Origin: Candidatus Enterousia sp.
GTDB lineage: Bacteria; Pseudomonadota; Alphaproteobacteria; Rs-D84
Length of the DNA stretch: 64,000 nucleotides
NCBI GenBank assembly: GCA_045634865.1
Contig: JAZRBB010000008.1
Coordinates: 14,407-78,406 of the forward strand
Reading direction: 5' to 3'
The position numbers and the translations under genes were made by a program. The notes beneath the pieces are model-generated. The model worked only from the letters and a program-made list of their open reading frames with translations, was not told the origin of the DNA and did no database searches. Numbering within the stretch: position 1 is the first letter of the stretch; the number at the start of each line of letters is the position of its first letter. Below, piece by piece: positions 1 through 64,000 of this stretch.

Positions 1-689
1 TTTGTGGTGCAGGCGTTGTTATCTTTTGCCGCGGCTGACGAATAATACCCCGGGTTGCAATGTATATCAGTGCCGCTTTCTGATGCGGTAACACCGCATT
101 TAGAAAAATCTGCACTATGCCCCTCTGCGCAATAATACAAGCCAGACGGAAGCATTTTGAGGCTTACAAAGTTTCCACCTGGACAATACACTGTATTTAC
201 GTCCAATTTATTTACATATTCGTACAATTTTTGGAGCGTTTTGTCATCAGATTTCTTAAAACGGTCCGCTCGTTTTTTGAGGGTTTGTATTGCTGTTTCA
301 ACCTTGTACGAATTATCGCTATTTATACCATAACAGTCTATACAATCTTTTTTATGTTCTGGTAAGAATTGTCCGGGTTTGCATGTAATAAGGTCTTCGT
401 CGTTGGTAACAGTTTCACATTTTTTCATGTCCGTGGATACTTTTTTTGCGTCTTTTGCCTCAACCGTTTCACCCGCCAATTGTTTAACACATAACTTTAA
501 ACCTAGTAGTTGCCCACTATCATCTTTGAAAGTTCCGCCCTCGCAGTATACACCCCAACCGTCAAGACATTTTTCACAATAACCAGCTGGCGTCATATAT
601 TCTCCTGCATTACATTTCTGGGTACCAGCCAACGCGTTTGGCACAAAAAAAACGACAAATAACACTGATAAAAAAATATCCCTGTACAT
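1..689 (-). CDS. Cys-rich exported protein, 3' end truncated by the window edge (not in ORF track)
   Basis: Manual translation from ATG at 689 (RBS-like AAAAGGG upstream) stays open to base 1: MYRDIFLSVLFVVFFVPNALAGTQKCNAGEYMTPAGYCEKC...CKPGQFLPEHKKDCIDC...YCPGG...HCNPGYYSSAAAKDNNACTT. Signal peptide followed by C-x-x-G-x-Y/F...C-x-x-C modules. Confidence 0.85.
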   Translation of the reverse strand, partial: MYRDIFLSVLFVVFFVPNALAGTQKCNAGEYMTPAGYCEKCLDGWGVYCEGGTFKDDSGQLLGLKLCVKQLAGETVEAKDAKKVSTDMKKCETVTNDEDLITCKPGQFLPEHKKDCIDCYGINSDNSYKVETAIQTLKKRADRFKKSDDKTLQKLYEYVNKLDVNTVYCPGGNFVSLKMLPSGLYYCAEGHSADFSKCGVTASESGTDIHCNPGYYSSAAAKDNNACTT

Positions 690-719
690 TACAAATTCCC
701 TTTTGACACATTATAACTT

Positions 720-1766
720 TTATTCTATTACTGTATCAACTATTTTTTCCACAGCGGTATTTTGCACGTATGATTTTTTTGCCATTTTATCCAAACGCGA
801 TGGATTATCGAATAATTCATCTAATGTATTTGATAACCATTTTGATGAAAACTTATCTTGGGGCACAGCAAATCCACCGCCTAATTTTGCATACGATTCT
901 GCGTTGGCTGCTTGATCTGGATTTATTGCCAAAGGCACCAATATAGCAGGCCGCCCAATTGTTTCCAATTCTATTACCGTACTGGCCCCACTGCGCCCAA
1001 TAACTATATCTGCGTCTTGAATCGCACTTGCCATATCACGAATAAAAGACAATACGTTTGCATGTATTTTATGTTCCGCATAAAAACGTTGTAATTTTTC
1101 AACATTTTCAGGTCGTGTTTGATGTGTGATGAATATTTTTTTGTTTTTCATTTCAGAAATTGCAATAGGCACGACATCATCTAAAATTTGCGCCCCCAAA
1201 GAGCCACCTGTTACCAAAATTTTATTTTCATGTTTTAATGGTGCATTCGCAGCATTCAGAAAGTCAGAACGCACTGGCAATCCAGTATAAACAACACGCA
1301 CCTTTGATTGTTTTGGCAAACCATTAACCGAATCAAAACTGGTCATCAAGGTTTTTACCCAGCGCAATGCAAATTTATTCGCGCGTCCGATTGCCGCGTT
1401 TTGTTCATGCAAATATGTTGGTATTTTCCATAAATGTGCTGCAAACACAGCGGGTACAGATGCATAGCCACCGAACGCAACTAATTTATCTGGCCGATTA
1501 AATATAAAACGCAAAGATAATGCCAATGCAGACAAACCGATTTTCATCAATGATATCATTTGTTTGATACGCGATTTTGCACCAACACCAGATGCCCAAA
1601 CAAAAACCATTTTGGCTTTTTGGGGTTTACCATCTTTGACCATTGCAGACACACGACCATCAGATGAAATTATAACCCTGTGCCCCCGTTTTACCAATTC
1701 TGCGGCAACACTTAATGCCGGAAAAACATGTCCACCTGTGCCACCTGTTGCAATCCATATTTTCAT
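720..1766 (-). CDS. murG: Undecaprenyldiphospho-muramoylpentapeptide N-acetylglucosaminyltransferase
   Basis: GGTGGHVFP, GGYASVP, HEQN, GNK-like TGLPVR, VTGGSLGA and GRSGAST motifs; adjacent to ftsW. Confidence 0.96.
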   Translation of the reverse strand: MKIWIATGGTGGHVFPALSVAAELVKRGHRVIISSDGRVSAMVKDGKPQKAKMVFVWASGVGAKSRIKQMISLMKIGLSALALSLRFIFNRPDKLVAFGGYASVPAVFAAHLWKIPTYLHEQNAAIGRANKFALRWVKTLMTSFDSVNGLPKQSKVRVVYTGLPVRSDFLNAANAPLKHENKILVTGGSLGAQILDDVVPIAISEMKNKKIFITHQTRPENVEKLQRFYAEHKIHANVLSFIRDMASAIQDADIVIGRSGASTVIELETIGRPAILVPLAINPDQAANAESYAKLGGGFAVPQDKFSSKWLSNTLDELFDNPSRLDKMAKKSYVQNTAVEKIVDTVIE

Positions 1767-1778
1767 TTTTACACACCT

Positions 1779-2930
1779 TTATTTATTCCAAGTATCTTCG
1801 CGTATCAATGCCAATATCATACCAAATAACACGCAAAAAGATATAAAAGAAACACCACCATACGATATAAACGGCAAAGTCATACCTTTGTTCAGAAATA
1901 AATGTAATGCAGTCATTAAATTGAAACAGACCTGGCCACCAAACAATGCTGCCGTTCCTGTTATTGCATATAAAACAAATCTATCTTTGGCATGCAAAGC
2001 ATGATTTATCAGATTGTTTATGACCATAAACAATAACACAACCAAAGCACACGCTATTATCGCCCCCCAATCTTCTGCAATAGCAGAATACACAAAATCG
2101 TTCGTAGATTCGGGTAAAACATCTTTGACGTATGCTTCATCACCACTGCCAAACAGACCACCATGTCGTATAGAATTTAGTGAATACCAAACCTGACTGC
2201 GTGGTTCTACGCTGAACATATGCATTGCACGATCTCGAATATGCGAATTAGATAAATATGCTATCAATCCAAGTGATGCCAACACCCCACACATCGCAGG
2301 CATAAATTTCAACGGAATACCTGCAACCAGTGTCATGATAAATAACACGCAAACATACAATGTGGCAGTTCCAACATCAGGGTGTCTGAATATAATCAAA
2401 GAACATAGTGCAAACAATATCAAAAACGGCCACCAACTGAGCCAATTAAATTTCCATGCATTTTTATTCAGAAACATATTTTCACCAAATACACTGCGCA
2501 TTTTTGCCAAAAACCAAGCGGTAAGAACTATGAACGCAGGCTTTAATACATCCGCAGGCATAAAACCAAAACCACCAACATGCGCCCAACGTGCGCTCCC
2601 CTTCATTCTAATAGGATGGATAACAGTCAATAACAGACCAAGTATTCCGATAATTGCACCCAACACTGATATTTTTATTACCTTTTGTTTGTTCAGCATG
2701 CTGAAACCAAACAAACACCCCAGTCCGACCACATATGCCGGAAGTGCTTTTTTAATAAAATAAAACCAAGGACGTGGCGGATTCATATGCGCTGCCTGAG
2801 CAGCGCCAGCCGTAAACATCGTTATTACACCGACAGCAACAAGCAACAAGATTAAACCCAATAATCTACGGTCTATCTCGAAATACCAACTGGTTAACTT
2901 ACTTTCTTCGCCACGTGTAATTCTCAACAT
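1779..2930 (-). CDS. ftsW: SEDS-family peptidoglycan glycosyltransferase FtsW
   Basis: Multi-TM protein with KGSARW, HPDVGT, LPESTNDFVYSAIAEDWG and KGMTLPFISYGG; lies between mraY and murG. Confidence 0.93.
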   Translation of the reverse strand: MLRITRGEESKLTSWYFEIDRRLLGLILLLVAVGVITMFTAGAAQAAHMNPPRPWFYFIKKALPAYVVGLGCLFGFSMLNKQKVIKISVLGAIIGILGLLLTVIHPIRMKGSARWAHVGGFGFMPADVLKPAFIVLTAWFLAKMRSVFGENMFLNKNAWKFNWLSWWPFLILFALCSLIIFRHPDVGTATLYVCVLFIMTLVAGIPLKFMPAMCGVLASLGLIAYLSNSHIRDRAMHMFSVEPRSQVWYSLNSIRHGGLFGSGDEAYVKDVLPESTNDFVYSAIAEDWGAIIACALVVLLFMVINNLINHALHAKDRFVLYAITGTAALFGGQVCFNLMTALHLFLNKGMTLPFISYGGVSFISFCVLFGMILALIREDTWNK

Positions 2931-2942
2931 CTGTGATTCCCA

Positions 2943-4076
2943 TTATGCAAATTTCAACAACACCAAAGCCAAGCCCGCAAACAACAAGCCTAACACAAAA
3001 AATCTGTCCACAATCTTGGTTTCTGGCCAGCCTAGTTCCTCAAAATGATGATGTAATGGCGCACGCAAAAATATACGTTTACCTGTACCAGTGATTTTAC
3101 GCGTAATCTTGAAACACATTGTTTGTACAAACGAAGATAACAATATCAGCACCATCATACCAGCTGCAACACACATGATAATTTCAGATTTTAACAACAT
3201 AGCAACAGTTCCCATCAAACCACCCAGCGCAAGCGAACCAACATCGCCCATAAATATTGCCGCAGGTTTTGCATTAAACCACAAGAATCCCAACACCGCA
3301 CCAAAGGCGCCACCTAATACAGCATACAAACCGCTGGTTTCTGGTAAAAACATAACTGCGTCCATAAAACCAATTCTGGTTGAACCATATAATGCAACAA
3401 CCAACACTATCAAAACAGGCATATACAATTTAGCCAACAACCCGTCCAATCCATCTGTGATATTTGTCGCATTTGCAGAACCACAAATTACAAAGTATGC
3501 AAAAATATAATACAAAAAACCCAAAGTCAAAGGAACACCAAACAAATACCCAATTTGCCAACTGTCAAACGGCAAAACGATACTGGAACCCAACACTAAC
3601 GATAAGTTTGGAACATATCCAGGCATAGTTTTATTTATTAAATATGCCAAAACAACCACACATGCACCCTCTATCAACAAGCGCAATGCAGGCGATAAAC
3701 CGTTTGAAGCCTTTTTTGATTGGCTTTTGATTTTTTTGTAATCATCTGCAAAACCAATTAAACCAAAAGCAACCAATGCACCCAGTGCTATCCATGCAGG
3801 CGCATTAAAAATAGGCATAAACAACAAAGATGAAATTAAAATGGAAACAATCACCAATATACCACCCATTGATGGGGTTCCGGCTTTTTTAAGATGTTCA
3901 ACAGGGACATTTTCACTGATTGGTTGGCCTTTGCCCTGCCACTTGCGCATCAAACGAATAAAACTGCGTCCAAAAATCAACATTATCAAAAATGCAGTCC
4001 CAAACGCTGCTGCAAATTGAGTCCAGCCACTCGCAAAAAATTGAAAATTATTATCTAATAAAAAACCAGTCAGCAT
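2943..4076 (-). CDS. mraY: Phospho-N-acetylmuramoyl-pentapeptide transferase
   Basis: KAGTPSMGG, IGFADDY, NATNITDGLDGL, IFMGDVGSLALG, APLHHHFE. Start moved to ATG 4076, which has a strong AAGGAAAGGAG RBS. Confidence 0.96.
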   Translation of the reverse strand: MLTGFLLDNNFQFFASGWTQFAAAFGTAFLIMLIFGRSFIRLMRKWQGKGQPISENVPVEHLKKAGTPSMGGILVIVSILISSLLFMPIFNAPAWIALGALVAFGLIGFADDYKKIKSQSKKASNGLSPALRLLIEGACVVVLAYLINKTMPGYVPNLSLVLGSSIVLPFDSWQIGYLFGVPLTLGFLYYIFAYFVICGSANATNITDGLDGLLAKLYMPVLIVLVVALYGSTRIGFMDAVMFLPETSGLYAVLGGAFGAVLGFLWFNAKPAAIFMGDVGSLALGGLMGTVAMLLKSEIIMCVAAGMMVLILLSSFVQTMCFKITRKITGTGKRIFLRAPLHHHFEELGWPETKIVDRFFVLGLLFAGLALVLLKFA

Positions 4077-4159
4077 AAAACAACTCCTTTCCTTTATCAT
4101 TATGCATTTTATCATAAAAAATGAACGAAACAAATGAATATAACAACAGATTTTATATA

Positions 4160-6214
4160 TCAAAATATTCCGCCAACCATTGGTTTAGTACTGTGTTTTT
4201 CGTTTGTTTGTAATGGGTTCGGTGCTTGGCCAGGCTTGAAAACTTCATTTATAATAACACCGTTTGGGTCTTGAACAGCAGAAACACCATTATTCCGATT
4301 TACACGCATAAAAGTCATACCATCTGGCACTGGGAACGGCTGATTGCTTTCGTCTTCCAGTGCAACCTTCATAAAATCCGCAAAAACACGCGCCGCCATA
4401 TGCGAACCTGCGCCAGCCCCCAAAGGTTTTGGGATATCATAACCCAAATAAACCCCGGCAATTAAATCTTTGGAAAAACCAATAAACCAAACATCTTTGA
4501 CTTGATTTGTTGTCCCAGTTTTACCGGCAATCGTATGACCATAAACACGTGCCTGTTTTCCAGTTCCGCGTTCCACTGCACCCTGTAATATTGATACAAT
4601 TTGGTATAAACTTTGCACATCTGACAGAGGTTCACTTTTTTCTTCTGCAACTGGTGGCAATAAAGATTCGTCCCAATCAACTTGCGCAGACGATGTGCCA
4701 TCTATGATTTTACCATATCTGTCTTCTATATAATCAATCATTTTTGGGGTTATAACATGACCACCATTTACAAACGCAGAATAACCTAATACCAATTTTT
4801 GCAAAGTTGTTTCACCAGCCCCCAAGGCCAGCGATTCATTAAATTGGCTGGATTTAATATCTTTTGGATAAACACCAAATCTTTGTGCTGTTTCAATGGC
4901 AGTCGGAACACCTATTTGTTCAACCAAGCGAACAGTCGGAACATTACGCGATGTTTCCAACGAAAAACGCAAAGGGATATTTCCCAAAAATTTTCTGTCG
5001 TAATTTTCAGGCTTCCATTCTTTATTATTTTCACGCCATCCAACAATTGGTGCGTCTAAAATCAAACTTTCAGGACTGTATCCATTTTCTAACGCAGCCA
5101 AATACACAAAAGGTTTTATCGTTGAACCAATTTGACGATATGCCTGGGTTGCACGATTAAACGAACTTTCTACAAAAGAACGTCCACCAGTCATAGCAAG
5201 CACACGTCCAGTATGTGGATTCATCGCAATAATCGCCCCCTGTAATTTTGGTGCATTTTCTGACTTATTTTTATTAAACGTGTCCAACTCTTTCGCCAAA
5301 GCCGCTGCCGCCGCGCGTTGATATTTTGGAACAATAGTTGTTTTTATATAAAGCCCATCATTATACAAAGTGTCACGACCAATTTTATCCAATAATTTAC
5401 GACGCACATCTTCTGCAAAATACTGAAAATCAGCCTCCATCTGGGCTGTGAAGCCAGAATTGATATTCAATGGTTCCGCCATGGCCGTATCTGCTTCCTG
5501 TTGTGTTATATATCCGTCATCAACCATACGACGCAGAACATAATTTCTGCGTTCTTCTGCACGATTACGGTCATTTGGTGCCTTTGGCAACGATGCCAAA
5601 AACGCACATTCTGACAAAGTTAAATCTTTCACAGGTTTATTAAAATACATCAAAGCCGCAGAACCAACACCGTATGCACGCGCACCCAAAAATATTTCAT
5701 TCAGATATAACGTCATTATATGTTCTTTGGAAAAACTGCGCTCTAAACGCAAGGCTAATATAGCCTCTTTCACCTTTCTGGAAATGGTTCTGTCCGAAGT
5801 TAAAAAGAAATTTTTTGCGACCTGTTGGGTTATCGTTGAAGCACCAGTAAATTTGGTATTAAACCCAAGCAAACGCATACCATTATTCACACTGGCACGA
5901 ATAATTCCCAAAACATCAATACCAGGATGTGACCAGAAATGCTGATCTTCAGCAGCAACAAATGCATTTACCAATTGTTTTGGCATATCTGCAAAATCAA
6001 TAAACACGCGTCTTTCTTCGGCATACTCTATCAACAAAGACCCGTCAGACGCATACAAACGTGTTGCCACAGGCGGTGTATAAGTTGCTAACTTTTTATA
6101 ATCCGGTAAATCACGTCCATAGACCAAAACCAATACTGCCAGACCCGCAATCCCAGCAACAACACACCAAAATAAAACATTGATAAAAATGCGTAATATT
6201 TTTTTGATTTTCAT
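4160..6214 (-). CDS. mrcA: Class A penicillin-binding protein 1A
   Basis: N-terminal TM; glycosyltransferase motifs AEDQHF, GASTITQQVAKN and RKVKE; transpeptidase motifs GSTIKP (SxxK), SRN and KTGT. Confidence 0.93.
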   Translation of the reverse strand: MKIKKILRIFINVLFWCVVAGIAGLAVLVLVYGRDLPDYKKLATYTPPVATRLYASDGSLLIEYAEERRVFIDFADMPKQLVNAFVAAEDQHFWSHPGIDVLGIIRASVNNGMRLLGFNTKFTGASTITQQVAKNFFLTSDRTISRKVKEAILALRLERSFSKEHIMTLYLNEIFLGARAYGVGSAALMYFNKPVKDLTLSECAFLASLPKAPNDRNRAEERRNYVLRRMVDDGYITQQEADTAMAEPLNINSGFTAQMEADFQYFAEDVRRKLLDKIGRDTLYNDGLYIKTTIVPKYQRAAAAALAKELDTFNKNKSENAPKLQGAIIAMNPHTGRVLAMTGGRSFVESSFNRATQAYRQIGSTIKPFVYLAALENGYSPESLILDAPIVGWRENNKEWKPENYDRKFLGNIPLRFSLETSRNVPTVRLVEQIGVPTAIETAQRFGVYPKDIKSSQFNESLALGAGETTLQKLVLGYSAFVNGGHVITPKMIDYIEDRYGKIIDGTSSAQVDWDESLLPPVAEEKSEPLSDVQSLYQIVSILQGAVERGTGKQARVYGHTIAGKTGTTNQVKDVWFIGFSKDLIAGVYLGYDIPKPLGAGAGSHMAARVFADFMKVALEDESNQPFPVPDGMTFMRVNRNNGVSAVQDPNGVIINEVFKPGQAPNPLQTNEKHSTKPMVGGIF

Positions 6215-6264
6215 AGCACTGATTTTATTGGAAATATTTTAACAATGCAAGAAATGTTTAATAT

Positions 6265-6288
6265 AAAAAAACGACACGATGTCGTTTT
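6265..6288 (-). terminator. Intrinsic terminator after the suhB-like gene
   Basis: AAAACGACA-CGA-TGTCGTTTT hairpin followed by a T-run on the minus strand. Confidence 0.7.
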
Positions 6289-6293
6289 ATAAC

Positions 6294-7004
6294 TTATAGT
6301 TCAATTTTACCGTTCGTGGCGATAATATCTGCACCATCCAGCGATATTTTCCCACCAGCCTCATTTATTAATAATTCGCCGGCTGCGATTTCTGCATAAT
6401 CAACCGGATCAGATATAAAAGCATCCATTTTGCCAGCAGCCACCCACGCTAAATCCAACGCTGGACAGCCTGTTTCACGTGCATTACCCGCAATTATCGG
6501 GCGCAAGCCAGTTGTATTATAGCCAACTGTTAAATCCGATGGTTCTGTCAAATTAGATACATGTATTTTTTCAGAATGGTATGCAGAATAGACAAACGCC
6601 CCAACACCCGATTCTGCATAATACAATCTTTCATCTATTGGTGAATAAACCAGCGCTATCTTTGTTTCACCGTTTGTGCGCAAAGCCAAAGATATTGCAA
6701 AATGTGGATTTCCACGAACAAAATTTGATGCACCAGACAGCGCTAACACAAATTCATCACGTCCATCACCAGACTTTGATACATCTGGTGTCAACAAACC
6801 AGCCGATGGTCGAACAAGTTGCAAATCAGACAATATACTTTCTTCTATTCTGGCTGAAGCCTTGGCCACAAAATCACGTGCCCCACGTAAAGATTGCTGA
6901 AGATTTTCAACCTCACCAAAATCGTGACGTAAACCAGATGCTGTATTCTGCAATGCTGCAAACATCTTGTTTAATTCTGTTGAACCCTTTATCAGCAAAT
7001 CCAT
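6294..7004 (-). CDS. suhB: Inositol monophosphatase-family (SuhB-like) protein with degenerate catalytic motifs
   Basis: Alpha-type N-terminus RHDFGEVENLQ, GCPALDLAWVAAGKMDAF and AAGELLINEAGG. The DPIDGT motif is replaced by LALSGA. Confidence 0.8.
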   Translation of the reverse strand: MDLLIKGSTELNKMFAALQNTASGLRHDFGEVENLQQSLRGARDFVAKASARIEESILSDLQLVRPSAGLLTPDVSKSGDGRDEFVLALSGASNFVRGNPHFAISLALRTNGETKIALVYSPIDERLYYAESGVGAFVYSAYHSEKIHVSNLTEPSDLTVGYNTTGLRPIIAGNARETGCPALDLAWVAAGKMDAFISDPVDYAEIAAGELLINEAGGKISLDGADIIATNGKIEL

Positions 7005-7019
7005 ATCAGATCACCAATT

Positions 7020-7232
7020 TTAGAAATTAAATCCTGCAAATTTGTTTTTGAATTCAGCTGCACGTTTACCCTTGGCACCGTCGTTGTTACGTTGACCAGT
7101 CCATGCAGGATGATTCAAATTATCCATGGACAAAACCAAGTCTTTCTTTACAGAAGAATACATTTTTACAGTCTTTCCGTCAGTTGTTGTGACGTTGATT
7201 TCGTGATATTCTGGATGAATGCCTTTTTTCAT
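7020..7232 (-). CDS. rpmE: 50S ribosomal protein L31
   Basis: MKKGIHPEY...NHPAWTG...F.NKF; zinc-free (C-minus) type. Confidence 0.96.
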   Translation of the reverse strand: MKKGIHPEYHEINVTTTDGKTVKMYSSVKKDLVLSMDNLNHPAWTGQRNNDGAKGKRAAEFKNKFAGFNF

Positions 7233-7325
7233 CTTTATGTCCTTTTATTTTATAAAACTACCTAAATAGCCCGAAGATTATACCTGGTTTTTTCTTAAAA
7301 TCAAGATAAACTTGTTCTTTATATA

Positions 7326-7838
7326 TCAATATTGACCAATGCAACCCAAATAAGAATTACCGGTCGCTTCTAGTACATTTACAAACTGATTCGAATTCTT
7401 GCCAGAAAACAGCGCCAAAATAGTCCCTGCATCAGTTGCCAACATATCTGCCACAGTAGCAATAGATGAATTCATTTTCTTGAAAAAAACACTGGACGGA
7501 CGAATTTCGGCCGCCAAAAGTTGATTTTTTCCATGTAAGTTCGCTTTTGATTCTGCGACAATAACCATCAATTGGCATTCTGGGGATACAATTATCTTGT
7601 CAACAATAAAACCGTTTCCGCCCAACAGTTCGCCCCACCAGCCTGTAGATTCACAAAACACAGGATAATATATAACGGCATCTTCATTTTTATTGAAAAT
7701 GCCGGTTACATCCAAATCATCCAAAATCACATCTGGCATAACACCTGTTAAGGAATTTATGACTTTACGAGACAACTGGTAATCTGCATCACCAGCAGTC
7801 TTGTTTGGCCAATAAAGAAACGGAAACTTTCTCATCAC
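7326..7838 (-). CDS. Hypothetical protein (170 aa)
   Basis: Fills the gap between rpmE and the VirB6-like gene in the same orientation; no motif recognised. Confidence 0.65.
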   Translation of the reverse strand: MMRKFPFLYWPNKTAGDADYQLSRKVINSLTGVMPDVILDDLDVTGIFNKNEDAVIYYPVFCESTGWWGELLGGNGFIVDKIIVSPECQLMVIVAESKANLHGKNQLLAAEIRPSSVFFKKMNSSIATVADMLATDAGTILALFSGKNSNQFVNVLEATGNSYLGCIGQY

Positions 7839-7975
7839 AGTGTGAATTATATCAGATTCGGTTCAACTAAAAAAGTGCACTATGTTAAATAAAGCACTTG
7901 ATTTTTTATTTTTTTATTATTTATCCCTATTTTCTTGGTTTTTTGGACACTTTTATCAGAAACTGATTCGGTTTA

Positions 7976-9943
7976 TTATTTTTTCTTTAGCGGTCCAGGC
8001 ATAAACTTTCCTTGTCCTTTGTTATAATAAAATTCCCCGTTTATCATATCATACAAGCATGGCACATTATTTTTTGCGTCCATTACAGGAATAAACCAAC
8101 GAACACGACGGCCATTTTGGAAAATTTCGCACTGATATAACCTGCAAGTTGTCCCAGCTGTGAAAATCCCACGATCGTTTAATCCAAATAAAAATATATT
8201 GTTTGATGCACTGAAAGATTGTTTTACGAACGACACATTCTTGGCATCGACAAACCCACCCTTGTTACCATTCCCACTATCTATAAAAATATTAATCCGT
8301 ATTGAACCAACATTCAATGGATGCCCACAATCTATAACTTGGGCTTCTGTCCCATATTCAATATAAACAGTTTCTGGATTACCATCATGAAAAACCTCTA
8401 AGGCGAACGAATTATATTGATCGTTATCCCGTCCACCGAACAGAAATGTGTTTCTACCAGATTTTGGTTGCACTTTGATATCAATTCTTGTGTCATCGTC
8501 TGGCGCCAAGTCTGTATCAATGTATTGAGTGCCCGAAGATTCAATATATTCAAGTTCTATATACCGCTTGTGATTATCAAAACCACCCAAATTAAGCATA
8601 TTTGACAAAACATCCGACCCAGCGGAACCGCCACCAACATCAGAAGATTTTGCCTTTTTATCCCCCGGTATAATATTTTTGATTCCTTGCCACAATATAC
8701 CTAAATCTTTTTTGGCTTTCTGATAATATGCATCAGATATTTTTATCTTGAACAACATATTAATCAACTGTGGAATTGAAGTCATAAACATCGCTAAAAA
8801 CAAGCCAATTAAAACCACCAAAACAATGCTATCATTATGCAAAGCCAATCCATCCATAAAGATTTGTGAATCGTTTTGCGCTATTGCTTGCTGCAAAGCA
8901 CTAACACCATCTACATTCTCAAACAACGCATTTAAAAACATTACTGAAAAAGTTAAAAATACAACGGTCAAAGCGATTCCTAGGACGGCCTGGATAACAT
9001 CGTCTATCATTTGTCGAATCGTTTTTCCGCCCTGCGGAAAAATTGCGAAACCGTCTTCATCAAACAACCAAGCCATTAACATCAATGGCAACATTACCAA
9101 ATCCAAAGATAATTTTATAAACACTTCTAAAAAATATAAAGGTATTGGCAATAAAGCAAAGAAATATAACACCAATATCAACAAACCAACTGCGAATATT
9201 GGAACATTTGGAAACACAGGGACCCCCATAAAAATCTTGTGCATATATTCTGAATTAAACGACATATTCAACATTGTCCAACCAACTGTCATTCCCAGTC
9301 CTGTTATCTGATGAACATTTGCGACTTCACACGCCAATTGATGACGCAATTTTGGTGAAAAAGCGCCATAAGACGACGCGTCTTCTGATATAGTTACGGG
9401 GTCCGCCAGCGCAGTCGCAACCATACATTCAGAAAATTTGTTGTTATCAGATACAATATAATCCAAAGATGTACCAATTGTCATAGCAGGTTCTATTAAA
9501 CCGCTGGTTATAAATCGTGGCAAAGGCACCAACAACAAACCTGTTAGCAAAGACAATTTTATAACATATGTCCCAAAATTTCCCAGCAATTTGGTGCCAT
9601 TTTCTACCTTTGCATTGAAAAAACCAGACATTAAACGCCATGCTACTAAAACCGCTAATAGTGTTGCAGAAATTGGTATAACGATTCGTCCCAACGCGCT
9701 GTAAACCCCAGGCAACAGATTAGACATCGAAACCATTATGTCTGAAAATATCTGACACGTCCAACAAGATGAAAAAAAGTCCAAAGCCTGATTTATGTTT
9801 ACTGGTGCGACAGTACGCCAAATGGAAATTCCAATTATGCCAACACCAACTGCTGCCCCACCTATGACAAATGGTGTAACCGCGCCAACTGACAAAGGCA
9901 TAGCCATAACAAAACCCATTAAAAATTTTTTTAGCCACTTCAT
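7976..9943 (-). CDS. VirB6/TrbL-like T4SS inner-membrane protein (paralogue A) with C-terminal lectin/LamG-like domain
   Basis: Polytopic core with CWTC motif and VirB6-like LEVFIKLSLDLVMLPLMLMAWLF segment; soluble tail starting YIELEYIESSGTQYIDT. Start placed at MKWLKK (9943). Confidence 0.7.
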   Translation of the reverse strand: MKWLKKFLMGFVMAMPLSVGAVTPFVIGGAAVGVGIIGISIWRTVAPVNINQALDFFSSCWTCQIFSDIMVSMSNLLPGVYSALGRIVIPISATLLAVLVAWRLMSGFFNAKVENGTKLLGNFGTYVIKLSLLTGLLLVPLPRFITSGLIEPAMTIGTSLDYIVSDNNKFSECMVATALADPVTISEDASSYGAFSPKLRHQLACEVANVHQITGLGMTVGWTMLNMSFNSEYMHKIFMGVPVFPNVPIFAVGLLILVLYFFALLPIPLYFLEVFIKLSLDLVMLPLMLMAWLFDEDGFAIFPQGGKTIRQMIDDVIQAVLGIALTVVFLTFSVMFLNALFENVDGVSALQQAIAQNDSQIFMDGLALHNDSIVLVVLIGLFLAMFMTSIPQLINMLFKIKISDAYYQKAKKDLGILWQGIKNIIPGDKKAKSSDVGGGSAGSDVLSNMLNLGGFDNHKRYIELEYIESSGTQYIDTDLAPDDDTRIDIKVQPKSGRNTFLFGGRDNDQYNSFALEVFHDGNPETVYIEYGTEAQVIDCGHPLNVGSIRINIFIDSGNGNKGGFVDAKNVSFVKQSFSASNNIFLFGLNDRGIFTAGTTCRLYQCEIFQNGRRVRWFIPVMDAKNNVPCLYDMINGEFYYNKGQGKFMPGPLKKK

Positions 9944-10012
9944 AATTTTAATTATACCATATTTTGTAATAAATGTGATATAATTCAATATGTAAAAAAT
10001 AATAAAGAGAGA

Positions 10013-11272
10013 ATGCGCACATTAAAACCCGCTTTGTGTCGGTTGTTTGGTCGTATCCCGATGTTGTTCGGGCTGGTTTTATTTTGTTCTTTGATACCAG
10101 AATCTGCACATGCAGAATCCAGTGTGGTTGATGCTTTTAATCTTGCGCCCTTTGTGCCGTTGGTTCTTGAAACAATGATGAATATCGCAACATCATTGTA
10201 TAAATATTTTGTTGGTAATGGGACAGGACTGATTTATATTTTGATTTATGCATTCTTGGGATTTTATTTGGCATTGTATGCTTTTAAAATGTTTATCCCA
10301 AAAGATTGGTTATCTTTTCTTGGCTTTACCCCGGGCGATAGTATGTGGGATAATGTAAATGCTTGGACCGTAACAGAAAATGTTCTGAAACCTTGTTTGC
10401 GCGCAATTATTGCAGGGGCCGTACTTTTACAAATAAAACCAGTATATGTCACAGAAGTGTTGGTTAACCCATTTCTGGAATTTGGCGCAATTTATACTGA
10501 CAGCATTTTAACGACAGTAAACCCATCTTCATCAAATGCTGTGGGCGCACCAACATGTCCACCGTCTATCGCAGAAAAAGGATGGATTTCTGAAAGTAGT
10601 TGCGACTTTTTAATTCAACCTGTTTATACAATTTCCAAAGAAAACAATCGTGTTATTGAATACGGCTTTGACTTATTGAAACAGGGTTTTACAGGTATGT
10701 TGACTGTAATCCCGCGTGGGGGGCAAGATTTACTAAATATCATAACAGGTATTGTTTTGATTGCATCATTCGTGGCATCAAATTTATTTATGGCTCTGCT
10801 GATAATTCAGGGAATATTTGATTTTTGTTTGGCCTTGATTATGTATCCGTTCAAAGTGTTAACATGGGTTGCAAAAAAATCTGATAAATGGTTTGATGTG
10901 TTACCAGTATTTGATCAAATAATAAACGCACTAAAAAAATTGGTTATCACAATGATTGCGTGTGCGTTTATATTGTGCATAAACATAGCAATAGTTCATG
11001 CTTTGTTTAATTGGTCTTCACCAATATTATCTGGTGTTGCAGACGCCTCAAACAGTTTTGGGCAACATTCAATATTGTGGATTTCTGCTATTTTGACATT
11101 CTTCTTGATGCGCGCCATTTTCAATATGACACGCGAAAGACTGGAAAGATATTCTGGGGTATCTCATAACACATACAACGATGCCATCGCAACCGGAAAA
11201 AGAACATGGGAAAAATTGAAAGCAACGCCAAGTGTAATACAAAACATCTGGAATGGGGTAAAGAAGAAATAA
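10013..11272 (+). CDS. VirB6/TrbL-like membrane protein (paralogue B)
   Basis: Signal-like N-terminus, TM bundle, periplasmic loop with a Cys pair, and IQGIFDFCLALIMYPFKVLTW core segment. Confidence 0.7.
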   Translation: MRTLKPALCRLFGRIPMLFGLVLFCSLIPESAHAESSVVDAFNLAPFVPLVLETMMNIATSLYKYFVGNGTGLIYILIYAFLGFYLALYAFKMFIPKDWLSFLGFTPGDSMWDNVNAWTVTENVLKPCLRAIIAGAVLLQIKPVYVTEVLVNPFLEFGAIYTDSILTTVNPSSSNAVGAPTCPPSIAEKGWISESSCDFLIQPVYTISKENNRVIEYGFDLLKQGFTGMLTVIPRGGQDLLNIITGIVLIASFVASNLFMALLIIQGIFDFCLALIMYPFKVLTWVAKKSDKWFDVLPVFDQIINALKKLVITMIACAFILCINIAIVHALFNWSSPILSGVADASNSFGQHSILWISAILTFFLMRAIFNMTRERLERYSGVSHNTYNDAIATGKRTWEKLKATPSVIQNIWNGVKKK

Positions 11273-11273
11273 A

Positions 11274-12479
11274 ATGCAAAACATAGCGAACACTTTGATA
11301 GACAATGTTGCACAATGTTGGACATGTCCAATATTCGACAATTTGTTTGCTATAGTCTCTGACACTGCTGGCGCTTTGTATGACAGGTTAAGTTTTTTCA
11401 GCGTCGTTATTTTTAGTGTTTTATTTGCTTTTTATGTTTTGAACGTAGTTTGGCAAAATATAAAATCAGGTATAAATGATCCGACTTATCAAAAATCATT
11501 AAAACCGGTTTTAATAAAATCTGTGATGGTATTATCTTTGCTCGCTTTGGGATTAAATGTCCCAAGGTTTATTTCAACTATAACATTTGAACCTGTCGCA
11601 GAAATAACATTAGGTTTTTCTGAAACAATGTTGCCCGATGATTACAGAATTCCAGATGATTATTCTGCAATAAAGTTAAATGATAACGGATTCTTTAACC
11701 CACAGTTGCGTGATACAATTGTTAAAATTTTACAAACAAGTGTTGCTAGTTTTCAAGTGTTCATAAAACTTGGCATATCAATCATAGATGCATCATTTTC
11801 ATTCCCATCAAAAATTGAAGTATGGTTTATTATAAAACGTTTGTTGATATTGTTCATTGGATTATTCATTACATATAAGTTTGCACAATTCTTCATACAA
11901 TATTCGTTATGCTTTATGGATATAATATTTGCTATGGCAATGTTCGCGTTCTTTTTTCCTCTATCATTGGTGTTGTTTATATTTCGTGGCGCAGCCAGTT
12001 TGCCAGGCTGGCTGAAAAATCTTGGCAAAGACCTTGGTGGCGGGCAAATAAAAAAATTGATTAATGCAATTGTATCTGTTGTGGCTACAATTTTTACATA
12101 CACAATTATATTGCAACTGGTTCGTGGTTATCTTAACGGTTATGAATTAAATGCCGAATCCATTGAAAATACAACTCAGTCTATACTGAATTTCAACTTT
12201 GATAATCCTAATGTTGTTCAGTTGACATTTTTGGGTTCCATTGTTTTAATTTTTATCCTAAACTTTTTCAAGGGGAAAATACCAGATATAACAAACGAAA
12301 TCATGTCTACATTTGGATTATCTCAGGAAAATAAAATGTCAACAGAAATGGGTAAAAGTGTATTAGCATTGACCAACAATATTGCAAATCAAACAAAGAA
12401 ACTAATCAGTATTGCTGCAAACAAAGCAATAGAAATTGCTAAAAACGCAACCAAATCTGACACAAAGGATAAAAAATAA
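11274..12479 (+). CDS. VirB6/TrbL-like membrane protein (paralogue C)
   Basis: CWTCPIF motif; GFFNPQLRD matches GAFSPKLRH of paralogue A; MDIIFAMAMFAFFFPLSLVLF core. Confidence 0.7.
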   Translation: MQNIANTLIDNVAQCWTCPIFDNLFAIVSDTAGALYDRLSFFSVVIFSVLFAFYVLNVVWQNIKSGINDPTYQKSLKPVLIKSVMVLSLLALGLNVPRFISTITFEPVAEITLGFSETMLPDDYRIPDDYSAIKLNDNGFFNPQLRDTIVKILQTSVASFQVFIKLGISIIDASFSFPSKIEVWFIIKRLLILFIGLFITYKFAQFFIQYSLCFMDIIFAMAMFAFFFPLSLVLFIFRGAASLPGWLKNLGKDLGGGQIKKLINAIVSVVATIFTYTIILQLVRGYLNGYELNAESIENTTQSILNFNFDNPNVVQLTFLGSIVLIFILNFFKGKIPDITNEIMSTFGLSQENKMSTEMGKSVLALTNNIANQTKKLISIAANKAIEIAKNATKSDTKDKK

Positions 12480-12484
12480 TAAAT

Positions 12485-13930
12485 ATGGCATATGCTTGGC
12501 TTATATCTTGGTTGATAAAAATTTTAAGTGCTGTTACAGCACTTGGGGTTGGTATTTGGTATCTAAGTTCTTCTATTAATGGTGCATCTTTATCCTATAC
12601 CAGCGTCAGTAATTTTATGCAACAAATCGGTGTCCAGAATGGTGATATTGCATCTGCAAATGGATGTTTCTTGTGTGGATATATTGCAGATTTATTTGAT
12701 GTTATTGGTCGCGCCACAGAAATGTTTTGGACCGGCATAGTTAAATACCTGTGGATATTGATGGCTGTTGGTTTTGGGATATTTATCATTTTGCATACTG
12801 TGTCATACATTCATGAACAAGCAGCATCTAAAGATATCAAAGATTTATCCGGCAACGAACCAAAACTTGATTTCCAAAAATGGTTTACCAAAGTTTGGAA
12901 AACAGGATTACGCGTCATTATCGCAGGTGCTTTGATTGGCGCATTAAATTGGTCTGGAACAACCGCATTGAAAACAATAACAAATATCACAGTGACACCG
13001 GTTATGTACGTTGGAACAACACTGTCTTTGGCTGTGACAGGCGTTATCAGCGACGCACAATGCGATGTTTCTTTAGATTCAGAATCATCACAAAATGTTT
13101 TGACACCCATATTAAAACCATTTATGTGTGTTATGGGTAATTTGAACACAGTAATGCTGGCTGGTGCAGGTGGTGGATTTGCTTTGATGAATTATTCTTG
13201 GCTTGGGCTGGGTGGCGGTCTATTTACTTGGCTGGCAGGACTTGCTTTGGTTTTAATATTTTTGGCAATCGGGTTTGATTTGGTATTTCAGGTATTAAAT
13301 GTCATTTTCAAATTAATCTTTATTATCGTATTTATGCCGTTTTTCATAGCAGCATCTGCATTTGAAGAAGTTTGGAAAATCGCTAAAAAAGCGCCAGAGG
13401 CCGCTATAAACATATTGATTGATTCTGCTGTCAGCATAATAAAAATTGGTGTAAAAATATCTTTAATCTATGCTGTCGTGTATTTTTCAGCGGACAGTTT
13501 TTATCCAGGGCCAACGGATGGTTTTACAACTATTATGCCACCAATGTTTGGACAAATCGCACCTAAAAATTCTGATGCACAAACTATGTCGGTAATGGCA
13601 GTATTTTCAGAATGTGAAAAAGTCGCTTTGATTGATGGCGAAATGGATAAAGATAAATTCGTGACTTGCTTTAATGCACAAAAAAGTGTTGTTACAAAAA
13701 AATATCCTGATGCTTTTGATTTTATGGACGACGGTTTTTATTTCTTGATGTTCATGATTGGTGTTGCTTTTCTGTATTTGTGGATTATTTCACCAGAAAT
13801 CAACAAAATAATTGGTAGTCCTGCAAAAGAAGATTTTAATTATGGTACTTGGGTAAAAAATTTTGGTGTGATGGTTTACAAAGCGCCAGCAAAAATATTT
13901 GATGCAATCAAAGGTAATATGAAAAAGTAA
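12485..13930 (+). CDS. VirB6/TrbL-like membrane protein (paralogue D)
   Basis: GCFLCGYI motif; NVIFKLIFIIVFMPFFIAASAF core; extra Cys-paired loop near the C-terminus. Confidence 0.7.
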   Translation: MAYAWLISWLIKILSAVTALGVGIWYLSSSINGASLSYTSVSNFMQQIGVQNGDIASANGCFLCGYIADLFDVIGRATEMFWTGIVKYLWILMAVGFGIFIILHTVSYIHEQAASKDIKDLSGNEPKLDFQKWFTKVWKTGLRVIIAGALIGALNWSGTTALKTITNITVTPVMYVGTTLSLAVTGVISDAQCDVSLDSESSQNVLTPILKPFMCVMGNLNTVMLAGAGGGFALMNYSWLGLGGGLFTWLAGLALVLIFLAIGFDLVFQVLNVIFKLIFIIVFMPFFIAASAFEEVWKIAKKAPEAAINILIDSAVSIIKIGVKISLIYAVVYFSADSFYPGPTDGFTTIMPPMFGQIAPKNSDAQTMSVMAVFSECEKVALIDGEMDKDKFVTCFNAQKSVVTKKYPDAFDFMDDGFYFLMFMIGVAFLYLWIISPEINKIIGSPAKEDFNYGTWVKNFGVMVYKAPAKIFDAIKGNMKK

Positions 13931-13941
13931 AAGGAAACATC

Positions 13942-15282
13942 TTGATGCGAATTGTGAAATTATTATCGAGATTTATGATTTGCATATTATGCATATTTTG
14001 CATAAGCGGTGTTTATGGCGAAGAAAATTTACCCACTGAACAAGATTCAATACCTGAACAAATTGTTGACCAAGAAATAATATCTGAACAAGAACAGAAT
14101 TCAGAACAACCCACAGAACAAAAAAAATGGCTAGACACAAACGATATAACAACATTTAATAAAAACATTTCCAGGGATTTTGATAAATTCGAACCAAAAA
14201 TCGATTTAAATCCCGATACTTTTGTACCAATTGAAGCAAAACTGGGTTTAATGTTGATGAAGGCTTTATCAGTAATTGATACTGTTTTACAAATGTCATT
14301 GGTTCAATTTGCAATTATATTTTTATTGTTTATGTATATTTTTTGGGTTGGACTGGAAGCATATAAACTTATTCGCGATTCAGGCGATTACAAGACCGCT
14401 TTGTATAACATATTCAAGCAAGGGATTACCATCGCCATATGGATTATTATATTAAACTATGGTCCAATAAAGATTTTTTCGATGATTGTGTCTCCAATTT
14501 TAGCACTGGGAACATATTTGTCTGACTTTATATTGGGGGCTGTTGCAGAAACTTACAAAGTCAATATTCCTGACACATGCGCCGCAATTCACAATTATGT
14601 GAATGCAGATAAATCATTAGATTTATTGGTTGATGCAGATACCGCTGCCAATATAATGTGTCTGCCATCACGTATATCTGTATATTTTTATCATGCGACA
14701 GCAACGGGTTTTCAATGGATAAAATACGGGCTGGGCCACAGTATAACGATGATAGTTGTTGGTATTGTATCAATTGTTATATTTGTAAAATGTATATTCA
14801 AATATGCGTTTATGGCATTGGGTATCGCTACAAGTTTATTTTTAACATTGATGATGTTGCCTTTTACAGCATTGGCTGAATCTATGCCATCAAATTCAGA
14901 AAAGAATATTGCAGGTCAATTATTCAATGGTCTATTAAAAGTATTTAATACGCAAAAACTAACTAGTGTATTGTTCGTATTCGTAAATGCTGCGGTGTAT
15001 TTTGTCAGTTTATCAATTGTGATTGCAATATGCGCTGCATTACTGGCAAATATTATATCTTTGGACAGCAACGGTGGATATTCGGTCGGTTCTGTGATAA
15101 CGACTATCTTGGCTGGTTATTTGGTTTTATATTTTGCAAATCAGACTGATAGTTTAGCGAAAAAAATTGGTGGCAATGTCGATAACACGTATACCAAACA
15201 ATTCCAAGATGCAGCAAAAACCGTATGGGGCAACGCAAAAAATCTTGCAACAAAATTAGCACAAACCTGGATAAAAAAGTAA
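13942..15282 (+). CDS. VirB6/TrbL-like membrane protein (paralogue E)
   Basis: Signal peptide, acidic E/Q linker, TM bundle, and ALGIATSLFLTLMMLPFTALAE core. Start is TTG 13942 or ATG 13945. Confidence 0.7.
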   Translation: MMRIVKLLSRFMICILCIFCISGVYGEENLPTEQDSIPEQIVDQEIISEQEQNSEQPTEQKKWLDTNDITTFNKNISRDFDKFEPKIDLNPDTFVPIEAKLGLMLMKALSVIDTVLQMSLVQFAIIFLLFMYIFWVGLEAYKLIRDSGDYKTALYNIFKQGITIAIWIIILNYGPIKIFSMIVSPILALGTYLSDFILGAVAETYKVNIPDTCAAIHNYVNADKSLDLLVDADTAANIMCLPSRISVYFYHATATGFQWIKYGLGHSITMIVVGIVSIVIFVKCIFKYAFMALGIATSLFLTLMMLPFTALAESMPSNSEKNIAGQLFNGLLKVFNTQKLTSVLFVFVNAAVYFVSLSIVIAICAALLANIISLDSNGGYSVGSVITTILAGYLVLYFANQTDSLAKKIGGNVDNTYTKQFQDAAKTVWGNAKNLATKLAQTWIKK

Positions 15283-15283
15283 A

Positions 15284-17359
15284 TCAAACAAAACGCAAAA
15301 AATCACGCGCGACGTTTTTAATACCCTTGGTCTTGAAAGCAACGGTTAAAATATTATTGTTTTCTGCAATTACTACACCAGCACCCATTTCAGCATGTAC
15401 AACCATTTTGCCAACCACAGATTCAGATTTGAATTGTTTTGGTTTTGATTGCATTTGATAAGATTGATTAGGTTTAGAATAACTATGCCCTTGGATATTC
15501 ATAAACTGTTTATCAATTTCATCTATGAAACGAGATTCGGATTGATACTGCCGTTGTCCAAACACAGAGCGCACCATCGCGTTTGTTATTATAGCACGAA
15601 CACGCGCACGTGTAATCGCAACATAGGCCAAACGACGCTCCTCTTCTATATCGCCTTCTTTGGTTGTTTTATCATTTGGGAATATTCCCTCTTCCCAACC
15701 TGGTAAAAACACAGTATTAAATTCCAAACCTTTTGCAGCATGAATCGTCATAATACTGACCACATTTTTATCATCGTTTTCATTGTCATTATCATCTGTC
15801 ATCATTAATGCGGCATGTTCCAAAAATGCGGGTAAAGTATCATATTTAGAAACAACACCATCAATCAATTCACGAATGTGTTCTATGCGTTCTTCGGCAT
15901 CATTATCTTTGGATTGACGCCACATATTCATATAGCCAGAGTTTTCCAACAACTGCGATACAGCATCTTTTGGTGTTGTGTTTTGCCAATCAAAATCAAA
16001 AGCATTCAGAAAATCTTGGGCAGCTAGATTTTGTTTCGCAGATAAATTTGCAATTTTCAATCCATCCATTAAACTTTTTCCGCACGCACGCAATTTAGCA
16101 ATCGCGCTATCCCCAAAACCACGACGTGGTTTAGATATAATTCGTTCAAAAGATATATCATCAAACGGATAAACCAATAACCTTATATACGCAATTGCAT
16201 CGCGAATTTCTGCACGATCATAGAATTTTGTTGCGCCGACCAATTTATACGGCAAACCACGTGATGCAAACTCTTCTTCAAATGTTCTGGAAAGCGAACC
16301 TGCACGCATCAATATTGCAAAATCAGAAAAATTATTATCACCATTTCTGATAATTGTATCTGCAACAAAACGCGCTTCGTCCCATTCGTTCGGCAAAGAC
16401 AACACATACACAGGTTCACCCATATCTGTATTTGGCGCACATCTTAAATCTTTGCCCAATCTGCCTGTATTATGTTTTATCAATGAATTTGCAGCACCAA
16501 GTATATTTCCGCTGCTGCGATAATTCGTTTCCAGACGAATAATTTTTGCCCCAGGGTAAGTTTGTTCGAATTCCAAAATATTTCTGATTTCTGCACCACG
16601 CCACGAATATATAGACTGGTCATCATCACCAACACAACAAATATTCGGATTTTCAATATCTTTGGTCAGCATTTTCAGCAACATCATTTGCGCCGCATTG
16701 GTATCCTGAAACTCATCAACCAAGATGTATTTGAATTGGTGCTGGTATTTGCTTGAAATTTCAGGCTGGGACGCGAATAATTTTATAACAAACAAGATTA
16801 TATCACCAAAGTCAATCGCGTTCAGACGGGCAAGTTCTGCGTTATATGCCGCTAATATTTTCTGACTGGTCGCTGCTAATGGTATTTTTTCCAGTTCATA
16901 TATACCTTTGTCTTTAATCGACGATATTTTTTCCACCCAATCAGACGGATTAAACTCCTTGGTATCCAGTCCAAGATTTGTTATCACACGTTTTAACACA
17001 GCCTTTTGATCGTCTTCGCCATAAATCAAAAAATCACGTTGCAATCCAGCCATTGAATAATTAGACCGCAAAATTCGCAAACATATCGAATGAAAAGTTC
17101 CCATCCATAAATCCATACACAAATGTGCAATTTCGCCATATTGCGCAATTCTGAATCGCATTTCATTGGCTGCTTTGTTAGTAAAAGTCAAAGACAATAT
17201 TTGCCATGGCAAAGCCAAATTTTCACTTAAAATATGTGCAATCCTGGACGTCAAAACACGCGTTTTACCTGTTCCTGCACCAGACAGCACTAACAAAGGC
17301 CCTTCGGTCGTTGTGACGGCTGATTTTTGTTCTGGGTTAAGATTATCCATATAGTGCAT
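15284..17359 (-). CDS. uvrD: UvrD/PcrA-family DNA helicase
   Basis: SGAGTGKT, TFTNKAA, LVDEFQDTN, VGDDDQSIYSWRGA, NYRS, MTIHAAKGLEF, EERRLAYVAITRA. Start uncertain (17350-17371). Confidence 0.95.
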   Translation of the reverse strand: MHYMDNLNPEQKSAVTTTEGPLLVLSGAGTGKTRVLTSRIAHILSENLALPWQILSLTFTNKAANEMRFRIAQYGEIAHLCMDLWMGTFHSICLRILRSNYSMAGLQRDFLIYGEDDQKAVLKRVITNLGLDTKEFNPSDWVEKISSIKDKGIYELEKIPLAATSQKILAAYNAELARLNAIDFGDIILFVIKLFASQPEISSKYQHQFKYILVDEFQDTNAAQMMLLKMLTKDIENPNICCVGDDDQSIYSWRGAEIRNILEFEQTYPGAKIIRLETNYRSSGNILGAANSLIKHNTGRLGKDLRCAPNTDMGEPVYVLSLPNEWDEARFVADTIIRNGDNNFSDFAILMRAGSLSRTFEEEFASRGLPYKLVGATKFYDRAEIRDAIAYIRLLVYPFDDISFERIISKPRRGFGDSAIAKLRACGKSLMDGLKIANLSAKQNLAAQDFLNAFDFDWQNTTPKDAVSQLLENSGYMNMWRQSKDNDAEERIEHIRELIDGVVSKYDTLPAFLEHAALMMTDDNDNENDDKNVVSIMTIHAAKGLEFNTVFLPGWEEGIFPNDKTTKEGDIEEERRLAYVAITRARVRAIITNAMVRSVFGQRQYQSESRFIDEIDKQFMNIQGHSYSKPNQSYQMQSKPKQFKSESVVGKMVVHAEMGAGVVIAENNNILTVAFKTKGIKNVARDFLRFV

Positions 17360-17438
17360 ATATTTTTCCAATTTTCCGTATTGTAATTTATAAAAGATTT
17401 CTATACAATCACTTTGTTATATGAATTATGGATTAATT

Positions 17439-18122
17439 ATGACACGAATAATTTGCTTTGATATTGAAACCACAGGCTTTGAATACATGCGCGGCGATCG
17501 TTGCATTGAAATTGGCGCTGTGGAATTGGTTGACGGCAAATTAACAGAAAATACTTTTCATGAATACATCAATCCAGAAGGTAAAATCATTCCACCTGAA
17601 ACATATATGGTGCATAAAATATCGAATGCTTTTTTGGAAGATAAACCAAAAATGTCCGTAATTGCACCAAAGTTTTTGGAATTTATCGGTGATTCCCAAA
17701 TTGTTGCGCACAATGGTTTGGACTTTGACTTTCCGTTTATAAATTATGAATTGGAAAAGTTGAATCTGAAACCAATACCACGTAATCAAATGCTGGATTC
17801 TATTGTGATTGCACGAAATCGTGTCTTTGGGCCCAAGGCTTATACATTGGACGCATTGGCCAAATGGTTTGGTGTATCTTTAACTGCGCGTGCAGATGCC
17901 CATGGCGCGTTGATTGACGCGGAAATTTTAGCGCATGTATATTTGGAATTGGAAAACACCGCCCCAGCGCAAGATATAAACGAATTTATGGACGAACAAC
18001 ATGCTGCTTTCTTGAAACATCCAAAAATTGGTACAGATTTTCCAAAACGCAGTTTTCCAGTCCCAGAAGACGAATTGAAAATCCATAACGAATTTATGGA
18101 TAAGTTATTAAATTCGGATTAA
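17439..18122 (+). CDS. dnaQ: DNA polymerase III epsilon subunit (3'-5' exonuclease)
   Basis: DIETTG, IEIGAVE, AHNGLDFD and HGALIDAEILA (DEDDh). Start is 17421 or 17439. Confidence 0.92.
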   Translation: MTRIICFDIETTGFEYMRGDRCIEIGAVELVDGKLTENTFHEYINPEGKIIPPETYMVHKISNAFLEDKPKMSVIAPKFLEFIGDSQIVAHNGLDFDFPFINYELEKLNLKPIPRNQMLDSIVIARNRVFGPKAYTLDALAKWFGVSLTARADAHGALIDAEILAHVYLELENTAPAQDINEFMDEQHAAFLKHPKIGTDFPKRSFPVPEDELKIHNEFMDKLLNSD

Positions 18123-18153
18123 ATACAGTTTTTATCAGTCTGGTTTGAGAGCT

Positions 18154-18203
18154 AATTCTCCCTTTGGAGGGAGTACCGGCGTAGCCGGGGAGGGAGGAGA
18201 ATT
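18154..18203. repeat. REP-like GC-rich palindromic element
   Basis: Outer arms AATTCTCC/GGAGAATT enclose CTCCCTTTGGAGGGAG and CCGGCGTAGCCGG hairpins, between convergent genes. Confidence 0.6.
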
Positions 18204-18205
18204 TA

Positions 18206-20038
18206 TTACTCGTTAAAATATACTGATGCGTCGTGCAGATTATATATTGTTCCGTTATAGTCCGCTTTCAGTTTATGTATTGATGAACTGTTTATCGTAT
18301 AATCATGTTCGCTGTTTGGTGTTGCGTGTATGTAATATGTATGTTCAGGATCAACCTGAATTACCAACGCATGTTCTGTGCGCTTGGTTTCTGCAACACA
18401 TACTTGCGAATTGTTGCCCAAATGGAAGTATTTACCAGAATCACAATGAAATCCCCAATCTGAATACAACACTTGATTACCAGTTAAAACATCGTTTGCA
18501 CCGATTACTGTGCCAGAACCGTTTTCCCAATTATCCAGAACTGTATCAGGTTTTGTTGGGCTGTATGACGGCAAATTATATCCAGAGCCATTGTTCCCGT
18601 CATAATATACATCTTCTTTTTTCAATAGCGTATTATTATCACTGTCAATAAAGGTCACCTGGGCATAACATGTGTCGTTTGTAGAATCATAAAGCGGATA
18701 TTCCGCGGAACATTGTGTACATGATTTACGGTTTTCCCAATACGATTCAAACCCAGTTATATATTGTGTTGTACCAGCGGGGCACGATGTAGCCATACTA
18801 TTTGTGCCATGAAATATTTGATACATTTCATCAGTGGCCTCTGTGCTTTTATCAATACCCGCAAACAATTCTGGTGGAACAGAACCTGACAAACGAGAAT
18901 CGTTATAAAAGGTTCTGTAAAACATACTTGTTGCTGGTTTACCGATAATGCCCGAGAACAGGTCACCTGGTATTTGTCCCTTCAAATAAAAACAAGAATA
19001 AAATGTATTAGTAAACATACTATTAGCGGGACGACCCTGTATTCCAGAAAATAAATTTCCAGGTATTGTCCCATTGATTTTTGAACATGTAGAAAAAGTC
19101 CCGTTAAACATAGATGTTGCCGGGGCACCAGATATACCAGCAAATAAAGTTGGGGGTATCGCATATTTCATGCCCGGATTGTTCGGATCATCTATATCTG
19201 TTCCTGTTAAATTAGAACATTTATAAAATGTACTACTAAACATGCTTGCCGCGGGTTTGCCAGATAAACCACTGAACAAATCACCAGGTATTGTCCCTGT
19301 TAAACCCGAACATCCGTTAAAAGCGGCATAAAACATATATGTTGCAGGGGCACCAGACAGTCCAGAAAACAAAGTTGGCGGTATCGCATATTTCATTCCG
19401 GGGTTATTTGGATCGTCTATGTCTGTCCCACTTAAAGATGTACAACCAGCAAAAATGGCACGAAACATATACCCTTGCCCCTTGCCTGTAATACCAGAAA
19501 ACAAATCTGCAGGTATCGGCCCAATTAAATTGGAACATTTGTAAAATAATGTATAAAAACGTGGCTGATATGCAGATGTGCTACCAGTACCAATTGTTGG
19601 GAATATAGCCCCGAGCGAGCCAGATATTTGTTTTATGTTATCGTATGTGTTATTATGTGTAAAATCTGACGTGTTACCAAACAAAATAGCAGCCATATTT
19701 GCCGCATTTCCACCAACCGTTGTGTACCCCGTTGCACGTCCACCAAATTTAATTATGTATTCGTTGGCACTGGCGTAATTATGGGTGTATTCGGTTATTG
19801 TTGTGCCAGTGCGGTTTATCATTTGAACATTACCGTCACCCCAATCAATGTAAAATGTCCCCTTGGCAGACATATTAAATACGAATTTGTTTGTGTCGTT
19901 GGTTGTGGTGATTTGGAATTTGTTTTCTATGCAATTACCATCGTATTCAAATTCATTGCTTTGGCATGTGATGGCGTATGCAGAACCCGTTGCATAAACC
20001 AGCAACACACACAAAATCTGCATCAATCGTTTTAACAT
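18206..20038 (-). CDS. Surface protein with PKD-like domain, LRR-like (BspA/DUF285-type) repeats, Cys-rich module, InlB B-repeat-like domain and Cys-led C-terminal domain
   Basis: Signal peptide; YIDWGDG; about 8 copies of P-x-x-LF-S/A-G-x-x-G-x-PA-x-x-MF-x-x-TF-x-x-C; CPAG...CTQC. Start at MLKRL with a GGGG RBS. Confidence 0.8.
   Translation of the reverse strand: MLKRLMQILCVLLVYATGSAYAITCQSNEFEYDGNCIENKFQITTTNDTNKFVFNMSAKGTFYIDWGDGNVQMINRTGTTITEYTHNYASANEYIIKFGGRATGYTTVGGNAANMAAILFGNTSDFTHNNTYDNIKQISGSLGAIFPTIGTGSTSAYQPRFYTLFYKCSNLIGPIPADLFSGITGKGQGYMFRAIFAGCTSLSGTDIDDPNNPGMKYAIPPTLFSGLSGAPATYMFYAAFNGCSGLTGTIPGDLFSGLSGKPAASMFSSTFYKCSNLTGTDIDDPNNPGMKYAIPPTLFAGISGAPATSMFNGTFSTCSKINGTIPGNLFSGIQGRPANSMFTNTFYSCFYLKGQIPGDLFSGIIGKPATSMFYRTFYNDSRLSGSVPPELFAGIDKSTEATDEMYQIFHGTNSMATSCPAGTTQYITGFESYWENRKSCTQCSAEYPLYDSTNDTCYAQVTFIDSDNNTLLKKEDVYYDGNNGSGYNLPSYSPTKPDTVLDNWENGSGTVIGANDVLTGNQVLYSDWGFHCDSGKYFHLGNNSQVCVAETKRTEHALVIQVDPEHTYYIHATPNSEHDYTINSSSIHKLKADYNGTIYNLHDASVYFNE
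19146..19440. repeat. Internal 225-nt-period duplication in the surface-protein gene
   Basis: Blocks starting at 19146 and 19371 both encode GTDIDDPNNPGMKYAIPPTLF, with synonymous differences. Confidence 0.85.
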
Positions 20039-20271
20039 TATTTTCCCCACATACACACCAAAAAATACCGATTTTTTGACGGTTCAGAACTATAAAAAGA
20101 TAATGGATACCATTCACAACCATTCAACCAAGTGAGTTGGAATTTTATCGTCATATACCAACGTCTTTCTATGGATTCTGAATCCCATCAGATGAACGCC
20201 ATCTGATACAAGAATGATAACAAAATGTGATATTTTAATACAAGAAAATTTTTTATTGATTTATCAATTAT

Positions 20272-20297
20272 AAAAACACTGCCCAAAAGGGCAGTAT
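20272..20297 (-). terminator. Intrinsic terminator after the lipoprotein gene
   Basis: ACTGCCC-AAAA-GGGCAGT hairpin with a T-run on the minus strand. Confidence 0.7.
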
Positions 20298-20314
20298 TGA
20301 ATAGTTTTGTTTTT

Positions 20315-20845
20315 TTATCGCTGTTTTTGTTTTTCAACAATTTTGCATATGCATTCGCCCGCAGGACGAGTTTTTTCCCAATCTACAGTATATTGTTTGT
20401 TATCTGTGTTTGCAGCCTCACAGATTTTTTGGCATGCAGTCATTTCCAATTCAACCTGTTCTTTTTGTTTGTTTGGGATAATATCTTGTCCATTGCACAA
20501 ACATGTATTTTTATCAAATTCGTATTTTGACGGCATATATTTACACTGATTACCTTGTTTAATAAACGCGCCACCGCAAGCATCAAAACACTTCATTGCA
20601 TATTTTTGTTTGTCTGCATCAGAAGAATATTTTTGTGCTTCTTTATCACGAACTTCTTTCAGAGCAGTTTGGAAACATACTCTATCGCTGTTGCTAAGAT
20701 TTTTGTTTGATTCAACGTCTTTTGACAAGATGATTTTTGCTTTTTCTTCTGGTTGTTCGTCCGTTGTTGCACAACCTGTCGCCATCAAAACGATAGTCGC
20801 ACCCGCAGCAATCGTGTTCTTAATTTTGTATTTAATATTTTGCAT
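20315..20845 (-). CDS. Cys-rich predicted lipoprotein
   Basis: Lipobox-like VLMATG-C; several paired Cys; ends VEKQKQR. Start moved to ATG 20845. Confidence 0.75.
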   Translation of the reverse strand: MQNIKYKIKNTIAAGATIVLMATGCATTDEQPEEKAKIILSKDVESNKNLSNSDRVCFQTALKEVRDKEAQKYSSDADKQKYAMKCFDACGGAFIKQGNQCKYMPSKYEFDKNTCLCNGQDIIPNKQKEQVELEMTACQKICEAANTDNKQYTVDWEKTRPAGECICKIVEKQKQR

Positions 20846-20946
20846 AGTTAAACCTTTTATTAAAAAACATTTTTGACAAAACATAACATAGTATATTTTA
20901 GACTATTGTCAAGTTTTTTTATGGCTTCGTCATAAAATAGCAGATT

Positions 20947-21678
20947 TTATCTGTGCAAATGTAATAAATTACACAAAAATGCGATAATTTTGTTATTTTG
21001 TGCAGATTTTTTGTGTGCAAGCGGTTTGGTTTCTTTCTGCACAGATAGGGCAGGCATAGGTTTGATGTGTTGAGGTAATTCCTTGTCGGCTATGACAATA
21101 TTATTTGCATCATAGACGATTTCATGGTTTCTGCCGTTGCCATCTGTTGCAATTTCGTGTTTTTCAACGATGATGGCTTTTGTTTCTGGTTCTGGTTTAT
21201 TATGATTTGGGTTCAGTTTTCTTTCCAATATAACTTTGTATTTCTCGTTCCTGACAATTTCGGTTATTTCACCTTTGTCAGAATACTTTAGTTCTTTTTG
21301 CCCCATAAGTTTTCCATTTTCGTATACTAAACAGCCAACATATCTACCAAGTTTATCAAATTTAGAATGGGAAACAATTTGGTGTTTAATGTCCATTACT
21401 ACTTCATGCCTGAATCCAGAAGAATCAATATCGGTTTCAATATAATGCGAAATTTTGCCGTCTGTATATATTTCCCCTTTTATCAAATAGCCCACAACAG
21501 AATATTGTTTGTCAGATACGATTTGGTTTTTATCGTTATAAATAAACTCCCTGTAATAACCATTGTTTTGTTTTATAGTCTTTTTACGACCAATTAAAAC
21601 ATTGTTCTGATACAGGTTTTCAATAATCAATTTTTCAGTTTTTTCCAGTTGATAATCATCAGATTCAGAACTAAACAT
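20947..21678 (-). CDS. Hypothetical protein with YD/MORN-like beta-hairpin repeats
   Basis: Repeated segments REFIYNDKNQIVSD, HEVVMDIKHQIVSH and HEIVYDANNIVIAD; no signal peptide; basic amphipathic tail. Confidence 0.65.
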   Translation of the reverse strand: MFSSESDDYQLEKTEKLIIENLYQNNVLIGRKKTIKQNNGYYREFIYNDKNQIVSDKQYSVVGYLIKGEIYTDGKISHYIETDIDSSGFRHEVVMDIKHQIVSHSKFDKLGRYVGCLVYENGKLMGQKELKYSDKGEITEIVRNEKYKVILERKLNPNHNKPEPETKAIIVEKHEIATDGNGRNHEIVYDANNIVIADKELPQHIKPMPALSVQKETKPLAHKKSAQNNKIIAFLCNLLHLHR

Positions 21679-21748
21679 CAAATACCCTTCGTAATCCAAT
21701 ACACAAATACAATACCAAAAAACACACTTGTGTCAAATTATTTTAAGT

Positions 21749-22732
21749 TCAAGCAAAATCATTTTTAATTTTTATTGTGAAACCAAGCAGGTTTACAAGT
21801 CTGTACTTCTTGTCATATGTAAAATTAACAGAAAACAAGCGTTTCAAGAATTTTTGTGGTTTATTTAAATCTATATGTATCATAGATGCCATTTGAATAC
21901 AGTATTCGCATAATTTTGTATTATTATTGTTATACGCATTTTTCAATACAGAATTCAGAGTGTGCTTTGCCCACTTGTTAAATAAACGTTTGAATTTATT
22001 ATATAACTTATATTTGTTCAGATGTTCATAAATATTGAAAATTATTTTGACGATATCAAATTCTTTGTCTTTTGTTTTTGCACCAGTTATAGAAGTCGGA
22101 CGTATCAGGTAATTATAGTATTTATTCGGGGTAAATATTCCACTTTTGATTTTGGTACAATAATACCATGTCCAGGCCTCGTCTTCGTTTATTAAATGTT
22201 CATCAAAACGTAAATTGAAATCATCAATAATTGATTTTTTATAAAGTTTATTGCACGAAATAGCAGGAAAATTCGTAAATTGTTTGTCTGAAAAAGTGCA
22301 TATTGGGCGTTTAATATCACAATATGCCACCATGGGTTTAAACAGTTCTGGTTCAGTATCGCCAATAAAAAACGGAGCTACGGACGCAATAACAATATCG
22401 TGGGTATCAATTAAATTCACCATATCATGTAGTGTTTCTGGCATAATCCAATCATCAGAATCCAGAAAATAAACATATTTACCTTGCGCTATATCTAATC
22501 CGGCGTTTCGTGCAGAAGATAAGCCACCATTAGTTTTATGTATAACCCTTATTCTGTCATCGTCCTTGGCAAGTTTGTCGCATATTTCTGGACAAGAATC
22601 TGTACTGCCGTCATCTATCAAAATAATTTCGATATCAGATAAAGTTTGTTTGATTACAGAAAGTACACATTTTTCTAGATATTGTGCAACATTATAAACA
22701 GGAATTATTACAGAAACGGTTTTATTTTTCAT
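21749..22732 (-). CDS. Glycosyltransferase family 2
   Basis: VSVIIPVYNVAQYL, DDGSTD, NGGLSSARNAGL, FLDSDD, EDEAW. Confidence 0.92.
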   Translation of the reverse strand: MKNKTVSVIIPVYNVAQYLEKCVLSVIKQTLSDIEIILIDDGSTDSCPEICDKLAKDDDRIRVIHKTNGGLSSARNAGLDIAQGKYVYFLDSDDWIMPETLHDMVNLIDTHDIVIASVAPFFIGDTEPELFKPMVAYCDIKRPICTFSDKQFTNFPAISCNKLYKKSIIDDFNLRFDEHLINEDEAWTWYYCTKIKSGIFTPNKYYNYLIRPTSITGAKTKDKEFDIVKIIFNIYEHLNKYKLYNKFKRLFNKWAKHTLNSVLKNAYNNNNTKLCEYCIQMASMIHIDLNKPQKFLKRLFSVNFTYDKKYRLVNLLGFTIKIKNDFA

Positions 22733-23393
22733 GTTTGCGATCTTTTTTACCATTGTTTTTTGTAGCAGCCAAATATTGTTTTGGAAATCTGCGGTCCCAA
22801 TTTACACCTTGTTTAACAACGCGTGCTGGATTTCCAGCCAATACGCAGTTTGGATTTGGGAATTTTCCTGCAACCACACTACGAGTGCCAACAATACAAT
22901 TATCTGCAATTTCTGTGTTCTTGCAGATTGTCGCATTTTCGCCCGGCCACACATGGTTTCCTATTTTTATATATTTACCGATATTTGTGACCTCTCCGTT
23001 TTCATTTATGATGGTATGCATATCAGTCGGCCAAAATCTTTCATTTATTGAAAACATACAATCTTCGCCAATAGTGATGGTTGTTCCGTCTTCATGTATT
23101 TTCACAGATAACCCGCCCATAGAACAATTTTTTCCGATATGTATTGTGCAATTATCTACTGGCGCATCTGTTCGTCCCAAAATAATATTTGCATAACATG
23201 GATATATACTATCTTCCTGGATAACTGTATTATTATTTCCATGAATTCGTACAATCACAGGCGAATCTTTCGGGACAGATATCTTGTTCCCGATGCCGTC
23301 GTTTAACAATTTTGGTCTATAACTGAATATCATCATACCGAACATATAGTATCTGACATGACTATCGCTATAAATCTTTTTTATCAGTTTCAT
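22722..23393 (-). CDS. Hexapeptide-repeat (LbH) O-acyltransferase
   Basis: IGEDCMFS, TDMH, IGNHVW, IADNCIVG, VLAGNPARVVK. Confidence 0.88.
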   Translation of the reverse strand: MKLIKKIYSDSHVRYYMFGMMIFSYRPKLLNDGIGNKISVPKDSPVIVRIHGNNNTVIQEDSIYPCYANIILGRTDAPVDNCTIHIGKNCSMGGLSVKIHEDGTTITIGEDCMFSINERFWPTDMHTIINENGEVTNIGKYIKIGNHVWPGENATICKNTEIADNCIVGTRSVVAGKFPNPNCVLAGNPARVVKQGVNWDRRFPKQYLAATKNNGKKDRKHEK

Positions 23394-24367
23394 TTTTTAC
23401 ACACCTTTATTTTTATTCCAAATAATGTTATGACAAGTTTGGAATTAATATGTTTTACAGAAAAAAGTTGTTTTACAAGATATTTAATCAAATATTTTGC
23501 AAAATAACGTTGTTGATTTACAGACTTTAATACTGTATACACCGTTCGTATTGTTTTTGGTCGGGAAACCGAATTAAATAATTTTTTGATATTTCTTTTG
23601 GTAAAGTCTGGAAATTTATCCAGCAGATTATATTTATAAAATAATTCCAATAACCCCAAGGCATAGTACCAGTCTGCATTTGTTTTATATGTATTAACAG
23701 ACACACTGTCGGCGTTATATACATAATATCTGTACCATGGCTGATTAAATAAACGCATATGAAAATCCTTGCATTTCAATACGCGGGATACGTTTATCAC
23801 AGCCTCTGGATAATATGTTAAATTATCATGAATAATCGGTGGTAAAACAGATTTTGCATATTCTGTTCTGAACAGCCATGGCGCGTTCAAAGTGTTTATT
23901 TTATCAGCATCACAAAAATATTCCAAATATTTATCTTTATCAAAATCTATATATTTTCCATCGATATGTGGGAATATATTATCATGTTGATCAATGAAAC
24001 AGCCGCCAATACAGGAATAATTTTTTGGTACATGCAGGGATAATTTATGTAAATCGTCAATCGTTGCAGATGAATACAATTCATCGTCAGAATCCAGTTC
24101 CAAAGACCATTTCCCAGACGCAATTTTATAGGCAGTACGTGTAGCAATATGTTTGCCACCATGTTTTATTTTTTTATAAATAATTGGAAAGTCAGTTATT
24201 TTAATAAACTTTGACACAATATCTGACGTGTTGTCATCTGAACCATCATCAACAATAATCCATTCAAAATTCTTGTTCGTTTGATTCATCAAAGAATTAA
24301 AGGCAATATGCAATTTGTTTGCCCGATTATATGTTGGTGTAATGATTGATAAAAACAAAGATTTCAT
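23390..24367 (-). CDS. Glycosyltransferase family 2
   Basis: SIITPTYNRA, WIIVDDGSDD, GGKH, LDSDD. Confidence 0.9.
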   Translation of the reverse strand: MKSLFLSIITPTYNRANKLHIAFNSLMNQTNKNFEWIIVDDGSDDNTSDIVSKFIKITDFPIIYKKIKHGGKHIATRTAYKIASGKWSLELDSDDELYSSATIDDLHKLSLHVPKNYSCIGGCFIDQHDNIFPHIDGKYIDFDKDKYLEYFCDADKINTLNAPWLFRTEYAKSVLPPIIHDNLTYYPEAVINVSRVLKCKDFHMRLFNQPWYRYYVYNADSVSVNTYKTNADWYYALGLLELFYKYNLLDKFPDFTKRNIKKLFNSVSRPKTIRTVYTVLKSVNQQRYFAKYLIKYLVKQLFSVKHINSKLVITLFGIKIKVCKK

Positions 24368-24437
24368 TTATTTTGTCTCCGATATCAAATTGATTATTCT
24401 GATATACTATCTCTTTTATAAATCCTGTTAAATAATC

Positions 24438-25553
24438 TCATTTCCAAAAAGCTTTTATTATTTGTGCTATTTTTTCTGCGGCGTGCCCATCACCATACGG
24501 ATTTTTAGAACCGTCTAAGCGAGTTGCGGATTTATCGTGTGATAAAATAACATCTGCTTCTGCAATAATTTTGTCAGTATCCGCCCCAACCAATTTAGCA
24601 AAACCTGCTTTGATGCCCTCTGTTCGCTCCGTTTCGTATCGCATCACTAATACAGGATTCCCAAAAGTGGGGGCTTCTTCTTGAATGCCACCAGAGTCTG
24701 TTAAAACCAATTTAGTATTTTGTATCAATCGGACTAACTCTGGATAATTCAGTGGTTCTGTAAGGATTATATTAGGTATTTCTTTAAGTTGTGCATATAT
24801 TTTATCGTGAACATTGGGGTTTGGGTGTACTGGTATTACAAATTGATGGTCGCTATATTTGGTTGTTAATGTTGCAATAGCAGATAGAATATTATTCAAT
24901 CTGAGACCATGATTTTCACGACGATGAACAGTTATTAGCACAAGTTTATCGTTTAGTTTTATTCCACGAGATTCCAGTGCCTTATCCGCTGTATTTAACG
25001 TATTTTCTGACAGACAATGAAGCGCATCAATAACAGTGTTTCCTGTTAAAAATATGTTGTTTTTATTTATATTTTCATGAATTAAAGAATCATAAGCCAA
25101 TTGTGTGGGCGCGAAATGTAAATCGGTGATGCGTGCTGTCATTTGTCGCATTGCTTCTTCTGGAAATGGCTCAAATAAACCATATGAACGCAGACCTGCT
25201 TCAACATGAAACACAGGAATACGATTATAAAATGAAACCAGTGCTCCACAAAATACAGTCATTGTGTCGCCTTGAACAATTGTTGCGTTTATTTTGTTGT
25301 TTGTATAAACGTCAGACAATTTATTCAAAATCTTTGATTGAACCCCCGCCAGTGTTTGATTTGGACACATAACGTCTAAATTAAAATTTGCATGTATCCC
25401 AAAAAAACCGAGTGTTTGATTTGACAATTCTTTTTGTTGCTCTGTATTACAAACCAGGACATTATATTCTGGATTTTTTTGCAACTCCAAAATAACAGGG
25501 GCAAGCTTTATCGCCTCTGGTCGAGTGCCAAGAACTATAAGTATGTTTTTCAT
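24438..25553 (-). CDS. wecB: UDP-N-acetylglucosamine 2-epimerase (non-hydrolysing)
   Basis: GTRPEAIKLAP, VQGDT, HVEAGLRS, PFPEE, GNTVIDAL, HRREN, TDSGGIQEEAP, NPYGDG. ATGA overlap with the upstream gene. Confidence 0.95.
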   Translation of the reverse strand: MKNILIVLGTRPEAIKLAPVILELQKNPEYNVLVCNTEQQKELSNQTLGFFGIHANFNLDVMCPNQTLAGVQSKILNKLSDVYTNNKINATIVQGDTMTVFCGALVSFYNRIPVFHVEAGLRSYGLFEPFPEEAMRQMTARITDLHFAPTQLAYDSLIHENINKNNIFLTGNTVIDALHCLSENTLNTADKALESRGIKLNDKLVLITVHRRENHGLRLNNILSAIATLTTKYSDHQFVIPVHPNPNVHDKIYAQLKEIPNIILTEPLNYPELVRLIQNTKLVLTDSGGIQEEAPTFGNPVLVMRYETERTEGIKAGFAKLVGADTDKIIAEADVILSHDKSATRLDGSKNPYGDGHAAEKIAQIIKAFWK

Positions 25554-26341
25554 TTGTGTTTCCATATCAATGCATAAAATTTTTTAGCAGAAATTCGTAT
25601 TTTAAGCAAGATTTTTTCGTTTTTATGTACAGGCATAATATTTGTGTGGTGGACTCTCTTGAATCTTACAATACTGAAACGACCAATTTTTAGTTTGTTT
25701 TTTCTGTTCCAGCCATCAAGCCAAGATCCGTTAAATAAATGAATTGAATAATTGGGTTTGTTTTCAACAGGTGTGCAGAAAAACCAAGATGGATAAATCA
25801 CACCATCTTCATTTAATTTTATTGTTTGTTTTCCATCATAAGGTGGTCGAACATCGTATTTATCACGAAAATAATTAGACACCCGAACAGTATTGGTAAT
25901 TTGATTATATGTTCCATCTGAATTTATGAAATGTAAACCATCATATTGTGATAATAAATCGGTAATAATAACAGAATCTTTTTCCGCCCCCATAAAGGCT
26001 GTAAATGGAAAATCCATATTACGAAAAGATTCGTGTCCTGTGACAAATTTGTTGTTTCTGAATTGATCGATATTGTTAGTTAGTTCTAGGTCGGAATCAA
26101 AATAAAATCCCCCAAATTTTTTCAGAGCATATAGACGGATATAATCAGATACAAATGCCCATTTTTTTTCTTGAAAGGCTTCGTTAACATACGCATTATT
26201 GATTTCTTGCAGACAATCATTGTTCCATTCAATGATCTTATAATCTGGACAAAACTTCTTCCAGGATTCGATACATCTTTTTACCAATTCTGGTTTGTCC
26301 TGGGTTCCCACCCATACAAAATGAATAATTTTAGGTATCAT
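25550..26341 (-). CDS. Glycosyltransferase family 32 (DXD sugar-binding, capsular polysaccharide type)
   Basis: MIPKIIHFVWVG, WKKFCPDY, WAFVSDYIRLYAL, GGFYFDSD, HLFNGSW. Confidence 0.9.
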   Translation of the reverse strand: MIPKIIHFVWVGTQDKPELVKRCIESWKKFCPDYKIIEWNNDCLQEINNAYVNEAFQEKKWAFVSDYIRLYALKKFGGFYFDSDLELTNNIDQFRNNKFVTGHESFRNMDFPFTAFMGAEKDSVIITDLLSQYDGLHFINSDGTYNQITNTVRVSNYFRDKYDVRPPYDGKQTIKLNEDGVIYPSWFFCTPVENKPNYSIHLFNGSWLDGWNRKNKLKIGRFSIVRFKRVHHTNIMPVHKNEKILLKIRISAKKFYALIWKHK

Positions 26342-27503
26342 TATTTTGCCTTTTGTTTATCAAATTGATAATTTCGTTTGCAATTGTTTGTGGATTAAAC
26401 CTGTCCAATGATTTTAATGCCTGGGCTTTCATGGTTTTTGTTTTAACCAAATTATTATATACATCAGCCAAAGCCCCGGTTAATTCATCAATATTACCGG
26501 GCTGAAACAAAATTCCTGCACGTCCGTTCATCAAAATTTCATGTGGTCCATTTGGACAATCTGATGATATGTTCAGTGTATTCGCAGCCATAGCTTCAAT
26601 CAGAACTTGCCCGAAACCTTCGTTATAACTGGACAATATATGCGCCATTGAACCAGCCATATAGCCAAAAGGATTTTGTTTGTTGCCTGTGAATATTATT
26701 TGTTCCGCAGATTGTAATGTTTTTGCAAGATTCTGAAAATCTTGTGCTTTTTCGCCACTGCCCACAATATACAATTTGACATCAGGGCGATTTTCATTTT
26801 GCCAAAATTTATCGAAAGCGATAAGTAATGTTTTTATATCTTTGTCAGAATCTAATCTTGATACACATGAAAAATATTTGCCGTCCGGAACATTCGCAGA
26901 TTTAAGTTTTTTCTGAATTTCTGTCAAATTTATCGGATTATATATGCGTACGGCTTTATCTGCATAATCTGGATAAGTTTTAATAAAATCTGATAAAAAA
27001 CTATCGCTGATTGTGACGATTTTATCATATTGGCGCAGTCCAGATATCAAATTATTTTCACGAAAATAATTCATCGAACAATGTGCCCATGTCAATTTCA
27101 TCGGACCAGATATATTTCGTATCAGTTTGGAAGAATAACCGCTGATATAATCAATCAAAGCATCAAAATGTTTTTTGCGCACACGTGGTGCCATAATAAA
27201 ATTGCGATATTTTCTGTATATACCAAAACAAATGCGTTTCAGCAGTCTGCGTATCGGATGTTTTTTATTTTGCCTGTCAAAAAAGCGCGCCAACGGATAA
27301 TAAATAACAACATTTATATTCGGGTGCTTGTCCAGCCATTTTATATACACAGGTTCAATAATTGTTCGATGTGAATACAAAGTTATTTCAACATTTTTGC
27401 TGGCCAGCAAGGCATTAATCGTGTTCATTAAAACAGTGCCAACGCCACCAACGCGCAAATCATACATAAAAAAAGCGATTTTCAGTTTTTGCTGTTTTTT
27501 CAT
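26331..27503 (-). CDS. Glycosyltransferase family 4
   Basis: GGVGTVL, VRIYNPI, SSYNEGFGQVLIEAM, SSDCPNGPHEIL. Start is 27503 or 27551. Confidence 0.88.
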   Translation of the reverse strand: MKKQQKLKIAFFMYDLRVGGVGTVLMNTINALLASKNVEITLYSHRTIIEPVYIKWLDKHPNINVVIYYPLARFFDRQNKKHPIRRLLKRICFGIYRKYRNFIMAPRVRKKHFDALIDYISGYSSKLIRNISGPMKLTWAHCSMNYFRENNLISGLRQYDKIVTISDSFLSDFIKTYPDYADKAVRIYNPINLTEIQKKLKSANVPDGKYFSCVSRLDSDKDIKTLLIAFDKFWQNENRPDVKLYIVGSGEKAQDFQNLAKTLQSAEQIIFTGNKQNPFGYMAGSMAHILSSYNEGFGQVLIEAMAANTLNISSDCPNGPHEILMNGRAGILFQPGNIDELTGALADVYNNLVKTKTMKAQALKSLDRFNPQTIANEIINLINKRQNNDT

Positions 27504-27860
27504 AAAATAACTTTTCAACCTTTTTGATGATGCAAGTATTCTATAAAACACCGGCTATTTCAATACAATTTTACCAGATGCCCAAATATCATTATAAAGA
27601 CCCGTCAGTTGGGTTGCATAACCCAATTATCAATGCTAAACGATTCGTTTTATGGCTGTGAATATATGTAATAATAGGAAAATTTTACCGCATTTTATTC
27701 CTGATGTGATATTGAATTTTTGCCTGGTTTTTGGGAATTTTTTATTATTCAATCGCATTCAATATCCCCATTTTATAAATCTGATTTCTAAAAACGGTAT
27801 AAAGTAAATTTCCTAAACAGGAATATAATGAATGATGTCGCAACACAAAGGAGTAAAAAA

Positions 27861-28088
27861 ATGACACATCAAGATATATGGCAAGCAATTGATAATTTTG
27901 CTTTTCAACAACAAATGTCCTGCTCGGGTCTGGCAAAGTTTTCTGGGTTGGACGCAACAACGTTTAATAAAAGCAAACGCTGGTCAAAATATGGTCAGCC
28001 CAGATGGCCATCCACAGGAAGTATCGCAAAGATATTGAATTCCACAGGAAAAACTTTGGAGGACTTTATAAAATGCGTTTGCGAATAA
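27861..28088 (+). CDS. Stand-alone helix-turn-helix protein resembling the N-terminal domain of alphaproteobacterial S24/CI-like repressors
   Basis: MTHQDIWQAIDNFA...SGLAKFSGLDATTFNKSKR...PRWPSTGSIAKIL with an AAGGAG RBS; stops before any peptidase S24 domain. Confidence 0.75.
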   Translation: MTHQDIWQAIDNFAFQQQMSCSGLAKFSGLDATTFNKSKRWSKYGQPRWPSTGSIAKILNSTGKTLEDFIKCVCE

Positions 28089-28125
28089 AGATTTTTATTT
28101 ACAAACAGATTTATATGGCTAATAT

Positions 28126-29034
28126 ATGAATATGTCCACATTAAAAACAAAACTGATTTTATTGAAAGAGTTATTGGCTCTGAAGGAAGTTGTTGATAAG
28201 GGTAGTATTCAGATTGCCGCATGTGAAAACGGCATCAAAAATTCTAATCTTTCCCAAATGATTAAAGAATTAGAAGACAGATTTCATACTAAACTTATCA
28301 ACCGCAGTTTTGATGGCAGTCAACCGACAAATTCAGCTCAGTTGATTTATAACGATATATGTGCCATAGAAGAATTGCTTAATAAAATCGCAGAAAATTT
28401 TGTGGATATGGAGGCTTTGTCCGGTTCAATGTCTGTCTGGACCGAAGAAGGTTTATTCGGCAGTTTTATTCTGAAAGATTTGTCTGAATTTTATGCCAAG
28501 TATCCAAAACTGCGTTTGGAATTATTGATGCGCAAAGAGCCTGATATATCCAACATGGATATTTTAATCATTAAACCAAAAGTGCATCCAAATATTCATG
28601 GAACCGTTTTGTTCAAGTTCAAGACGCATCTGAAATTTTATACCAGTAAAAAATATCTGGAAACACATGGTGTTCCACAAAATATAAACGATTTGCTAGA
28701 AAATCATGATTTGTGTATGGTTTATCGTTATATGAATTTGCCCGAATGCCAAAGCATTATAAAACGTGCCAAGCATTTGAATACTATTTCTGATTCATTG
28801 GCTTTGATATACAGATTGGTTAACGATGGCGACGGTATTACGGTATTTCCATCTTGGTTTGAGGATAGCAGTAAGAATCTGGTTTGCTTGAATGATTTAG
28901 ATTTTGAATACGAAATGGAAACCCAGTGCGTCTGCAGGACAGAGATTGCAGAATCACCAAAAGTTTGCGCTTTCGTGAATTTCTTTATAGATTTTTGCAA
29001 GGGCCACAACGTCCCAATTGATATATATTATTGA
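28126..29034 (+). CDS. LysR-family transcriptional regulator
   Basis: N-terminal wHTH (GSIQIAA...NLSQMIKELEDRFHTKLINRS) and CrgA-like sensor (YPKLRLEL, YLETHGVPQNINDLLENHDLC). Confidence 0.88.
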   Translation: MNMSTLKTKLILLKELLALKEVVDKGSIQIAACENGIKNSNLSQMIKELEDRFHTKLINRSFDGSQPTNSAQLIYNDICAIEELLNKIAENFVDMEALSGSMSVWTEEGLFGSFILKDLSEFYAKYPKLRLELLMRKEPDISNMDILIIKPKVHPNIHGTVLFKFKTHLKFYTSKKYLETHGVPQNINDLLENHDLCMVYRYMNLPECQSIIKRAKHLNTISDSLALIYRLVNDGDGITVFPSWFEDSSKNLVCLNDLDFEYEMETQCVCRTEIAESPKVCAFVNFFIDFCKGHNVPIDIYY

Positions 29035-29140
29035 TTGTTTTTTTTGTTTTTCGGCAGGAAAAAGAAAATCATATAAACCCAGATCGCGATTAGCTTGGTC
29101 GGCCATGCCGATACTCTGAATCAAACGGGCGCGAACAAAC

Positions 29141-29171
29141 AATTAAACCGGCAAAATGCCGGTTGAATTTT
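29141..29171. terminator. Bidirectional terminator-like hairpin
   Basis: AATTAAACCGGCA-AAA-TGCCGGTTGAATTTTT. Confidence 0.6.
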
Positions 29172-29199
29172 TGGTTGGGGTGTGCGGGCGAAACGCGAG

Positions 29200-29228
29200 T
29201 TGAGAGATATACTGTTTTGTGTTATAAT
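29200..29228 (+). promoter_or_regulatory. Sigma70-type promoter of the methyltransferase gene
   Basis: TTGAGA-17 nt-TATAAT with an extended -10 TG. Confidence 0.7.
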
Positions 29229-29248
29229 TATTGGAAAGGATTTTGGTT

Positions 29249-29989
29249 ATGAACAAAAAAACATTAGCAAGGTTTTATAAGACCCGAAACAAATCAGAAG
29301 TTGTATCAGAAAACAATGTAAAGCTTGAAAGATTTATAACAAATACATACCTGCAAAAATATATAACATTGAAAAAATCCGTTGTTGAAATTGGCGCAGG
29401 TATTCGTGCATATTCACCAGAATTGGTTAAATTAGCAAAATATGTTTTGGCTGTCGATTTGTTCCAAGAAAATTTAGATAAATTAAGCAGTAAAAAGATA
29501 AACACATTATGTGCAGATATTACTGATTTGAAATCTATTAAATCTGGTTCTTTTGATGTTGTATTCGTAAATGGTCCGATGTCGCATTTGTTTGATGATA
29601 CAGAACGCATACAGGCAATTAAAGAATCTTTTCGTATATGTAAAAAAAATGGTGTTGTATTGTTTAATTATTTAACTAATACACCAATAATATATCGTTC
29701 TGGATTGATAAAGGGAAATATTAACGCATTAAAGAAATATGATAAACGCACAGCAAAAGACATATACGCAACATATTTTGTAAATGATTTTCATAAATTG
29801 GTATCAAAAACCAAAATGAAACATATATGTGATGTATCTTTGGATGGATTGTTCGAAATATTGAAAGAATACACAAACAAATTGGCTAAAACTGAATTTA
29901 ATGCCTTAAAACAAATGCAATTAAGTATAGCAGAACGACCAGATATGATTGGTTGTAGTACTCATGTTTTAAGTATTTACAAGAAATAA
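29249..29989 (+). CDS. Class I SAM-dependent methyltransferase
   Basis: VEIGAGIRAY, AVDL, CADITDL, FDVVFVNGPMSHL, and C-terminal SLDG...ERPDMIGCSTHVL. ATG 29249 has an AAAGGA RBS. Confidence 0.85.
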   Translation: MNKKTLARFYKTRNKSEVVSENNVKLERFITNTYLQKYITLKKSVVEIGAGIRAYSPELVKLAKYVLAVDLFQENLDKLSSKKINTLCADITDLKSIKSGSFDVVFVNGPMSHLFDDTERIQAIKESFRICKKNGVVLFNYLTNTPIIYRSGLIKGNINALKKYDKRTAKDIYATYFVNDFHKLVSKTKMKHICDVSLDGLFEILKEYTNKLAKTEFNALKQMQLSIAERPDMIGCSTHVLSIYKK

Positions 29990-30321
29990 TTCGTTTCGCC
30001 CACACACCACAACCATTTTGAACAAAAAGAATATTTAGAGCGGATTTTCATTAGTTTTATAAGATTGTTGTTAGTTCGAATGTTATTAGCGTGTTATAAG
30101 CAGTTCGAAAGCATGGATAACGACATAATTTTTCAAAACTAAACTTTCGAACTTGCCAAAGTCTTATATTTTTGCTCTCTGGAATGCGCACGAGAGCTTG
30201 AATGCAAAGCGCACGGATTGTAATTCCCAACACTTCGTGTTGGGCCCCTTTCACTACGCTAACGCTTCGTTACGAACCAAACAACTTCGTTGTAGTGGCC
30301 TAATACCGAAAACACACCAAA

Positions 30322-30364
30322 ACCAATATTAAAACGCACCACAGGGGTGCGTTTGAATATTGGT
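30322..30364 (-). terminator. Terminator-like hairpin downstream of tRNA-Gln
   Basis: CCAATATT-A-AAACGCACC...GGTGCGTTT-G-AATATTGG. Confidence 0.6.
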
Positions 30365-30434
30365 TGGAGCGCACGGATTCGAACCATGATAAAGAGAACC
30401 AAAATCTCTTGTCCTACCATTAGACGACGCTCCA
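30361..30434 (-). tRNA. tRNA-Gln (TTG)
   Basis: TGGAGCGTCGTCTAATGGTAGGACAAGAGATTTTGGTTCTCTTTATCATGGTTCGAATCCGTGCGCTCCAACCA: cloverleaf, TTG anticodon, encoded CCA. Confidence 0.95.
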
Positions 30435-30504
30435 AAGATATGCCAATTATATATGTCTTTAATAATTTTTCAATAATAAAATAAAAAAATTTTTAATCAT
30501 GCTC

Positions 30505-30553
30505 TTGACTTTAAGATATGAAATACATATAATCATTAAAAATTTTAATGATT
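30505..30553 (+). promoter_or_regulatory. Promoter of the marR-RND operon with overlapping palindromic operator
   Basis: TTGACT-17-TATAAT (30505-30533); perfect inverted repeat AATCATTAAAA-A-TTTTAATGATT (30531-30553). Confidence 0.75.
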
Positions 30554-30585
30554 TAGTTTCTGAACAATTAACCAAGGGGGTATCT

Positions 30586-31032
30586 ATGACACATACCGAA
30601 GTGACACAATTGATGGCTGAAAATATGCGTATTATGGGGCGGTTGGCCAATCGTTTACAGCCTTTGTTCGAAGGCTCCAAACAATCGCGTCAGCAAATGA
30701 CAGTTTTGGTTCGTCTGTATTTATCCGGCAAAATCAAACTGAAAGATTTTTCTGCGCGTGAGGTTATTTCTACGGCTAACCTTTGTAGTGTTTTTCGCAA
30801 GTTGGAACAAGATAAATTGGTTGTTCGTTCAACTGACCCAGATGATCATCGTGATACTTGGTATGAAGTTACTAAATCAGGTAAGGTTTTAGCAGAAAAA
30901 ATTATTGATAAATTTATGACTGCGTTGGAATCTCTGTGCAAATGTTTGCCCGAATCTGAACAAGATAGATTGGCAGAAACCAGCAGGACTATAAATGAAA
31001 TATTGAAAAAGATGGAGCAAGCAAATGCGTAA
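30586..31032 (+). CDS. MarR-family transcriptional regulator
   Basis: wHTH with LEQDKLVVRSTDPDDHRDTWYEVTKSG; ATG 30586 has an AAGGGG RBS. Confidence 0.88.
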   Translation: MTHTEVTQLMAENMRIMGRLANRLQPLFEGSKQSRQQMTVLVRLYLSGKIKLKDFSAREVISTANLCSVFRKLEQDKLVVRSTDPDDHRDTWYEVTKSGKVLAEKIIDKFMTALESLCKCLPESEQDRLAETSRTINEILKKMEQANA

Positions 31033-32332
31033 ATTATTATTGTGTGTATTGTCGTGTGTGGCGGTAATCCCAAATGCGTTCGGTATGGATTTGTCGTTAA
31101 ATCAGGCGATTGAAAAAATCGTATCTGAATCTAATGATATTAAACGCGCAGATGCGAATATCAAGAAAGCAAAAGCACAATTAAGTGCTGTAAACGCAAA
31201 CCGTTGGATGTCGATTGATGGCACTGTGTCATATATGAATTTGATAAATGTGAAACGCCCAACCAGTTCGAATGGTGTTGAAATACCGTCTGATATTGGC
31301 GCGATTCTGGGTAGCGTTTTGCCACTTGATGCTATACCGGATAATATTTTTTCAGCAGGTGTGCAAATAACCCAACCTATTTATACTTTTGGTAAAATTG
31401 GAAATGCGGTTGATGCTGTGCATGATGCAATTGATATGTCTAAATCAGCCAAAGATTTAACCATGCGTGAAGTTAAGTATGCGGCGGCTAATTTATATTG
31501 GACTGCAAAAATGACAGATGAAATTGTGTCTGCGTCACAAAGAAATCTGAACAACGCACGTGCTGCGAAAAAGAAACTGACATCGGCAGGACGTGCAAAT
31601 CGCAGCAATTTAATTAAAATAGAATCTGATATTGCGTCCAAAGCAATCAATTTATCTGACGCTGAATTTAATCGTGATACAGCATACAGAATGCTGAAAA
31701 TTATGGCGGGAATTGATGTTGATGAAGATTTAATTTTGGTTGATAATTTTCCAGATAAATTTGCACCACTAAATGCAGGTAAATTAAAATCAAATCCAGA
31801 ATGGGATATTTATCAAAAACAAATTAAAATGTATGAATCGAATGCGTCGTCTAAACGTTCAGGGGCTTATCCAACATTGGCAGCAGTTGGTTCGTATTCT
31901 TTTTATTCTATGGGGCCTGATATGGGACATATGTTTGATAAAGAAGGTTCGCAGTCTGCATATTGGGGCTTGGCTTTGCAGGTTCCGTTGTTTAACGGTG
32001 GAATCCATTCTGCAAATGCAACAATGGAAGCGATGAATGCGGAATCTGCCCGTCAAGATTTGGATAAATCAAAGAAACTGAAAACCGAAGAATATGATAA
32101 CGCAGTAAGTAAGTATAAACATTTATGTAATAATTTGGGTAAGTTGAAAAAAGCGCACTCGCTGGCCCAGCAAGCATATGATGTGTCTGCAAAACGTTTT
32201 GCGACCGGTCAAACCTCTGCTGTTGAATTGGCTGATGTTTCTGGGGCTTTATATCAAATGGATATGGCTTTGTTAAATGCGAAATACAATATTTTAATGT
32301 CTGCAGAATCGGTTAAGAAATTAGGTGAATAA
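31025..32332 (+). CDS. tolC: TolC-family outer membrane channel
   Basis: Signal peptide, LSLNQAI, ITQPIYTFG, LQVPLFNGG, RFATGQTSAVEL. Confidence 0.85.
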   Translation: MRKLLLCVLSCVAVIPNAFGMDLSLNQAIEKIVSESNDIKRADANIKKAKAQLSAVNANRWMSIDGTVSYMNLINVKRPTSSNGVEIPSDIGAILGSVLPLDAIPDNIFSAGVQITQPIYTFGKIGNAVDAVHDAIDMSKSAKDLTMREVKYAAANLYWTAKMTDEIVSASQRNLNNARAAKKKLTSAGRANRSNLIKIESDIASKAINLSDAEFNRDTAYRMLKIMAGIDVDEDLILVDNFPDKFAPLNAGKLKSNPEWDIYQKQIKMYESNASSKRSGAYPTLAAVGSYSFYSMGPDMGHMFDKEGSQSAYWGLALQVPLFNGGIHSANATMEAMNAESARQDLDKSKKLKTEEYDNAVSKYKHLCNNLGKLKKAHSLAQQAYDVSAKRFATGQTSAVELADVSGALYQMDMALLNAKYNILMSAESVKKLGE

Positions 32333-32333
32333 A

Positions 32334-32948
32334 ATGACAACTGAAAAAATAGAAAATTTTGTAAAAAAATTGAAAACAAAAAAATCAAAAAATATCATTT
32401 ATATATTTTTGATGGTTGTGTTGATTGGTTGTTTTGCTTATCGCTTTTATAACGTGTTCACAGAAAGAAATCGCACAGTGTTTAATATCATGCGTAATAA
32501 TATTGAAAACGGAATACCGGTTGAAACATTGAAAATATCTGAAACAAATGGTGTGTTATATCAACCGTTAAACATAAAAAATAATCGCGCATATGTATCG
32601 GGGGCGCGTGTCAATATGTTCAAGGTTGGTCAAAAAATTGGTAATTGTAAAATCGTTTCTGTATCAAAAAATATAGATTTATATTCTGGTATGCATGTTA
32701 TAAAAACATCTGGTTGTCCAGACGGTTTGCAATATGTGGAACACAGGCAATATGGTTTCTATGTGCCGGTTTCTGCTGTATATGGCAATAATGTATATGT
32801 TGTAAATGGTGATAAATCAAGTGTTCGTGATATAGTCATAGAAGCGCGCGATTCACAAAATGTTTTGGTAAAATCTGGATTGAAAAATGGTGATATTGTG
32901 ATTTTATCAAAGGTTCAAGATAACGAAAAAATTAAAATTGTAAAGTAG
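32334..32948 (+). CDS. Miniature periplasmic adaptor (membrane-fusion-like) protein
   Basis: Position between tolC and RND; N-terminal TM; VPVSAV...VYVV and VKSGLKNGDIVI are typical MFP C-terminal motifs; only about 204 aa. Confidence 0.7.
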   Translation: MTTEKIENFVKKLKTKKSKNIIYIFLMVVLIGCFAYRFYNVFTERNRTVFNIMRNNIENGIPVETLKISETNGVLYQPLNIKNNRAYVSGARVNMFKVGQKIGNCKIVSVSKNIDLYSGMHVIKTSGCPDGLQYVEHRQYGFYVPVSAVYGNNVYVVNGDKSSVRDIVIEARDSQNVLVKSGLKNGDIVILSKVQDNEKIKIVK

Positions 32949-32967
32949 TGAAACAAAGGGATATAAA

Positions 32968-35900
32968 ATGTTAAAGTTCTTTATTCGCAGACCTGTCACA
33001 ACAATAATGTTCGTTTTGTTTTTTGTGGTTTTAGGGTTGGTTTCTTTTCCCAAAATGAACATAGAACGTTCGCCGTCTGTGGATTTTCCGTATGTGACGG
33101 TGACATTTGTATATCCGGGCGCTTCATCTTCTGAACTAGAAAGTCAGGTTGTTAAAAAAGCAGAAAATGCAATGTCAGAGGTTGCAGGTGTTAAAAAAAT
33201 TACAAGTCAGATTTATGAAAACAGCGCTTATGTTATATCTGAATTTAATTTGGGTGTAAATGTTGATGACAAGGCGAATGAGGTCAAAGCAAAAATTGAT
33301 GGATTGGCTAATGAATTTCCGTCAGATTTGAAACAACCAGTAATTGCAAAACTAAACCCATTACAGCAAGCGGTATTGGATATTGTTATCCAAGGTGCAG
33401 ACGCAAAAGATTTGGAAAAATATATAAAAGATAACCTGTCTAATAAAATAACAGCAGTTCGCGGTGTTGCATCTGTAAATACATTTGGTGGTTTGACGCG
33501 TGCTGTGCGTATCGCAATGGATCCAGATTTAATGGCTGCGCATGGTGTTACGATAAATGATATAGTATCTGCAATTGCAACACATAATTTGAATGTGCCA
33601 GGTGGAAAAATTGAAACAGATATCAATTCTGAAAATGTTCGTTTTGTTGGTGAATTCCAAAACGTCAAAGAAATATCAGATCTAGAGATAACAACTGTCG
33701 AAGGCGATACTTTCAAGTTGTCCGATGTTGCAAATGTTCGTGATGCCGCGCGTGATATTGAAAAAGGTGCCAGGTATAATGGCAAAGAGGTTGTTATAAT
33801 GTCTGTGGTCAAGGCTTCTGATGGTAATGCAATAAAAATATCAAACGCTTTGCGTAAAAAAATGCCGGAATTGCAAGCACAATTAGAAACCCGTTTCCAA
33901 AATGCAACGATGGAAATTGTTTCTGATTCATCTTTGACAATATCCCAAGCAACAACAGACACAATAAATAGTATTGTTTTGGGTGTTATATTTACAATCA
34001 TAGTATTGTTGGCATTTACGCGTAATTGGCGTTCTACGATTATTGCTGGTGTTGTGATTCCTGTATCATTATTATCAGGTTTCTTTCTTATGAACGGTAG
34101 CGGTTTTACAATAAACACCATGACTTTATTGGCGTATGCGACAGCGCTTGGCACATTAGTATCAAACGCGATTATTTTAATTGAATCTGCATTAAGTGAA
34201 TTGCAGGCTGGTAAAACACCAGAACAAGCCGCAGAAGAAGGGACGCGTAAGGTTGCAATTCCTGTGTTGGCTGGTGTTGGCACGAACGTAGTTGTGTTTT
34301 TACCCTTGGCATTTATGGGTGGTATTGTTGGACAATTTATGTTGCAGTTTGGTATGACTGTTGTTTATTTAACATTATTATCATTATTGTTTTCATTTAC
34401 TTTGACACCGATGATGATTGCGAAATTATTAAGATTTAATCAAAAGAACAAAAAAGATATTCAACAAGTACAAAAGCATAATAATTCTACGCGTTTGCAT
34501 TCGTGGTACGAATATCAATATAAACGTCCATGGATTGTTATTCTGGGGGCTGTTGGCATCTTGATTTTGTCTGCCAGGTTGATGGGTTATGTCGGAAATG
34601 AGTTTTCGCCATCTACAGACGCAAATGAAATAACAATTACAGCACGTGCGCCAATGGGCAGTTTATATGCAAAATCTGAGTCTATTGCAAAAATCATAGA
34701 AGAACGAGTATCGAACATTCCAGAGGTTAAATCTACAACGGTTAAGATAGGTGATAAAGGTTTGCAGAATATCAGTGTCAAAGTGACATTGGTTGATGTT
34801 GAAAAACGAAAAATATCTGATAAACAGTTGGCGCAACAAATATTACCAACATTGGCTGATATCCCCGATGCAGAAATCCAAATTCGTGCAGGAGAAAATA
34901 TGTCCAGCGCTGGTATAAGTTCTGATTTGGTATTAAATGTATTTGGTGATGATGATGATAAACGTAATATGTATGCAAATCAGATAATAGCAAACATTAA
35001 CAAAATAGAATCTGTGCAAAGTGTGGTTCTGGCACAACAAGCACCAGCAAAAGAAATTCGCTTTATACCAGACAATGAAAAAATGAATTTTTGGGGTGTG
35101 AAAAATGCAAATGCTGGGGTTGCTTTGCGTACAGCATTATTTGGGAACGATACACATAAATACAAAGAGCATGGTGATGAATATCCAATAGTTTTAGAGT
35201 TCGATAAACAATTCAAGAATAAATCGATGTTTGATAGTGTTTATGTCAGTTCTCAAAAAGGGATGGTTGCGTTATCACAATTGGGAACCTTGGAAAGCGC
35301 GCCTGCATCATCTAATATTTATCGTTTGGATAAAAACAGAATAACAGAAATAGATATAAATATTGGTAAATCTACGATTGGTCCTGTGCAGGCCGAAATC
35401 CAGAAATATTTGGATACTATAAATTGGGAACCAGGATACAGCGCGTCTTTTGCAGGTATGTCCGAAATTCAATCTGAAAGCACAGGTGAAATCGCTCAGG
35501 CATTTTTGTTGGCTACGATTTTAACATTTATGTTATTGGCTGCAATTATGAATTCGTTTATACATCCGTTCACTATTGCGACATCTATTATAACCAGTTT
35601 TGCGGGTGTGTTTATTGTGCTGTTTTTATCTGGTGCATCAATGAATGTCGGTGCGATGTTGGCGTTTATTATGTTGGTTGGTTTGGTTGTGAATAACAAT
35701 ATTTTGGTTTTGGAACCAACAGTTGCACGTGTGCAAAGGGGTGAAAACGCATATAAAGTTTTATGGCAAGAATTGATGGATAAAAAGCGTATGATTTGGA
35801 TGACTACTATTGCTGTCGTTGCGGGTATGTTGCCACAATTATGGTCAAATGATGGATTGAAAGTCGCGATGGGTGCGGTTATGATTGGCGGTATGTGTGC

Positions 35901-35985
35901 GTCTTTGATATGGACGTTCTGTCTGACACCCGCATTGTTCTTTGTAATGGAAAAGTTGCGTGTAAAATTGAGTCGCAAGAAATAA
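32968..35985 (+). CDS. RND-family (AcrB-like) transporter with non-canonical TM4/TM10
   Basis: FIRRPV, PSVDFP, YPGASS, 12-TM RND layout with two periplasmic loops; TM4 VSNAI and TM10 VNNNI. Confidence 0.92.
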   Translation: MLKFFIRRPVTTIMFVLFFVVLGLVSFPKMNIERSPSVDFPYVTVTFVYPGASSSELESQVVKKAENAMSEVAGVKKITSQIYENSAYVISEFNLGVNVDDKANEVKAKIDGLANEFPSDLKQPVIAKLNPLQQAVLDIVIQGADAKDLEKYIKDNLSNKITAVRGVASVNTFGGLTRAVRIAMDPDLMAAHGVTINDIVSAIATHNLNVPGGKIETDINSENVRFVGEFQNVKEISDLEITTVEGDTFKLSDVANVRDAARDIEKGARYNGKEVVIMSVVKASDGNAIKISNALRKKMPELQAQLETRFQNATMEIVSDSSLTISQATTDTINSIVLGVIFTIIVLLAFTRNWRSTIIAGVVIPVSLLSGFFLMNGSGFTINTMTLLAYATALGTLVSNAIILIESALSELQAGKTPEQAAEEGTRKVAIPVLAGVGTNVVVFLPLAFMGGIVGQFMLQFGMTVVYLTLLSLLFSFTLTPMMIAKLLRFNQKNKKDIQQVQKHNNSTRLHSWYEYQYKRPWIVILGAVGILILSARLMGYVGNEFSPSTDANEITITARAPMGSLYAKSESIAKIIEERVSNIPEVKSTTVKIGDKGLQNISVKVTLVDVEKRKISDKQLAQQILPTLADIPDAEIQIRAGENMSSAGISSDLVLNVFGDDDDKRNMYANQIIANINKIESVQSVVLAQQAPAKEIRFIPDNEKMNFWGVKNANAGVALRTALFGNDTHKYKEHGDEYPIVLEFDKQFKNKSMFDSVYVSSQKGMVALSQLGTLESAPASSNIYRLDKNRITEIDINIGKSTIGPVQAEIQKYLDTINWEPGYSASFAGMSEIQSESTGEIAQAFLLATILTFMLLAAIMNSFIHPFTIATSIITSFAGVFIVLFLSGASMNVGAMLAFIMLVGLVVNNNILVLEPTVARVQRGENAYKVLWQELMDKKRMIWMTTIAVVAGMLPQLWSNDGLKVAMGAVMIGGMCASLIWTFCLTPALFFVMEKLRVKLSRKK

Positions 35986-36048
35986 AATTGACTCAGCATC
36001 AGTTTCGTGATATTCTGCTGGCATACCAAAAGCCAAGGAATAAGACAC

Positions 36049-36648
36049 ATGTTAAAGAAAGTAAGTGTAGTAGTTTTTGATTTTGACGGAACATTATCTG
36101 CTGGCGATTCAAACATTGATTTTGAATGCTATTGTTTCAGACATTCGGTCAAGCCATGGTTTTATATTCCGTCTATGCTAGTTGCATTAGTTGTGAAGTT
36201 TTTCAATCCAGATGGCATTTGGTGGCGACAAAAAATGCATAGATTTTTAACACAAAAAATGGTTCGTGATTTTACGCCAGCATTTATCAAAGAGCACAAA
36301 CAAAAACGTTTTGGTTGGGCCAAGGAGCAGGTCGCTAAAGAAAGCGCCGCTGGTAATAAAGTTGTTTTAATTTCAGCCAGTCCTGATTATTTGGTTCCAA
36401 AGTTGGTTTCTGATATTAAATTTGATGCAGTGTTAACTTCTGAAACCCAGCAAGATAAACCATGGAAATATGATTTTGTATGCTATGGTAAAAACAAAGT
36501 CGTTGCATTGGACGATTGGGCGAAAAAAAATAATTTTATACCAAATGTTGTGCGTTCTTATTCGGACAGTCGCTCTGATATACCGATTATGAATATCGCA
36601 AAAGAACAAATTTGGATAAACCGCAAAACAGGTCTGCGTAAAAACTAA
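36049..36648 (+). CDS. HAD-superfamily (IB) phosphatase
   Basis: FDFDGTL, ISASP, YGKNKV, YSDSRSDIP. Confidence 0.85.
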   Translation: MLKKVSVVVFDFDGTLSAGDSNIDFECYCFRHSVKPWFYIPSMLVALVVKFFNPDGIWWRQKMHRFLTQKMVRDFTPAFIKEHKQKRFGWAKEQVAKESAAGNKVVLISASPDYLVPKLVSDIKFDAVLTSETQQDKPWKYDFVCYGKNKVVALDDWAKKNNFIPNVVRSYSDSRSDIPIMNIAKEQIWINRKTGLRKN

Positions 36649-36653
36649 AAATA

Positions 36654-36675
36654 AAACCAGCGATTGCTGTTTTTT
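36654..36675 (+). terminator. Terminator after the RND/HAD operon
   Basis: CAGC-GATT-GCTG followed by T6; short stem. Confidence 0.5.
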
Positions 36676-36733
36676 GTTTGGTTTTATACCTAAAATTTGA
36701 TAAAATATTCCCTGTAGATAGTGAGGGAAAATC

Positions 36734-37705
36734 GTGAAGTTTTCAGATGTTTTTTGTAAGAAGTGTTTATACGCGATTTTTTCGTGCGTTTGCTTGCCAA
36801 GTACATCTTTTGCAGTGGAAATTTTAGATTTAAATACCGCATTACAAAATACGTATCGTGCATGTGTTGGTATTGATGATAAATTATCAGATTATAAAAC
36901 ATTGGCGGGCATAAATACTGGTGTCCAGGCTGTGGGTACGGGTCTTGGTGTTGGCGCAACAGTTGTTGGTATTGTAAAGGTTTCAACGGATAAGGCGGCA
37001 GAATCTTATGAAAAAATACTGAAAGAATTGCGTGAAAAAACAAAAAATGTTAAATATGAAACTTTGACAGACGAAGACAAAGCAAATTTTGAAAAAGAAT
37101 TTGAAGTTTCGTTTGATACGGCTGTAAAAGATATTGATAATTACAAATCAGAATTAGACAAACTTACAACTAAATCAAAAAAATTGGGTAATTGGCGAAC
37201 TGGATTATTGGCAACAAATACCGCAACCAATGTGGCTGGTGCAATATTGGCTTCCCAAAGTGGTCAAAACAAAGATTTGCAGGCAATGGTGAAAAATTGT
37301 TTGGAGAGTATTGATGCATTAAATATGTCCATTGGTCAGGCGCGCATAAATGGTGAGGATGTATCAGAGGCAAAAGAAATCGCGTCGGCATGTGGCGAAT
37401 ACAGGTCTGTTGATGTTTCGTCTATATCAAAACGTGCAACCGGTGCTATGGCGGCATCTATCGTTGGTGCTGCGACTGGTGCGACAGGAACGATAACATC
37501 AGCTGTGGCGAATACGGATAAAATACGTAATGACAATACCAATGCTGGTAAAAAGAAAGAAAAGGATTTGAATACAGCATCTAATGTGCTGGCGGGTGCA
37601 ACAGCGGTTGCGTCTGCAACATCAACGGTATTTAGTGGGACACAAATAGCAGCGATAAAACGTGTCGCAAATGTAGCGTCCAGGTGTGAGGGGGTATTGA
37701 AATGA
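36734..37705 (+). CDS. Exported protein with four Gly/Ala/Thr-rich hydrophobic helices and a coiled coil (translocator/pore-former-like)
   Basis: GAGGG RBS and GTG start, signal peptide, two-fold internal repeat; overlaps the next gene (ATGA). Confidence 0.75.
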   Translation: MKFSDVFCKKCLYAIFSCVCLPSTSFAVEILDLNTALQNTYRACVGIDDKLSDYKTLAGINTGVQAVGTGLGVGATVVGIVKVSTDKAAESYEKILKELREKTKNVKYETLTDEDKANFEKEFEVSFDTAVKDIDNYKSELDKLTTKSKKLGNWRTGLLATNTATNVAGAILASQSGQNKDLQAMVKNCLESIDALNMSIGQARINGEDVSEAKEIASACGEYRSVDVSSISKRATGAMAASIVGAATGATGTITSAVANTDKIRNDNTNAGKKKEKDLNTASNVLAGATAVASATSTVFSGTQIAAIKRVANVASRCEGVLK

Positions 37706-40700
37706 TAAAAAATATTCTTGTCACATTGATTTCGGTTTTTTGTTTAATTGTGAACGCAAATGCGAACATAAAAATTAGCTCAGATGTTGTTGATAACAGT
37801 ATCAAAGAAACATTTGTTGGGGAACAAAATCAGGCTTCTGCATTAGCTACCTGGAAAGAAAACATAGAAAATGACGGCAGTATATCGGCATTGGCTGTAT
37901 GGCGTGTTTGTTGGGCTGGTGGTTTAGATATTAAGAATAAACCAGAAGATAAAAATAAGTGTCAAATTTTTAGGCAAAATTTATTAAAAGATTCATCATT
38001 AAAATATCGTACAACTTGTCAAAAGAATGCAGGTGAAGGGACATATTGCATAGATGATTTCTTTACAAATAGTTTTTATGGTGGAACCCAGGTTGGTTTA
38101 TCAGATGCTATTATGTTGGCAAAAGAATGGGCGCGAATAAATCATGCAGACGACAGCCTGGAATGTGATGATAAAGTAATAACAGTAAAACCAAAGAATA
38201 TATTAGCGCGGGCATCTGATGATTATGCTATATTATGTGCATCAAAAAATCGCAAGACGTATTACGAATTTGTTTTTGACCATATTGGTGAAAGTGACAG
38301 TGGGGCGATATTTAATAGTGTCGGTGCTGCAACATGTAAATTATTTAATACAAAGGCTAATGTGCCGACTTTGGCATGTATTGCGCGAACACCAGAACAT
38401 ATAGAAAATACAAATGGAAATTGTCAGCCTGTTTCTTGTGATTCAGATGCTAATACCTGTGGAAAAATAAACAGTACACTTGCAAAATTTGGGTATACAG
38501 GCGTATATAAGAATAATAAATGTGAAATCTTTTTTAATAATGTATCAGATAAGAAAGGTTTAAAAACAGCATTTGGTATAAATTCCTTTGAATTTTGTAA
38601 AGGTATCAAAGTTCAAAACACACCGTCAGTAGAAGCACTGTTAAAACAGCATATTGTCAAAAATGCCAAAGTTGATATATCTGATGTTTCATGCAGTCCA
38701 GGACATCGTATATACAATGGCCCTGGTTGTTCTGATGATGGTAAAGATGGTATAAAAACATGTTATGTCCAGGGACAACAGATTGATTTTGTGTTTGATG
38801 ATATAAGTACATTTATAAAAGAATACCACCAAGGTGGCATTCAGGGTATGGAATGTGTTATCAGTGGTGGGACATTTTCTGGTCAACATTGTGCACATTT
38901 GAATCAAGAACAATGTGACGCGCTTGCCAAATCAGATGTATCACGTTGTTCTGTTTGTAGGGATATAGAGTGGGACAAAGAAAATAATATATGTAAATTG
39001 AAAAATGCAGAAAATGCCAATGATTTAGAAAAAACTATAAATATAGCGCAATTGGCTGCTGCCACAACTGCAGCGGTATTTACTGGTGGTATAATTGCGT
39101 TTACTGCGGTAAAAGTTGGAACGGTTGCATTTACTGTTCCTGTTCTGTTGACGCTTGTTAATGTGACCGGTCAGATTATGGAATTTGTCGGGACTTTAGA
39201 GGCCAAAGGCATAGCAAAAGAGTTTATTGTACAATCAAACAATTGTAATGACAGTAATTGTGCAGACCTGTTAGTCAAAGATTGGTTGCAACGTCTGTCT
39301 AATTTACGAAATGAACTTACCAAGGCAGAATATAACGGTATAAATGAAGAATTAGCCAGATTGTTAAAAATGACGTCAAAGAAATTCAAAGAAAATATGG
39401 CAATGAATATTTTGATAGAATATTCCAGGGGCGCGAATAAAGGTGATATATCTGCAAATGTGCAAAAGAAATTCCAAGAATTGTATGAATCACCAGATTT
39501 ATTGGAATCAAACAAAAAAGGCTTCTTTGATAAAGACAGTTGGGAACCAGAACAGGTTTTGCGTGCAGTCGGAATTGGTTTACAGATTGCTTCAACGATA
39601 GGTAGTGCTGTATATAGTTGGCACCAAGAAAATAAGGCCTTGGCTGCAACGCGTGACGCTTTGAACGAAGGATATGACGGTATAACCCACGATCCAGCAA
39701 AACGCGAAGCAGTAAAAAAGCAATTGGCCAACGCGAACATTGTAAAAATTGATACAGATAGTTATGAAAACAAGTTGCGCGCGGCATATCAAAAATATGC
39801 ACCAAAGAATCAAACATATGATGATTTTGTAAAAATGTTCAAAAATGAAGAAGAATTTGATAAACAAGTTGCCAGATGGTCTTCTTTTGAACCTGTCGTT
39901 TTTAAAGAAAGTCAATATGCAGCAGCATATACTATGTCCTCTCCGTATTCAACTTATGATCCTGAATTTGCAAAAACTATGAAAGACATAGATGCAAAAT
40001 ACGCAGATGATATTGCTGAATTGGATGCTAAAATCAAAACTATAGACGATCAAAGAAAAAACATAGTAAAAGAACAACAACGGTTAATAAGGCAGGAAGC
40101 AAAAGAAAGGATAGGACGTGATGTGCGGTATAAAGATTGGGATTTAGAGGAATTAAAAGATTTAAAATCAAAAGATGAAATGGTGTCGTTAAAAACTTCC
40201 GATTTTAAACTAGATAAAGTACCAGCATCTGAATTTTCACCAGAAGAACTAAAGCTTTTGGATGAAAAATATAAATTAGAAAATATGCATGAAGGTTATG
40301 TTACAGCAAGGGATGTTGAAAAAAGTAAAGTAATAAATGCAAGTGTAGATAAAGAACTTTTGGGAAAATATGTTACAGAGCGTGAAAACATAATGATTAA
40401 AACAATAGCAGAAGATGATGATTTGTATAACAACCTTAAAAATTGGTCAGATATAAGCGATGAGGAGAAACGTATCAGCATACAAAAGATGTATGATTCA
40501 CTTGATAAGTCAGAAAATATTGTGGAGCAACCAGCTGTATATGTATATAAAAACCCTAATTCAACTATAAGAGCAGATGCTGGCAGACGATTTAATCTTA
40601 ACCCGTTGGGTGAAGATGTTAGTGCAAATAATCTTCCAAAAACGGTTTTACATGAATTTTCACACACTGGCGATAGTTATGCTCCTGATAGTGGAATGCT

Positions 40701-40857
40701 TGGTGCTCAAAAATCTGCGATAAGATTTGAAGGAAGTCGTACATACTGGGATATATACAGGACAGTGCCCTCAGAAGTGATTAGTTGGAAATTTACAGAT
40801 TCGGACACAGATATAATTGGTGAAGTCGAAAAAATGCGCGAAGCGATGGGAAAGTAA
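37702..40857 (+). CDS. Large exported Cys-rich protein with hydrophobic hairpin and C-terminal HExxH metallopeptidase-like domain
   Basis: Signal peptide; 25 Cys, all in the first ~515 aa; hydrophobic AAATTAAVFTGGIIAFTAVKVGTVAFTVPVLLTLV; VLHEFSH at aa 984 followed by YRTVPSE. Confidence 0.75.
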   Translation: MIKNILVTLISVFCLIVNANANIKISSDVVDNSIKETFVGEQNQASALATWKENIENDGSISALAVWRVCWAGGLDIKNKPEDKNKCQIFRQNLLKDSSLKYRTTCQKNAGEGTYCIDDFFTNSFYGGTQVGLSDAIMLAKEWARINHADDSLECDDKVITVKPKNILARASDDYAILCASKNRKTYYEFVFDHIGESDSGAIFNSVGAATCKLFNTKANVPTLACIARTPEHIENTNGNCQPVSCDSDANTCGKINSTLAKFGYTGVYKNNKCEIFFNNVSDKKGLKTAFGINSFEFCKGIKVQNTPSVEALLKQHIVKNAKVDISDVSCSPGHRIYNGPGCSDDGKDGIKTCYVQGQQIDFVFDDISTFIKEYHQGGIQGMECVISGGTFSGQHCAHLNQEQCDALAKSDVSRCSVCRDIEWDKENNICKLKNAENANDLEKTINIAQLAAATTAAVFTGGIIAFTAVKVGTVAFTVPVLLTLVNVTGQIMEFVGTLEAKGIAKEFIVQSNNCNDSNCADLLVKDWLQRLSNLRNELTKAEYNGINEELARLLKMTSKKFKENMAMNILIEYSRGANKGDISANVQKKFQELYESPDLLESNKKGFFDKDSWEPEQVLRAVGIGLQIASTIGSAVYSWHQENKALAATRDALNEGYDGITHDPAKREAVKKQLANANIVKIDTDSYENKLRAAYQKYAPKNQTYDDFVKMFKNEEEFDKQVARWSSFEPVVFKESQYAAAYTMSSPYSTYDPEFAKTMKDIDAKYADDIAELDAKIKTIDDQRKNIVKEQQRLIRQEAKERIGRDVRYKDWDLEELKDLKSKDEMVSLKTSDFKLDKVPASEFSPEELKLLDEKYKLENMHEGYVTARDVEKSKVINASVDKELLGKYVTERENIMIKTIAEDDDLYNNLKNWSDISDEEKRISIQKMYDSLDKSENIVEQPAVYVYKNPNSTIRADAGRRFNLNPLGEDVSANNLPKTVLHEFSHTGDSYAPDSGMLGAQKSAIRFEGSRTYWDIYRTVPSEVISWKFTDSDTDIIGEVEKMREAMGK

Positions 40858-40901
40858 TAAAATATTCCAGCAGAATAAAATATCTGTTTGCAAACTCGTT
40901 T

Positions 40902-41780
40902 TTACTCTTCACCAAAATCCATATCACGTAGTTTTTCTGCACGTGGGGTGATTTTGGAAACTGATGTCTGAATTTGTTCTATGTCACCCGTTGTTTGTGC
41001 AAAATGTTTTTGCAGGTTTTCTGTGCGGTCATTTAATCTGGTTAAATCTGTCAGCAATAAATCCAATTCGCGTTTAATCTTGCTGGCTACGCGTTTTATC
41101 TTTATGTCTGATAATACCGCACGAATTGTATTTAATGTTGCCCATAAAGTCGCAGGCGAAACAATAAATACTTTTTTGCGTGCAGCATATTCAATTGTAT
41201 CTGGAAATTCGCTGTGCAATTCTTCGAATATAGATTCAGACGCAATAAACATCATTGCAGATTCTGCGGTTACACCAGGTATAATGTATTTTTCAGCGAT
41301 TGCATCAATGTGTTTGCGAACATCTAATTCAAATTGTTTTTTGTAGCCTATGTTATCCTTGTCCTGCAAAATGCGATTATAACTTTCCAGCGGAAATTTG
41401 CTGTCTATGATCATATCGCCCGGTGGATAAGGCAGGCGTATAACACAGTCAGGACGAACACCAGTTGATAACACACTTTGAAATGCATAACTTTCTGGTG
41501 GCATAATATCAGAAACTAAATCTTCCAACTGTCTTTCACCAAAAGAACCGCGTGCCTGTTTATTGCCCATTAAAATATCCTTGAAATTCGCAATATCGGC
41601 ACTGATGTTTTTTAGTTCAATTGCGTTTTGCGACAGCATACCCAATCTTTCAGCCAATCTTTCGCGTAATCTGGAATTGTCTTCGTGCAAAGTCGATATA
41701 TCAACAGTTTGCTTTCTGAATACCAATATCAAAAGCAATACTATGATGATGCCCAGTAAGGATAAAATATAAGTTGTCAT
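40902..41780 (-). CDS. rmuC: DNA recombination protein RmuC
   Basis: RGSFGERQL, RPDCVIRLP, IDSKFPL, KYIIPG, MFIASE, VSPATL. Confidence 0.92.
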   Translation of the reverse strand: MTTYILSLLGIIIVLLLILVFRKQTVDISTLHEDNSRLRERLAERLGMLSQNAIELKNISADIANFKDILMGNKQARGSFGERQLEDLVSDIMPPESYAFQSVLSTGVRPDCVIRLPYPPGDMIIDSKFPLESYNRILQDKDNIGYKKQFELDVRKHIDAIAEKYIIPGVTAESAMMFIASESIFEELHSEFPDTIEYAARKKVFIVSPATLWATLNTIRAVLSDIKIKRVASKIKRELDLLLTDLTRLNDRTENLQKHFAQTTGDIEQIQTSVSKITPRAEKLRDMDFGEE

Positions 41781-41833
41781 TTGAAAATCCTTTGCTACAA
41801 TTCAATTATAACGATTATAAAAAGGTTTTATAA

Positions 41834-42334
41834 ATGTTGCAAATGAAACTTTGTGGCGATTTAGTTTTGCGTGAAAAATGCGAACCTGTGTCTGATATTA
41901 CGCCAGATATCTTGGATACCATGAACGAAATGGTTCAAATGATGTCGACTCAGAACGGGGTTGGTCTTGCTGCGCCACAGGTTGGGGTGACTAAACGTTT
42001 TTTGGTTATGATGGATCCGGATACTAATGTTATATACCGTATGATAAACCCAAAAATTACATCAAAAAGTGATAAAACTTGCAATATGGAAGAAGGGTGC
42101 TTGTCTGTTTTGGGTGCGGATGGTTTGCCTGTGTATGCATATGTGACACGTCCCGAAGCGGTAGAAGTTGAATGGATGGACGAAAACGGTAAAGTATTGC
42201 ATGCAAAGATGTCTGGAACACCTGCACGTATTGTGCAACATGAGACAGACCATTTGGACGGCATTTTGTTTATTGATTATTTGTCTGGTGTAAAACGCGA
42301 AATGCTGATGCGTAAAGTAAACAGGAAGCACTAA
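41834..42334 (+). CDS. def: Peptide deformylase
   Basis: GVGLAAPQVG, EGCLS, QHETDHLDG. Confidence 0.96.
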   Translation: MLQMKLCGDLVLREKCEPVSDITPDILDTMNEMVQMMSTQNGVGLAAPQVGVTKRFLVMMDPDTNVIYRMINPKITSKSDKTCNMEEGCLSVLGADGLPVYAYVTRPEAVEVEWMDENGKVLHAKMSGTPARIVQHETDHLDGILFIDYLSGVKREMLMRKVNRKH

Positions 42335-43146
42335 TGAAACTGATATTGATGGGAACAAACGATTTTGTTGTGCCTGTATTTGATGATTTAGCAAACAAAC
42401 ACGAAATTATCGGTGTGTTTACTCGTGCGCCCAAACCAATGGGACGCAAACATATTTTAACGCCGTCGCCTGTGCATCAATGGGCGGACAAGCGTGGTTT
42501 GCGTGTTCATACTTCTATCAAAGAATTTGATGCAATAGATGACAAGCCTGATATGATTGTTGTCATGTCTTATGGTGTTATATTGCGTGATAATGTTTTG
42601 AATGCTGCAAAATGCATAAATATTCACCCAAGTTCTTTGCCAAAACATCGTGGACCATCACCAATAAGAACAGCAATATTAAATGGCGATGCAGATATGG
42701 ATGTTTGTTTGATGGATATGGTTGCTGAAATGGACGCTGGCGATATCTATATGCGTAAATCTATAAAAATTGATGAAAACGATACAAATTCAGATGTTGA
42801 AAACCAAGTATCAAAAACCGCCATTGAAATGTTAAATGAATATATTGCAAATCCTGATAAGTTTGTTGCCATACCACAAAATGGTGAACCAACTTTCACA
42901 CGCAAGTTTACTGGTGATGATGAAATTATTGATTGGAACAAAACACCAATTCAGATTCATAATCAAATACGTGCGCTGGGCTGTGGCCGAACCAAGATAA
43001 ACGGTATAGATGTCAAGATTTTAGAAACGCGTATATCAAATGGAATATTGGAAATTGTTAAAATTCAGCCTGCTGGTAAAAATTCTATGGATTGGCGCAG
43101 TTTTGTAAATGGTTTGCATAGTGCAGAAATAAAATACGGAATATAA
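42334..43146 (+). CDS. fmt: Methionyl-tRNA formyltransferase
   Basis: MGTNDF, NIHPSSLPKHRGPSPI, MDAGDI; follows def. Confidence 0.93.
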   Translation: MKLILMGTNDFVVPVFDDLANKHEIIGVFTRAPKPMGRKHILTPSPVHQWADKRGLRVHTSIKEFDAIDDKPDMIVVMSYGVILRDNVLNAAKCINIHPSSLPKHRGPSPIRTAILNGDADMDVCLMDMVAEMDAGDIYMRKSIKIDENDTNSDVENQVSKTAIEMLNEYIANPDKFVAIPQNGEPTFTRKFTGDDEIIDWNKTPIQIHNQIRALGCGRTKINGIDVKILETRISNGILEIVKIQPAGKNSMDWRSFVNGLHSAEIKYGI

Positions 43147-43150
43147 ATAA

Positions 43151-43909
43151 ATGACCCGATACAGAATTGATGTTGAATATGATGGCACAGATTTAATTGG
43201 TTGGCAGATAAATCGCCAAGGGCCGTCTGTGCAATCTTTATTGCAAGATGCGATTTATAGATTCTGTGGTGAAAATGTGACTGTGTTTTCAGCAGGTCGT
43301 ACGGATGCTGGCGTTCATGCAATTGCTATGCCTGCGCATTTTGATTTGGATAAAGATTGGGATGCTGAAACTGTAATGCGTGCAATCAATTTTTATTTGG
43401 TAAATGAACCTGTGTCGGTATTAAGATGTGAAAAAGTTGATGATGATTTTCATGCACGTTTCAGTTGTAAAAAACGTGTTTATAAATATGTCGTCGTAAA
43501 TCGGTCTGCGCCAGTTGTGTTGAATAAAAATCGTGTATGGTGGGTACCGCAAAAACTGGACATTGATTTAATGCGTGCACAATCACAAAAGTTAGTTGGC
43601 AAACATGATTTTACTTCGTTTCGTGCTGCACAATGTCAGGCAAAAAGTCCGATAAAGACTTTGGATTCTTGCACTATCACACAAAATGGTGACGAAATAG
43701 TTTTGGAATTTGCTGCACGTTCTTTTCTGCATCACCAGGTTCGCAATATGGTTGGAACATTGATTGATATTGCTTCTGGCAAGCCTTATGACATTGATGA
43801 AATTTTTGCAAAACAAGAGCGTGGCGCTGCCGGTGTGAATGCGCCTGCGTGCGGATTGTATTTTGTCAAAGGCCTTTATGCCACAGACGATGATTCGAAA
43901 TCTTTCTGA
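43151..43909 (+). CDS. truA: tRNA pseudouridine(38-40) synthase
   Basis: EYDGT...GWQ, AGRTDAGVHA, FHARFS, GKHDFTSFR, FLHHQVRNMVG, APACGL. Confidence 0.96.
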   Translation: MTRYRIDVEYDGTDLIGWQINRQGPSVQSLLQDAIYRFCGENVTVFSAGRTDAGVHAIAMPAHFDLDKDWDAETVMRAINFYLVNEPVSVLRCEKVDDDFHARFSCKKRVYKYVVVNRSAPVVLNKNRVWWVPQKLDIDLMRAQSQKLVGKHDFTSFRAAQCQAKSPIKTLDSCTITQNGDEIVLEFAARSFLHHQVRNMVGTLIDIASGKPYDIDEIFAKQERGAAGVNAPACGLYFVKGLYATDDDSKSF

Positions 43910-45827
43910 TTTTACCGGACGGATAAATAACCATACCGCCTGTTAAAACTTTTGCATGACATTTTGGTGCACGAATTGAAACAGGTGAAACTATGAAGTC
44001 CACAGATTCATCACGACATACAGTATTTATATTATCAATCACAGTTTTTATAGACTGCATATAAACCAGATTCCAGTTTGGTGTTTGATATTTACATAAG
44101 CCTTTAACGCATTTCTTACGCGCAATTTTATTTGTTGTTGATTCATCATTAAATGTTCGCCACGAACCGAAAGCAAAAAAGTGTTTTGATGAACGCGCTT
44201 TGTTAAAATGTATTTTGCCATTTTTAACAAAGCCAACCAATTCATTATCATAAGTTGAATAAAACAAAGGTTTTTGTGGATTTGCATAAATTATAATTGC
44301 AGATGCTATAAATACTGAAGCGATAATATAGTTTATATTTCGTATAAAAAGATTCTTGGAATCGGGTCTAACAATCAATATTATGCAAAGCAAACCGATT
44401 ATGCACAGCCCAAGAACCAGACTTGACATATGTGGCATAGCAATTGTTGCATGGGGTAATTTTGTTATGCTTTCTGCCAAATGCAAAGCGAAGGTATAAA
44501 TATCATAGGTTGCATTATTCAGGCCATGAAAACCAAAGTATGCAAACACTGTTCCAATCATAATCATCGGCATTATAGCAACAGAAAATATTGGTAATAT
44601 AACCAGATTTCCAATTAAACTATATAATGGAATATAGCCAAAATGTGCAATTATAAATGGTAAAGTGAACACGCCTGCAACAACAGCAGTCATAAGCGCA
44701 GAGTATATTTTATGTCCGATGTGTTTAATTTTGTTTCTTTTTTGATATTCGGATTTATCGAAAAACCAAAGCAATCCAAATACAGCGGCGAAAGATAATT
44801 GAAATCCTGCATGCATTACATAAAACGGATTGATTAAAAATATAATAAAAAATACCAGAACCGCGGTTCGCAAAGACAACAAATTACGTCCAAATATAAA
44901 TGCCATAAATATCAATGTAGTCATTAAAAATGCGCGCACAGTTGCAACAGAAAAACCAGAGATTCCTAAATAAAACAATAAGCCACACCATGCACAAATC
45001 ATGGCGGGATATTTTGCAGGCATGCGTTTAGTAATTGGCGATATGCATCGAAACAATAAATAAAATATAGCGAATAACCAGCCACCAACCAAAGTCATAT
45101 GAAAACCGCTGATTGACCAAATGTGTCCAACACCAACTGCTTTCCATATATTGCTTTCGGATTTTGGAATTGTGTTTTTATAGCCTAAGACCAAAGCATC
45201 AGTTAAAACAGAGTTTGATTTATTGTGAATTTTTGTGCGCAGATTTTCTGAATTGTTTGTGTCTGATTTGATTTTGTAATCTTTGACGAAACCTATACCA
45301 GATAATTTGTTGAAATATGTCCAACGTGCAAAATCAAAATCATCAGGCACATACGCGGCGGACGGATGAAACAACATAATGTTTCCAGATATAGTATCGT
45401 TTATATTTGGCATATCTGCATCTTTGTTGAAAGATACTCGAACAAGTGCATGCTTGTTCCCGGAATATTTGGAATCAATTTGATTTGCAGGTATCTTTAA
45501 TGTGATATGCGTATTTTCTGTCATAAAATCTATGTCTTGAACAGTTCCGGATATATAACGCGATTTATGTGAAGCATATATTTGCGGTGTATCAATGATA
45601 TTGGTATAAGACACAGAATAAAAGAAGCCAAATAAAAATAATGCAATCGCAGTTATAAAAATGTTTTTGTGTTTATATATTATCAAGCCAGATAACAAAG
45701 TGATTAAAATCGGAAATTGAAAATTTGGTTCTGAATGCATGGTGAAATATAAAATCGCACCCAGTGCCATAACAAAAGGCGACCATAAAAACAGGTTTTT
45801 ATATTGGTTATCCAGGAATTCTTTCAT
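43866..45827 (-). CDS. comEC: ComEC/Rec2 competence channel (DUF4131 plus competence domain, no beta-lactamase domain)
   Basis: HIWSISGFHMTLV, ATVRAFLM, GFQLSFAAV, GNLVILP. Start moved to ATG 45827. Confidence 0.9.
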   Translation of the reverse strand: MKEFLDNQYKNLFLWSPFVMALGAILYFTMHSEPNFQFPILITLLSGLIIYKHKNIFITAIALFLFGFFYSVSYTNIIDTPQIYASHKSRYISGTVQDIDFMTENTHITLKIPANQIDSKYSGNKHALVRVSFNKDADMPNINDTISGNIMLFHPSAAYVPDDFDFARWTYFNKLSGIGFVKDYKIKSDTNNSENLRTKIHNKSNSVLTDALVLGYKNTIPKSESNIWKAVGVGHIWSISGFHMTLVGGWLFAIFYLLFRCISPITKRMPAKYPAMICAWCGLLFYLGISGFSVATVRAFLMTTLIFMAFIFGRNLLSLRTAVLVFFIIFLINPFYVMHAGFQLSFAAVFGLLWFFDKSEYQKRNKIKHIGHKIYSALMTAVVAGVFTLPFIIAHFGYIPLYSLIGNLVILPIFSVAIMPMIMIGTVFAYFGFHGLNNATYDIYTFALHLAESITKLPHATIAMPHMSSLVLGLCIIGLLCIILIVRPDSKNLFIRNINYIIASVFIASAIIIYANPQKPLFYSTYDNELVGFVKNGKIHFNKARSSKHFFAFGSWRTFNDESTTNKIARKKCVKGLCKYQTPNWNLVYMQSIKTVIDNINTVCRDESVDFIVSPVSIRAPKCHAKVLTGGMVIYPSGKIRKISNHRLWHKGL

Positions 45828-45873
45828 ACCCAGATTATAAGATTTTATCTGTTTATACCGCAACCGATATTTT

Positions 45874-46188
45874 TTATTTCCCGAAAATAAAATCTGGATT
45901 TGATGATATGGATATAATTGTGTCCATATCATCATCTGGTGATGAATGCTGTCTTATTATTTTTCCGCATTTTTCACATTTATGTGTTATGACAAAGCCG
46001 TCTTTGGTTGTTTCAACAGAAATTGGGCGCATCATACCACCACAATTTGCAGTGCGGTCGCCAGGCATATTGTCAACGTGCCGAGAATATAAACATTTCG
46101 GGCAATGGTTTGTGTATCCATTGCCCGAAACTTTTGCGCCACAGTTGGCACATACGAAATCTTCAACGCGTTTTGTGAATTTTTTCAT
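45874..46188 (-). CDS. RNHCP-domain zinc-binding protein
   Basis: FVCANCG...TNHCPKCLYSRHVD..PGDR..NCGG.M.P...HKCEKCG. Confidence 0.85.
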   Translation of the reverse strand: MKKFTKRVEDFVCANCGAKVSGNGYTNHCPKCLYSRHVDNMPGDRTANCGGMMRPISVETTKDGFVITHKCEKCGKIIRQHSSPDDDMDTIISISSNPDFIFGK

Positions 46189-46437
46189 TTATAAACCCAA
46201 AGCATCACGATACATTTTGGTCAATTCGTCTGCTTCGTCCAATTCATCAGGATCCAGTTTTCTCAAACGTATCATCTGACGAATATATTTCGGGTCATAG
46301 CCGGCAGATTTAGCCTCATTATAAACTTCCTTGATATCTGCAGCGATAGCAGCAGAGTCTTCGTTTAATTTTTCAATACGTTCAATAATGCTGGTTAACT
46401 GAGCGTTATCAAAAGAACCATGATTTGCGTTTTTCAT
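46189..46437 (-). CDS. gapR: GapR / DUF2312 nucleoid-associated protein
   Basis: QLTSIIERIEKLNED...DIKEVYNEAKSAGYD...IRLRK...MYRDALG. Confidence 0.88.
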   Translation of the reverse strand: MKNANHGSFDNAQLTSIIERIEKLNEDSAAIAADIKEVYNEAKSAGYDPKYIRQMIRLRKLDPDELDEADELTKMYRDALGL

Positions 46438-46530
46438 ATCCTTCCTCTTGTTTTTACCATGTGATATATGATAAACTATAGATTATAAAAATCAAATAAT
46501 TTTAATGCATGTTTGTAATAGGGGGCAGAC

Positions 46531-47901
46531 ATGACCAGATTTACAAAAATAACTGCTTCAATTGGCCCAAGTTGCGAAAATATAGATACTTTGACGCGCA
46601 TGATAAAGGCTGGTGTCAGCGTTTGTCGTTTGAATTTCAGTCATGATACAGGCGATGTCCAGGGGGCCAAAATAGACATGATACGTTTTGTGGCAAAAAA
46701 TGTTGGTGTCCCTGTGGCGATAATGATTGATATCCAAGGGCCCAAACACAGAATTGGTGATTTTGCGTCTGATAAACATTATCCATTAAAAGTCGGTCAG
46801 AAATTTACACTGGATTCTGATGAAACGCCTGGCGATGAAACACGTGTTCAATTGCCAGATACCGATGTTATGCATTCATTAAATGTTGGCGACAGAATAT
46901 TGTTAAATGATGGCAAAATAGAATTGCGTGTTGACGCTGTATTTGATGATGCGGTTGAAACAACTGTGATACATGGCGATGAAATCTGGTCCAGACGCGG
47001 TTTCAATTTGCCTGATACCGATGTTGATACAGATATTTTGACAGACAAAGACCGCAAAGATTTGGAATATGCGATAACCAAAAATCCAGATTTTATTGCT
47101 GTGTCATTTGTTCAACGTGCAGAAGATATTTCAATCGTTCGTGATTTTATAACTGAACGGACTTCGCATCCGATAAAAATAATTGCTAAAATCGAACGTC
47201 CAAATGCAGTAAAAAGAATAATTGATATTGCCAATGCTGCAGACGGAATTATGATCGCGCGTGGTGATTTGGCTGTGGAATTGCCTTTCGAGCAAGTGCC
47301 GGCAGTATCGCGTTATATTTTGCGTGAATGTCGGAAATTAAATCGTCCTGCGATTGTAGCGACACAAATGTTATCATCAATGGTGCATTCTGATTTTCCA
47401 ACGCGCGCTGAAATTTCAGATGTTGCAAATGCAGCGTATTTAAGGGCTGATTCAACAATGACGTCCGAAGAAACTACAATCGGCGATGACCCTGTAAATG
47501 TCATAGAAAAAATGGATAAAATATTGACTTATTCAGACAATGATTCAATCGAACATCCGTATGATTGGTGCAATATTGAAAATACACCTGAAAATGATTG
47601 GTCGCGTTCTGTTTCGTCAATGGCATTTCTGAATAAAGCATCTGCAATTGTTGTTTTTGCACGCGATACTGATGCTGCGGTTCAGATTTCTTGTCGTCGT
47701 CCTGATATGCCGATTGTTGCAGTTTGTAGTGATGAAGTTATTGCAAATCAGTTGTGTTTGTCGCGTGGCGTATTTCCTGTTTACGACAGGTATTTATTCG
47801 GACAACGTGATGCGTTTGGTGCTGCTGCGTTGTTTGGTGTTCGAACGGGAAAATTGGTTATTGTAGATGAAGATAAAATCAGTTTGCGAACATTAGATTA
47901 A
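46531..47901 (+). CDS. pyk: Pyruvate kinase
   Basis: TKITASIGP, RLNFSH, DIQGPKHR, IIAKIE, MIARGDLAVE, ATQMLSSM, PTRAEISDVANA. Confidence 0.94.
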   Translation: MTRFTKITASIGPSCENIDTLTRMIKAGVSVCRLNFSHDTGDVQGAKIDMIRFVAKNVGVPVAIMIDIQGPKHRIGDFASDKHYPLKVGQKFTLDSDETPGDETRVQLPDTDVMHSLNVGDRILLNDGKIELRVDAVFDDAVETTVIHGDEIWSRRGFNLPDTDVDTDILTDKDRKDLEYAITKNPDFIAVSFVQRAEDISIVRDFITERTSHPIKIIAKIERPNAVKRIIDIANAADGIMIARGDLAVELPFEQVPAVSRYILRECRKLNRPAIVATQMLSSMVHSDFPTRAEISDVANAAYLRADSTMTSEETTIGDDPVNVIEKMDKILTYSDNDSIEHPYDWCNIENTPENDWSRSVSSMAFLNKASAIVVFARDTDAAVQISCRRPDMPIVAVCSDEVIANQLCLSRGVFPVYDRYLFGQRDAFGAAALFGVRTGKLVIVDEDKISLRTLD

Positions 47902-47961
47902 AAATAAATTAAATATTTTTATTATTGACCGAATTATAGTAATTTTACTATGATTTTGGTT

Positions 47962-49116
47962 ATGAAGAGAGTTTTGCCGTTTATCATTGGAATATTCGCA
48001 TTCTTTGGTGTTGCAACCGCCAAAGAATATCGTGCTGCATTGGTTGCAGACATTGATTCAGGCCAAGTTTTATACCAAGAAAATGCAAATCAATTAAATT
48101 ATCCTGCCAGTTTAACAAAAATAATGACATTGTATTTAACATTTGATGCGCTGGAACATAAACGTTTGCGCTTGGACGATTATTTAATTGTTTCACAATC
48201 TGCTGCAAATGCCCAGCCTGTTAAATTGGGACTAACTGCGGGCAGCAAAATATCTGTGGAAGACGCGATAAAGGCGGTTGCCGTGCATTCTGCAAACGAC
48301 GTTGCGCGCGTTTTGGCTGAAAATCTGCAGGGTGGGAAAGAAGGGAACTTTGCAAATTTAATGACGCGTGTTGCGAATGAAATTGGTTTACAACAGACGA
48401 ATTTCGAGAATTCATCTGGCTTGCCAAATGATGACCATATGTCTACTGCACGCGATATTGCATTGCTGTCTATGGCTGTATATAAACATTTTCCGCAGTA
48501 TTGGAAGTATTTTGGTATAAAATCTTGGACTTATAATGGTAAAACATATACAAATGGAAACAGGTTGTTGGCTGATTATCCTGGATGCGACGGTATGAAA
48601 ACAGGGTTCACAAATAAATCAAAGTATTCTTTGGTTGCAACTGCAAAACGCAATAATAGACATTTAATCGCTGTTGTTTTGGGTGCGGATAACAAAGATG
48701 TTCGTGCAAATGTCGCAACAAAACTGCTGAATCTTGGGTTTAATAAAATCGGTCAAAATGTTTCTGATTACAGTTATCAAAATGATACACATGTTGTTGC
48801 TGCCAATGCAAATAATCCGATGGCAAAATATGCCCAAGATGCGCCAAAATATAATACGGAATATTCAAATGGACCAAGTAGCGCAAAAGTATATTCATCT
48901 GGTTCTGCTGGAGTTCAATGTGGTGCGTTTTCATCGTATGATTCTGCTACAAATCAGGCGAAACGTGTTAAAGGCGCGACAGGTTTGAATACGAACATCG
49001 AAAAAAATGACAGCGGTTTGTATCGTGTTCGCATAAATGGCTTGTCTGAAAGTGCAGCACAGAATGCTAAAAATACCGCTTCCAATCATGGTATAGATTG
49101 TTATATATTTCATTAA
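47962..49116 (+). CDS. dacA: D-alanyl-D-alanine carboxypeptidase (S11) with C-terminal SPOR domain
   Basis: YPASLTK (SxxK), SAND, KTG; C-terminal VQCGAFSS...YRVRING. Start is 47950 or 47962. Confidence 0.88.
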   Translation: MKRVLPFIIGIFAFFGVATAKEYRAALVADIDSGQVLYQENANQLNYPASLTKIMTLYLTFDALEHKRLRLDDYLIVSQSAANAQPVKLGLTAGSKISVEDAIKAVAVHSANDVARVLAENLQGGKEGNFANLMTRVANEIGLQQTNFENSSGLPNDDHMSTARDIALLSMAVYKHFPQYWKYFGIKSWTYNGKTYTNGNRLLADYPGCDGMKTGFTNKSKYSLVATAKRNNRHLIAVVLGADNKDVRANVATKLLNLGFNKIGQNVSDYSYQNDTHVVAANANNPMAKYAQDAPKYNTEYSNGPSSAKVYSSGSAGVQCGAFSSYDSATNQAKRVKGATGLNTNIEKNDSGLYRVRINGLSESAAQNAKNTASNHGIDCYIFH

Positions 49117-49128
49117 AGATATAGACAA

Positions 49129-49719
49129 ATGAATATAAAGATAGAAAAACTTGTTAAACAATTTGCAAAGTTGCCACGTGTCGGAACGCGTGCTGCAACG
49201 CGTATAGTTTTGGCTTTGTTGCAGGATAAATCAGGCAAGGCTGAATCTTTGGCATCCGCATTAATGGATGCAGCGAATACAATTCATCCATGTTCCAATT
49301 GTGGTGTTTTAACCGACCAAGATGTTTGTGAATATTGCTCTGATATGACGCGTAAAAATGGACAATTGTGCATAGTTCGCGATTTATCAGATGTTGTGGT
49401 TTTGGAAAAATCTGGCGTGTTTCATGGACGTTATCATGTGCTGGGTGGAAATTTATCTGGTGTTTCTGGGGTTACGCCTGATGATTTAAATATTGCAACA
49501 ATTCCAAATCGAATTAAATCTGAACAAATATCCGAAATAATTTTCGCTCTGCCAAATACGGTGGAGGGTAAAACCACACAACAATATATAATATCTGTGA
49601 TTGGTAATACTGGTGTTGATTTTTCAGAATTGGCATCTGGTGTACCACTTGGTGGTGATTTAGATTACATAGATGATGGCACATTGACTTTGGCTTTTGG
49701 GGGGCGCAAGAAATTATGA
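49129..49719 (+). CDS. recR: Recombination mediator RecR
   Basis: LPRVG, C4 zinc finger CSNC...CEYC, YHVLGG, TVEG, GVPLGGDLDYID. Confidence 0.95.
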   Translation: MNIKIEKLVKQFAKLPRVGTRAATRIVLALLQDKSGKAESLASALMDAANTIHPCSNCGVLTDQDVCEYCSDMTRKNGQLCIVRDLSDVVVLEKSGVFHGRYHVLGGNLSGVSGVTPDDLNIATIPNRIKSEQISEIIFALPNTVEGKTTQQYIISVIGNTGVDFSELASGVPLGGDLDYIDDGTLTLAFGGRKKL

Positions 49720-50549
49720 CAAATAAAATTGAATCTTTGCCACCTGTATCTGAAATGATGCGCGAATCTGGATTAGAACCAAAGAAACAATTTGGTCAGA
49801 ATTTTTTGTTTGATCTGAATTTAACTGGTCGAATTGCGCGTTCTGTACCTGATATAAAAAATACAGTTATTGTAGAAGTTGGACCAGGTCCTGCGGGTTT
49901 AACACGCGCGCTTTTGATGGCTGGTGCAAAACGTGTTATTGCGATTGAAAAAGATAAAACAACAGAAGCACTTTTATCAAAATTGGTTGATGCATCAGAT
50001 GGTAGGTTGCAAGTAATTTTTGGTGACGCATTAAAAACAGATTTGAAAGAATTGGACAAAGACGGTTATGCAGTATGTTCTAATTTGCCATATAATGTTG
50101 GGACAGAATTATTGATAAATTGGTTGCATGAAATTGCAATGGGTAAAAAAATCAAATCTTTGACATTAATGTTTCAACGTGAAGTTGCTGAACGCATTGT
50201 CGCAACACCAAATAACAAGCAATATGGGCGTTTGTCTGTGTTGGCGAATTTAATTGCAGATACCAAGATTTTGTTTGATGTTCCAAATACAGCATTTGTT
50301 CCACGACCCAAAGTGCAGTCTGCAGTTGTGCAAATTATACCAAACAAAAACAAAATCAAATTGATAAAAGATATTTCTAAATTGGAAAAACTGACCGCTA
50401 AGTTATTTGGTCAAAGACGTAAAATGATACGTGGAATAATAAAAATAAATTGGGCAGATTATGGTTTGTCTGGTACTGAACGTGCAGAAGATTTGCCACC
50501 TGAATTATTCTTAAAAATATCAGGCAACATAGACGCAAATTTGTTATAA
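49716..50549 (+). CDS. rsmA: 16S rRNA adenine dimethyltransferase
   Basis: KKQFGQNFL, EVGPGPAG, SNLPYNV, MFQREVA, YGRLSV, FVPRPKV. Confidence 0.96.
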   Translation: MTNKIESLPPVSEMMRESGLEPKKQFGQNFLFDLNLTGRIARSVPDIKNTVIVEVGPGPAGLTRALLMAGAKRVIAIEKDKTTEALLSKLVDASDGRLQVIFGDALKTDLKELDKDGYAVCSNLPYNVGTELLINWLHEIAMGKKIKSLTLMFQREVAERIVATPNNKQYGRLSVLANLIADTKILFDVPNTAFVPRPKVQSAVVQIIPNKNKIKLIKDISKLEKLTAKLFGQRRKMIRGIIKINWADYGLSGTERAEDLPPELFLKISGNIDANLL

Positions 50550-50582
50550 TGTAAACATAAGAAAAAAACGGAGAGAGAAAAA

Positions 50583-52286
50583 ATGCCATTATCCACAGTT
50601 ATATTTCTTGCAATCGCATTTGGTGCAGTATTTTTTATGCGTTTATTCAAAATGGGAACATTGTTAGCGTTCTTGTTGACCGGTATTTTAGCAGGCCAGC
50701 ATGTGTTTGGATTATTTGAATTGTCTGGGACATGGACTTTTCTGGGTGATTTAGGAATTATGTTTTTGTGGTTTAATATTGGATTACAAATCAATATGAA
50801 ACGTCTGTGGCAATTACGCAGAACTATTTTTGGACTTGGTGCATCTCAGGTTTTAATGGTTGCTATTATGTTATTTCCTGTATTGGTTGGAATAACATCT
50901 TGGACTTTGATTGGAACAATAATGGTTGCCTTGATTCTTGCAATGTCCAGTACATCAGAAGATTTGCAAATTTTGGTCGAAAAAAATCAATTGCAGACAA
51001 ATATGGGACGTCAGACATTTTCAATTTTGCTGTTCCAAGATTTGTTATCAATTCCTTTGTTGGCAATGTTGCCGGTAATGACAGGTAAATCAATAAATCT
51101 GGGTGCAACAGCAATCGATGTTTTGGTTATGTCTTTAGGGTTAATACTGGGGGTTATAATTGTTTCTAAATTTATTATCAACCCACTAATGCATATCGTA
51201 TCTAAAATAAAATCCCAAGAGGCTTTTGTCTTGGCGATAATGGTGAATATTGTGGTTTGGGCATTGGTTCTGCAAAAACTTGGTATGCCACCTGCGCTTG
51301 GTGCTTTCTTGGCTGGTATGTTGATGTCCGAAACAGTGTACAGGCACCAGGTAAACGCTTCCATAGAACCATACGCAACATTATTTTTGGCTTTCTTTTT
51401 CATAGTGCTTGGTATGGGATTAGATATTCCTTTTTTAAGAGGACATTATGCTACTATTTTAATAGCGGTTGGCGGATTGGTATTGATAAAGTTTTTTGCA
51501 TTATATATCGTTGCGCGTGTTCGACATGTATCTGCCAAAGATGCAACCTTGATGTCTTTGATATTGGCTCAGGGCGGTGAATTTGGCTTGTTGATTTTGC
51601 AGACAATGAAAACAAACGGAATAAAAGCAATCCCAGCCGAGCATCAGGAAATTTTAATTGCCGTCATTGTTGTTTCTATAATGATAACACCGATATTGTT
51701 GTTCGTTTATGATTGGCTATTACGGCATGGCAAGATATTTAAGGGACCAGTAGACAAAAATTTATCAGAATCAATGATACAAGAGGCGCCAGTTGTTATA
51801 ATATCTGGGTTTGGTCGTATGGGACAAATAATCGCGCAAATGCTCGAAATTGCAAAAATACCATATGTCGCTATTGATTCAAATGTTGATGAAGTTATTA
51901 TGGCGCGTGAATCAGGTTATAACGTGATATATGGCGATTCAAGAAGAAAGGGGATTTTAGAAGCCGCTGGATTCAAACCAAGCAAAACACGTGCAGTTGT
52001 GGTTGCGGTAAATAATGAATCTATTGTTCGTGATATCGTAGAAACATGGCGTTCTATATCGCCACGCATAAAAATATTTGCACGTGCGCATAATCTGAAA
52101 TCTGCAAACGATTTGATAAAAATGGGTGTGAAATCTGCGATGCCTGAAATCATTGAATCTTCATTTCTTTTGGGTGATAAACTTATGTCTGGTTTGGGTT
52201 TGTCGCGCATAAAGATAAACTCTTTAGTCGAAGATTTGCGTGCAAATAATTATGCAAATGTTAAACAGCCAATCGACACAAAATAG
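50583..52286 (+). CDS. kefC: CPA2 cation/proton antiporter with KTN domain (KefB/KefC-like)
   Basis: LLFQDL, LGAFLAG, LAQGGEFG, GFGRMGQ. Confidence 0.85.
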   Translation: MPLSTVIFLAIAFGAVFFMRLFKMGTLLAFLLTGILAGQHVFGLFELSGTWTFLGDLGIMFLWFNIGLQINMKRLWQLRRTIFGLGASQVLMVAIMLFPVLVGITSWTLIGTIMVALILAMSSTSEDLQILVEKNQLQTNMGRQTFSILLFQDLLSIPLLAMLPVMTGKSINLGATAIDVLVMSLGLILGVIIVSKFIINPLMHIVSKIKSQEAFVLAIMVNIVVWALVLQKLGMPPALGAFLAGMLMSETVYRHQVNASIEPYATLFLAFFFIVLGMGLDIPFLRGHYATILIAVGGLVLIKFFALYIVARVRHVSAKDATLMSLILAQGGEFGLLILQTMKTNGIKAIPAEHQEILIAVIVVSIMITPILLFVYDWLLRHGKIFKGPVDKNLSESMIQEAPVVIISGFGRMGQIIAQMLEIAKIPYVAIDSNVDEVIMARESGYNVIYGDSRRKGILEAAGFKPSKTRAVVVAVNNESIVRDIVETWRSISPRIKIFARAHNLKSANDLIKMGVKSAMPEIIESSFLLGDKLMSGLGLSRIKINSLVEDLRANNYANVKQPIDTK

Positions 52287-52342
52287 ATATTATATTTGAT
52301 TTTGTAATGTGTAATTGCTATATTGCAAAAAATCAGGGGTAA

Positions 52343-52915
52343 ATGATGAAAAAGTTTTGGAAATATATAGCAGTTATATTAATCGCATTTTGTGCAGATT
52401 TTTTCTCGAAAGCAGGATTGCTTGGCTTTTTAGCAGCAAAATACGGTGACATGGTTTATGACCCTGCTAAAATATGTGCTAAATGTCATATCGAAGGAGT
52501 ATTTGTTTCCTGGAAATATATATTGGGTGGTGATTACGGTTTATCCAATTTATTTAATATACAGTTTGTTTGGAATCGTGGAATATCTTTTTCAGCATTT
52601 AATTCTGTTATGCCTGTGTTGTTAAGCATTATTACTGCGATAATAATCGCATATCTGTTATATTATTTATTCAAGAAATCTTTTACATATGAAAGATTGC
52701 CGATTGCCATGATTATCGGTGGCGCGTTGGGAAATCTGGTGGACAGAATTCGTTTTGGCGCAGTTGCAGATTTTATACAATGGCATATTGGTGGGCTGTG
52801 GCGTTTTCCTGCTATATTCAATGTGGGGGATATATTTATAACGTTTGGTGTAATTCTGTATTTGATAAATATGTTTGTACACAGAAGACGTTGTTTGCGT
52901 AATATCAATAAATAA
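52343..52915 (+). CDS. lspA: Lipoprotein signal peptidase
   Basis: WNRGISF, IIGGALGNLVDR, GAVADF, FNVGD. Confidence 0.92.
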   Translation: MMKKFWKYIAVILIAFCADFFSKAGLLGFLAAKYGDMVYDPAKICAKCHIEGVFVSWKYILGGDYGLSNLFNIQFVWNRGISFSAFNSVMPVLLSIITAIIIAYLLYYLFKKSFTYERLPIAMIIGGALGNLVDRIRFGAVADFIQWHIGGLWRFPAIFNVGDIFITFGVILYLINMFVHRRRCLRNINK

Positions 52916-52925
52916 AGGAAAAACA

Positions 52926-54482
52926 ATGGTAAAATTTTTAGATAATAATAGTGGTTTTAATCAGTGGAATGCTATGAATTCCAATAAAAAGCAACCTAAA
53001 TCTATGGGATTTTTTGGTTGGTTAGTGACGATTTTCTTGGCCTGGTGGATTGTTGGTCTGTTTGTTAAACCAAAGAATACAACTGTTGAAAACACCGCAC
53101 CAGTTGTTATTGAAAAATCGTCCGTTGCAACGAACACAATAAATGCAGACCATATATCCGCCGATGTCCAAGGGTTGCGTATATCTAATATCTCGTTAAA
53201 GGGTTATAATAAATCGTCCAAAGACAGCACGCCTGTTTCATTGCTGGACGCTGAAAATAATTTTATAGAAGTTGGATTTGTATCTGCTGATACGCAAACC
53301 CCAAACATAAATACAAAATGGACAATTGATGCGAATAACAATATGTCTTGGAACAGTAATGCCAAGGTTAAATTTAATCGTGATATATCTATTGCAGATT
53401 ATGTGTTGCGCGTATCAGACACAATTAAAAATAATTCTAACAAAGAAATAAATGTTGCGCCATATGCACGCGTTGTGCGTGGTGTTTCTGATAAAGTATC
53501 CAGTGCGATTGAAACAGGCGGTGTTGTTTATGCTAATTCCAATTTGGATTATGCGAATTGGGCAAAGTTAAATAAAAAATCATATGCTTTTTCCACAGTG
53601 CGTGGGTATTTTGGTTTTGCTGAACAATATTGGGAAACAGTTGTCTCGCTGGACACAAATGACCAAACAATCAGCCTGAAAAAAAGCGGTGATTCTTATT
53701 TTGCAGACAGCAATGCTGCACCTGTGAAAATTGGGGCAGGGCAATCGGCCACAATCGACACATATATTTTTGCAGGTCCGCGCGTTGGAAAAATATTGGA
53801 TAAAGCGTCTGAAAATATTCCGAATTTATCAAAGACTATGGATTACGGTTGGTTCTGGTTTTTTGCTCAGCCAATGTTATGGATGATAAATTGGTTGTTT
53901 GCGATGGTGGGCAATTATGGAATCGCTATTATTTTAATGACTTTGATTTTAAGATTGTTGATGTGGCCATTGACGCGTAAGTCTTATGCGTCCACTATTA
54001 AAATGCAACAAATGCAACCTGAATTGCAACGTGTCCAAAAACTGTATGCAAATGACAAAGCGCGTATGCAAATGGAAATGATGAAGGTGTATCAATCGCA
54101 CAAGACATCACCAATGGCAGGGTGTTTGCCAATGCTGATTCAAATACCAATATTCTTTGCGTTGTACAAGGCTTTATTGATATCTGTTCCAATGCGCAGT
54201 GCAAAGTTTTTGTGGATATCAGATTTGGCTGCGATGGATCCATATTTTATATTGCCGATTTTGATGGGCGCAACAATGATGTTGCAACAATATCTGCAAA
54301 GCCCGAAAACAAATACAAATGGAAATGATGCGGTTGCATCAACACAAAAGGCTATGAAGTGGATGCCAATAATATTCACAGTAATGTTCGCATGGATGCC
54401 TGCTGGATTGGTGTTATATTGGACTATGTCAAATGTGTTCAGTATATTCCAGATGTATGTAATAAAGAAAACAAATAAATAA
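52926..54482 (+). CDS. yidC: Membrane protein insertase YidC
   Basis: DYGWFWF, GNYGIAII, MQPEL, GCLPMLIQIP, DPYFILP, PAGLVLYW. Start moved to ATG 52926. Confidence 0.94.
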   Translation: MVKFLDNNSGFNQWNAMNSNKKQPKSMGFFGWLVTIFLAWWIVGLFVKPKNTTVENTAPVVIEKSSVATNTINADHISADVQGLRISNISLKGYNKSSKDSTPVSLLDAENNFIEVGFVSADTQTPNINTKWTIDANNNMSWNSNAKVKFNRDISIADYVLRVSDTIKNNSNKEINVAPYARVVRGVSDKVSSAIETGGVVYANSNLDYANWAKLNKKSYAFSTVRGYFGFAEQYWETVVSLDTNDQTISLKKSGDSYFADSNAAPVKIGAGQSATIDTYIFAGPRVGKILDKASENIPNLSKTMDYGWFWFFAQPMLWMINWLFAMVGNYGIAIILMTLILRLLMWPLTRKSYASTIKMQQMQPELQRVQKLYANDKARMQMEMMKVYQSHKTSPMAGCLPMLIQIPIFFALYKALLISVPMRSAKFLWISDLAAMDPYFILPILMGATMMLQQYLQSPKTNTNGNDAVASTQKAMKWMPIIFTVMFAWMPAGLVLYWTMSNVFSIFQMYVIKKTNK

Positions 54483-54506
54483 AAAATGCCCAAACGGGCA
54501 TTTTTA
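54481..54506. terminator. Bidirectional terminator between yidC and the convergent gene
   Basis: AAAAAATGCCC-AAAC-GGGCATTTTT. Confidence 0.8.
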
Positions 54507-54848
54507 TTTTTGGGTTATATGTTTCAGCAAAGAATCAGGCATCTGTATTTTTATATTTTTGATTCCACAAGCACGTTTTGTAAATTGAACACAGTTTATC
54601 GGTTTTGATTTTATTGCGCATTCTGGGGCAAATTTGCAAGCGTATTTAACAAATTTCCAACCATATTGTTGAAGTACGGTTAAATCGCGTTTTTTTATAG
54701 GTATCAAGACAACTTTATTGAACCGAACAAATTGATACATGATGCATTTATTTTTTGTTATCAAGATTGGTGCAACATGCCGATATTTTTTGCATAAAAT
54801 TTTTGCGCATAGTTTATTGGTTTTTGTTGAAAAGCCGATATATATCAT
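54504..54848 (-). CDS. Hypothetical basic protein, possible permuted papain-like fold
   Basis: His motif YRHVAP precedes Cys motif INCVQFTKR, followed by P-x-x-L; the H-before-C order is typical of permuted NlpC/P60 proteins. Confidence 0.55.
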   Translation of the reverse strand: MIYIGFSTKTNKLCAKILCKKYRHVAPILITKNKCIMYQFVRFNKVVLIPIKKRDLTVLQQYGWKFVKYACKFAPECAIKSKPINCVQFTKRACGIKNIKIQMPDSLLKHITQK

Positions 54849-54915
54849 AATGAAACCTTTGCGTATATTATTATATTCTGATTTATTCCCTCTATCCATA
54901 AATCAGAACACCATT

Positions 54916-55266
54916 TTAATCTATTATCCAGCCTTTATCATGTGCGGCTTGTTCCAACGTATCCATAGCAGATTTCCACAAAGCCGCCGATTTATTTTCA
55001 GAATAAATATATTGGTGTGGTGCACGTCTTTTGTCGCCGAACTTTTTCATAACATTTAATTGTTCTTCTGATAATTTTCCAGACAAATACAATTTGGTAA
55101 TCAAAGTTTCAACATCTAATAATTCACAAGGTCTGTTCGTGTTTGCATAATGGTGTACAAAACCATTTTGTGCAGATTTAGAATATAAAAACCAAAACCA
55201 CAATTGTTCAGCATTCTGAAATTGTTCAGTCATATTCATATTGTTATCATGTAATGTGTTTAACAT
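54916..55266 (-). CDS. Conserved-looking hypothetical protein (AEQLWFWF...RPCE...LW...KG)
   Basis: Strong AAAGGAG RBS; Trp-rich conserved-looking motifs; function unknown. Confidence 0.75.
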   Translation of the reverse strand: MLNTLHDNNMNMTEQFQNAEQLWFWFLYSKSAQNGFVHHYANTNRPCELLDVETLITKLYLSGKLSEEQLNVMKKFGDKRRAPHQYIYSENKSAALWKSAMDTLEQAAHDKGWIID

Positions 55267-55452
55267 TTTGTTTTTCTCCTTTGGTTATTAAAGTTATTTT
55301 GTTTATCGCATTGTTATTCAATGCAATAAAATCTAGACTAAAAATTGAATTATGTAAAATGATACAACTATAAATAGAAACGCGAATCGGAAAACCGATT
55401 CGTAATAGGTTTTTGTTCTTATACAATCGAATCGGTATATTTTATGAAATTG

Positions 55453-55478
55453 AAAAAATCCGCAATTGCGGATTTCTT
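55453..55478 (-). terminator. Terminator of the virB8-B9-B10 operon
   Basis: AAATCCGC-AATT-GCGGATTT with T6 on the minus strand, immediately after the virB10 stop. Confidence 0.75.
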
Positions 55479-55480
55479 TC

Positions 55481-57922
55481 TTATTCCATTGTTATCGGTG
55501 GGAAGCAATCACCACCAGTATCTGGACAACAATTGAATCCTTGTTCACCCATATCTGTATAGGTTTCACCTGTGCAACAACCATTTGCATCAGGGGCAGA
55601 ACCATCGTCGCATGTTAATACCGCTTCTTCTGGTGCAGCGCTTGCAGGCTTAGCAAATGGGTTTAATATCGTTTCGCCATCATCTGCATATTGTAAACCC
55701 AATACTTCTTGGTTATATGCTTTTTGTTGTTCTGTGGTGCCAGTTTTATCCCATGATTTAGTCGCATCGTTATATTGGGTTCCGCCATATTTTTGTTCCG
55801 CGGCCGCTTCCACACTTGCACTGTATGCAGCGCTTTTTGCGTTATTCTTTGCTTCGTATGTCAAAGATTCGCAGAACATTAATACAGTTCTGTAATCATA
55901 ACCAGATTTCATCCAGTTTCCCGTTGGTTTCAATTTCCCATTCTTTGATTTTGGATCTTCTTCACAGTATTCTTGTAAATCCCATCCACGAACCTGACCA
56001 ATCCAAGATGAATCTTTCGGATTAATTTTGACATTAGCTTTCAAATCGTTCCATTTACGACGTGGGTTGGGTGAGAGTGTTGAAAATTCACATTTTTTAT
56101 TGTTATTACCACAGGATGCAATCAAATCCACAGGTGAATACACATTTATACGTGTTCCCGCTGGAATCGAAAATGGCGGTACAGTATTATTTATTGCATC
56201 AAAAACCAATTTGTTAGTGATTTTATTCCATTGATTTATTATTTCTTGTTTAGCCATTTCAGATGAACGAATTGTCCCAGATTGAACAACTGTATTGTTA
56301 TCCAGGTTTATTTGATTCACAAAAGTATCAGCGATTGGCGCAATTAAATTGACGGCGGCTGGTACCATTGCTGTCAATATTGGCATAACCATTTGTTCCA
56401 CATAATCTGTACTGCCACGACCTGGGACCCCAACACGACCCTGGGCATCGCCAGAATATGGGTCTTGGCCACCATCAAAATTAAATTCAACGCCATCTGG
56501 ACGAATAAACTGATACCATTTAATATTCATACGACCAAAAGATTGATAAGGTCCAGGCAATTCACCATCCAAATATCCCATCAACAACGTTCCTGTGGGA
56601 ATGATAATTGTTCGGCCATTATCTGAATATACATTTCTGTCCACTGTGGCACGCACAGGAATACTGTGATTTTTTGACGAATCACACTCACCATTTGTGC
56701 AACCATAAACACTAGCATCTGCACGAACTTCTGAAACAATGGTTGCAGGAATCGGCTTGAACTGACGCAATATAAAACTTCTGTCGTACGGTTTGGAAGA
56801 CACAACACTTTCGCCATCTTGTGAAGAACCACGATATTTATCTTCATCTTCTTCTGTGTTCCAGCCAGCTTCTTCGCTTAATTTTTTCATGCCGCCACTG
56901 CTCCACACCGCATTTTCAAATTGACCATTTGATGCGACTGCAGATGTACCAATTGGTGCAGATAAATTCGGTAAAGTCAAACCACGATTTTTTATGTTTC
57001 TGTATCCAATATGGTCTGCATCAGTCCCGATTCTTGAACCATCTTTCAATGATGTTATCACACCTGTTGACCAATCATATTTACCTGTTGGATTGGAACA
57101 ATCTTTGTCTGAAAATGGGTAAAAATAATTTGCGCCCCCAGATGGTTTTATCCAACCAATTTGTGTCCCAGATTGATTATACCCCGGAATCGCAAAATCA
57201 GAACATTTTTCAGGTGGCAACATAAATTCAGGCTCTGGTTCTGGTTCAGCAAACGCAACAGCCGGTGCAACCATTTCAATCGTTTTTGGTGCTTCTGGTT
57301 CTGGCTCCGGTTCTGGTTCTGGTTCAGGTTCAACCACAGGTTCGGGCTCAGGCTCTGGTTCAGGCTCAACCACTGGTTCTGATTCTTTCACAGGTGTTGG
57401 TTCTGGTTCTATTTCTACTATTGGCTCTGGTTTTGCAAAAGCACTGAATGTGACCGGTATTTTTTTTGTTTGTTTATTTGTTTCTTCTTCTGGTAAATAA
57501 TAAGAAATCACCAAAGACGCGTTTGTTTTAGATTGCTTTGCGCTTGGGGTATATTCCACAATCATTGTACATTCATCAGAAACCAGACCAGAACAATCAT
57601 TCACATCAATTGTCCAACTGTCTTTTGCTTTATCAATTTGTGCTTCTGCGATATTAACGTCGCCAGTAACAATAATTTTCAATTTTTTCTGCAAAGTTTC
57701 GCCTGCCTGGACATCGATGAAGTCTAACTGTTTTGGATCAAAAGCCCACTCTATGGGTTTTGTTTCGACAACTGTTTTTTCCTTTTTACCACCATAATAT
57801 TTTTGCAGTACCAAAGTTAACAAAATTATCACGACAACAAAAGCAGCAACCAACAACAACCATTGAATATGCTTTGGTGTTGTTGTACGAAATTCTTCAA
57901 ATTGCTTTTTTATACTTTTCAT
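55481..57922 (-). CDS. virB10: VirB10/TrbI-like T4SS core protein with extra Ig-like, Pro-Glu linker and Cys-rich domains
   Basis: N-terminal TM; [57 protein letters not shown] and [10 protein letters not shown] are TrbI-type motifs. Confidence 0.88.
57230..57435. repeat. Degenerate hexamer repeats encoding the (PE)n linker of VirB10
   Basis: GGTTCT/GGCTCT/GGTTCA runs encoding [25 protein letters not shown]. Confidence 0.85.
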
Positions 57923-57928
57923 AGTTTT

Positions 57929-59428
57929 TTACTGTATTCTGATTACATGACAACTTGAACCACTGAACTTTAATAACTGATCACACAACTTTTGCGCTGT
58001 ATCTATGTCTGGCAAAGGTCCGATACGTAAACGATACAGACGCGCGGTTGCAGAATCAGAGCCCAATTCACCAACGCCATGTTCATCTACGGCATAGAAC
58101 ACACTGTTTTTATATGGTGTTAAAATACCAACGCCATCATCACCGCTGAACTTTGCCAATAAATCAGCCCAATAATCATCTAATGCCTTGACTGAAGTAT
58201 CAGACTTCAATTCCACAGCAACACCGACCTGATTACTGGTTATCAATGGGATATTCGATTGTGGCAAATATGCACCGGCAGTCATTCTGGCATTTGGTGC
58301 AACATTGATATTTGGGTTCGTATCAACAACAGCCATACCAGCATTATTAACACCATATGCGCCATACCCAGCCATAGGTTGATTTCCAATTATTATCGGA
58401 CTGGCAGTATAATCATTTATGCCAGCATTTATAGCATACTGGTCATCAGTATAAGCAATCGTATTCAGAGATTGATTCGCCATCAAAGATTGTGCGACAT
58501 TAGCCTCTGCCAAAGCCATAACAGATGCAGTATCAGCAATCAAGAAAGGCTTTTCACGTTTTTTGATGCATACAATTCTTTGCCCGCTGCGCAAAATCAT
58601 GTCACCCACAGCCTCTACAATCAATAAACGACCGTCTTCGCCGTCTGTGCGGAAACCGACAGGACTTTCGCCACCTTCGACCAACAAAGATACCACAGGA
58701 CGCTGGGTCATAGAAATAACCTTGTCCCCAAAATCGATGTATGTGAATATACGGTCGCGCCATACGCGTTCTGGTGCAATTACATAATCATCAGGATTTG
58801 GCACAAATATATCCAAATCAAAACGGAATTCAGACGGGTCAATTTTCATTGTTTTTATCCAACCGTAATCTTCGCCATCAACACCAATCGTTGATGAAGC
58901 CGAAGATTGTTTTGTTGCAAATACAGAACCCATTTTCCCAGATGATGTTGGTGCCATAGCGCCACCAGAAACAGCACCGCCATTACCCAAAGAAATATCA
59001 ACTTGGGAATAAGCAATCTCACTAGAATTTACGGGATACGCACGCAAATAAAATGTATATATGTTCCCCGATTTACCAGTCACTATAAGATTTGTATCGC
59101 TACCATTGTTTTCAGCAGAAGGTTGAATATACATTGTCCGACTACCTTTCGATGTTTGTATATCAAATAAGGTTTCATCGCCACGCATTATCTCTTCAAT
59201 CGTTTCACCGTTCGGTAACGTCACCAAAGTCGCCATGCCAGAACGTGTTTTGATCGGCAGAACAGTTCCCTTGGACCAAACAAGATTTGCATATCCCGGC
59301 TGGGAAGAACCCGCAGCCATATTTGCATTTGGATTATCCCACGCAACCTGATAATCAGCAAATGCAGGAAATGCGCAAAGCATAACTGATAACAAAGAAA
59401 TATTTAATTTGTTTTTTAAGCAAGTCAT
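57929..59428 (-). CDS. virB9: VirB9/TrbG-like T4SS outer-membrane core protein with C-terminal SPOR domain
   Basis: Signal peptide; TNLIVTGKSGNIYTFYL and PERVWRDRIFTYIDF (VirB9-type); C-terminal LYRLRIGPLPDIDTAQKLCDQL...CHVI (SPOR). Confidence 0.85.
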   Translation of the reverse strand: MTCLKNKLNISLLSVMLCAFPAFADYQVAWDNPNANMAAGSSQPGYANLVWSKGTVLPIKTRSGMATLVTLPNGETIEEIMRGDETLFDIQTSKGSRTMYIQPSAENNGSDTNLIVTGKSGNIYTFYLRAYPVNSSEIAYSQVDISLGNGGAVSGGAMAPTSSGKMGSVFATKQSSASSTIGVDGEDYGWIKTMKIDPSEFRFDLDIFVPNPDDYVIAPERVWRDRIFTYIDFGDKVISMTQRPVVSLLVEGGESPVGFRTDGEDGRLLIVEAVGDMILRSGQRIVCIKKREKPFLIADTASVMALAEANVAQSLMANQSLNTIAYTDDQYAINAGINDYTASPIIIGNQPMAGYGAYGVNNAGMAVVDTNPNINVAPNARMTAGAYLPQSNIPLITSNQVGVAVELKSDTSVKALDDYWADLLAKFSGDDGVGILTPYKNSVFYAVDEHGVGELGSDSATARLYRLRIGPLPDIDTAQKLCDQLLKFSGSSCHVIRIQ

Positions 59429-59431
59429 TGT

Positions 59432-60124
59432 TTATATTCCTTCCTTGTAAAAATCTGTATCTGATAACGGATCTGTTTCTTTTGCGTCCAAAACTTTGTA
59501 TTCTGTGACCTGAATACCAAGTGGATTATTACGCAAATCTTTCAGATAATTCAGTATTTTATCCGAACTATTATCCAGATAAGATTGTATTGCTATACCT
59601 ATCTTATAACTTTTTGGACCGATCTGTCTACCACTATTTTGATCAAAACAAGTTCTATCAAAACCAACAATGTAACGTTGAGATTTTTTATTAAAGACAA
59701 TATTACCATCGTTGAAATTAACCGAACAAACCATGTTGTACACACGATTTGTAGTCACTTCATTGTATGTATCAGTACTCCTGAACTGTGCAGACACAGT
59801 AGGTGAAGACCAAGGCTTTACAATGCGATTCCATCTTTCAATGGTGGCAGACTTTTGTGGTTCGAGAGTGTTCCTGGCAATTATATATGTTCGGATAAAA
59901 CCTTTGATGTATTCTGATTGGAAATCTTTATCTGTTGGGTTTTGTTTGTCCAATACATAATTCACATTGCGACTTTGGTTTTGCAGGAAAAAAATCTCCG
60001 GTCGTGTAAGCGGGGTCATCTGATACAAAGTGAACACCAAAACAGCCAATATCGCAATCGATGCTGCTAATACGAACATTAATGCTCTTGATAACAAAAC
60101 CGGCGGTTTCACGACCTTTGACAC
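59432..60124 (-). CDS. virB8: VirB8-like T4SS inner-membrane protein
   Basis: Single N-terminal TM ending MTPL, FIRTYIIARNT, VKPWSSPTV, NPLGIQVTEY; first gene of the B8-B9-B10 order. Confidence 0.82.
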   Translation of the reverse strand: MSKVVKPPVLLSRALMFVLAASIAILAVLVFTLYQMTPLTRPEIFFLQNQSRNVNYVLDKQNPTDKDFQSEYIKGFIRTYIIARNTLEPQKSATIERWNRIVKPWSSPTVSAQFRSTDTYNEVTTNRVYNMVCSVNFNDGNIVFNKKSQRYIVGFDRTCFDQNSGRQIGPKSYKIGIAIQSYLDNSSDKILNYLKDLRNNPLGIQVTEYKVLDAKETDPLSDTDFYKEGI

Positions 60125-60150
60125 AGATTTCCCCTACATTATTTATTTCG

Positions 60151-60180
60151 ATTGTAGACAATTTGTTTTATCATGTGCAA
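60151..60180 (-). promoter_or_regulatory. Putative promoter of virB8-B9-B10
   Basis: TTGCAC-18-TACAAT on the minus strand, about 27 nt before the GTG start. Confidence 0.5.
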
Positions 60181-60243
60181 GTAAAAAATAACAAAATGTA
60201 ATTTTTTTCTTTGTGTTATCATAGGTGGGTTATATTTTTTCAC

Positions 60244-60272
60244 TTGCGATAATTTTTTTTAACAGTTATAAT
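60244..60272 (+). promoter_or_regulatory. Putative promoter of tRNA-Trp-secE-nusG
   Basis: TTGCGA-17-TATAAT. Confidence 0.6.
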
Positions 60273-60385
60273 ATTTCCGCTTGCTTTTTAATATCGGTGT
60301 GCTATGCTTGCACCGATTATCGGTATACTGTGGTAATTAATATAAGGGTGCGTGTATGGAGATTTGTGCGTAAAATCAACAGACT

Positions 60386-60459
60386 AGGGGCTTAGTTCAA
60401 CGGTAGAATATCGGTCTCCAAAACCGCGGATGAGGGTTCGATTCCTTCAGCCCCTGCCA
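60386..60459 (+). tRNA. tRNA-Trp (CCA)
   Basis: AGGGGCTTAGTTCAACGGTAGAATATCGGTCTCCAAAACCGCGGATGAGGGTTCGATTCCTTCAGCCCCTGCCA; canonical position before secE. Confidence 0.95.
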
Positions 60460-60499
60460 AAACAGAAATATCGATAACAACAGGCAAATCGGAAAGTTT

Positions 60500-60679
60500 A
60501 TGAAAAAAATACTAGAGTTTATTAAATCGGTGCGTTCAGAATGGTTCAAGATTGTTTGGCCATCACGTGAAAATGTTATCAAAACAACCATCATGATATT
60601 GGTGTGCTCGGGTGTGGCAGCTTTGTTCTTTTTTGTTGTTGATGGTATATTAAATGCGCTGGTTGGGTGGATTTTCTAA
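60500..60679 (+). CDS. secE: Preprotein translocase subunit SecE (59 aa, below ORF-track cutoff)
   Basis: MKKILEFIKSVRSEWFKIVWPSRE...FFFVVDGILNALVGWIF; lies between tRNA-Trp and nusG. Confidence 0.93.
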   Translation: MKKILEFIKSVRSEWFKIVWPSRENVIKTTIMILVCSGVAALFFFVVDGILNALVGWIF

Positions 60680-60698
60680 CAGTATAAGGGGATAAAGC

Positions 60699-61244
60699 AT
60701 GGAAGAAAAAATGCAGTGGTTTGTCGTAAATGTTCATACTGGTTGCGAAGACAAGGTTGCACGTGAATTGCGTGAACAGATTGATAAACGTAAATTAAAT
60801 GCTTGTTTCGGAGAGATTTTAGTTCCAACACGTGAAGTGTCTGAGATAAAAGCGGGCAAACGTGTAAAGTCAGAAAAGAAATTTTTTCCGGGGTATATTG
60901 TTGTCCAGATGATTATGAATAACGAAACTTTTTCTTTGGTTAAATTGATGCCCCAGGTTGTTATGTTTTTGGGTCAAAAAGTTAAAAACCAATCTAAACC
61001 AATTCCTATCAGTGAAGCAGAAGCGCGTCGCTTGTTAAAGCAAGTGGAAGAGGGGTCTGTTGTCACAGAAGATACTGTTTATGAAGATGGTCAAGAAGTT
61101 CATGTTATCGATGGGCCATTTGCAAACTTTAATGGTATTGCATCGAATGTAGATAATGTGAAGCAGAAGATGACTGTCACGATTTTAGTATTTGGGCGCG
61201 AAACCAGTGTTGAATTGGATTTTGCCCAGGTAGAAAGAGTTTAG
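60699..61244 (+). CDS. nusG: Transcription termination/antitermination factor NusG
   Basis: WFVVNVHTGCE, FFPGYIVV, DGPFANF, VFGRETSVELDF. Confidence 0.96.
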   Translation: MEEKMQWFVVNVHTGCEDKVARELREQIDKRKLNACFGEILVPTREVSEIKAGKRVKSEKKFFPGYIVVQMIMNNETFSLVKLMPQVVMFLGQKVKNQSKPIPISEAEARRLLKQVEEGSVVTEDTVYEDGQEVHVIDGPFANFNGIASNVDNVKQKMTVTILVFGRETSVELDFAQVERV

Positions 61245-61332
61245 TCCGATGGACTAATGTGTGGAAGATGCGCCATATCGAACCACAACACTAACCAGAT
61301 GTGAAAACATCATAGAAAAATGGAGTGAAAAA

Positions 61333-61764
61333 ATGGCAAAAAAAGAATTAAAGGGGATTGTTAAATTAGTAGTCCCTGCAAAACAAGCGAATCCTGCGCC
61401 TCCTATTGGACCTGCGTTGGGTGCTGCTGGTGTTAACATCGCAGAATTCTGCAAACAGTTTAATGACAAAACGGCTGATAAAGAACCAGGAATGCCAATT
61501 CCTTGCATAATCACTGTTTATACAGATCGTAGTTTCGAATTTATTATGAAATTGCCACCTGTGTCATATTACATCAAAAAAGCACTGAAATTGAAATCTG
61601 GCTCTAAAAAACCAGGTCGTGATTTCGTTGGAACTATTTCCAAAGCACAAATCGAAGAAATAGCAAAAGCAAAAATGCCTGACTTGAATTGCTCTACAAT
61701 TGAATCTGCATGCAATATTGTTGCGGGTCAATGCCGTTCTATGGGCGTAAAGGTGGGGGACTAA
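61333..61764 (+). CDS. rplK: 50S ribosomal protein L11
   Basis: [28 protein letters not shown]. Start moved to 61333. Confidence 0.97.
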
Positions 61765-61767
61765 GTC

Positions 61768-62445
61768 ATGAAGAAAGTTACAAAAAGAAAACAAACTTGG
61801 GCATCATTGGATGCTAACAAGGTTTATGCTTTGACAGACGCAGTTGAAACATTGCGTGGTTTTTGCTCTTCTAAATTTGATGAAAGTTTGGAAATCGCAA
61901 TTAAATTAGGCATTGATGTTGCCAAGGCTGATCAGAACATTCGCGGAATGTTGTCTTTGCCAAATGGTACAGGTAAAAAAGTTCGCGTTGCAGTATTTAC
62001 TGTCAACAGCCAAGACGAAGCCAAGAAAGCTGGCGCTGATGTTGTTGGTGGTGAAGAATTGATTGACAAAGTTGCAAACGGCTTTTTAGATTTTGATCGC
62101 GTTATTGCGACACCTGATATGATGCCAAAAATGTCAAAAGTGGCTCGTGTTTTGGGGCCAAAAGGTTTAATGCCAAATCCAAAATTGGGCACAGTCACAA
62201 ATAACATAGCAGAAGCGGTTGCAAATGCAAAGGCTGGTCAGATTGAATATCGTGCTGAAAAGAACGGTATTATCCATGCTGGTATTGGTAAAATGTCTTT
62301 TGCTACGGATAAATTGGTCGAAAATGCAAATGCATTGATTGAACAATTGAAAAAGGTAAAACCTGCATCTGCCAAAGGTCAGTATATTTTGGGATGCAGT
62401 GTTGCAACAACCCAAGGTCCAGGCCTGAAGGTTGATGTAAAATAA
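61768..62445 (+). CDS. rplA: 50S ribosomal protein L1
   Basis: KFDES, LPNGTGK, VLGPKGLMPNPKLGTVT, TTQGPG. Confidence 0.97.
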   Translation: MKKVTKRKQTWASLDANKVYALTDAVETLRGFCSSKFDESLEIAIKLGIDVAKADQNIRGMLSLPNGTGKKVRVAVFTVNSQDEAKKAGADVVGGEELIDKVANGFLDFDRVIATPDMMPKMSKVARVLGPKGLMPNPKLGTVTNNIAEAVANAKAGQIEYRAEKNGIIHAGIGKMSFATDKLVENANALIEQLKKVKPASAKGQYILGCSVATTQGPGLKVDVK

Positions 62446-62480
62446 TTTATGGTGGGTAAAACCACCATAAAAACAGATTT

Positions 62481-62530
62481 CTGTCCAAGACTGATGGTGT
62501 GAACAATTCACTTAATTTCCATCATAGACA
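62481..62530 (+). promoter_or_regulatory. L10 leader (rplJ autoregulatory RNA)
   Basis: GTCCAAGACTGATGGTG...CTTAATTTCCATCATAGAC matches the L10-leader pattern and lies in the rplA-rplJ gap. Confidence 0.75.
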
Positions 62531-62624
62531 AAGAAAAAATTCTTTGGGGCAGGAACACAAGCCCCACCGGTGGGAAACCACAGATGGAAAGTTAAACAAA
62601 AGAAGCTTAAAAGGATATATAAAG

Positions 62625-63104
62625 ATGAGACGCGAAGAAAAATCAGACTTGATTTCAGCGTTGCAGTCGTCCTTGAAAGAAGCAAACGGTGTTTTCGTTA
62701 TTGAAAACCATGGTTTGACAGTGAAAGAAATGGAATCTTTGCGCAATGAATTGCGTCCTTTGGTTTCATTGTTCAAGGTTGTCAAAAACCGTTTGATGAA
62801 ATTGGCATTGAAAGATACCAGTTTCGAAGCTGTATCCGATTTGATGAAACGTCCAACAGCTGTTGCAATTGCAACGGATGCTTTGGCTGTGACAAAAGTT
62901 TTGGCAAAATTTGCCGAAGACCATCAAAATTTCTCTATCATTGGTGGTAAAATGGATGCAGATGTTCTGAATGTGAACGACATTGTGCAATTATCCAAGC
63001 TTCCGTCCCTGTTGGAAATTCGTGGTACTATCGCACGTATTTTGATAGAACCAGCATCACGCTTGGCGCGTGTTTCAGCAGAGTATGGAAAGAAACAAAG
63101 TTAA
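62625..63104 (+). CDS. rplJ: 50S ribosomal protein L10
   Basis: GLTVKEM..LR, KVVKNRL, LSKLPS. Start moved to MRREEK (62625). Confidence 0.95.
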
Positions 63105-63126
63105 AAACTCAACAAGGAGTATTAAA

Positions 63127-63495
63127 ATGGCAGATATTCAAAAAATAGTTGAAGAATTGTCAAAATTGACTGTCCAAGAAGCAGTTGAATTATCAAAAGC
63201 ACTGGAAGAAACTTGGGGTGTAAGCGCTGCTGCTGCTGTTGCAGTTGCTGCTGGTCCAGCGGCTGGTGCTGCAGCGGAAGAAAAAACAGAATTTGATGTT
63301 GTGTTGGCTGATGCCGGTGCAAACAAATTGGCTGTTATCAAGGCTGTAAAAGATATCACTGGTTTGGGATTGGGCGAAGCAAAAGCTTTGGTTGAATCCG
63401 CTCCAAAAGCAGTAAAAGAAGCAGTTGCAAAAGATGAAGCTGAAAAAATGAAAGCAACATTGGAAGCAGCTGGTGCAAAAGTAGAAATGAAATAA
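63127..63495 (+). CDS. rplL: 50S ribosomal protein L7/L12
   Basis: [32 protein letters not shown]. Start moved to 63127. Confidence 0.97.
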
Positions 63496-63656
63496 TTTCT
63501 AAAATCGGAATCGCAAGATTCCAAAAATTGCAGAAATGCAATTCTGCCGCCCACCTTGGAAGGTAAAAAATCCTTGGTGGGCACAAAGGCATAAAAAATA
63601 ACGAATTTTTTTTCGTTTGCAAAATACAGAAAAGAAAAATAAAAAGGATTCAGAAA

Positions 63657-64000
63657 ATGGCAATTATCCAGAAACTTAGAAAATCTTTCGGTAAAAGTTT
63701 TTTGCAAACTCCGCTTCCTGATTTAGTTGAAATTCAGTATAATTCTTACAAAGATTTTTTACAGGCAGATGTAGCCCCTGAAAACAGAAAAGACAAGGGC
63801 TTGCAAAATGTATTCAAATCTATGTTCCCAATTAAAGATTATGCGGGAATCGCAGATTTGGAATTCATTGAATATACTTTGGATAAACCTGTATACAATG
63901 TTCAAGAATGTATGCTGCGTGATATGACATATTCCAGCAAACTGAAATTGAAGCTGAGATTGATTTTGTGGGATATCGCAGAAGATGGTAAAAAATCTTT
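63657..64000 (+). CDS. rpoB: RNA polymerase beta subunit, 5' part (runs off the window)
   Basis: MAIIQKLRKSFGK...LPDLVEIQYNSYKDFLQ...GLQNVFKSMFPIKDY...LEF..Y.L..P...QEC..R..TYS..L; follows rplL. Confidence 0.95.
   Translation, partial: MAIIQKLRKSFGKSFLQTPLPDLVEIQYNSYKDFLQADVAPENRKDKGLQNVFKSMFPIKDYAGIADLEFIEYTLDKPVYNVQECMLRDMTYSSKLKLKLRLILWDIAEDGKKS

Follow-up and report, generated by a model that had tools for sequence, protein, structure and literature searches.

Each of five neighboring genes at positions 7976-15282 of the window (the whole 64,000-nt stretch of DNA analyzed here) represents a protein family with hundreds of members, all annotated as hypothetical and missed by current HMM libraries. 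What do these proteins, which we call A to E, have in common, and do they belong to a T4SS, as the initial annotation supposed? We favor, with a probability of about 0.6, the reading in which Rs-D84 Alphaproteobacteria (Candidatus Enterousia) have a T4SS that is chromosomal and vertically inherited, with A-E as five VirB6-like subunits; their probable place is at the core of this very divergent secretion system. The closest genomes are those of Candidatus Enterousia/UBA1218, filed at NCBI as “Alphaproteobacteria incertae sedis” and assigned by GTDB to the order Rs-D84, i.e., not to Rickettsiales (PMC12306168). Enterousia and other Rs-D84 bacteria occur widely in the guts of humans, ruminants, horses, chickens, and termites, and their genomes, at <1 Mb, encode neither respiration nor the usual transporters (PMC12306168). 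The literature searched describes no T4SS from these bacteria.

Five divergent paralogues in one bidirectional cluster

A lies on the minus strand and B-E follow on the plus strand (Table 1), with gaps of 1 nt between B and C, 5 nt between C and D, and 11 nt between D and E. The ATG at 9943 (MKWLKKFL...) is most likely the start of A, which sets the AT-rich region between the divergent genes at 69 nt. A promoter may reside in this region: A has an extended -10-like site there (9979 to 9951, minus strand), B is preceded by the ribosome-binding site AGAGAGA, and promoter-like matches are no more numerous than expected from shuffled sequence. The coordinates, the gaps of 1-11 nt, and the AT-rich divergent gap of ~70 nt given in the initial annotation all match the ORFs and this region.

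Table 1. Features of the window discussed in the text
Feature	Position	Strand	Remarks
Paralogue A	ORF 7976-9988, likely gene 7976..9943	-	670-aa ORF
A C-terminal extension	7976..8668	-	~230 aa, beta-rich, after Gly/Ser linker; no Pfam or PHROG match
A/B divergent intergenic region	9944..10012	.	AT-rich, 69 nt
Paralogue B	10013..11272	+	
Paralogue C	11274..12479	+	
Paralogue D	12485..13930	+	
Paralogue E	13942..15282	+	
Conserved 170-aa protein	7326..7838	-	directly downstream of A, same strand; without Pfam match
VirB10/TrbI homologue	55481..57922	-	813 aa, Pro/Glu repeat, Cys-rich C-terminal tail
VirB9/CagX homologue	57929..59428	-	C-terminal SPOR domain
VirB8 homologue	59432..60124	-	PF04335, 45 bits vs gathering score 23

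Judged by their sequences, A-E are true paralogues and form one family of polytopic inner-membrane proteins. BLASTP connects A with C (4e-11), B with E (2e-6), and D with E (3e-5), and hhalign comparison of orthologue-family profiles joins A-C (97.6% probability), B-E (97.0%), A-E (95.2%), C-E (94.8%), D-E (92.8%), A-D (88.5%), A-B (86.4%), and C-D (74%). E is the hub of this network, and B-C and B-D are connected only through it. Hydropathy plots show 5-7 hydrophobic segments per protein, with signal-type N-termini in A, B, D, and E. Three families contain an invariant Pro followed five residues later by Gly (A P167/G172, B P153/G158, D P172/G177), the counterpart of the Pro being P185 in E and P107 in C; the long hydrophobic stretch has an invariant Gly (A G268, B G246, C G196, D G252, E G274), and the “[ML]-x-P-[FL]” motif an invariant Pro (A P301, B P279, C P229, D P285, E P307). 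The BLASTP matches, the hhalign probabilities of 74-98%, and the invariant Pro, Gly, and Cys motifs bear out the earlier description of five mutually divergent paralogues. Among the shared features listed with that description, the hydrophobic stretch, the Pro motif, and the basic KK tails recur in all five. A, B, D, and E have a Cys pair in the central loop, and only A, C, and D have a CxxC near the N-terminus.

Beyond these shared elements, each paralogue has traits of its own. A has a signal-like N-terminus, a CxxC at C75/C78, and its central Cys pair at C188/C220 (numbering of the 670-aa ORF); its C-terminal extension is restricted to the window's own clade, and A measures 428-516 aa in most genomes. 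B carries a cleavable-type signal peptide, lacks the CxxC, and has its Cys pair at C182/C197. C, the shortest, lacks an extra N-terminal helix; its CxxC occupies residues 15-18. D is the best conserved (52-97% identity between species), with a CxxC at C61/C64, a Cys pair at C193/C215, and an inserted loop containing C377/C395. E combines a signal peptide with a Cys pair at C213/C240, and in loci L124, L126, and L129 its C-terminus is fused to a GTPase domain of ~200 aa and MMR_HSR1/FeoB_N type, which puts the C-terminus of E in the cytoplasm. That of VirB6 is likewise cytoplasmic. The C-terminal domains that A and E carry in particular lineages resemble the “extended VirB6” class (PMC12857230); by its sequence, the A protein of the window is an extended variant and, if VirB6-like, would consist of a VirB6 core with a large hydrophilic C-terminal domain.

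Resemblance to VirB6 in profiles and structure models

None of A-E matches PF04610 or the NCBIfam VirB6/TrbL models at E-value <=1, and 58 E orthologues yield 0 matches to PF04610 at E-value <=10; the comparison with PF04610 proposed in the initial annotation came back negative at every threshold. HMM searches of PDB sequences with the paralogues returned nothing, an E profile run against 1.84 billion proteins retrieved E orthologues only, and hhalign against a 127-sequence VirB6 profile left A, B, D, and E at noise level. C is the sole paralogue with detectable profile similarity to canonical VirB6: its residues 219-351 align weakly with TrwI 171-275 (profile-profile, P=1.2e-3, hhalign probability 15-40%) in a collinear alignment that pairs FFFPL with GPLF, W with W, and QIP with QLP. 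The C/VirB6 score of 32.9 compares with a maximum of 28.7 in 60 block-shuffled controls (0/60 reach it). In a merged A-E profile, the first hydrophobic helix falls on TrwI 27-72 (P=8.7e-4), collinear with the C match, and A, B, D, and E are tied to that match by transitivity through the A-C and C-E paralogy.

Structure models point the same way. AF2 models of D and E, of moderate confidence (pLDDT 69.6 and 73.9), contain predicted helices of 30-50 residues, well past one membrane span. Against 350,542 PDB chains, the first eight Foldseek ranks for the E model are all R388 TrwI/VirB6 chains (E-values 1.1e-3 to 9e-2, prob 0.96-1.00; best 8rtd_L, E-value 1.1e-3, prob 1.00), with target-normalised TM-scores of 0.41-0.49; for the D model, only TrwI exceeds a prob of 0.7 (8rt9_F 0.99, 8rtd_L 0.99, 7o3v_G/F 0.9), and all other matches have prob <=0.21. 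Superpositions have a TM-score <0.5 and an rmsd of 10-16 Å, and all-helical models hold little 3Di information. With these limits, the fold comparison with TrwI suggested in the initial annotation puts TrwI first for both proteins, and the models show a similarity of moderate strength (TM <0.5) between D and E and the VirB6 stalk fold. Chain 7o3v_F proved, when its identity was checked, to be TrwI and not TrwJ/VirB5.

TrwI of R388 (VirB6/TrbL, PF04610; PDB 7O3V, 8RT9, 8RTD) and A-E are alike polytopic, all-helical, inner-membrane proteins, and present in the same order the first hydrophobic helix, a central loop, a hydrophobic block in which a Pro and a Trp are conserved, and, ahead of the tail, a “(Q/K)-(I/L)-P” motif. 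A-E differ from VirB6/TrbL in showing no HMM-level similarity, in length (~400-480 aa vs ~300-340 aa), in their conserved disulfide-type Cys pairs, with CxxC in three of them, in making up a fixed set of five paralogues where VirB6/TrbL has a single gene, and in lying outside a virB operon with no VirB5 or entry-exclusion gene alongside.

A generic bundle of long helices could also draw a Foldseek match to VirB6, and A-E would then form a hetero-oligomeric channel or transporter unrelated to T4SS, e.g., for nutrient uptake in place of the missing transporters. This explanation, which we regard as unlikely, would fit a cluster that never adjoins T4SS genes, the unmatched VirB6 HMMs, and the TM-scores below 0.5; the GTPase fused to E recalls FeoB-like GTPase-gated transporters, and standard transporters for sugars, amino acids, and peptides are missing from Rs-D84 genomes, which encode many hypothetical membrane proteins (PMC12306168). 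It does not readily account for TrwI alone reaching high probability with both models, when MsbA, TAP, and bd oxidase matches stay at prob <=0.2, for a C-VirB6 profile match that falls on VirB6 hallmark motifs and above all block-shuffled controls, or for helices longer than a membrane span.

A distant VirB8-VirB9-VirB10 operon and a changing neighborhood

The relationship to VirB6 gains weight from a divergent virB8-virB9-virB10 operon (55481-60124), ~40 kb from the A-E cluster, which indicates that the genome has a T4SS; VirB8 and VirB9 are each present once in the window. All three proteins score above the Pfam gathering thresholds and far below the NCBIfam cut-offs, and detection by Pfam alone suggests that the whole system is very divergent, so that its VirB6 could escape HMMs. 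VirB10 also matches the ComB10 model, weakly, and ComEC is present in the window; VirB4, VirB11, VirD4, VirB2, and VirB3 were not found in it. The earlier statement that no relaxase, virB4, virB11, virD4, or integrase is nearby holds within 10 kb of the cluster but overlooked this operon. Across ~125 loci, no T4SS gene lies <=10 kb from the cluster, whose neighbors are cell-envelope and housekeeping genes, and no TrwJ/VirB5 match was found in the window or in the other loci. The VirB6-like reading put forward at the outset is strengthened to a moderate degree by the Foldseek results for D and E, the weak profile match of C, and VirB8-9-10 in the window, and weakened by the lack of any PF04610 match and by a cluster that is never beside T4SS genes.

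A, B, C, D, and E occur once each in ~100 complete loci from genomes of Candidatus Enterousia and the order Rs-D84; the full set is present in 72 of 83 loci (the other 11 are cut by contig ends) and in 22 further complete loci. A deep lineage has 1:1 orthologues of A-E in another gene order and another context. The housekeeping surroundings of the cluster, the fixation of the set, and the deep-lineage orthologues uphold the view that the duplications are old and the cluster is vertically inherited. In Enterousia the cluster adjoins mraY-ftsW-murG and PBP1A, and in the deep lineage an FtsE/FtsX-like ABC pair, DUF218, and an acyltransferase. Such company could be that of an envelope-biogenesis or cell-division membrane complex co-inherited with cell-wall genes, a role that we consider very improbable: the neighbors change between lineages and include unrelated housekeeping genes (suhB, rpmE, uvrD, dnaQ, lepA, rbfA, nrdD), and Foldseek searches with the D and E models brought up nothing that resembles a known membrane protein of the divisome or elongasome in fold or sequence.

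Parallels with other T4SSs and a possible mixed stalk

Rickettsial RvhB6 proteins are recognizable as TrbL/VirB6, unlike A-E. The Rickettsiales rvh system has multicopy RvhB6, with 4-5 paralogues (PMC11077975, PMC7648143, PMC12857230), a hallmark regarded as a signature of that order (PMC11077975). If the VirB6-like reading is accepted, both systems have tandem VirB6-type paralogues that are chromosomal and vertically inherited, islets scattered in a reduced genome, and extra hydrophilic domains on some paralogues. A-E could then be strict orthologues of rvhB6a-e, Rs-D84 having kept an rvh system by common descent instead of expanding VirB6 independently; the multicopy set, the scattered islets, the lack of a VirB5 match in the window, and the label “Rickettsiales bacterium” on some assemblies are compatible with this. 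We think strict orthology quite unlikely, given that GTDB places the genomes in a separate order (PMC12306168) and that A-E escape recognition as TrbL/VirB6. The A-E cluster is also not preceded by virB3-virB4, its proteins fall far short of most RvhB6 in size, and its count of five is invariant. The rvh system has RvhB4, RvhB8, and RvhB9 in duplicate and lacks a VirB5 analogue (PMC11077975); the window has one VirB8 and one VirB9, with no duplication of VirB4, VirB8, or VirB9 seen in it. By analogy, the A-E system is probably an undescribed variant comparable to the multicopy RvhB6 of Rickettsiales.

Other systems offer partial parallels. Helicobacter pylori ComB resembles the virB8-9-10 operon in having no adjacent virB11 or virD4, and ComB systems cooperate with ComEC (PMC12857230), but ComB has a single ComB6 against five paralogues here, where there is no sign of DNA uptake. 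The Saccharibacteria (Patescibacteria) T4SS, with its array of six divergent VirB2-like pilins, likewise belongs to an ultra-small-genome symbiont and has tandem, structurally conserved but sequence-divergent paralogues of one subunit (PMC12857230); there, VirB2 and not VirB6 is multiplied, the host is monoderm, and homology to A-E is absent.

We posit that the A-E family is related, at great evolutionary distance, to VirB6/TrbL, the pentameric stalk-base subunit of T4SS, and that the equally divergent VirB8-VirB9-VirB10 outer/inner-membrane scaffold of the system is encoded in a separate islet among housekeeping genes, much as in rvh. The N-terminus would be periplasmic, by way of a signal peptide (A, B, D, and E) or a short N-tail (C), followed by two hydrophobic helices, a large, plausibly disulfide-bonded periplasmic loop, at least three more hydrophobic helices, in which the invariant Gly and Pro lie, and a basic tail in the cytoplasm. 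This predicted topology agrees with that of Agrobacterium tumefaciens VirB6 in the periplasmic N-terminus, the large periplasmic loop at the center, five or more hydrophobic helices, and the cytoplasmic C-terminus. The five proteins could assemble at the center of the machine above a putative VirB4 ATPase, probably as a mixed oligomer. Substrates could be (i) effectors delivered into a partner cell or (ii) DNA or nutrients taken up as in ComB-type systems. A conserved T4SS in a housekeeping context would, if true, imply a partner-dependent, epibiotic or parasitic life, as in Rickettsiales or Saccharibacteria.

A pentamer is known for TrwI and DotA (PMC12857230), and the hypothesis of an A-E hetero-pentamer is consistent with the invariant count of five. 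More tentatively, and with considerable doubt, we propose an obligate 1:1:1:1:1 VirB6 stalk of non-interchangeable subunits, arranged as 3+2 (three that contain a CxxC, namely A, C, and D, and two that have signal peptides, namely B and E), fixed before the Rs-D84 lineages diverged and serving a T4SS that these metabolically dependent bacteria would need for life on a partner cell, with E contributing its own cytoplasmic GTPase in some lineages. A second lineage with exactly five paralogues would provide a clean natural test of whether five different subunits can make up one VirB6 pentamer. Another candidate component, of uncertain membership, is the 170-aa protein encoded downstream of A, possibly an accessory gene of the system; it is 64-95% identical across 94 loci and lies away from the cluster in L091-L094.

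The five-gene cluster

We interpret genes A to E (table below) as encoding five VirB6-like subunits of a chromosomal type IV secretion system (T4SS) with its genes dispersed in islets, a reading to which we assign a probability of about 0.6. Unrelated or chance ORFs are ruled out by paralogy and conservation. The paralogy proposed in the initial annotation is borne out by pairwise BLASTP, which connects A-C, B-E, and D-E, and by hhalign comparison of families aligned from orthologues at 83 loci, with probabilities of 97.6% (A-C), 97.0% (B-E), 95.2% (A-E), 94.8% (C-E), 92.8% (D-E), 88.5% (A-D), 86.4% (A-B), and 74% (C-D); B-C and B-D are joined solely via E. All family alignments are collinear over 180-340 columns, and the merged A-E alignment reveals a single common plan, with motif residues at equivalent positions 100% conserved inside each family: a Pro followed five residues on by a Gly ahead of the central loop, a G-[FW], a Gly in the next hydrophobic helix, and the Pro of [ML]-x-P-[FL]. 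Basic tails, initially ascribed to most of the proteins, end all five (KK); the central-loop Cys, initially ascribed to all, forms a pair in A, B, D, and E, where it is likewise 100% conserved inside each family. An N-terminal C-x-x-C is common to A, C, and D, and B and E have signal peptides instead, giving a 3+2 pattern.

Features of the window and of relatives' loci (the latter prefixed by locus handle)
Feature	Position	Strand	Length	Remark
170-aa protein	7326-7838	-	170 aa	soluble; directly downstream of A
A	7976-9988	-	670 aa	long ORF
C-terminal domain of A	7976-8668	-	230 aa	beta-rich, four Cys
B	10013-11272	+	419 aa	long ORF
C	11274-12479	+	401 aa	long ORF
D	12485-13930	+	481 aa	long ORF
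E	13942-15282	+	446 aa	long ORF
616-aa ORF	18206-20056	-	616 aa	no significant Pfam/NCBIfam match
Lower-GC stretch	20315-27551	-		probable surface polysaccharide locus
Efflux operon	30499-35985	+		MarR - outer-membrane factor - 207-aa ORF - AcrB
323-aa ORF	36734-37705	+	323 aa	no significant Pfam/NCBIfam match
1051-aa ORF	37702-40857	+	1051 aa	no significant Pfam/NCBIfam match
comEC	43866-45935	-		competence channel
Small ORFs	54504-54899, 54916-55266			unannotated; after virB10
virB8-virB9-virB10	55481-60124	-		operon
GTPase-fused E	L124:11488-13365, L126:4367-6277, L129:5271-7199		about 630 aa	relatives
A-type C-terminal domain in other ORFs	L022:3496-4077, L006:17981-18511			two relatives
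C-P-H-C protein	L091:11300-11857 (also L092, L093)		185 aa	after E, deep lineage

B to E are separated by 1, 5, and 11 nt, and A most likely starts at an ATG at 9943 (MKWLKKFL...), which leaves an AT-rich divergent A/B spacer of 69 nt; both agree with the tight packing and the gap of about 70 nt described initially. Promoter-like matches occur no more often in the A/B region than in a shuffled sequence, so it is the gene layout alone that suggests a divergent promoter. The flanks are housekeeping genes: murG, ftsW, mraY, PBP1A, and suhB plus the conserved 170-aa ORF on one side, uvrD and dnaQ on the other. This context, the lack of a relaxase or integrase, and conserved synteny rule out a conjugation module borne on a mobile element. 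The 170-aa protein has no family match; its conservation (64-95% identity across 94 loci) exceeds that of A, and it does not adjoin the cluster in the deep lineage L091-L094.

When one genome per species was scanned, relatives of D turned up in 229 stretches, 80 distinct loci being kept; more than 600 D homologues at 60-95% identity include none with a name or a Pfam domain. Named D-bearing loci belong to Candidatus Enterousia or to uncultured gut/rumen Alphaproteobacteria, the closest D relative being that of UBA1218 (97%). The host genomes, of GTDB order Rs-D84, span 0.75-1.0 Mb and lack the TCA cycle, respiratory chain, and usual transporters (PMC12306168). The arrangement A- B+ C+ D+ E+ is retained in 72 of 83 loci, with the rest interrupted by contig ends, and recurs in 22 more complete metagenomic loci; in the genomes examined, no copy of any of the five is lost or extra. 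In the deep lineage, where D is 28% identical to Enterousia D and the housekeeping context differs (lepA, rbfA, an FtsE/X-like pair, nrdD), all five genes share a strand and run A, B, C, D, E, each being clearly orthologous to a single Enterousia paralogue. The duplications therefore predate the split between these lineages, in line with the old age initially read from the divergence of the paralogues. The 185-aa protein encoded after E in L091-L093 combines a thioredoxin-like C-P-H-C motif with a signal peptide and a C-terminal membrane anchor. It matches no Pfam family, and the window encodes no homologue of it; it may serve the Cys-rich loops as a dedicated disulfide oxidoreductase.

Resemblance to VirB6

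For the most part, sequence searches assign the five proteins to no family. Pfam, NCBIfam, and PHROGs scans yield no match, PF04610 (VirB6/TrbL) included; 58 E orthologues searched against Pfam at E<=10 show no recurrent family and no PF04610; and PDB sequences searched by phmmer/hmmsearch, using A itself and profiles of D, C, and E, give nothing. Among 1.84 billion representative proteins, the E profile recovers 111, every one an E orthologue or fragment; at library-wide E-values it reaches neither VirB6 nor even the paralogues. When the families were compared by hhalign with a VirB6 profile built from seven diverse plasmid VirB6 proteins and 120 PF04610-positive homologues, only C matched: C 219-351 aligns weakly with residues 171-275 of TrwI, the VirB6 of R388 (P about 1e-3), placing FFFPL over GPLF, Trp over Trp, and Q-I-P over Q-L-P. 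Its score of 32.9 exceeds those of all 60 block-shuffled VirB6 profiles (maximum 28.7), a null from which E is not distinguishable. The merged A-E profile adds a second weak local match, collinear with the first, in which the first hydrophobic helix pairs with TrwI 27-72 (P=8.7e-4). Other hhalign runs were uninformative: the single TrwI sequence against family profiles gave noise, global mode added no signal, and when profiles were divided into N- and C-terminal halves a score came from the C-terminal half of family C only.

The predicted structures signal VirB6 likeness more clearly than the sequences. AF2 models of D (pLDDT 69.6, pTM 0.65) and E (pLDDT 73.9, pTM 0.64) consist wholly of helices, several of them 30-50 residues long. 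In a Foldseek search of the PDB, R388 TrwI/VirB6 stalk chains take ranks 1-8 for E (E 1.1e-3 to 9e-2, prob 0.96-1.00, target-normalised TM 0.41-0.49) and are the only chains above prob 0.7 for D, for which transporter/oxidase matches reach at most 0.21; a chain check ruled out TrwJ/VirB5 as the match. Because TM stays below 0.5 and rmsd is large, the likeness is remote, with no tight superposition. The VirB6-like reading of the initial annotation gains moderate support from the D and E models and the weak C profile match and finds no backing in PF04610.

VirB6 of A. tumefaciens has a periplasmic N-terminus and central loop and a cytoplasmic C-terminus. The topology suggested for A-E matches it: signal-type N-termini point to a periplasmic N-terminus, conserved Cys pairs to a periplasmic central loop, and basic tails to a cytoplasmic C-terminus. 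The last is supported by a natural fusion of E in some Rs-D84 lineages (three relatives in the table), in which a Gly/Ser-rich linker leads to a C-terminal MMR_HSR1/FeoB_N-type small GTPase domain with G1 GxxGKS/T, DxPG, and (N/T)KxD (38-40 bits in Pfam, where the cut-off is 21.9). The C-terminal domain of A (YIELEYIESSGTQYIDTD...), which has no Pfam or PHROG match, is limited to the window's clade (L055, L005, L004, L019, L031) and absent from most A orthologues, and also occurs inside other ORFs of two relatives. These add-ons of A and E recall the described "extended VirB6" class (PMC12857230).

A divergent secretion system

The window contains a virB8-virB9-virB10 operon, overlooked initially, between tRNA-Trp, secE, nusG, and rplKAJL on one side and yidC on the other. 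Its products exceed Pfam gathering scores yet reach only about a quarter of NCBIfam cut-offs, which argues that the whole system is unusually divergent and makes a VirB6 invisible to HMMs plausible. VirB9 carries a C-terminal SPOR domain; VirB10 (813 aa) has an EP/PE (Pro/Glu) repeat and a Cys-rich C-terminal tail. VirB4, VirB11, and VirD4, initially reported as not nearby, are indeed absent from the window, and about 125 loci all lack T4SS genes within 10 kb of the cluster. Likewise, when all R388 T4SS proteins and the window's own VirB8/9/10 were run by tblastn on every locus collected, VirB10 in the window was the sole match, and a metagenome scan for clusters beside T4SS genes, seeded with a deep-lineage D orthologue, returned only the Enterousia-type arrangement. 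The two small ORFs after virB10 occupy the usual place of virB11/virD4.

This lack of linkage to T4SS genes, like the FeoB-like GTPase fused to E, favors the main alternative, that A-E form a hetero-oligomeric channel or transporter unrelated to T4SS; with TrwI chains heading the structural matches, we consider it unlikely. For VirB6-like subunits of a T4SS, the functional analogue would be the rvh system of Rickettsiales, characterised by multicopy RvhB6 (PMC11077975); the four VirB6 paralogues of Ehrlichia interact (Bao et al. 2009, as cited in PMC12857230). VirB6 and DotA are pentameric (PMC12857230), which, together with the invariant five non-identical subunits, is suggestive of a hetero-pentamer of A-E. 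We found no proposal of a hetero-pentameric VirB6 in the literature. Systems of this kind, with multicopy VirB6 in reduced-genome alphaproteobacteria, are already known; judged by the searchable literature, novelty lies in the lineage, the degree of divergence, the strict five, the CxxC/disulfide features, and the GTPase-fused variant. The machine may secrete effectors or import DNA or nutrients. VirB10 here weakly resembles ComB10, and the comEC gene in the window bears on a possible role of the T4SS in DNA uptake, as with ComB.

Other genes in the window

Among the three large ORFs without family matches, the 323-aa one shows just a faint similarity to a Rad50 model (E 0.002; 16 bits, cut-off 700); relatives have ORFs of 730-785 aa, also without Pfam matches, near the cluster (L001). 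Such ORFs could encode effectors or surface proteins. The lower-GC stretch (GC 0.32-0.34 versus 0.35-0.40 elsewhere) holds genes for glycosyltransferases (GT2, GT1, DXD-type), a hexapeptide acyltransferase, and a UDP-GlcNAc 2-epimerase.

What the first reader, a model, noticed from the sequence alone, without database searches (positions are those of the whole stretch)
32968..35985. RND transporter that has lost the proton-relay triad
Seen: TM4 reads G-T-L-V-S-N-A-I (S399/N400, nt 34162-34167) where AcrB has G-L-L-V-D407-D408-A-I. TM10 reads G-L-V-V-N-N-N-I (N909, nt 35692) where AcrB has K940. The R971 and T978 equivalents are kept (KKRMIWMTT), and the gene is full-length within an intact MarR-controlled operon. 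Knowledge: D407/D408/K940 are required for proton-coupled transport in AcrB/MexB. Inference: an uncoupled or differently energised RND, acting as a passive conduit, sensor or export scaffold, possibly suited to a low-PMF fermentative lifestyle.
Basis: partly seen in the sequence, partly recalled or inferred. Interest (0 to 1): 0.65.

Follow-up and report, generated by a model that had tools for sequence, protein, structure and literature searches.

The report
RND efflux pump with uncharged core
This intact, strongly conserved efflux-pump gene of a tiny-genome gut bacterium really lacks every charged membrane residue that textbook pumps of its type use to harvest proton energy. The lack is the hallmark of a large, apparently undescribed branch of the family found in many phyla, so how these pumps are powered is an open, testable question.

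Summary
The 1005-aa ORF at 32968-35985 is a full-length AcrB-type RND permease. S399/N400 sit at AcrB D407/D408 and N909 sits at K940, at the stated nucleotides. One correction: the R971 equivalent is Lys (K939), not Arg.

No compensating Asp/Glu/Lys/Arg/His lies in any transmembrane core. Only the helix-end residues shared with all RND pumps remain (E406, E916, K939, R941).

The "loss" is not specific to this organism. About 40 of the 150 nearest 50%-identity cluster representatives show the same pattern and form one supported clade spanning many phyla. In that clade N400, N909, N910, N440 and S472 are nearly invariant, and relatives sit in OMF-adaptor-RND operons.

In Candidatus Enterousia (order Rs-D84) the gene is present and uninterrupted in all 93 sampled genomes of the family. 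It is the only RND in this genome (dN/dS about 0.09), so it works alone and is not decaying.

The genome lacks ATP synthase, Rnf/Nqr and H+-PPase. It keeps TolQR, TatC, SecF and a Ca2+/Na+ antiporter, so ion gradients are in use.

Best reading: a functional pump with a non-carboxylate coupling site, most likely Na+. This is untested. The "low-PMF adaptation" idea is not supported.

The parts
30499..31032 (+). MarR-family regulator, first gene of the string; its end overlaps the OMF gene by 8 nt
   Evidence: Pfam MarR PF01047, E 8.7e-10. ORF layout.
31025..32332 (+). TolC-like outer-membrane factor, 435 aa
   Evidence: Pfam OEP, E 3.6e-39, two stretches. NCBIfam TolC family at 94 bits, below its cut-off. 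Found upstream of the RND in all 29 genus loci at 63-88% identity.
32325..32948 (+). Short, hairpin-less periplasmic adaptor (MFP), 207 aa. It has an N-terminal TM helix and an all-beta periplasmic part.
   Evidence: No Pfam hit; weak NCBIfam RND_mfp match to the C-terminus only. AF2 pLDDT 88.5. Foldseek hits to CusB, MexA, AcrA, BesA and MacA at E about 1e-5 over 135-165 columns. Conserved in the genus and in a Bacteriovoracaceae relative.
32968..35985 (+). RND permease, 1005 aa, AcrB fold, with an uncharged transmembrane core
   Evidence: Pfam ACR_tran 638.7 bits over residues 1-994. AF2 pLDDT 86.8 and pTM 0.80. Foldseek TM-score 0.91-0.92 to MdtB, CmeB, AcrD and AcrB.
34162..34167 (+). Codons for S399 and N400 on TM4, at the positions of AcrB D407 and D408
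   Evidence: N400 is 43/43 in the clade, while position 399 is free (T/N/A/S/V/M).
35692..35700 (+). Codons for N909, N910 and N911 on TM10, at the positions of AcrB K940, N941 and A942
   Evidence: In the clade N909 is 43/43 and N910 is 40/43.
34285..34287 (+). N440 on TM5 (AcrB L449), a polar residue specific to the clade
   Evidence: N in 42/43 clade members, against I/L/D in canonical pumps.
34381..34383 (+). S472 on TM6 (AcrB S481, the hydrogen-bond partner of D408)
   Evidence: S in 42/43 clade members. The S481-D408 bond is described in PMC4359379.
33994..33996 (+). T343 on TM2 (AcrB V351), a clade-specific Thr
   Evidence: T in 40/43 clade members, against Ala in 51/70 canonical pumps.
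35524..35526 (+). T853 on TM8 (AcrB V884), a clade-specific Thr at about the same offset into TM8 as T343 has into TM2
   Evidence: T in 38/43 clade members, against I/V in canonical pumps.
34183..34185 (+). E406 at the cytoplasmic end of TM4 (AcrB E414), one of the few charged residues left
   Evidence: E in 42/43 clade members, but equally conserved in canonical pumps.
35713..35715 (+). E916 at the cytoplasmic end of TM10 (AcrB E947)
   Evidence: AcrB E947 lies at the cytoplasmic rim and E947Q is active (PMC13139501).
35782..35784 (+). K939 at the start of TM11 (AcrB R971 equivalent, here Lys)
   Evidence: The clade has R 23 and K 18, against 100% R in the DDK and DxN classes.
35803..35805 (+). 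T946 on TM11 (AcrB T978 equivalent)
   Evidence: The position is relaxed in the clade (T 19, A 12, S 9), against 100% T in the other classes.
36007..36648 (+). HAD-IB hydrolase gene 21 nt downstream; membership of the operon is possible but not established
   Evidence: Pfam HAD, E 8.8e-20. Found within 1.5 kb downstream in 21 of 29 genus loci.

Best explanation
Shown:
- The gene encodes the inner-membrane permease of a conserved tripartite RND efflux system (regulator, TolC-like channel, mini-adaptor, permease).
- It belongs to a large multi-phylum clade of AcrB-like permeases whose transmembrane core carries no titratable residue.
- In that clade TM4 reads x-N where AcrB has D407-D408, and TM10 reads N-N where AcrB has K940-N941.
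- The clade adds its own polar residues on TM5 (N440), TM2 (T343) and TM8 (T853).
- The state is ancestral to the clade. It was not lost in this bacterium.
- In Candidatus Enterousia it is a core gene under strong purifying selection and the only RND permease in the genome. It must therefore work as a homotrimer, without a canonical partner subunit.

Inferred:
- The near-invariant Asn/Ser/Thr cluster at the AcrB ion site is the coupling site.
- Because it cannot be protonated, the pump is most likely driven by a cation that oxygen ligands can bind without a carboxylate, namely Na+.
- Binding and release of that cation would engage and disengage the two TM repeats, as (de)protonation does in AcrB.
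- Proton coupling through the rim residues E406, E916 and K939 is the main alternative.
- The substrate is unknown.
For: Identity and fold.

Residue mapping.

No charged residue in any TM core of this protein or of the clade.

The clade:
- 43 of the 150 nearest representatives are xNN.
- The 40 full-length ones with N at the K940 position fall in one branch of 43 rows with SH-aLRT 99.
- Members occur in Bacteriovoracaceae, Elusimicrobia, Gemmatimonadota, KSB1, Ignavibacteria, Cloacimonadota, Spirochaeta/Treponema, Synergistaceae, Lentisphaeria/Victivallales, Planctomycetota and Nitrospiraceae.
- N400 is 43/43, N909 43/43, N910 40/43, N440 42/43, S472 42/43, T343 40/43 and T853 38/43.
- The D407 position is free, and T978 and R971 are relaxed.

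Pump context:
- Relatives lie in OEP-HlyD-RND operons.
- OMF-adaptor-RND synteny holds in 29/29 genus loci.

Function in this lineage:
- 118/121 genomes of the order have an RND hit.
- All 93 genomes of the family have a full-length, uninterrupted copy at 52-100% identity.
- There is one full-length RND per genome in nearly all of them.
- dN/dS is about 0.09.

Ion gradients exist in this cell: TolQ-TolR-TolA with the TolR Asp, TatC, SecF with its Asp, a Ca2+/Na+ antiporter scoring above its curated cut-off, and a CPA2 antiporter.

Background:
- A field review states that all RND transporters keep at least one central acidic residue (PMC8277102).
- Uncharged Na+ sites built from Asn/Ser/Thr and backbone oxygens are well established in LeuT-fold transporters (my own knowledge).
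- RND-superfamily members can use Na+: DISP1 (preprint 10.1101/2020.09.05.284026) and one bacterial RND pump mentioned in PMC8277102.
Against: - No experiment and no solved structure exists for any member of the clade. Every PDB relative is a DDK pump.
- I had no model coordinates, so I could not show that the conserved polar residues form one site. By helix arithmetic N440 probably lies about two turns above N400.
- The one RND-superfamily Na+ site I found described (DISP1) is in a protein that keeps its TM4/TM10 acidic residues; that these coordinate the Na+ is from my own knowledge.
- No primary Na+ or H+ pump was found in this genome, so the source of any gradient is unknown.
- The clade also occurs in lineages not noted for Na+ energetics.
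- E406 and E916 could still titrate.
- The tree is midpoint-rooted, so 'ancestral to the clade' is supported but the direction of change relative to DDK pumps is not.
Confidence: 0.45

Rival explanations
1. The pump is still proton-driven, but the protonation site has moved. The conserved carboxylates at the cytoplasmic ends of TM4 and TM10 (E406, E916), paired with K939 on TM11, would take up and release the proton. The Asn/Ser/Thr ladder would only hold the water wire that brings the proton from the periplasm.
For: E406 is 42/43, D/E916 is 42/43 and K/R939 is 41/43 in the clade. These are the only titratable residues near the TM4-TM10-TM11 interface. In AcrB, R971 contacts E414 and N415, and water channels reach this region (PMC4359379). 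The genome keeps PMF-dependent machines.
Against: The same three residues are just as conserved in DDK and DxN pumps, so they are not a compensation specific to the clade. In AcrB, E947 sits at the cytoplasmic rim and E947Q is fully active (PMC13139501). A rim site open to the cytoplasm is poorly placed for alternating access. Position 939 alternates between Arg and Lys, which argues for a fixed charge and not a titrating group.
Confidence: 0.25
2. The permease is not ion-coupled. It would be a passive conduit or scaffold that holds the adaptor and outer-membrane channel, or a lipid or amphiphile facilitator driven by concentration gradients or by another protein.
For: No titratable residue lies in the TM core. 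No primary ion pump was found in the genome. The organism lacks lipid synthesis and probably depends on other cells (PMC12306168), so lipid handling by its only RND is conceivable.
Against: Near-invariant Asn and Ser residues sit at exactly the ion-site positions, and the clade has gained buried polar residues. A passive anchor would be expected to drift to hydrophobic residues. The whole 1005-aa architecture is kept, with dN/dS about 0.09. Across phyla the clade stays in classical OMF-MFP-RND operons.
Confidence: 0.15
3. It is a non-energised 'passenger' protomer that works only in a heterotrimer with a canonical, charge-bearing RND paralogue, in the manner of MdtB2C.
For: An earlier scan note (e1-2707291) reports one-normal-one-altered RND pairs in a planctomycete. 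The best PDB hit here is MdtB, a subunit of a heterotrimeric pump.
Against: tblastn and the ACR_tran profile find only this one RND permease in the 93%-complete genome. Nearly all genomes of the family likewise have a single full-length copy. The operon holds one permease gene.
Confidence: 0.03
4. The pattern is an alignment artefact, or the gene is decaying.
For: The genome is strongly reduced.
Against: Three independent alignments agree, anchored on invariant G395 and G905. There are no stop codons in the 93 family genomes. dN/dS is about 0.09. The AF2 model is confident and has the full AcrB fold.
Confidence: 0.01

Closest known systems
E. coli AcrB / P. aeruginosa MexB (HAE-1 RND multidrug permeases)
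   Same: Full-length ACR_tran architecture with 12 TM helices and porter and docking domains. Predicted structure superposes at TM-score about 0.92. Encoded next to an adaptor and a TolC-like channel. E414, E947, S481, N941 and T978 equivalents are kept.
   Different: About 20% identity. D407, D408 and K940 are S, N and N. R971 is Lys. Extra buried polar residues N440, T343 and T853. Adaptor of only 207 aa without a hairpin.
E. coli MdtB (MdtABC; PDB 9LYQ), the best sequence and structure hit
   Same: phmmer E 2e-104 over residues 3-998. Foldseek rank 1.
   Different: MdtB has the DD/K relay and works in a heterotrimer with MdtC. This protein has neither the relay nor a paralogue.
'DxN' RND pumps (one-aspartate relay); Bacillus, Paenibacillus, Clostridia, Porphyromonas and Alistipes loci found here belong to this class, and B. 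subtilis SwrC and S. aureus FemT probably do (not checked here)
   Same: N at the K940 position and N or S at the D408 position. TM10 reads G-I-V-V-N-N. Widespread outside Proteobacteria.
   Different: DxN pumps keep D407 together with strictly conserved T978 and R971. Here even D407 is gone and T978 and R971 are relaxed in the clade. In the tree the DxN rows group with DDK pumps, not with this clade.
Borrelia burgdorferi BesA (PDB 4KKS, 4KKT, 4KKU), a hairpin-less adaptor
   Same: The adaptor here also lacks the alpha-helical hairpin. BesA is among the Foldseek hits.
   Different: BesA has about 265-275 residues in the solved chains. The adaptor here has about 150 periplasmic residues behind a TM anchor.
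Na+-using members of the RND superfamily (animal DISP1; one bacterial RND pump reported as Na+-dependent, V. cholerae VexF by my recollection)
   Same: They show that the RND transmembrane module can be driven by Na+ instead of H+.
   Different: DISP1 keeps its TM4/TM10 acidic residues, which by my recollection coordinate the Na+. This clade has no acidic residue in the core.

Membership tests
RND superfamily, AcrB/AcrD/AcrF family (Pfam PF00873) | End-to-end match to the ACR_tran profile above the gathering score | tested here: met
   638.7 bits against a cut-off of 28; residues 1-994 match profile positions 1-1020 of 1021.
RND superfamily, AcrB/AcrD/AcrF family (Pfam PF00873) | AcrB fold: 12 TM helices in two repeats plus two large periplasmic loops forming porter and docking domains | tested here: met
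   AF2 pLDDT 86.8 and pTM 0.80. Foldseek TM-score 0.91-0.92 to MdtB, CmeB, AcrD and AcrB over about 1040 columns.
Tripartite HAE-1-type efflux system | Permease encoded with a periplasmic adaptor and an outer-membrane factor | tested here: met
   OEP gene and adaptor gene lie directly upstream, with 8-nt overlaps and a 19-nt gap. Synteny holds in 29/29 genus loci.
Canonical proton-driven HAE-1 pumps (AcrB/MexB type) | TM4 Asp-Asp (D407/D408) and TM10 Lys (K940) proton-relay triad | tested here: not met
   S399, N400 and N909 occupy these positions. No other acidic or basic residue lies in any TM core.
Canonical proton-driven HAE-1 pumps (AcrB/MexB type) | TM11 Arg (R971) and Thr (T978) supporting the relay | tested here: inconclusive
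   K939 (Lys for Arg) and T946 are present in this protein. In the clade these positions are relaxed: R 23 / K 18 and T 19 / A 12 / S 9, against 100% in DDK pumps.
Canonical proton-driven HAE-1 pumps (AcrB/MexB type) | Transport dependent on the proton-motive force (CCCP-sensitive) | not testable with these tools
   Needs a transport assay.
NCBIfam NF033617 'multidrug efflux RND transporter permease subunit' (RND_permease_2) | Score above the curated cut-off of 1250 bits | tested here: not met
   597.8 bits; this is the best NCBIfam hit, and all 14 hits fall below their cut-offs.
Uncharged-core ('xNN') RND clade, defined here | Non-acidic residue plus Asn on TM4, Asn-Asn on TM10, N440, S472, T343 and T853; placement inside the clade on the tree | tested here: met
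   All signature residues are present. P0001 falls inside the 43-row clade with SH-aLRT 99.
MdtBC-type heterotrimeric RND (passenger subunit) | A second, relay-bearing RND permease gene in the operon or genome | tested here: not met
   A single hit by tblastn and by the ACR_tran profile in the own genome.
Na+-coupled RND transporters | Na+-dependent transport or Na+ bound in the TM core | not testable with these tools
   Only indirect support: oxygen-rich uncharged ligands at the ion site and a Ca2+/Na+ antiporter in the genome.

The most novel reading that the evidence does not exclude
The uncharged-core clade would be a distinct energetic class of tripartite RND pumps. They would bind their coupling ion, most likely Na+, in a carboxylate-free Asn/Ser/Thr site where AcrB has its Asp-Asp-Lys triad. 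That would contradict the rule that every RND transporter needs a central acidic residue. In Candidatus Enterousia such a pump is the sole RND, in a cell with no recognisable primary H+ or Na+ pump, so the way this cell builds and spends ion gradients would also be non-standard.
Probability: 0.3. Interest if true: 0.8.

Novelty: new variant of a known kind. Interest (0 to 1): 0.6.

Why it matters
RND pumps are the main efflux machines of Gram-negative bacteria. Their mechanism, their inhibitors (for example the pyridylpiperazines that dock on D408) and their annotation all assume the Asp-Asp-Lys proton relay.

A large, conserved, multi-phylum clade without any titratable core residue means one of two things. 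Either a second coupling chemistry exists in this fold, or ion coupling is dispensable for some tripartite pumps. A handful of transport assays and one structure could decide between these.

It also bears on the physiology of reduced-genome gut bacteria. These keep this pump as a core gene while having lost ATP synthase and respiration.

Tried and rejected
- **Compensating charges.** I scanned all 12 TM segments of the protein and of the 43-member clade for D/E/K/R/H. Only helix-end residues shared with canonical pumps turned up.
- **Passenger subunit of a heterotrimer.** Rejected: there is a single RND in the genome and in the family.
- **Pseudogene or alignment artefact.** Rejected.
- **Adaptation to a cell without PMF.** Rejected as the cause. 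The trait is clade-wide, and the cell keeps TolQR, TatC and SecF.
- **Measuring distances between the conserved polar residues.** Not possible, because model coordinates are not exposed.
- **Literature.** Nine full-text searches found no description of RND pumps lacking all relay charges. This library misses most subscription journals, so prior description cannot be excluded.
- **Promoter and terminator scan of the operon.** It gave no more sites than shuffled sequence.
- **ADP/ATP translocase search (PF03219).** Uninformative, because no control genome gave a hit.
Full report
**1. The observation**

The window carries an uninterrupted 1005-codon ORF at 32968-35985 on the + strand.
- GTLVSNAI is at residues 395-402, with S399 at 34162-34164 and N400 at 34165-34167.
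- GLVVNNNI is at residues 905-912, with N909 at 35692-35694.
- KKRMIWMTT is at residues 939-947.

The protein matches Pfam ACR_tran end to end (638.7 bits, residues 1-994 on profile positions 1-1020). Its best solved relatives are MdtB (E 2e-104), CmeB, AdeB and AcrB.

The phmmer alignments to MdtB and CmeB put S399-N400 opposite their Asp-Asp and N909 opposite their Lys.

I fetched E. coli K-12 acrB and confirmed its numbering: D407, D408, K940, R971, T978. I then added it to a MAFFT alignment of 151 sequences. The mapping is:
- D407 -> S399
- D408 -> N400
- K940 -> N909
- N941 -> N910
- A942 -> N911
- E414 -> E406
- E947 -> E916
- R971 -> K939
- R973 -> R941
- T978 -> T946

The observation therefore stands, with one correction. 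The R971 equivalent is a lysine. The arginine in 'KKR' is the R973 equivalent, which varies even within the genus (S, Y, N, R, D, A or T).

**2. No compensation**

I mapped the twelve AcrB TM segments onto the protein and listed every D, E, K, R or H, both here and in a 43-sequence alignment of its clade.

The only charged residues are at helix ends: R8, D331, R355, E406, R427/K428, K519/R520, E841, H866, E916, D938-K939-K940-R941 and D962/K965. Nothing charged lies in a core.

E406, E916 and K939 are the equivalents of AcrB E414, E947 and R971. They are just as conserved in canonical pumps, so they are not a compensation specific to this protein. AcrB's periplasmic relay residues E346 and D924 are L338 and N893 here, but those positions vary in canonical pumps too.

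**3. It is a clade trait, not a local loss**

A search of 1.84 billion cluster representatives returned 150 nearest relatives at 28-60% identity. Read at the three positions, 43 have no acidic residue on TM4 and Asn at the K940 position. I call these 'xNN', where x is T, N, A, S, V, M or I. Another 22 keep D407 only ('DxN'), and 70 are canonical 'DDK'.

In a maximum-likelihood tree of the 140 full-length sequences, the xNN rows form one branch of 43 rows with SH-aLRT 99. This protein lies inside it. The DxN rows group with the DDK pumps. The tree is a quick search and is midpoint-rooted.

Among the best 80, about 23 are xNN. They come from Bacteriovoracaceae, Elusimicrobia, Gemmatimonadota, KSB1, Ignavibacteriaceae, Cloacimonadota, Spirochaeta/Treponema, Synergistaceae/Thermovirgaceae, Lentisphaeria/Victivallales, Sedimentisphaerales/Pirellulales and Nitrospiraceae. 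DxN is found in Bacillus, Paenibacillus, Clostridia, Porphyromonas, Alistipes and many others.

Seven xNN relatives from other phyla have two upstream ORFs of matching sizes. In the five checked with Pfam, an OEP gene was found in four and a normal 340-370-aa HlyD-type adaptor in four.

**4. What is conserved instead**

I compared the xNN, DDK and DxN sets column by column.

Nearly invariant in xNN:
- N400 is 43/43.
- N909 is 43/43.
- N910 is 40/43.
- S472 is 42/43. It is the equivalent of AcrB S481, the hydrogen-bond partner of D408 (PMC4359379).

Gained by the clade, polar residues absent from canonical pumps:
- N440 on TM5 is 42/43; AcrB has L449.
- T343 on TM2 is 40/43; AcrB has V351.
- T853 on TM8 is 38/43; AcrB has V884.

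T343 and T853 lie at about the same offset into TM2 and TM8, so I read them as a pseudo-symmetric pair. N400 and N910 look likewise paired on TM4 and TM10. Both pairings are my inference.

By contrast the D407 position is free. T978 is relaxed (T 19, A 12, S 9), and R971 alternates between R and K (23/18). Both positions are 100% conserved in DDK and DxN pumps.

So the AcrB ion site has been replaced by a conserved, uncharged, oxygen-rich polar cluster, and the residues that served D407 have lost their constraint.

**5. The gene in its own lineage**

Earlier scan notes identify the genome as Candidatus Enterousia, order Rs-D84. This agrees with 'Alphaproteobacteria bacterium' MAG labels on close homologues.

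Conservation:
- All 120 closest database proteins (81-100% identity) keep GTLV(S/T)NAI and GLVVNNNIL.
- Across 121 genomes of the order, 118 have an RND hit.
- All 93 genomes of the family carry a full-length copy without stops, at 52-100% identity.
- The genus is invariant S-N / N-N-N.

Variation elsewhere:
- Other genera of the family read I-N, F-N and S-N.
- One genus, like the nearest representative P0122, reads T-D / S-T.
- Other families of the order carry different RND types: D-G/N-N-N, D-D/N-S and D-D/K.

Copy number: tblastn and the ACR_tran profile find only this one RND permease in the genome, and one full-length copy per genome in nearly all of the family.

Selection and synteny:
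- dN/dS against five orthologues is about 0.09, with dS at 1.2-1.4, near saturation.
- OMF-adaptor-RND synteny holds in 29 of 29 genus loci.
- The HAD gene follows in 21 of those 29 loci.

The protein is therefore functional, works without a canonical partner subunit, and is a core gene of a 0.7-1.1 Mb genome.

**6. Structure**

The AlphaFold2 model, built on the clade alignment, has pLDDT 86.8 and pTM 0.80. It superposes on MdtB, CmeB, AcrD and AcrB at TM-score 0.91-0.92. Every solved relative is a DDK pump.

**7. The partners**

- MarR regulator at 30499-31032.
- TolC-like OMF at 31025-32332.
- A 207-aa protein at 32325-32948, followed by the RND.

The genes overlap by 8 nt or are 19 nt apart.

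The 207-aa protein has no Pfam hit. Its model (pLDDT 88.5) shows an N-terminal TM helix and an all-beta periplasmic part. This part matches the beta-barrel and membrane-proximal portions of CusB, MexA, AcrA, MacA and the hairpin-less BesA at E about 1e-5.

It is conserved in the genus. The Bacteriovoracaceae relative has a 223-aa counterpart (23% identity, E 4e-6), which lies behind a TetR-family regulator gene and an OEP gene. The mini-adaptor is thus a feature of this sub-branch, not of the whole clade.

**8. Energetics of the host**

Absent from the 93%-complete assembly:
- an ATP-synthase c subunit;
- any ATP-synt_ab protein other than Rho;
- RnfD/NqrB;
- a membrane pyrophosphatase.

This agrees with published analyses of Enterousia, which report no respiration and ATP synthase and PPase in only some Rs-D84 genomes (PMC12306168).

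Present:
- tolQ-tolR-tolA, with the TolR aspartate;
- TatC;
- SecF, with its TM aspartate (GYSINDKVV);
- a Ca2+/Na+ antiporter above its curated cut-off;
- a KefB/C-like CPA2 antiporter;
- two MFS proteins and an AI-2E transporter; MurJ is identified by eye from its sequence only.

Ion gradients are therefore in use, though their source is unknown. The other RND-superfamily member of this same genome, SecF, has kept its carboxylate.

**9. Mechanism**

Inferred: that cluster is the coupling site. The ion is most likely Na+, because carboxylate-free Na+ sites built from Asn, Ser, Thr and backbone oxygens are well known in other transporter folds (my own knowledge). The RND module can also use Na+ (DISP1; one bacterial pump, per PMC8277102).

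My odds:
- Na+ or another metal cation: about 40%.
- H+ through E406/E916/K939 or a water wire: about 25%.
- No ion coupling: about 15-20%.
- Something else: the remainder.

Two points count against the rim-carboxylate rival. AcrB E947Q is active and E947 lies at the cytoplasmic rim (PMC13139501). Position 939 alternates between Arg and Lys.

Two points count against the passive rival: the conservation pattern described in section 4, and dN/dS.

**10. Novelty**

[quoted passage not shown] Nine full-text searches found no description of this clade, but subscription journals are largely missing from the library.

Other agents of this scan have met the same clade in other genomes (e1-3305502, e1-5062124). 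They have also met the DxN class (e1-4864006, e1-4905818). I re-derived both points independently here.

This window adds a natural experiment. The uncharged-core pump is the only RND in a minimal genome, which rules out the passenger-subunit idea (e1-2707291) for this lineage.

**11. Verdict**

- Observation: confirmed.
- Interpretation: partly supported.
- Classification: a new variant of a known kind.
- Interest: 0.6.

Noticed in passing
window 32325-32948 (+): The periplasmic adaptor is only 207 aa: a TM anchor plus an all-beta part, with no alpha-hairpin and no Pfam hit. It is conserved in the genus and has a 223-aa counterpart in a Bacteriovoracaceae MAG (L003 5333-6004). How so short an adaptor bridges the permease to a TolC-like channel is unclear.
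   Followed up: partly
whole genome G000 (window = C8:14407-78406): No ATP-synthase c subunit, no F/V-type alpha or beta subunit (the only ATP-synt_ab hit is Rho), no RnfD/NqrB and no H+-PPase. Yet tolQRA, tatC, secF, a Ca2+/Na+ antiporter and a CPA2 antiporter are present. The source of the membrane ion gradient in this cell is unexplained.
   Followed up: partly
window 50583-52286 (+): A KefB/KefC-like CPA2 cation:proton antiporter with a TrkA-N domain (Pfam Na_H_Exchanger, E 2e-45). It is one of very few secondary transporters in the genome.
   Followed up: no
L115 (G026:C14:12100-15300) and protein P0122: In one sister genus and in a 'Rickettsiales bacterium' MAG, the orthologue reads T-D on TM4 and S-T on TM10. 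An Asp is back at the D408 position while the Asn pair on TM10 is gone. This may be a natural reversion or a switch of coupling chemistry inside the clade.
   Followed up: no
L123-L128, L133 (other families of order Rs-D84): Other Rs-D84 families carry different RND types, at about 25% identity to this one. Their relay variants are D-G / N-N-N and D-D / N-S, besides canonical D-D / K. Relay diversity within one order of tiny genomes is high.
   Followed up: no
window 35788-35790 (R941): The AcrB R973 equivalent is not conserved within the genus (S, Y, N, R, D, A or T), whereas the R971 equivalent K939 is kept as K or R.
   Followed up: yes
window 30505-30533 (+): The best sigma-70-like match of the region (11/12) lies just inside the annotated start of the MarR ORF, so the true MarR start may be further downstream. 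The scan as a whole found no more sites than shuffled sequence.
   Followed up: no
window 36007-36648 (+): A HAD-IB hydrolase gene lies 21 nt after the RND and is found within 1.5 kb downstream in 21 of 29 genus loci. Any functional link to the pump is unknown.
   Followed up: partly

Follow-up and report, generated by a model that had tools for sequence, protein, structure and literature searches.

A two-gene module with exchangeable C-terminal tails, and a candidate polymorphic toxin/effector locus, in Candidatus Enterousia

The window, a 64,000-nt stretch of DNA, comes from Candidatus Enterousia (order Rs-D84), an uncultured gut bacterium with a small genome. Two genes in it, here termed A and B, overlap by 4 nt in an ATGA start/stop (37702-37705), each is preceded by a Shine-Dalgarno-like sequence (Table 1), and from the sequence they are translationally coupled, as in the first-pass annotation, which had described a coupled ORF pair with its own ribosome-binding site. 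That annotation had placed the pair between a terminator and a convergent rmuC; rmuC was recovered by Pfam, whereas the upstream "terminator" is a mere 4-bp stem followed by a T-run and was not called in the terminator scan. The stop codons of B and rmuC are separated by 44 nt, which leaves no space for a downstream immunity gene, and the absence of such a gene at this locus, also claimed earlier, was borne out. The rmuC-adjacent synteny is kept in related loci L095, L015 and L038 with differing B tails, L015 and L038 carrying different tails at this site.

Table 1. Features of the A/B locus, in window coordinates
Feature	Position (nt)	Strand	Basis
Shine-Dalgarno-like GAGGGA, 5 nt 5' of gene A GTG	36723..36728	+	direct sequence reading
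Gene A	36734-37705	+	ORF, GTG start, 323 aa
Shine-Dalgarno-like GAGGGGG within 3' end of A, 7 nt 5' of B ATG	37688..37694	+	direct sequence reading
Gene B, modular protein	37702-40857	+	ORF, ATG start, 1051 aa
B aa 1-22, signal-peptide-like, MIKNILVTLISVFCLIVNANA followed by N	37702..37767	+	hydropathy; small residues at -3 and -1
B aa 23-445, predicted Cys-rich extracytoplasmic domain, 22 Cys	37768..39036	+	Cys positions, FVFD, hhalign
B repeat unit 1, aa ~74-225	37921-38376	+	hhalign of halves
B repeat unit 2, aa ~241-398	38422-38895	+	hhalign of halves
B aa 449-498, hydrophobic helical hairpin, two segments split by K472	39046..39195	+	hydropathy, crude Hessa sums
B aa 499-615, conserved helical stalk with invariant C515-x4-C520 pair	39196..39546	+	invariant columns, AF2
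B aa 616-640, segment 3: weak hydrophobicity, amphipathic, sequence nearly invariant	39547..39621	+	conservation, Hessa sum 5.9
B aa 682-1051, swappable Cys-free tail cassette: K/E/D-rich helical linker and C-terminal domain	39745..40857	+	comparison with related locus L094
B aa 870-1051, zincin-like C-terminal domain	40309..40854	+	alignment of 32 diverse domains
HEFSH, B aa 984-988	40651-40665	+	translation
Y1019 of B	40756-40758	+	translation
E1025 of B	40774-40776	+	translation
rmuC, convergent, downstream module boundary	40902..41780	-	Pfam RmuC, E 1.6e-55

Protein A begins with a signal-like stretch (aa 1-27) and contains four helices that are weakly hydrophobic and rich in Gly, Ala and Thr (aa ~56-83, 154-177, 235-260 and 279-303), as well as four Cys (44, 189, 220 and 318) that are invariant in the homologue alignment. 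The AF2 model is all-helical with a mean pLDDT of 57. More than 958 homologues were found at 53-91% identity; no family was identified in Pfam, NCBIfam, PDB or PADLOC, and the fold search likewise gave no match. A B-type gene always follows A in homologous loci, and from sequence and model A is predicted to be an exported all-helical partner of B. The earlier label "translocator-like" was not retained: its sole basis is the Gly/Ala/Thr-rich helices, the family and fold searches being empty, and reading A as a translocator is speculative. Both A and B had been assigned signal peptides; their N-terminal hydrophobic segments, with A-x-A / S-x-A sites, are putative signal peptides.

Protein B is built, in order, of the putative signal peptide, a duplicated Cys-rich domain, a hydrophobic hairpin, a conserved, putatively disulfide-bearing stalk and a Cys-depleted tail with interchangeable end domains. 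Its homologues comprise 36 close sequences and 523 representatives, and no curated family was matched in Pfam, NCBIfam, PADLOC or PDB. AF2 mean pLDDT for the whole protein was 64, a modest confidence. In the Cys-rich domain an alpha/beta unit of ~150 aa occurs twice in tandem, each copy closing with a C...FVFD strand (FVFD at residues 190 and 363). Aligned with each other by hhalign, the halves gave a probability of 94% and an E value of 9e-8, so that the repeated C...FVFD unit seen at first reading is a true internal duplication. All Cys columns of this domain are invariant in 31 homologues and its pLDDT is mostly 70-90, with no fold match in PDB or BFVD. The 25 Cys of B lie at positions 14-520, confined to the front as had been stated; 23 are at or before 431 and the remaining two are C515 and C520. 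The region of aa 445-645 has 2 or 4 Cys in 181 of 184 homologues, and stalk helices were modelled with pLDDT 72-89 over aa 501-570 and 49-59 over aa 571-610.

Residues 521-1051 hold no Cys and are rich in K (10.6%), E (9.3%) and D (9.0%), in agreement with the original description of the second half. The partition holds family-wide: Cys makes up 4.7% of the N-domain and 0.16% of the tail against a background of 1.29%, an 8-fold depletion specific to Cys, other tail residues being at 0.5-1.6 times background. The zincin domains of the family have 0, 2 or 3 Cys, never 1. Tails are also exchanged. Locus L094 is 96.7% identical in DNA to the window up to 39744 (through B codon 681), unalignable over 39745-40903 and 91.9% identical from 40904 (rmuC), and B protein identity to this relative drops from 96-100% to about 20% in the tail. 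In syntenic L095 the tail is 96-100% identical, yet N-domain residues 200-550 are just 46-60% identical. Sequence comparison thus identifies the C-terminal domain of B as a cassette exchanged between near-identical strains with sharp breakpoints. The first-pass annotation had proposed a search for homologues with the same N-terminus and different C-termini, and these were found: at least eight C-terminal classes, and a near-identical relative with a replaced tail.

The A/B pair is confined to Candidatus Enterousia (order Rs-D84), where it makes up a large family with 369 A loci in species genomes. Virtually all of the 80 loci fetched keep the pair, though the surrounding genes differ, and 10 of the 70 assemblies that contribute the best 80 loci hold two loci each; across the fetched loci no third conserved gene was found beside A and B. 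Some relatives have a further kind of partner protein fused to B (E 3e-31). Conservation in hundreds of loci indicates that the pair is more than chance. We consider it about an even bet (roughly 0.5) that the locus is a new polymorphic toxin/effector module with zincin-like cargo, specific to Enterousia/Rs-D84; the two-gene module has not been described before. In this it would join the polymorphic toxin systems (CdiA-CT/CdiI, Rhs, MafB and related), reportedly treated by Zhang, Aravind and colleagues in 2012. B likewise joins a conserved N-terminal part to hypervariable C-terminal enzymatic domains, its tails recombine between close strains at sharp breakpoints, a class-specific, antidote-like gene lies downstream of one class of tail, and there are several A/B copies per genome. 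Unlike those systems, A and B lack TPS/FHA, PAAR, Rhs/YD, LXG and DUF1020 trafficking modules. In their place stand a putative Sec signal, the Cys-rich duplication, the hydrophobic hairpin and, upstream, a partner gene that is both conserved and obligatory. In the commonest (zincin) class, the neighbourhoods of homologous loci show no immunity gene conserved downstream. No known secretion or trafficking domain was found in A or B, and no outer-membrane route was identified.

The tail at this locus ends in HEFSH...YRTVPSE, as had been picked out, at residues 984-988 and 1019-1025. In 32 diverse domains aligned, H, E and H are invariant and Y and E occur in at least 90%; AF2 places HEFSH within helix 978-993 and E1025 at the opening of helix 1023-1032. 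This HExx(G)H and downstream Y/E module is the commonest class, found in about half of B-family tails, and one sub-family uses HExxGH, the zinc site variant of DPP III (M49). Family searches with B-family tails gave weak matches to zincins only, among them the uncharacterised families DUF6782 (3e-4), MPTase-PolyVal (8e-4) and SprT-like (3e-3), and also Aspzincin and M6; deuterolysin 1eb6 was weakly matched at the HEFSH motif (E 0.62). No curated metallopeptidase family was matched at threshold, the window's own domain had no family match, and the fold search recovered no solved zincin. Of the gluzincin-type site claimed earlier, the conserved H/E/H/Y/E module and the zincin-only matches stand, and neither a curated family nor a zincin fold was obtained. 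By its sequence, the window B tail looks like a zinc protease. It resembles gluzincin effector proteases (anthrax lethal factor, clostridial neurotoxin light chains) in an HExxH on a predicted helix, a conserved Glu 37 residues downstream opening another helix and a Tyr 6 residues before the Glu, and is unlike them in lacking a family model at threshold and a solved zincin by fold search.

Another tail class, found in relatives, is alarmone-synthetase-like (SaSAS, PDB 8vx3, E 5e-9; weak Tas1 match, E 6.4). Downstream of this tail, two independent loci have an ORF of ~80 aa and then a gene for an HD_4 protein (E 7e-17) without a signal peptide; this hydrolase gene is class-specific, and its product is predicted to be cytoplasmic and antidote-like. 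Synthetase toxins making (p)ppApp or (p)ppGpp occur with hydrolase antidotes (Tas1; toxSAS with small alarmone hydrolase). The sister tail class shares with them the SaSAS match and the hydrolase gene that comes next; unlike them, its synthetase is the C-terminus of a Sec-signal-bearing, Cys-rich protein of 850-990 aa, in relatives and not in the window gene. Further tails are kinase-like (HGDLxxN...D-F-E), carry J-like K[YF]HPDK modules (10 tails, and one FHEDK variant; DnaJ matches in 4 of 41) or, in one class, have P/T/S-rich linkers; the kinase, ART-like and J assignments stay below threshold or are made from motifs only. Since the sole tail class with a recognisable toxin domain has an antidote-like gene for a cytoplasmic protein behind it, the bacterial cytoplasm is indicated as a site of action. 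The initial description of the system as "host- or eukaryote-directed" found no indication, and a eukaryote-directed reading is speculative.

As a toxin/effector module, A and B would be exported via Sec and become oxidised once in the periplasm, B would bind the target-cell surface through its Cys-rich domain, and hydrophobic and glycine-zipper-like helices of B and A would make or control a passage across the membrane. Through it the Cys-free tail would be passed in unfolded form into the cytosol of another cell, and the cargo would act there, at this locus putatively as a gluzincin-type zinc endopeptidase with metal ligands H984, H988 and E1025 and general base E985. The target cell may be a different bacterium, an archaeon or a eukaryote partnered with this organism, whose lifestyle is apparently partner-dependent. 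Single-chain AB toxins of the CNF1/DNT/PMT type have hydrophobic helices at their centre and a catalytic domain at the C-terminus, and the diphtheria toxin T-domain has a hairpin. B has the same order of binding part, hydrophobic helix pair and C-terminal enzyme in about 1000 aa, and its cargo is Cys-free, as expected of a domain that must unfold for membrane crossing. Unlike the case of those toxins, delivery is here something we infer entirely, and no sequence or fold similarity was detected for B; to our knowledge, CNF1/DNT/PMT-type and diphtheria toxins have no Sec signal peptide, 22-Cys domain or partner gene.

The two hydrophobic segments reported for B were located in the 449-498 stretch, with a weaker one at 616-640. 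The hairpin is conserved family-wide. Its first segment (residues 451-469, crude Hessa sum 1.6) has clearly membrane-spanning hydrophobicity and is hydrophobic enough to stop transfer and anchor B in the inner membrane of the producer itself; the second (residues 473-491) is marginal, at about 4 when hand-summed on the same scale. Around segment 3, near-invariant residues are W614 E615 .. R621 A622 V623 G624 .. W640, and mean flank charge is -2.05 before and +2.95 after in 184 homologues, the after-flank being more positive in 93% of these. On sequence grounds this acidic-before/basic-after bias fits the cytoplasmic tail of a resident membrane protein. With the strongly hydrophobic first segment, it argues for B as an inner-membrane sensor/transducer, with a periplasmic Cys-rich domain, A as co-receptor, one or three spanning helices and a cytoplasmic output tail (zincin protease, kinase, alarmone synthetase or J domain) acting on the producer's own cytoplasmic targets. 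Its logic would parallel that of BlaR1/MecR1, or of J proteins anchored in the membrane, for example DjlA. Kinase-, synthetase- and J-like tails requiring cytosolic ATP or Hsp70, the cytoplasmic HD_4 partner, the lack of an outer-membrane export device and the zincin class without an immunity gene all suit this arrangement, which we nevertheless regard as unlikely: it leaves the Cys-specific tail depletion and the Cys counts of the zincin domains unexplained, segment 3 is only marginally hydrophobic, no Peptidase_M56 or other signalling family was matched, and recent output-domain swaps at 97% DNA identity with a hyper-divergent sensor part typify conflict genes, not signalling genes. BlaR1/MecR1 (M56) sensor-proteases, the model for this alternative, also combine an extracytoplasmic sensor and an HExxH gluzincin in one membrane protein; unlike them, B has the domain order reversed and an interchangeable output domain, and has no transpeptidase-like match.

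The same topological arguments apply to a membrane-anchored, self-directed conflict system (e.g. abortive infection), in which phage or predator attack on the envelope would be sensed by the periplasmic Cys-rich domain and a toxic cytoplasmic tail would arrest the producer. Tail turnover is rapid, and the polymorphic effectors (protease, alarmone synthetase with hydrolase antidote, kinase) resemble those of defence systems, but A, B and five other family members had no PADLOC family match, no defence genes are conserved nearby, the tails are Cys-depleted, and the pair, whose exported partner protein is strongly conserved, is multi-copy although these genomes are smaller than 1 Mb; we hold this to be quite improbable.

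Genomes of the lineage are below 1 Mb and a partner-dependent lifestyle is predicted (PMC12306168). Such a lifestyle, the even-Cys and Cys-free pattern suited to a fully extracytoplasmic protein, the long helical K/E/D-rich linker and the one class with P/T/S-rich linkers would agree with a variable envelope/adhesion module. B would then be hairpin-anchored with both large parts periplasmic or at the surface, a TolA/TonB-like spacer tail and a C-terminal domain (here the metallopeptidase) for remodelling the producer's own wall or matrix, or that of a partner attached to it. This is an improbable account too, since ATP- or Hsp70-dependent tails (alarmone-synthetase-, kinase- and J-like) would be unable to work in the periplasm, the hydrolase beside the alarmone-synthetase-like tail is cytoplasmic, and the searches found no domain of peptidoglycan, OmpA or adhesin type.

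Genes A and B (proteins A and B) form a two-gene module that we judge, with a probability of roughly one half, to be a new one, in which polymorphic-toxin logic is set on a previously undescribed scaffold for trafficking. A is a signal-bearing, helical partner protein and B a larger, modular one. The first-pass annotation had described a coupled pair with its own ribosome-binding site, and ORF calling returned both genes as placed there, sharing an ATGA overlap, with one Shine-Dalgarno-like purine-rich element ahead of the A start and another ahead of the B start. The convergent downstream gene is rmuC, as claimed, and the 44 nt between the stop codons of B and rmuC bear out the remark that no immunity gene stands behind B here. 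The proposed upstream terminator was not upheld: the site offers merely a 4-bp stem and a T-run, and a terminator scan did not call one. At the loci fetched from relatives, A was followed by a B-type ORF with a signal peptide and Cys, overlapping it by 4-22 nt. When flanking ORFs from 80 loci were clustered, A and B alone recurred, the next commonest neighbour (11 loci) being a housekeeping gene, and no third conserved gene or immunity gene was found among these loci. The module is thus exactly two genes.

Coordinates of the genes discussed (positions in the window, or in a relative's contig where an L handle precedes them)
Feature	Position	Strand	Remarks
Gene A	36734-37705	+	GTG start, 323 aa, ORF call
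Gene B	37702-40857	+	ATG start, 1051 aa, ORF call
Efflux operon	30499-35985	+	MarR-type regulator, outer-membrane efflux protein, 207-aa ORF, 1005-aa RND-type transporter
HAD-family hydrolase	36007-36648		After efflux operon
Group-1 glycosyltransferase	26331-27551		Inside low-GC stretch
Type IV secretion genes	55481-60124	-	VirB10/TrbI-like (813 aa), VirB9/CagX-like (499 aa), VirB8-like (230 aa)
Second partner type	L001:3441-4193
B gene of second partner type	L001:4197-7526
~80-aa ORF and HD_4 gene after SAS-like B	L086:3475-4269
~80-aa ORF and HD_4 gene after SAS-like B	L087:2734-3523

More than 958 homologues of A were found, at 53-91% identity; for B there were 36 close homologues and, after clustering at 50%, 523 representatives. 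By record title these homologues come from MAGs of Candidatus Enterousia and of "Alphaproteobacteria bacterium", sampled from the guts of ruminants, horses, chickens and humans, and family members are annotated as hypothetical proteins only. In species-representative genomes a scan found A at 369 loci; the best 80 came from 70 assemblies, of which 10 carried two loci, and two modules were found in tandem on one contig. Candidatus Enterousia has never been cultured; it occurs widely in ruminant, horse, poultry and some human guts, has a genome of <1 Mb without respiration or standard nutrient transporters, and is expected to live at the cost of other cells; its GTDB order, Rs-D84, has genomes of <1 Mb, few transporters, no respiration and a predicted dependence on other cells (PMC12306168). 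Text searches on Enterousia and Rs-D84 returned no description of the family. Neither A nor B had a meaningful match in Pfam, NCBIfam, PADLOC or PDB sequences, and PHROGs, Pfam, NCBIfam and PADLOC, searched with A, with B and with the C-terminal domain of B, gave nothing at threshold. Single-sequence and profile searches of the PDB with A, B and the zincin-like domain gave nothing significant (best, a deuterolysin at E 0.62, motif only), and AF2 models of A and B compared by Foldseek with the PDB and BFVD gave no match at E <= 0.001. A self-directed defence system was considered as a lesser rival reading; the PADLOC defence models gave A no more than coiled-coil noise and matched neither B nor any of five relatives. 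The module is chromosomal, and neither phage nor plasmid records held a match to B. A homologue of A (49% identity) was seen in two IMG/VR contigs only, L097 and L098, classed as viral.

B is composed, in order, of a signal peptide, a duplicated alpha/beta domain rich in Cys (AF2 pLDDT 70-90 for the most part), a pair of hydrophobic segments (aa 449-498), a helical stalk that bears an invariant C-x4-C, and a nearly invariant amphipathic segment (aa 616-640, segment 3). In the family alignment conservation extends over residues 1-650, every Cys among them, and collapses past segment 3, save for a C-terminal block in about half of the members. The C...FVFD repeat reported earlier proved to stem from a ~150-aa unit that is truly duplicated within B (aa ~74-225 against ~241-398; hhalign probability 94%, E 9e-8). 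A weak profile match of the second N-domain repeat (A5 profile positions 778-851) to BplB, the tail-tube protein of phage P1 (PDB 8jan, E 0.01), had no fold-search support and is probably due to chance.

The claimed confinement of Cys to the front of B held for all 25 residues, none lying beyond residue 520, and the last 530 residues are K/E/D-rich. Over 184 homologues Cys made up 4.7% of the N-domain and 0.16% of the tail (in B, aa 682 onward), against 1.29% in 20 other proteins of the window taken as background; the mid region held 2 or 4 Cys per protein in 181 of the 184. All other residues in the tails stayed within about two-fold of background, which makes the depletion Cys-specific, and the tail is purged of Cys, as if it faced an oxidising compartment or crossed a membrane unfolded.

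Homologues sharing the N-terminus of B but differing in the C-terminus were found, the last 220 residues of the family falling into at least eight unrelated classes on one N-terminal scaffold. The profile of one class matched the solved small alarmone synthetase (SAS) 8vx3 at E 5e-9, and Tas1 faintly; the 8vx3 match is clear, and the kinase-like, J-like, ART-like and zincin assignments are motif-level or sub-threshold. In the kinase-like class, HGDLxxN and D-F-E mark a pair of kinase-like repeats (Kdo family, E 3e-4). A J-like K[YF]HPDK motif was present in 10 tails, with an FHEDK variant in 1 more; the ten (P0033, P0198, P0208, P0219, P0239, P0247, P0259, P0263, L065 and L074) belong to different tail classes. 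Tails with "HG[ST]...YA", for which Arr-ms was matched at E 0.055 and the PDB gave no support for an ART-like reading, are a lead to possible ART-like domains. The second-largest class and most other classes matched nothing. In the tails read (P0198, L068) a Thr/Ser/Asn-rich stretch and the conserved motif "GHDL[IL]G..AG.RA" come after the J-like module; the motif is also found in P0033/P0034.

At both loci fetched for the SAS-like class (2/2; L086, L087), B is followed by a ~80-aa ORF and then by a 180-aa HD_4 hydrolase (E 7e-17), which is small-alarmone-hydrolase-like, has 4 Cys and is without a signal peptide. This is a toxin-with-antidote arrangement and a candidate immunity pair; a downstream immunity-type gene was found in the SAS-like class only. 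A cytoplasmic hydrolase beside the SAS-like tail points to action in a bacterial cytoplasm, for that class at least. The earlier suggestion of a host- or eukaryote-directed effector was not borne out, as nothing points to a eukaryotic target.

Exchange of the tail was seen directly between close relatives. The homologue P0004 is 96-100% identical to B of the window over residues 1-650 and about 20% identical past residue ~680. At the DNA level its contig (L094) is 96.7% identical to window 36671-39744, cannot be aligned to 39745-40903, and is again 91.9% identical from 40904, inside rmuC, which places the breakpoints of the swap at 39744/39745 and 40903/40904. A syntenic locus, L095, has the reverse pattern, with a tail 96-100% identical and residues 200-550 of the N-domain just 46-60% identical, between flanks of 84-100% identity. 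The rmuC-adjacent site is occupied by a 1344-aa zincin-class B in L015 and by a 930-aa non-zincin B in L038. Taken together, the tail swap, the N-domain divergence and the varied B genes at this site indicate that both ends of B turn over as conflict genes do. In L094 and L095 some 62 nt from the 3' part of rmuC (window 40948-41012) are repeated directly upstream of A (L094:1-61; L095:4914-4977), so that in those contigs an rmuC fragment flanks the module as direct repeats, perhaps left by an insertion or recombination event; the upstream copy is absent from the window.

The C-terminal domain of B in the window (aa 870-1051) is zincin-like, probably of gluzincin type. HEFSH (984-988) falls within a predicted helix (978-993), and YRTVPSE (1019-1025) ends in E1025, 37 residues past H988 at the start of a predicted helix (1023-1032), with low pLDDT between the two helices. 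All of 32 diverse homologous domains keep the H, E and H, some with an HExxGH variant, and at least 90% keep the Tyr and Glu 31 and 37 residues downstream of the motif; HExxH or HExxGH occurs in 85 of 185 tails. Scanned member by member, the family gave weak hits of which the best were zincin families (DUF6782, 3e-4; MPTase-PolyVal, 8e-4; SprT-like, 3e-3), with others to DUF5700, Aspzincin and M6, all sub-threshold and from a few homologues. The window domain itself had no hit in Pfam or NCBIfam, Foldseek recovered no zincin fold for B in the PDB or BFVD (E <= 0.001), and a PDB profile search was also empty. A profile search with the zincin-domain alignment returned just four short proteins (144-333 aa, no family) and no outside architecture. 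The gluzincin-type site first proposed stands as to HExxH on a predicted helix, and the conserved downstream Glu is a candidate third metal ligand; it does not stand as to a curated peptidase family or a solved zincin fold. Because the window domain matches nothing and fold searches recover no zincin, it is described as zincin-like and placed outside every defined peptidase family.

A had been called translocator-like, a label that found no backing, in sequence or fold, as a likeness to ClyA/Hbl-type alpha-pore-forming toxins or type III secretion translocators. It matched no family model in Pfam or NCBIfam; the best Foldseek hit of its low-confidence model was a generic helical bundle (E 0.47), with ClyA, AhlB and MakA only at E >= 1.3. 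That A is a paralogue of part of B was ruled out (hhalign probability 0.6%). Upstream of some B genes lies a second, divergent partner type of 250 aa with a signal peptide and Gly/Ala/Thr-rich helices, and in proteins of the P0220/P0222 type this partner forms one chain with B, joined ahead of the B N-terminus (E 3e-31, with 41% identity over 168 aa), such fusions being 1370-2080 aa long. The fusion implies that partner and B share one function and one compartment. All of A and the front of B look extracytoplasmic and disulfide-bonded. The two module types, with their two partner kinds, also occur in tandem on one contig.

Several tail types require ATP or Hsp70 and must therefore act in a cytosol, and the ATP-dependent domains argue against a lesser rival, a purely envelope-located module for adhesion or remodelling. 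Delivery into another cell reconciles the extracytoplasmic front, the tail types that need a cytosol and the Cys-purged tail, and we infer a mechanism in which the tail would pass from the producer's envelope into that cell. A disulfide-locked receptor-binding head would sit atop glycine-zipper-like helices, which would insert into the partner-cell membrane and thread the Cys-free tail into the partner cytosol, the membrane-active parts being the hydrophobic hairpin (aa 449-498), segment 3 and the four glycine-zipper-like helices of A. The cargo would be interchangeable (zinc protease, alarmone synthetase, kinase), with a zinc protease at the window locus. A stronger proposal is that A and B make up a novel delivery device of a diderm bacterium, Sec-dependent and built of two components, that a J domain in some tails would recruit the target's Hsp70, which would pull the tail inward, and that the device would be the main tool of the genome-reduced, transporter-poor Enterousia lineage for exploiting or killing the cells it depends on; this we consider rather unlikely.

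Cues to topology conflict, the charge bias indicating a cytoplasmic tail and the Cys statistics an exported one. The first hydrophobic segment of B is strong enough for an anchor in the producer's own inner membrane, and the acidic-before, basic-after bias around segment 3, present in 93% of homologues, fits a cytoplasmic tail equally well; for these reasons the main rival to delivery is a resident sensor with cytoplasmic outputs, of BlaR1-like logic. Neither the cassette swapping of tails nor their Cys depletion agrees with resident signalling, and B differs from BlaR1/MecR1 (M56) in having no Peptidase_M56 match and the opposite domain order.

With polymorphic toxin systems B shares a conserved N-terminal region and divergent, recombining C-terminal domains. 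It differs from them in that the window locus has no cognate immunity gene directly downstream, and the zincin class (HExx(G)H tails) has no conserved downstream ORF; speculatively, this absence would suit a target not present in the producer itself. Searches of A and B with Pfam and NCBIfam found no T5SS/TPS, T6SS PAAR/VgrG, Rhs, T7SS LXG or MafB modules, and the two proteins carry Sec-type signal segments only. Being lineage-specific, multi-copy despite a tiny genome, subject to cassette exchange and equipped with enzyme types that act inside cells, the module is a concrete candidate for an interface between Enterousia and the cells on which it depends. If delivery is true, it would add to the polymorphic-toxin repertoire a new trafficking architecture and a set of cargo domains, most without a family match, and the receptor-binding domain could serve as bait to identify the partner organism.

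Several B genes adjoin unrelated small ORFs (79-108 aa) on the same strand (L091:7269-7511; also L003, L014, L027, L045 and L073), which start within ~35 nt of the B stop or overlap it, have no mutual homology at BLASTP 1e-8 and are possible class-specific partners. VirB8/9/10 genes lie 15 kb from the module in the window, and VirB3/VirB4 ~1-5 kb downstream of another A-B copy (L003/L004); linkage of type IV secretion genes to the module is not consistent. The efflux operon is found just upstream of the module, the AcrB-like call for its RND-type transporter resting on a PF00873 match to the syntenic counterpart in L095 (95% identical in DNA); in that contig a 457-aa ORF of no assigned function replaces the HAD gene. 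The GC content of window ~20000-30000 is low (0.32-0.34, against about 0.37-0.40 elsewhere), and this stretch, with its glycosyltransferase, may be a surface-polysaccharide cluster.
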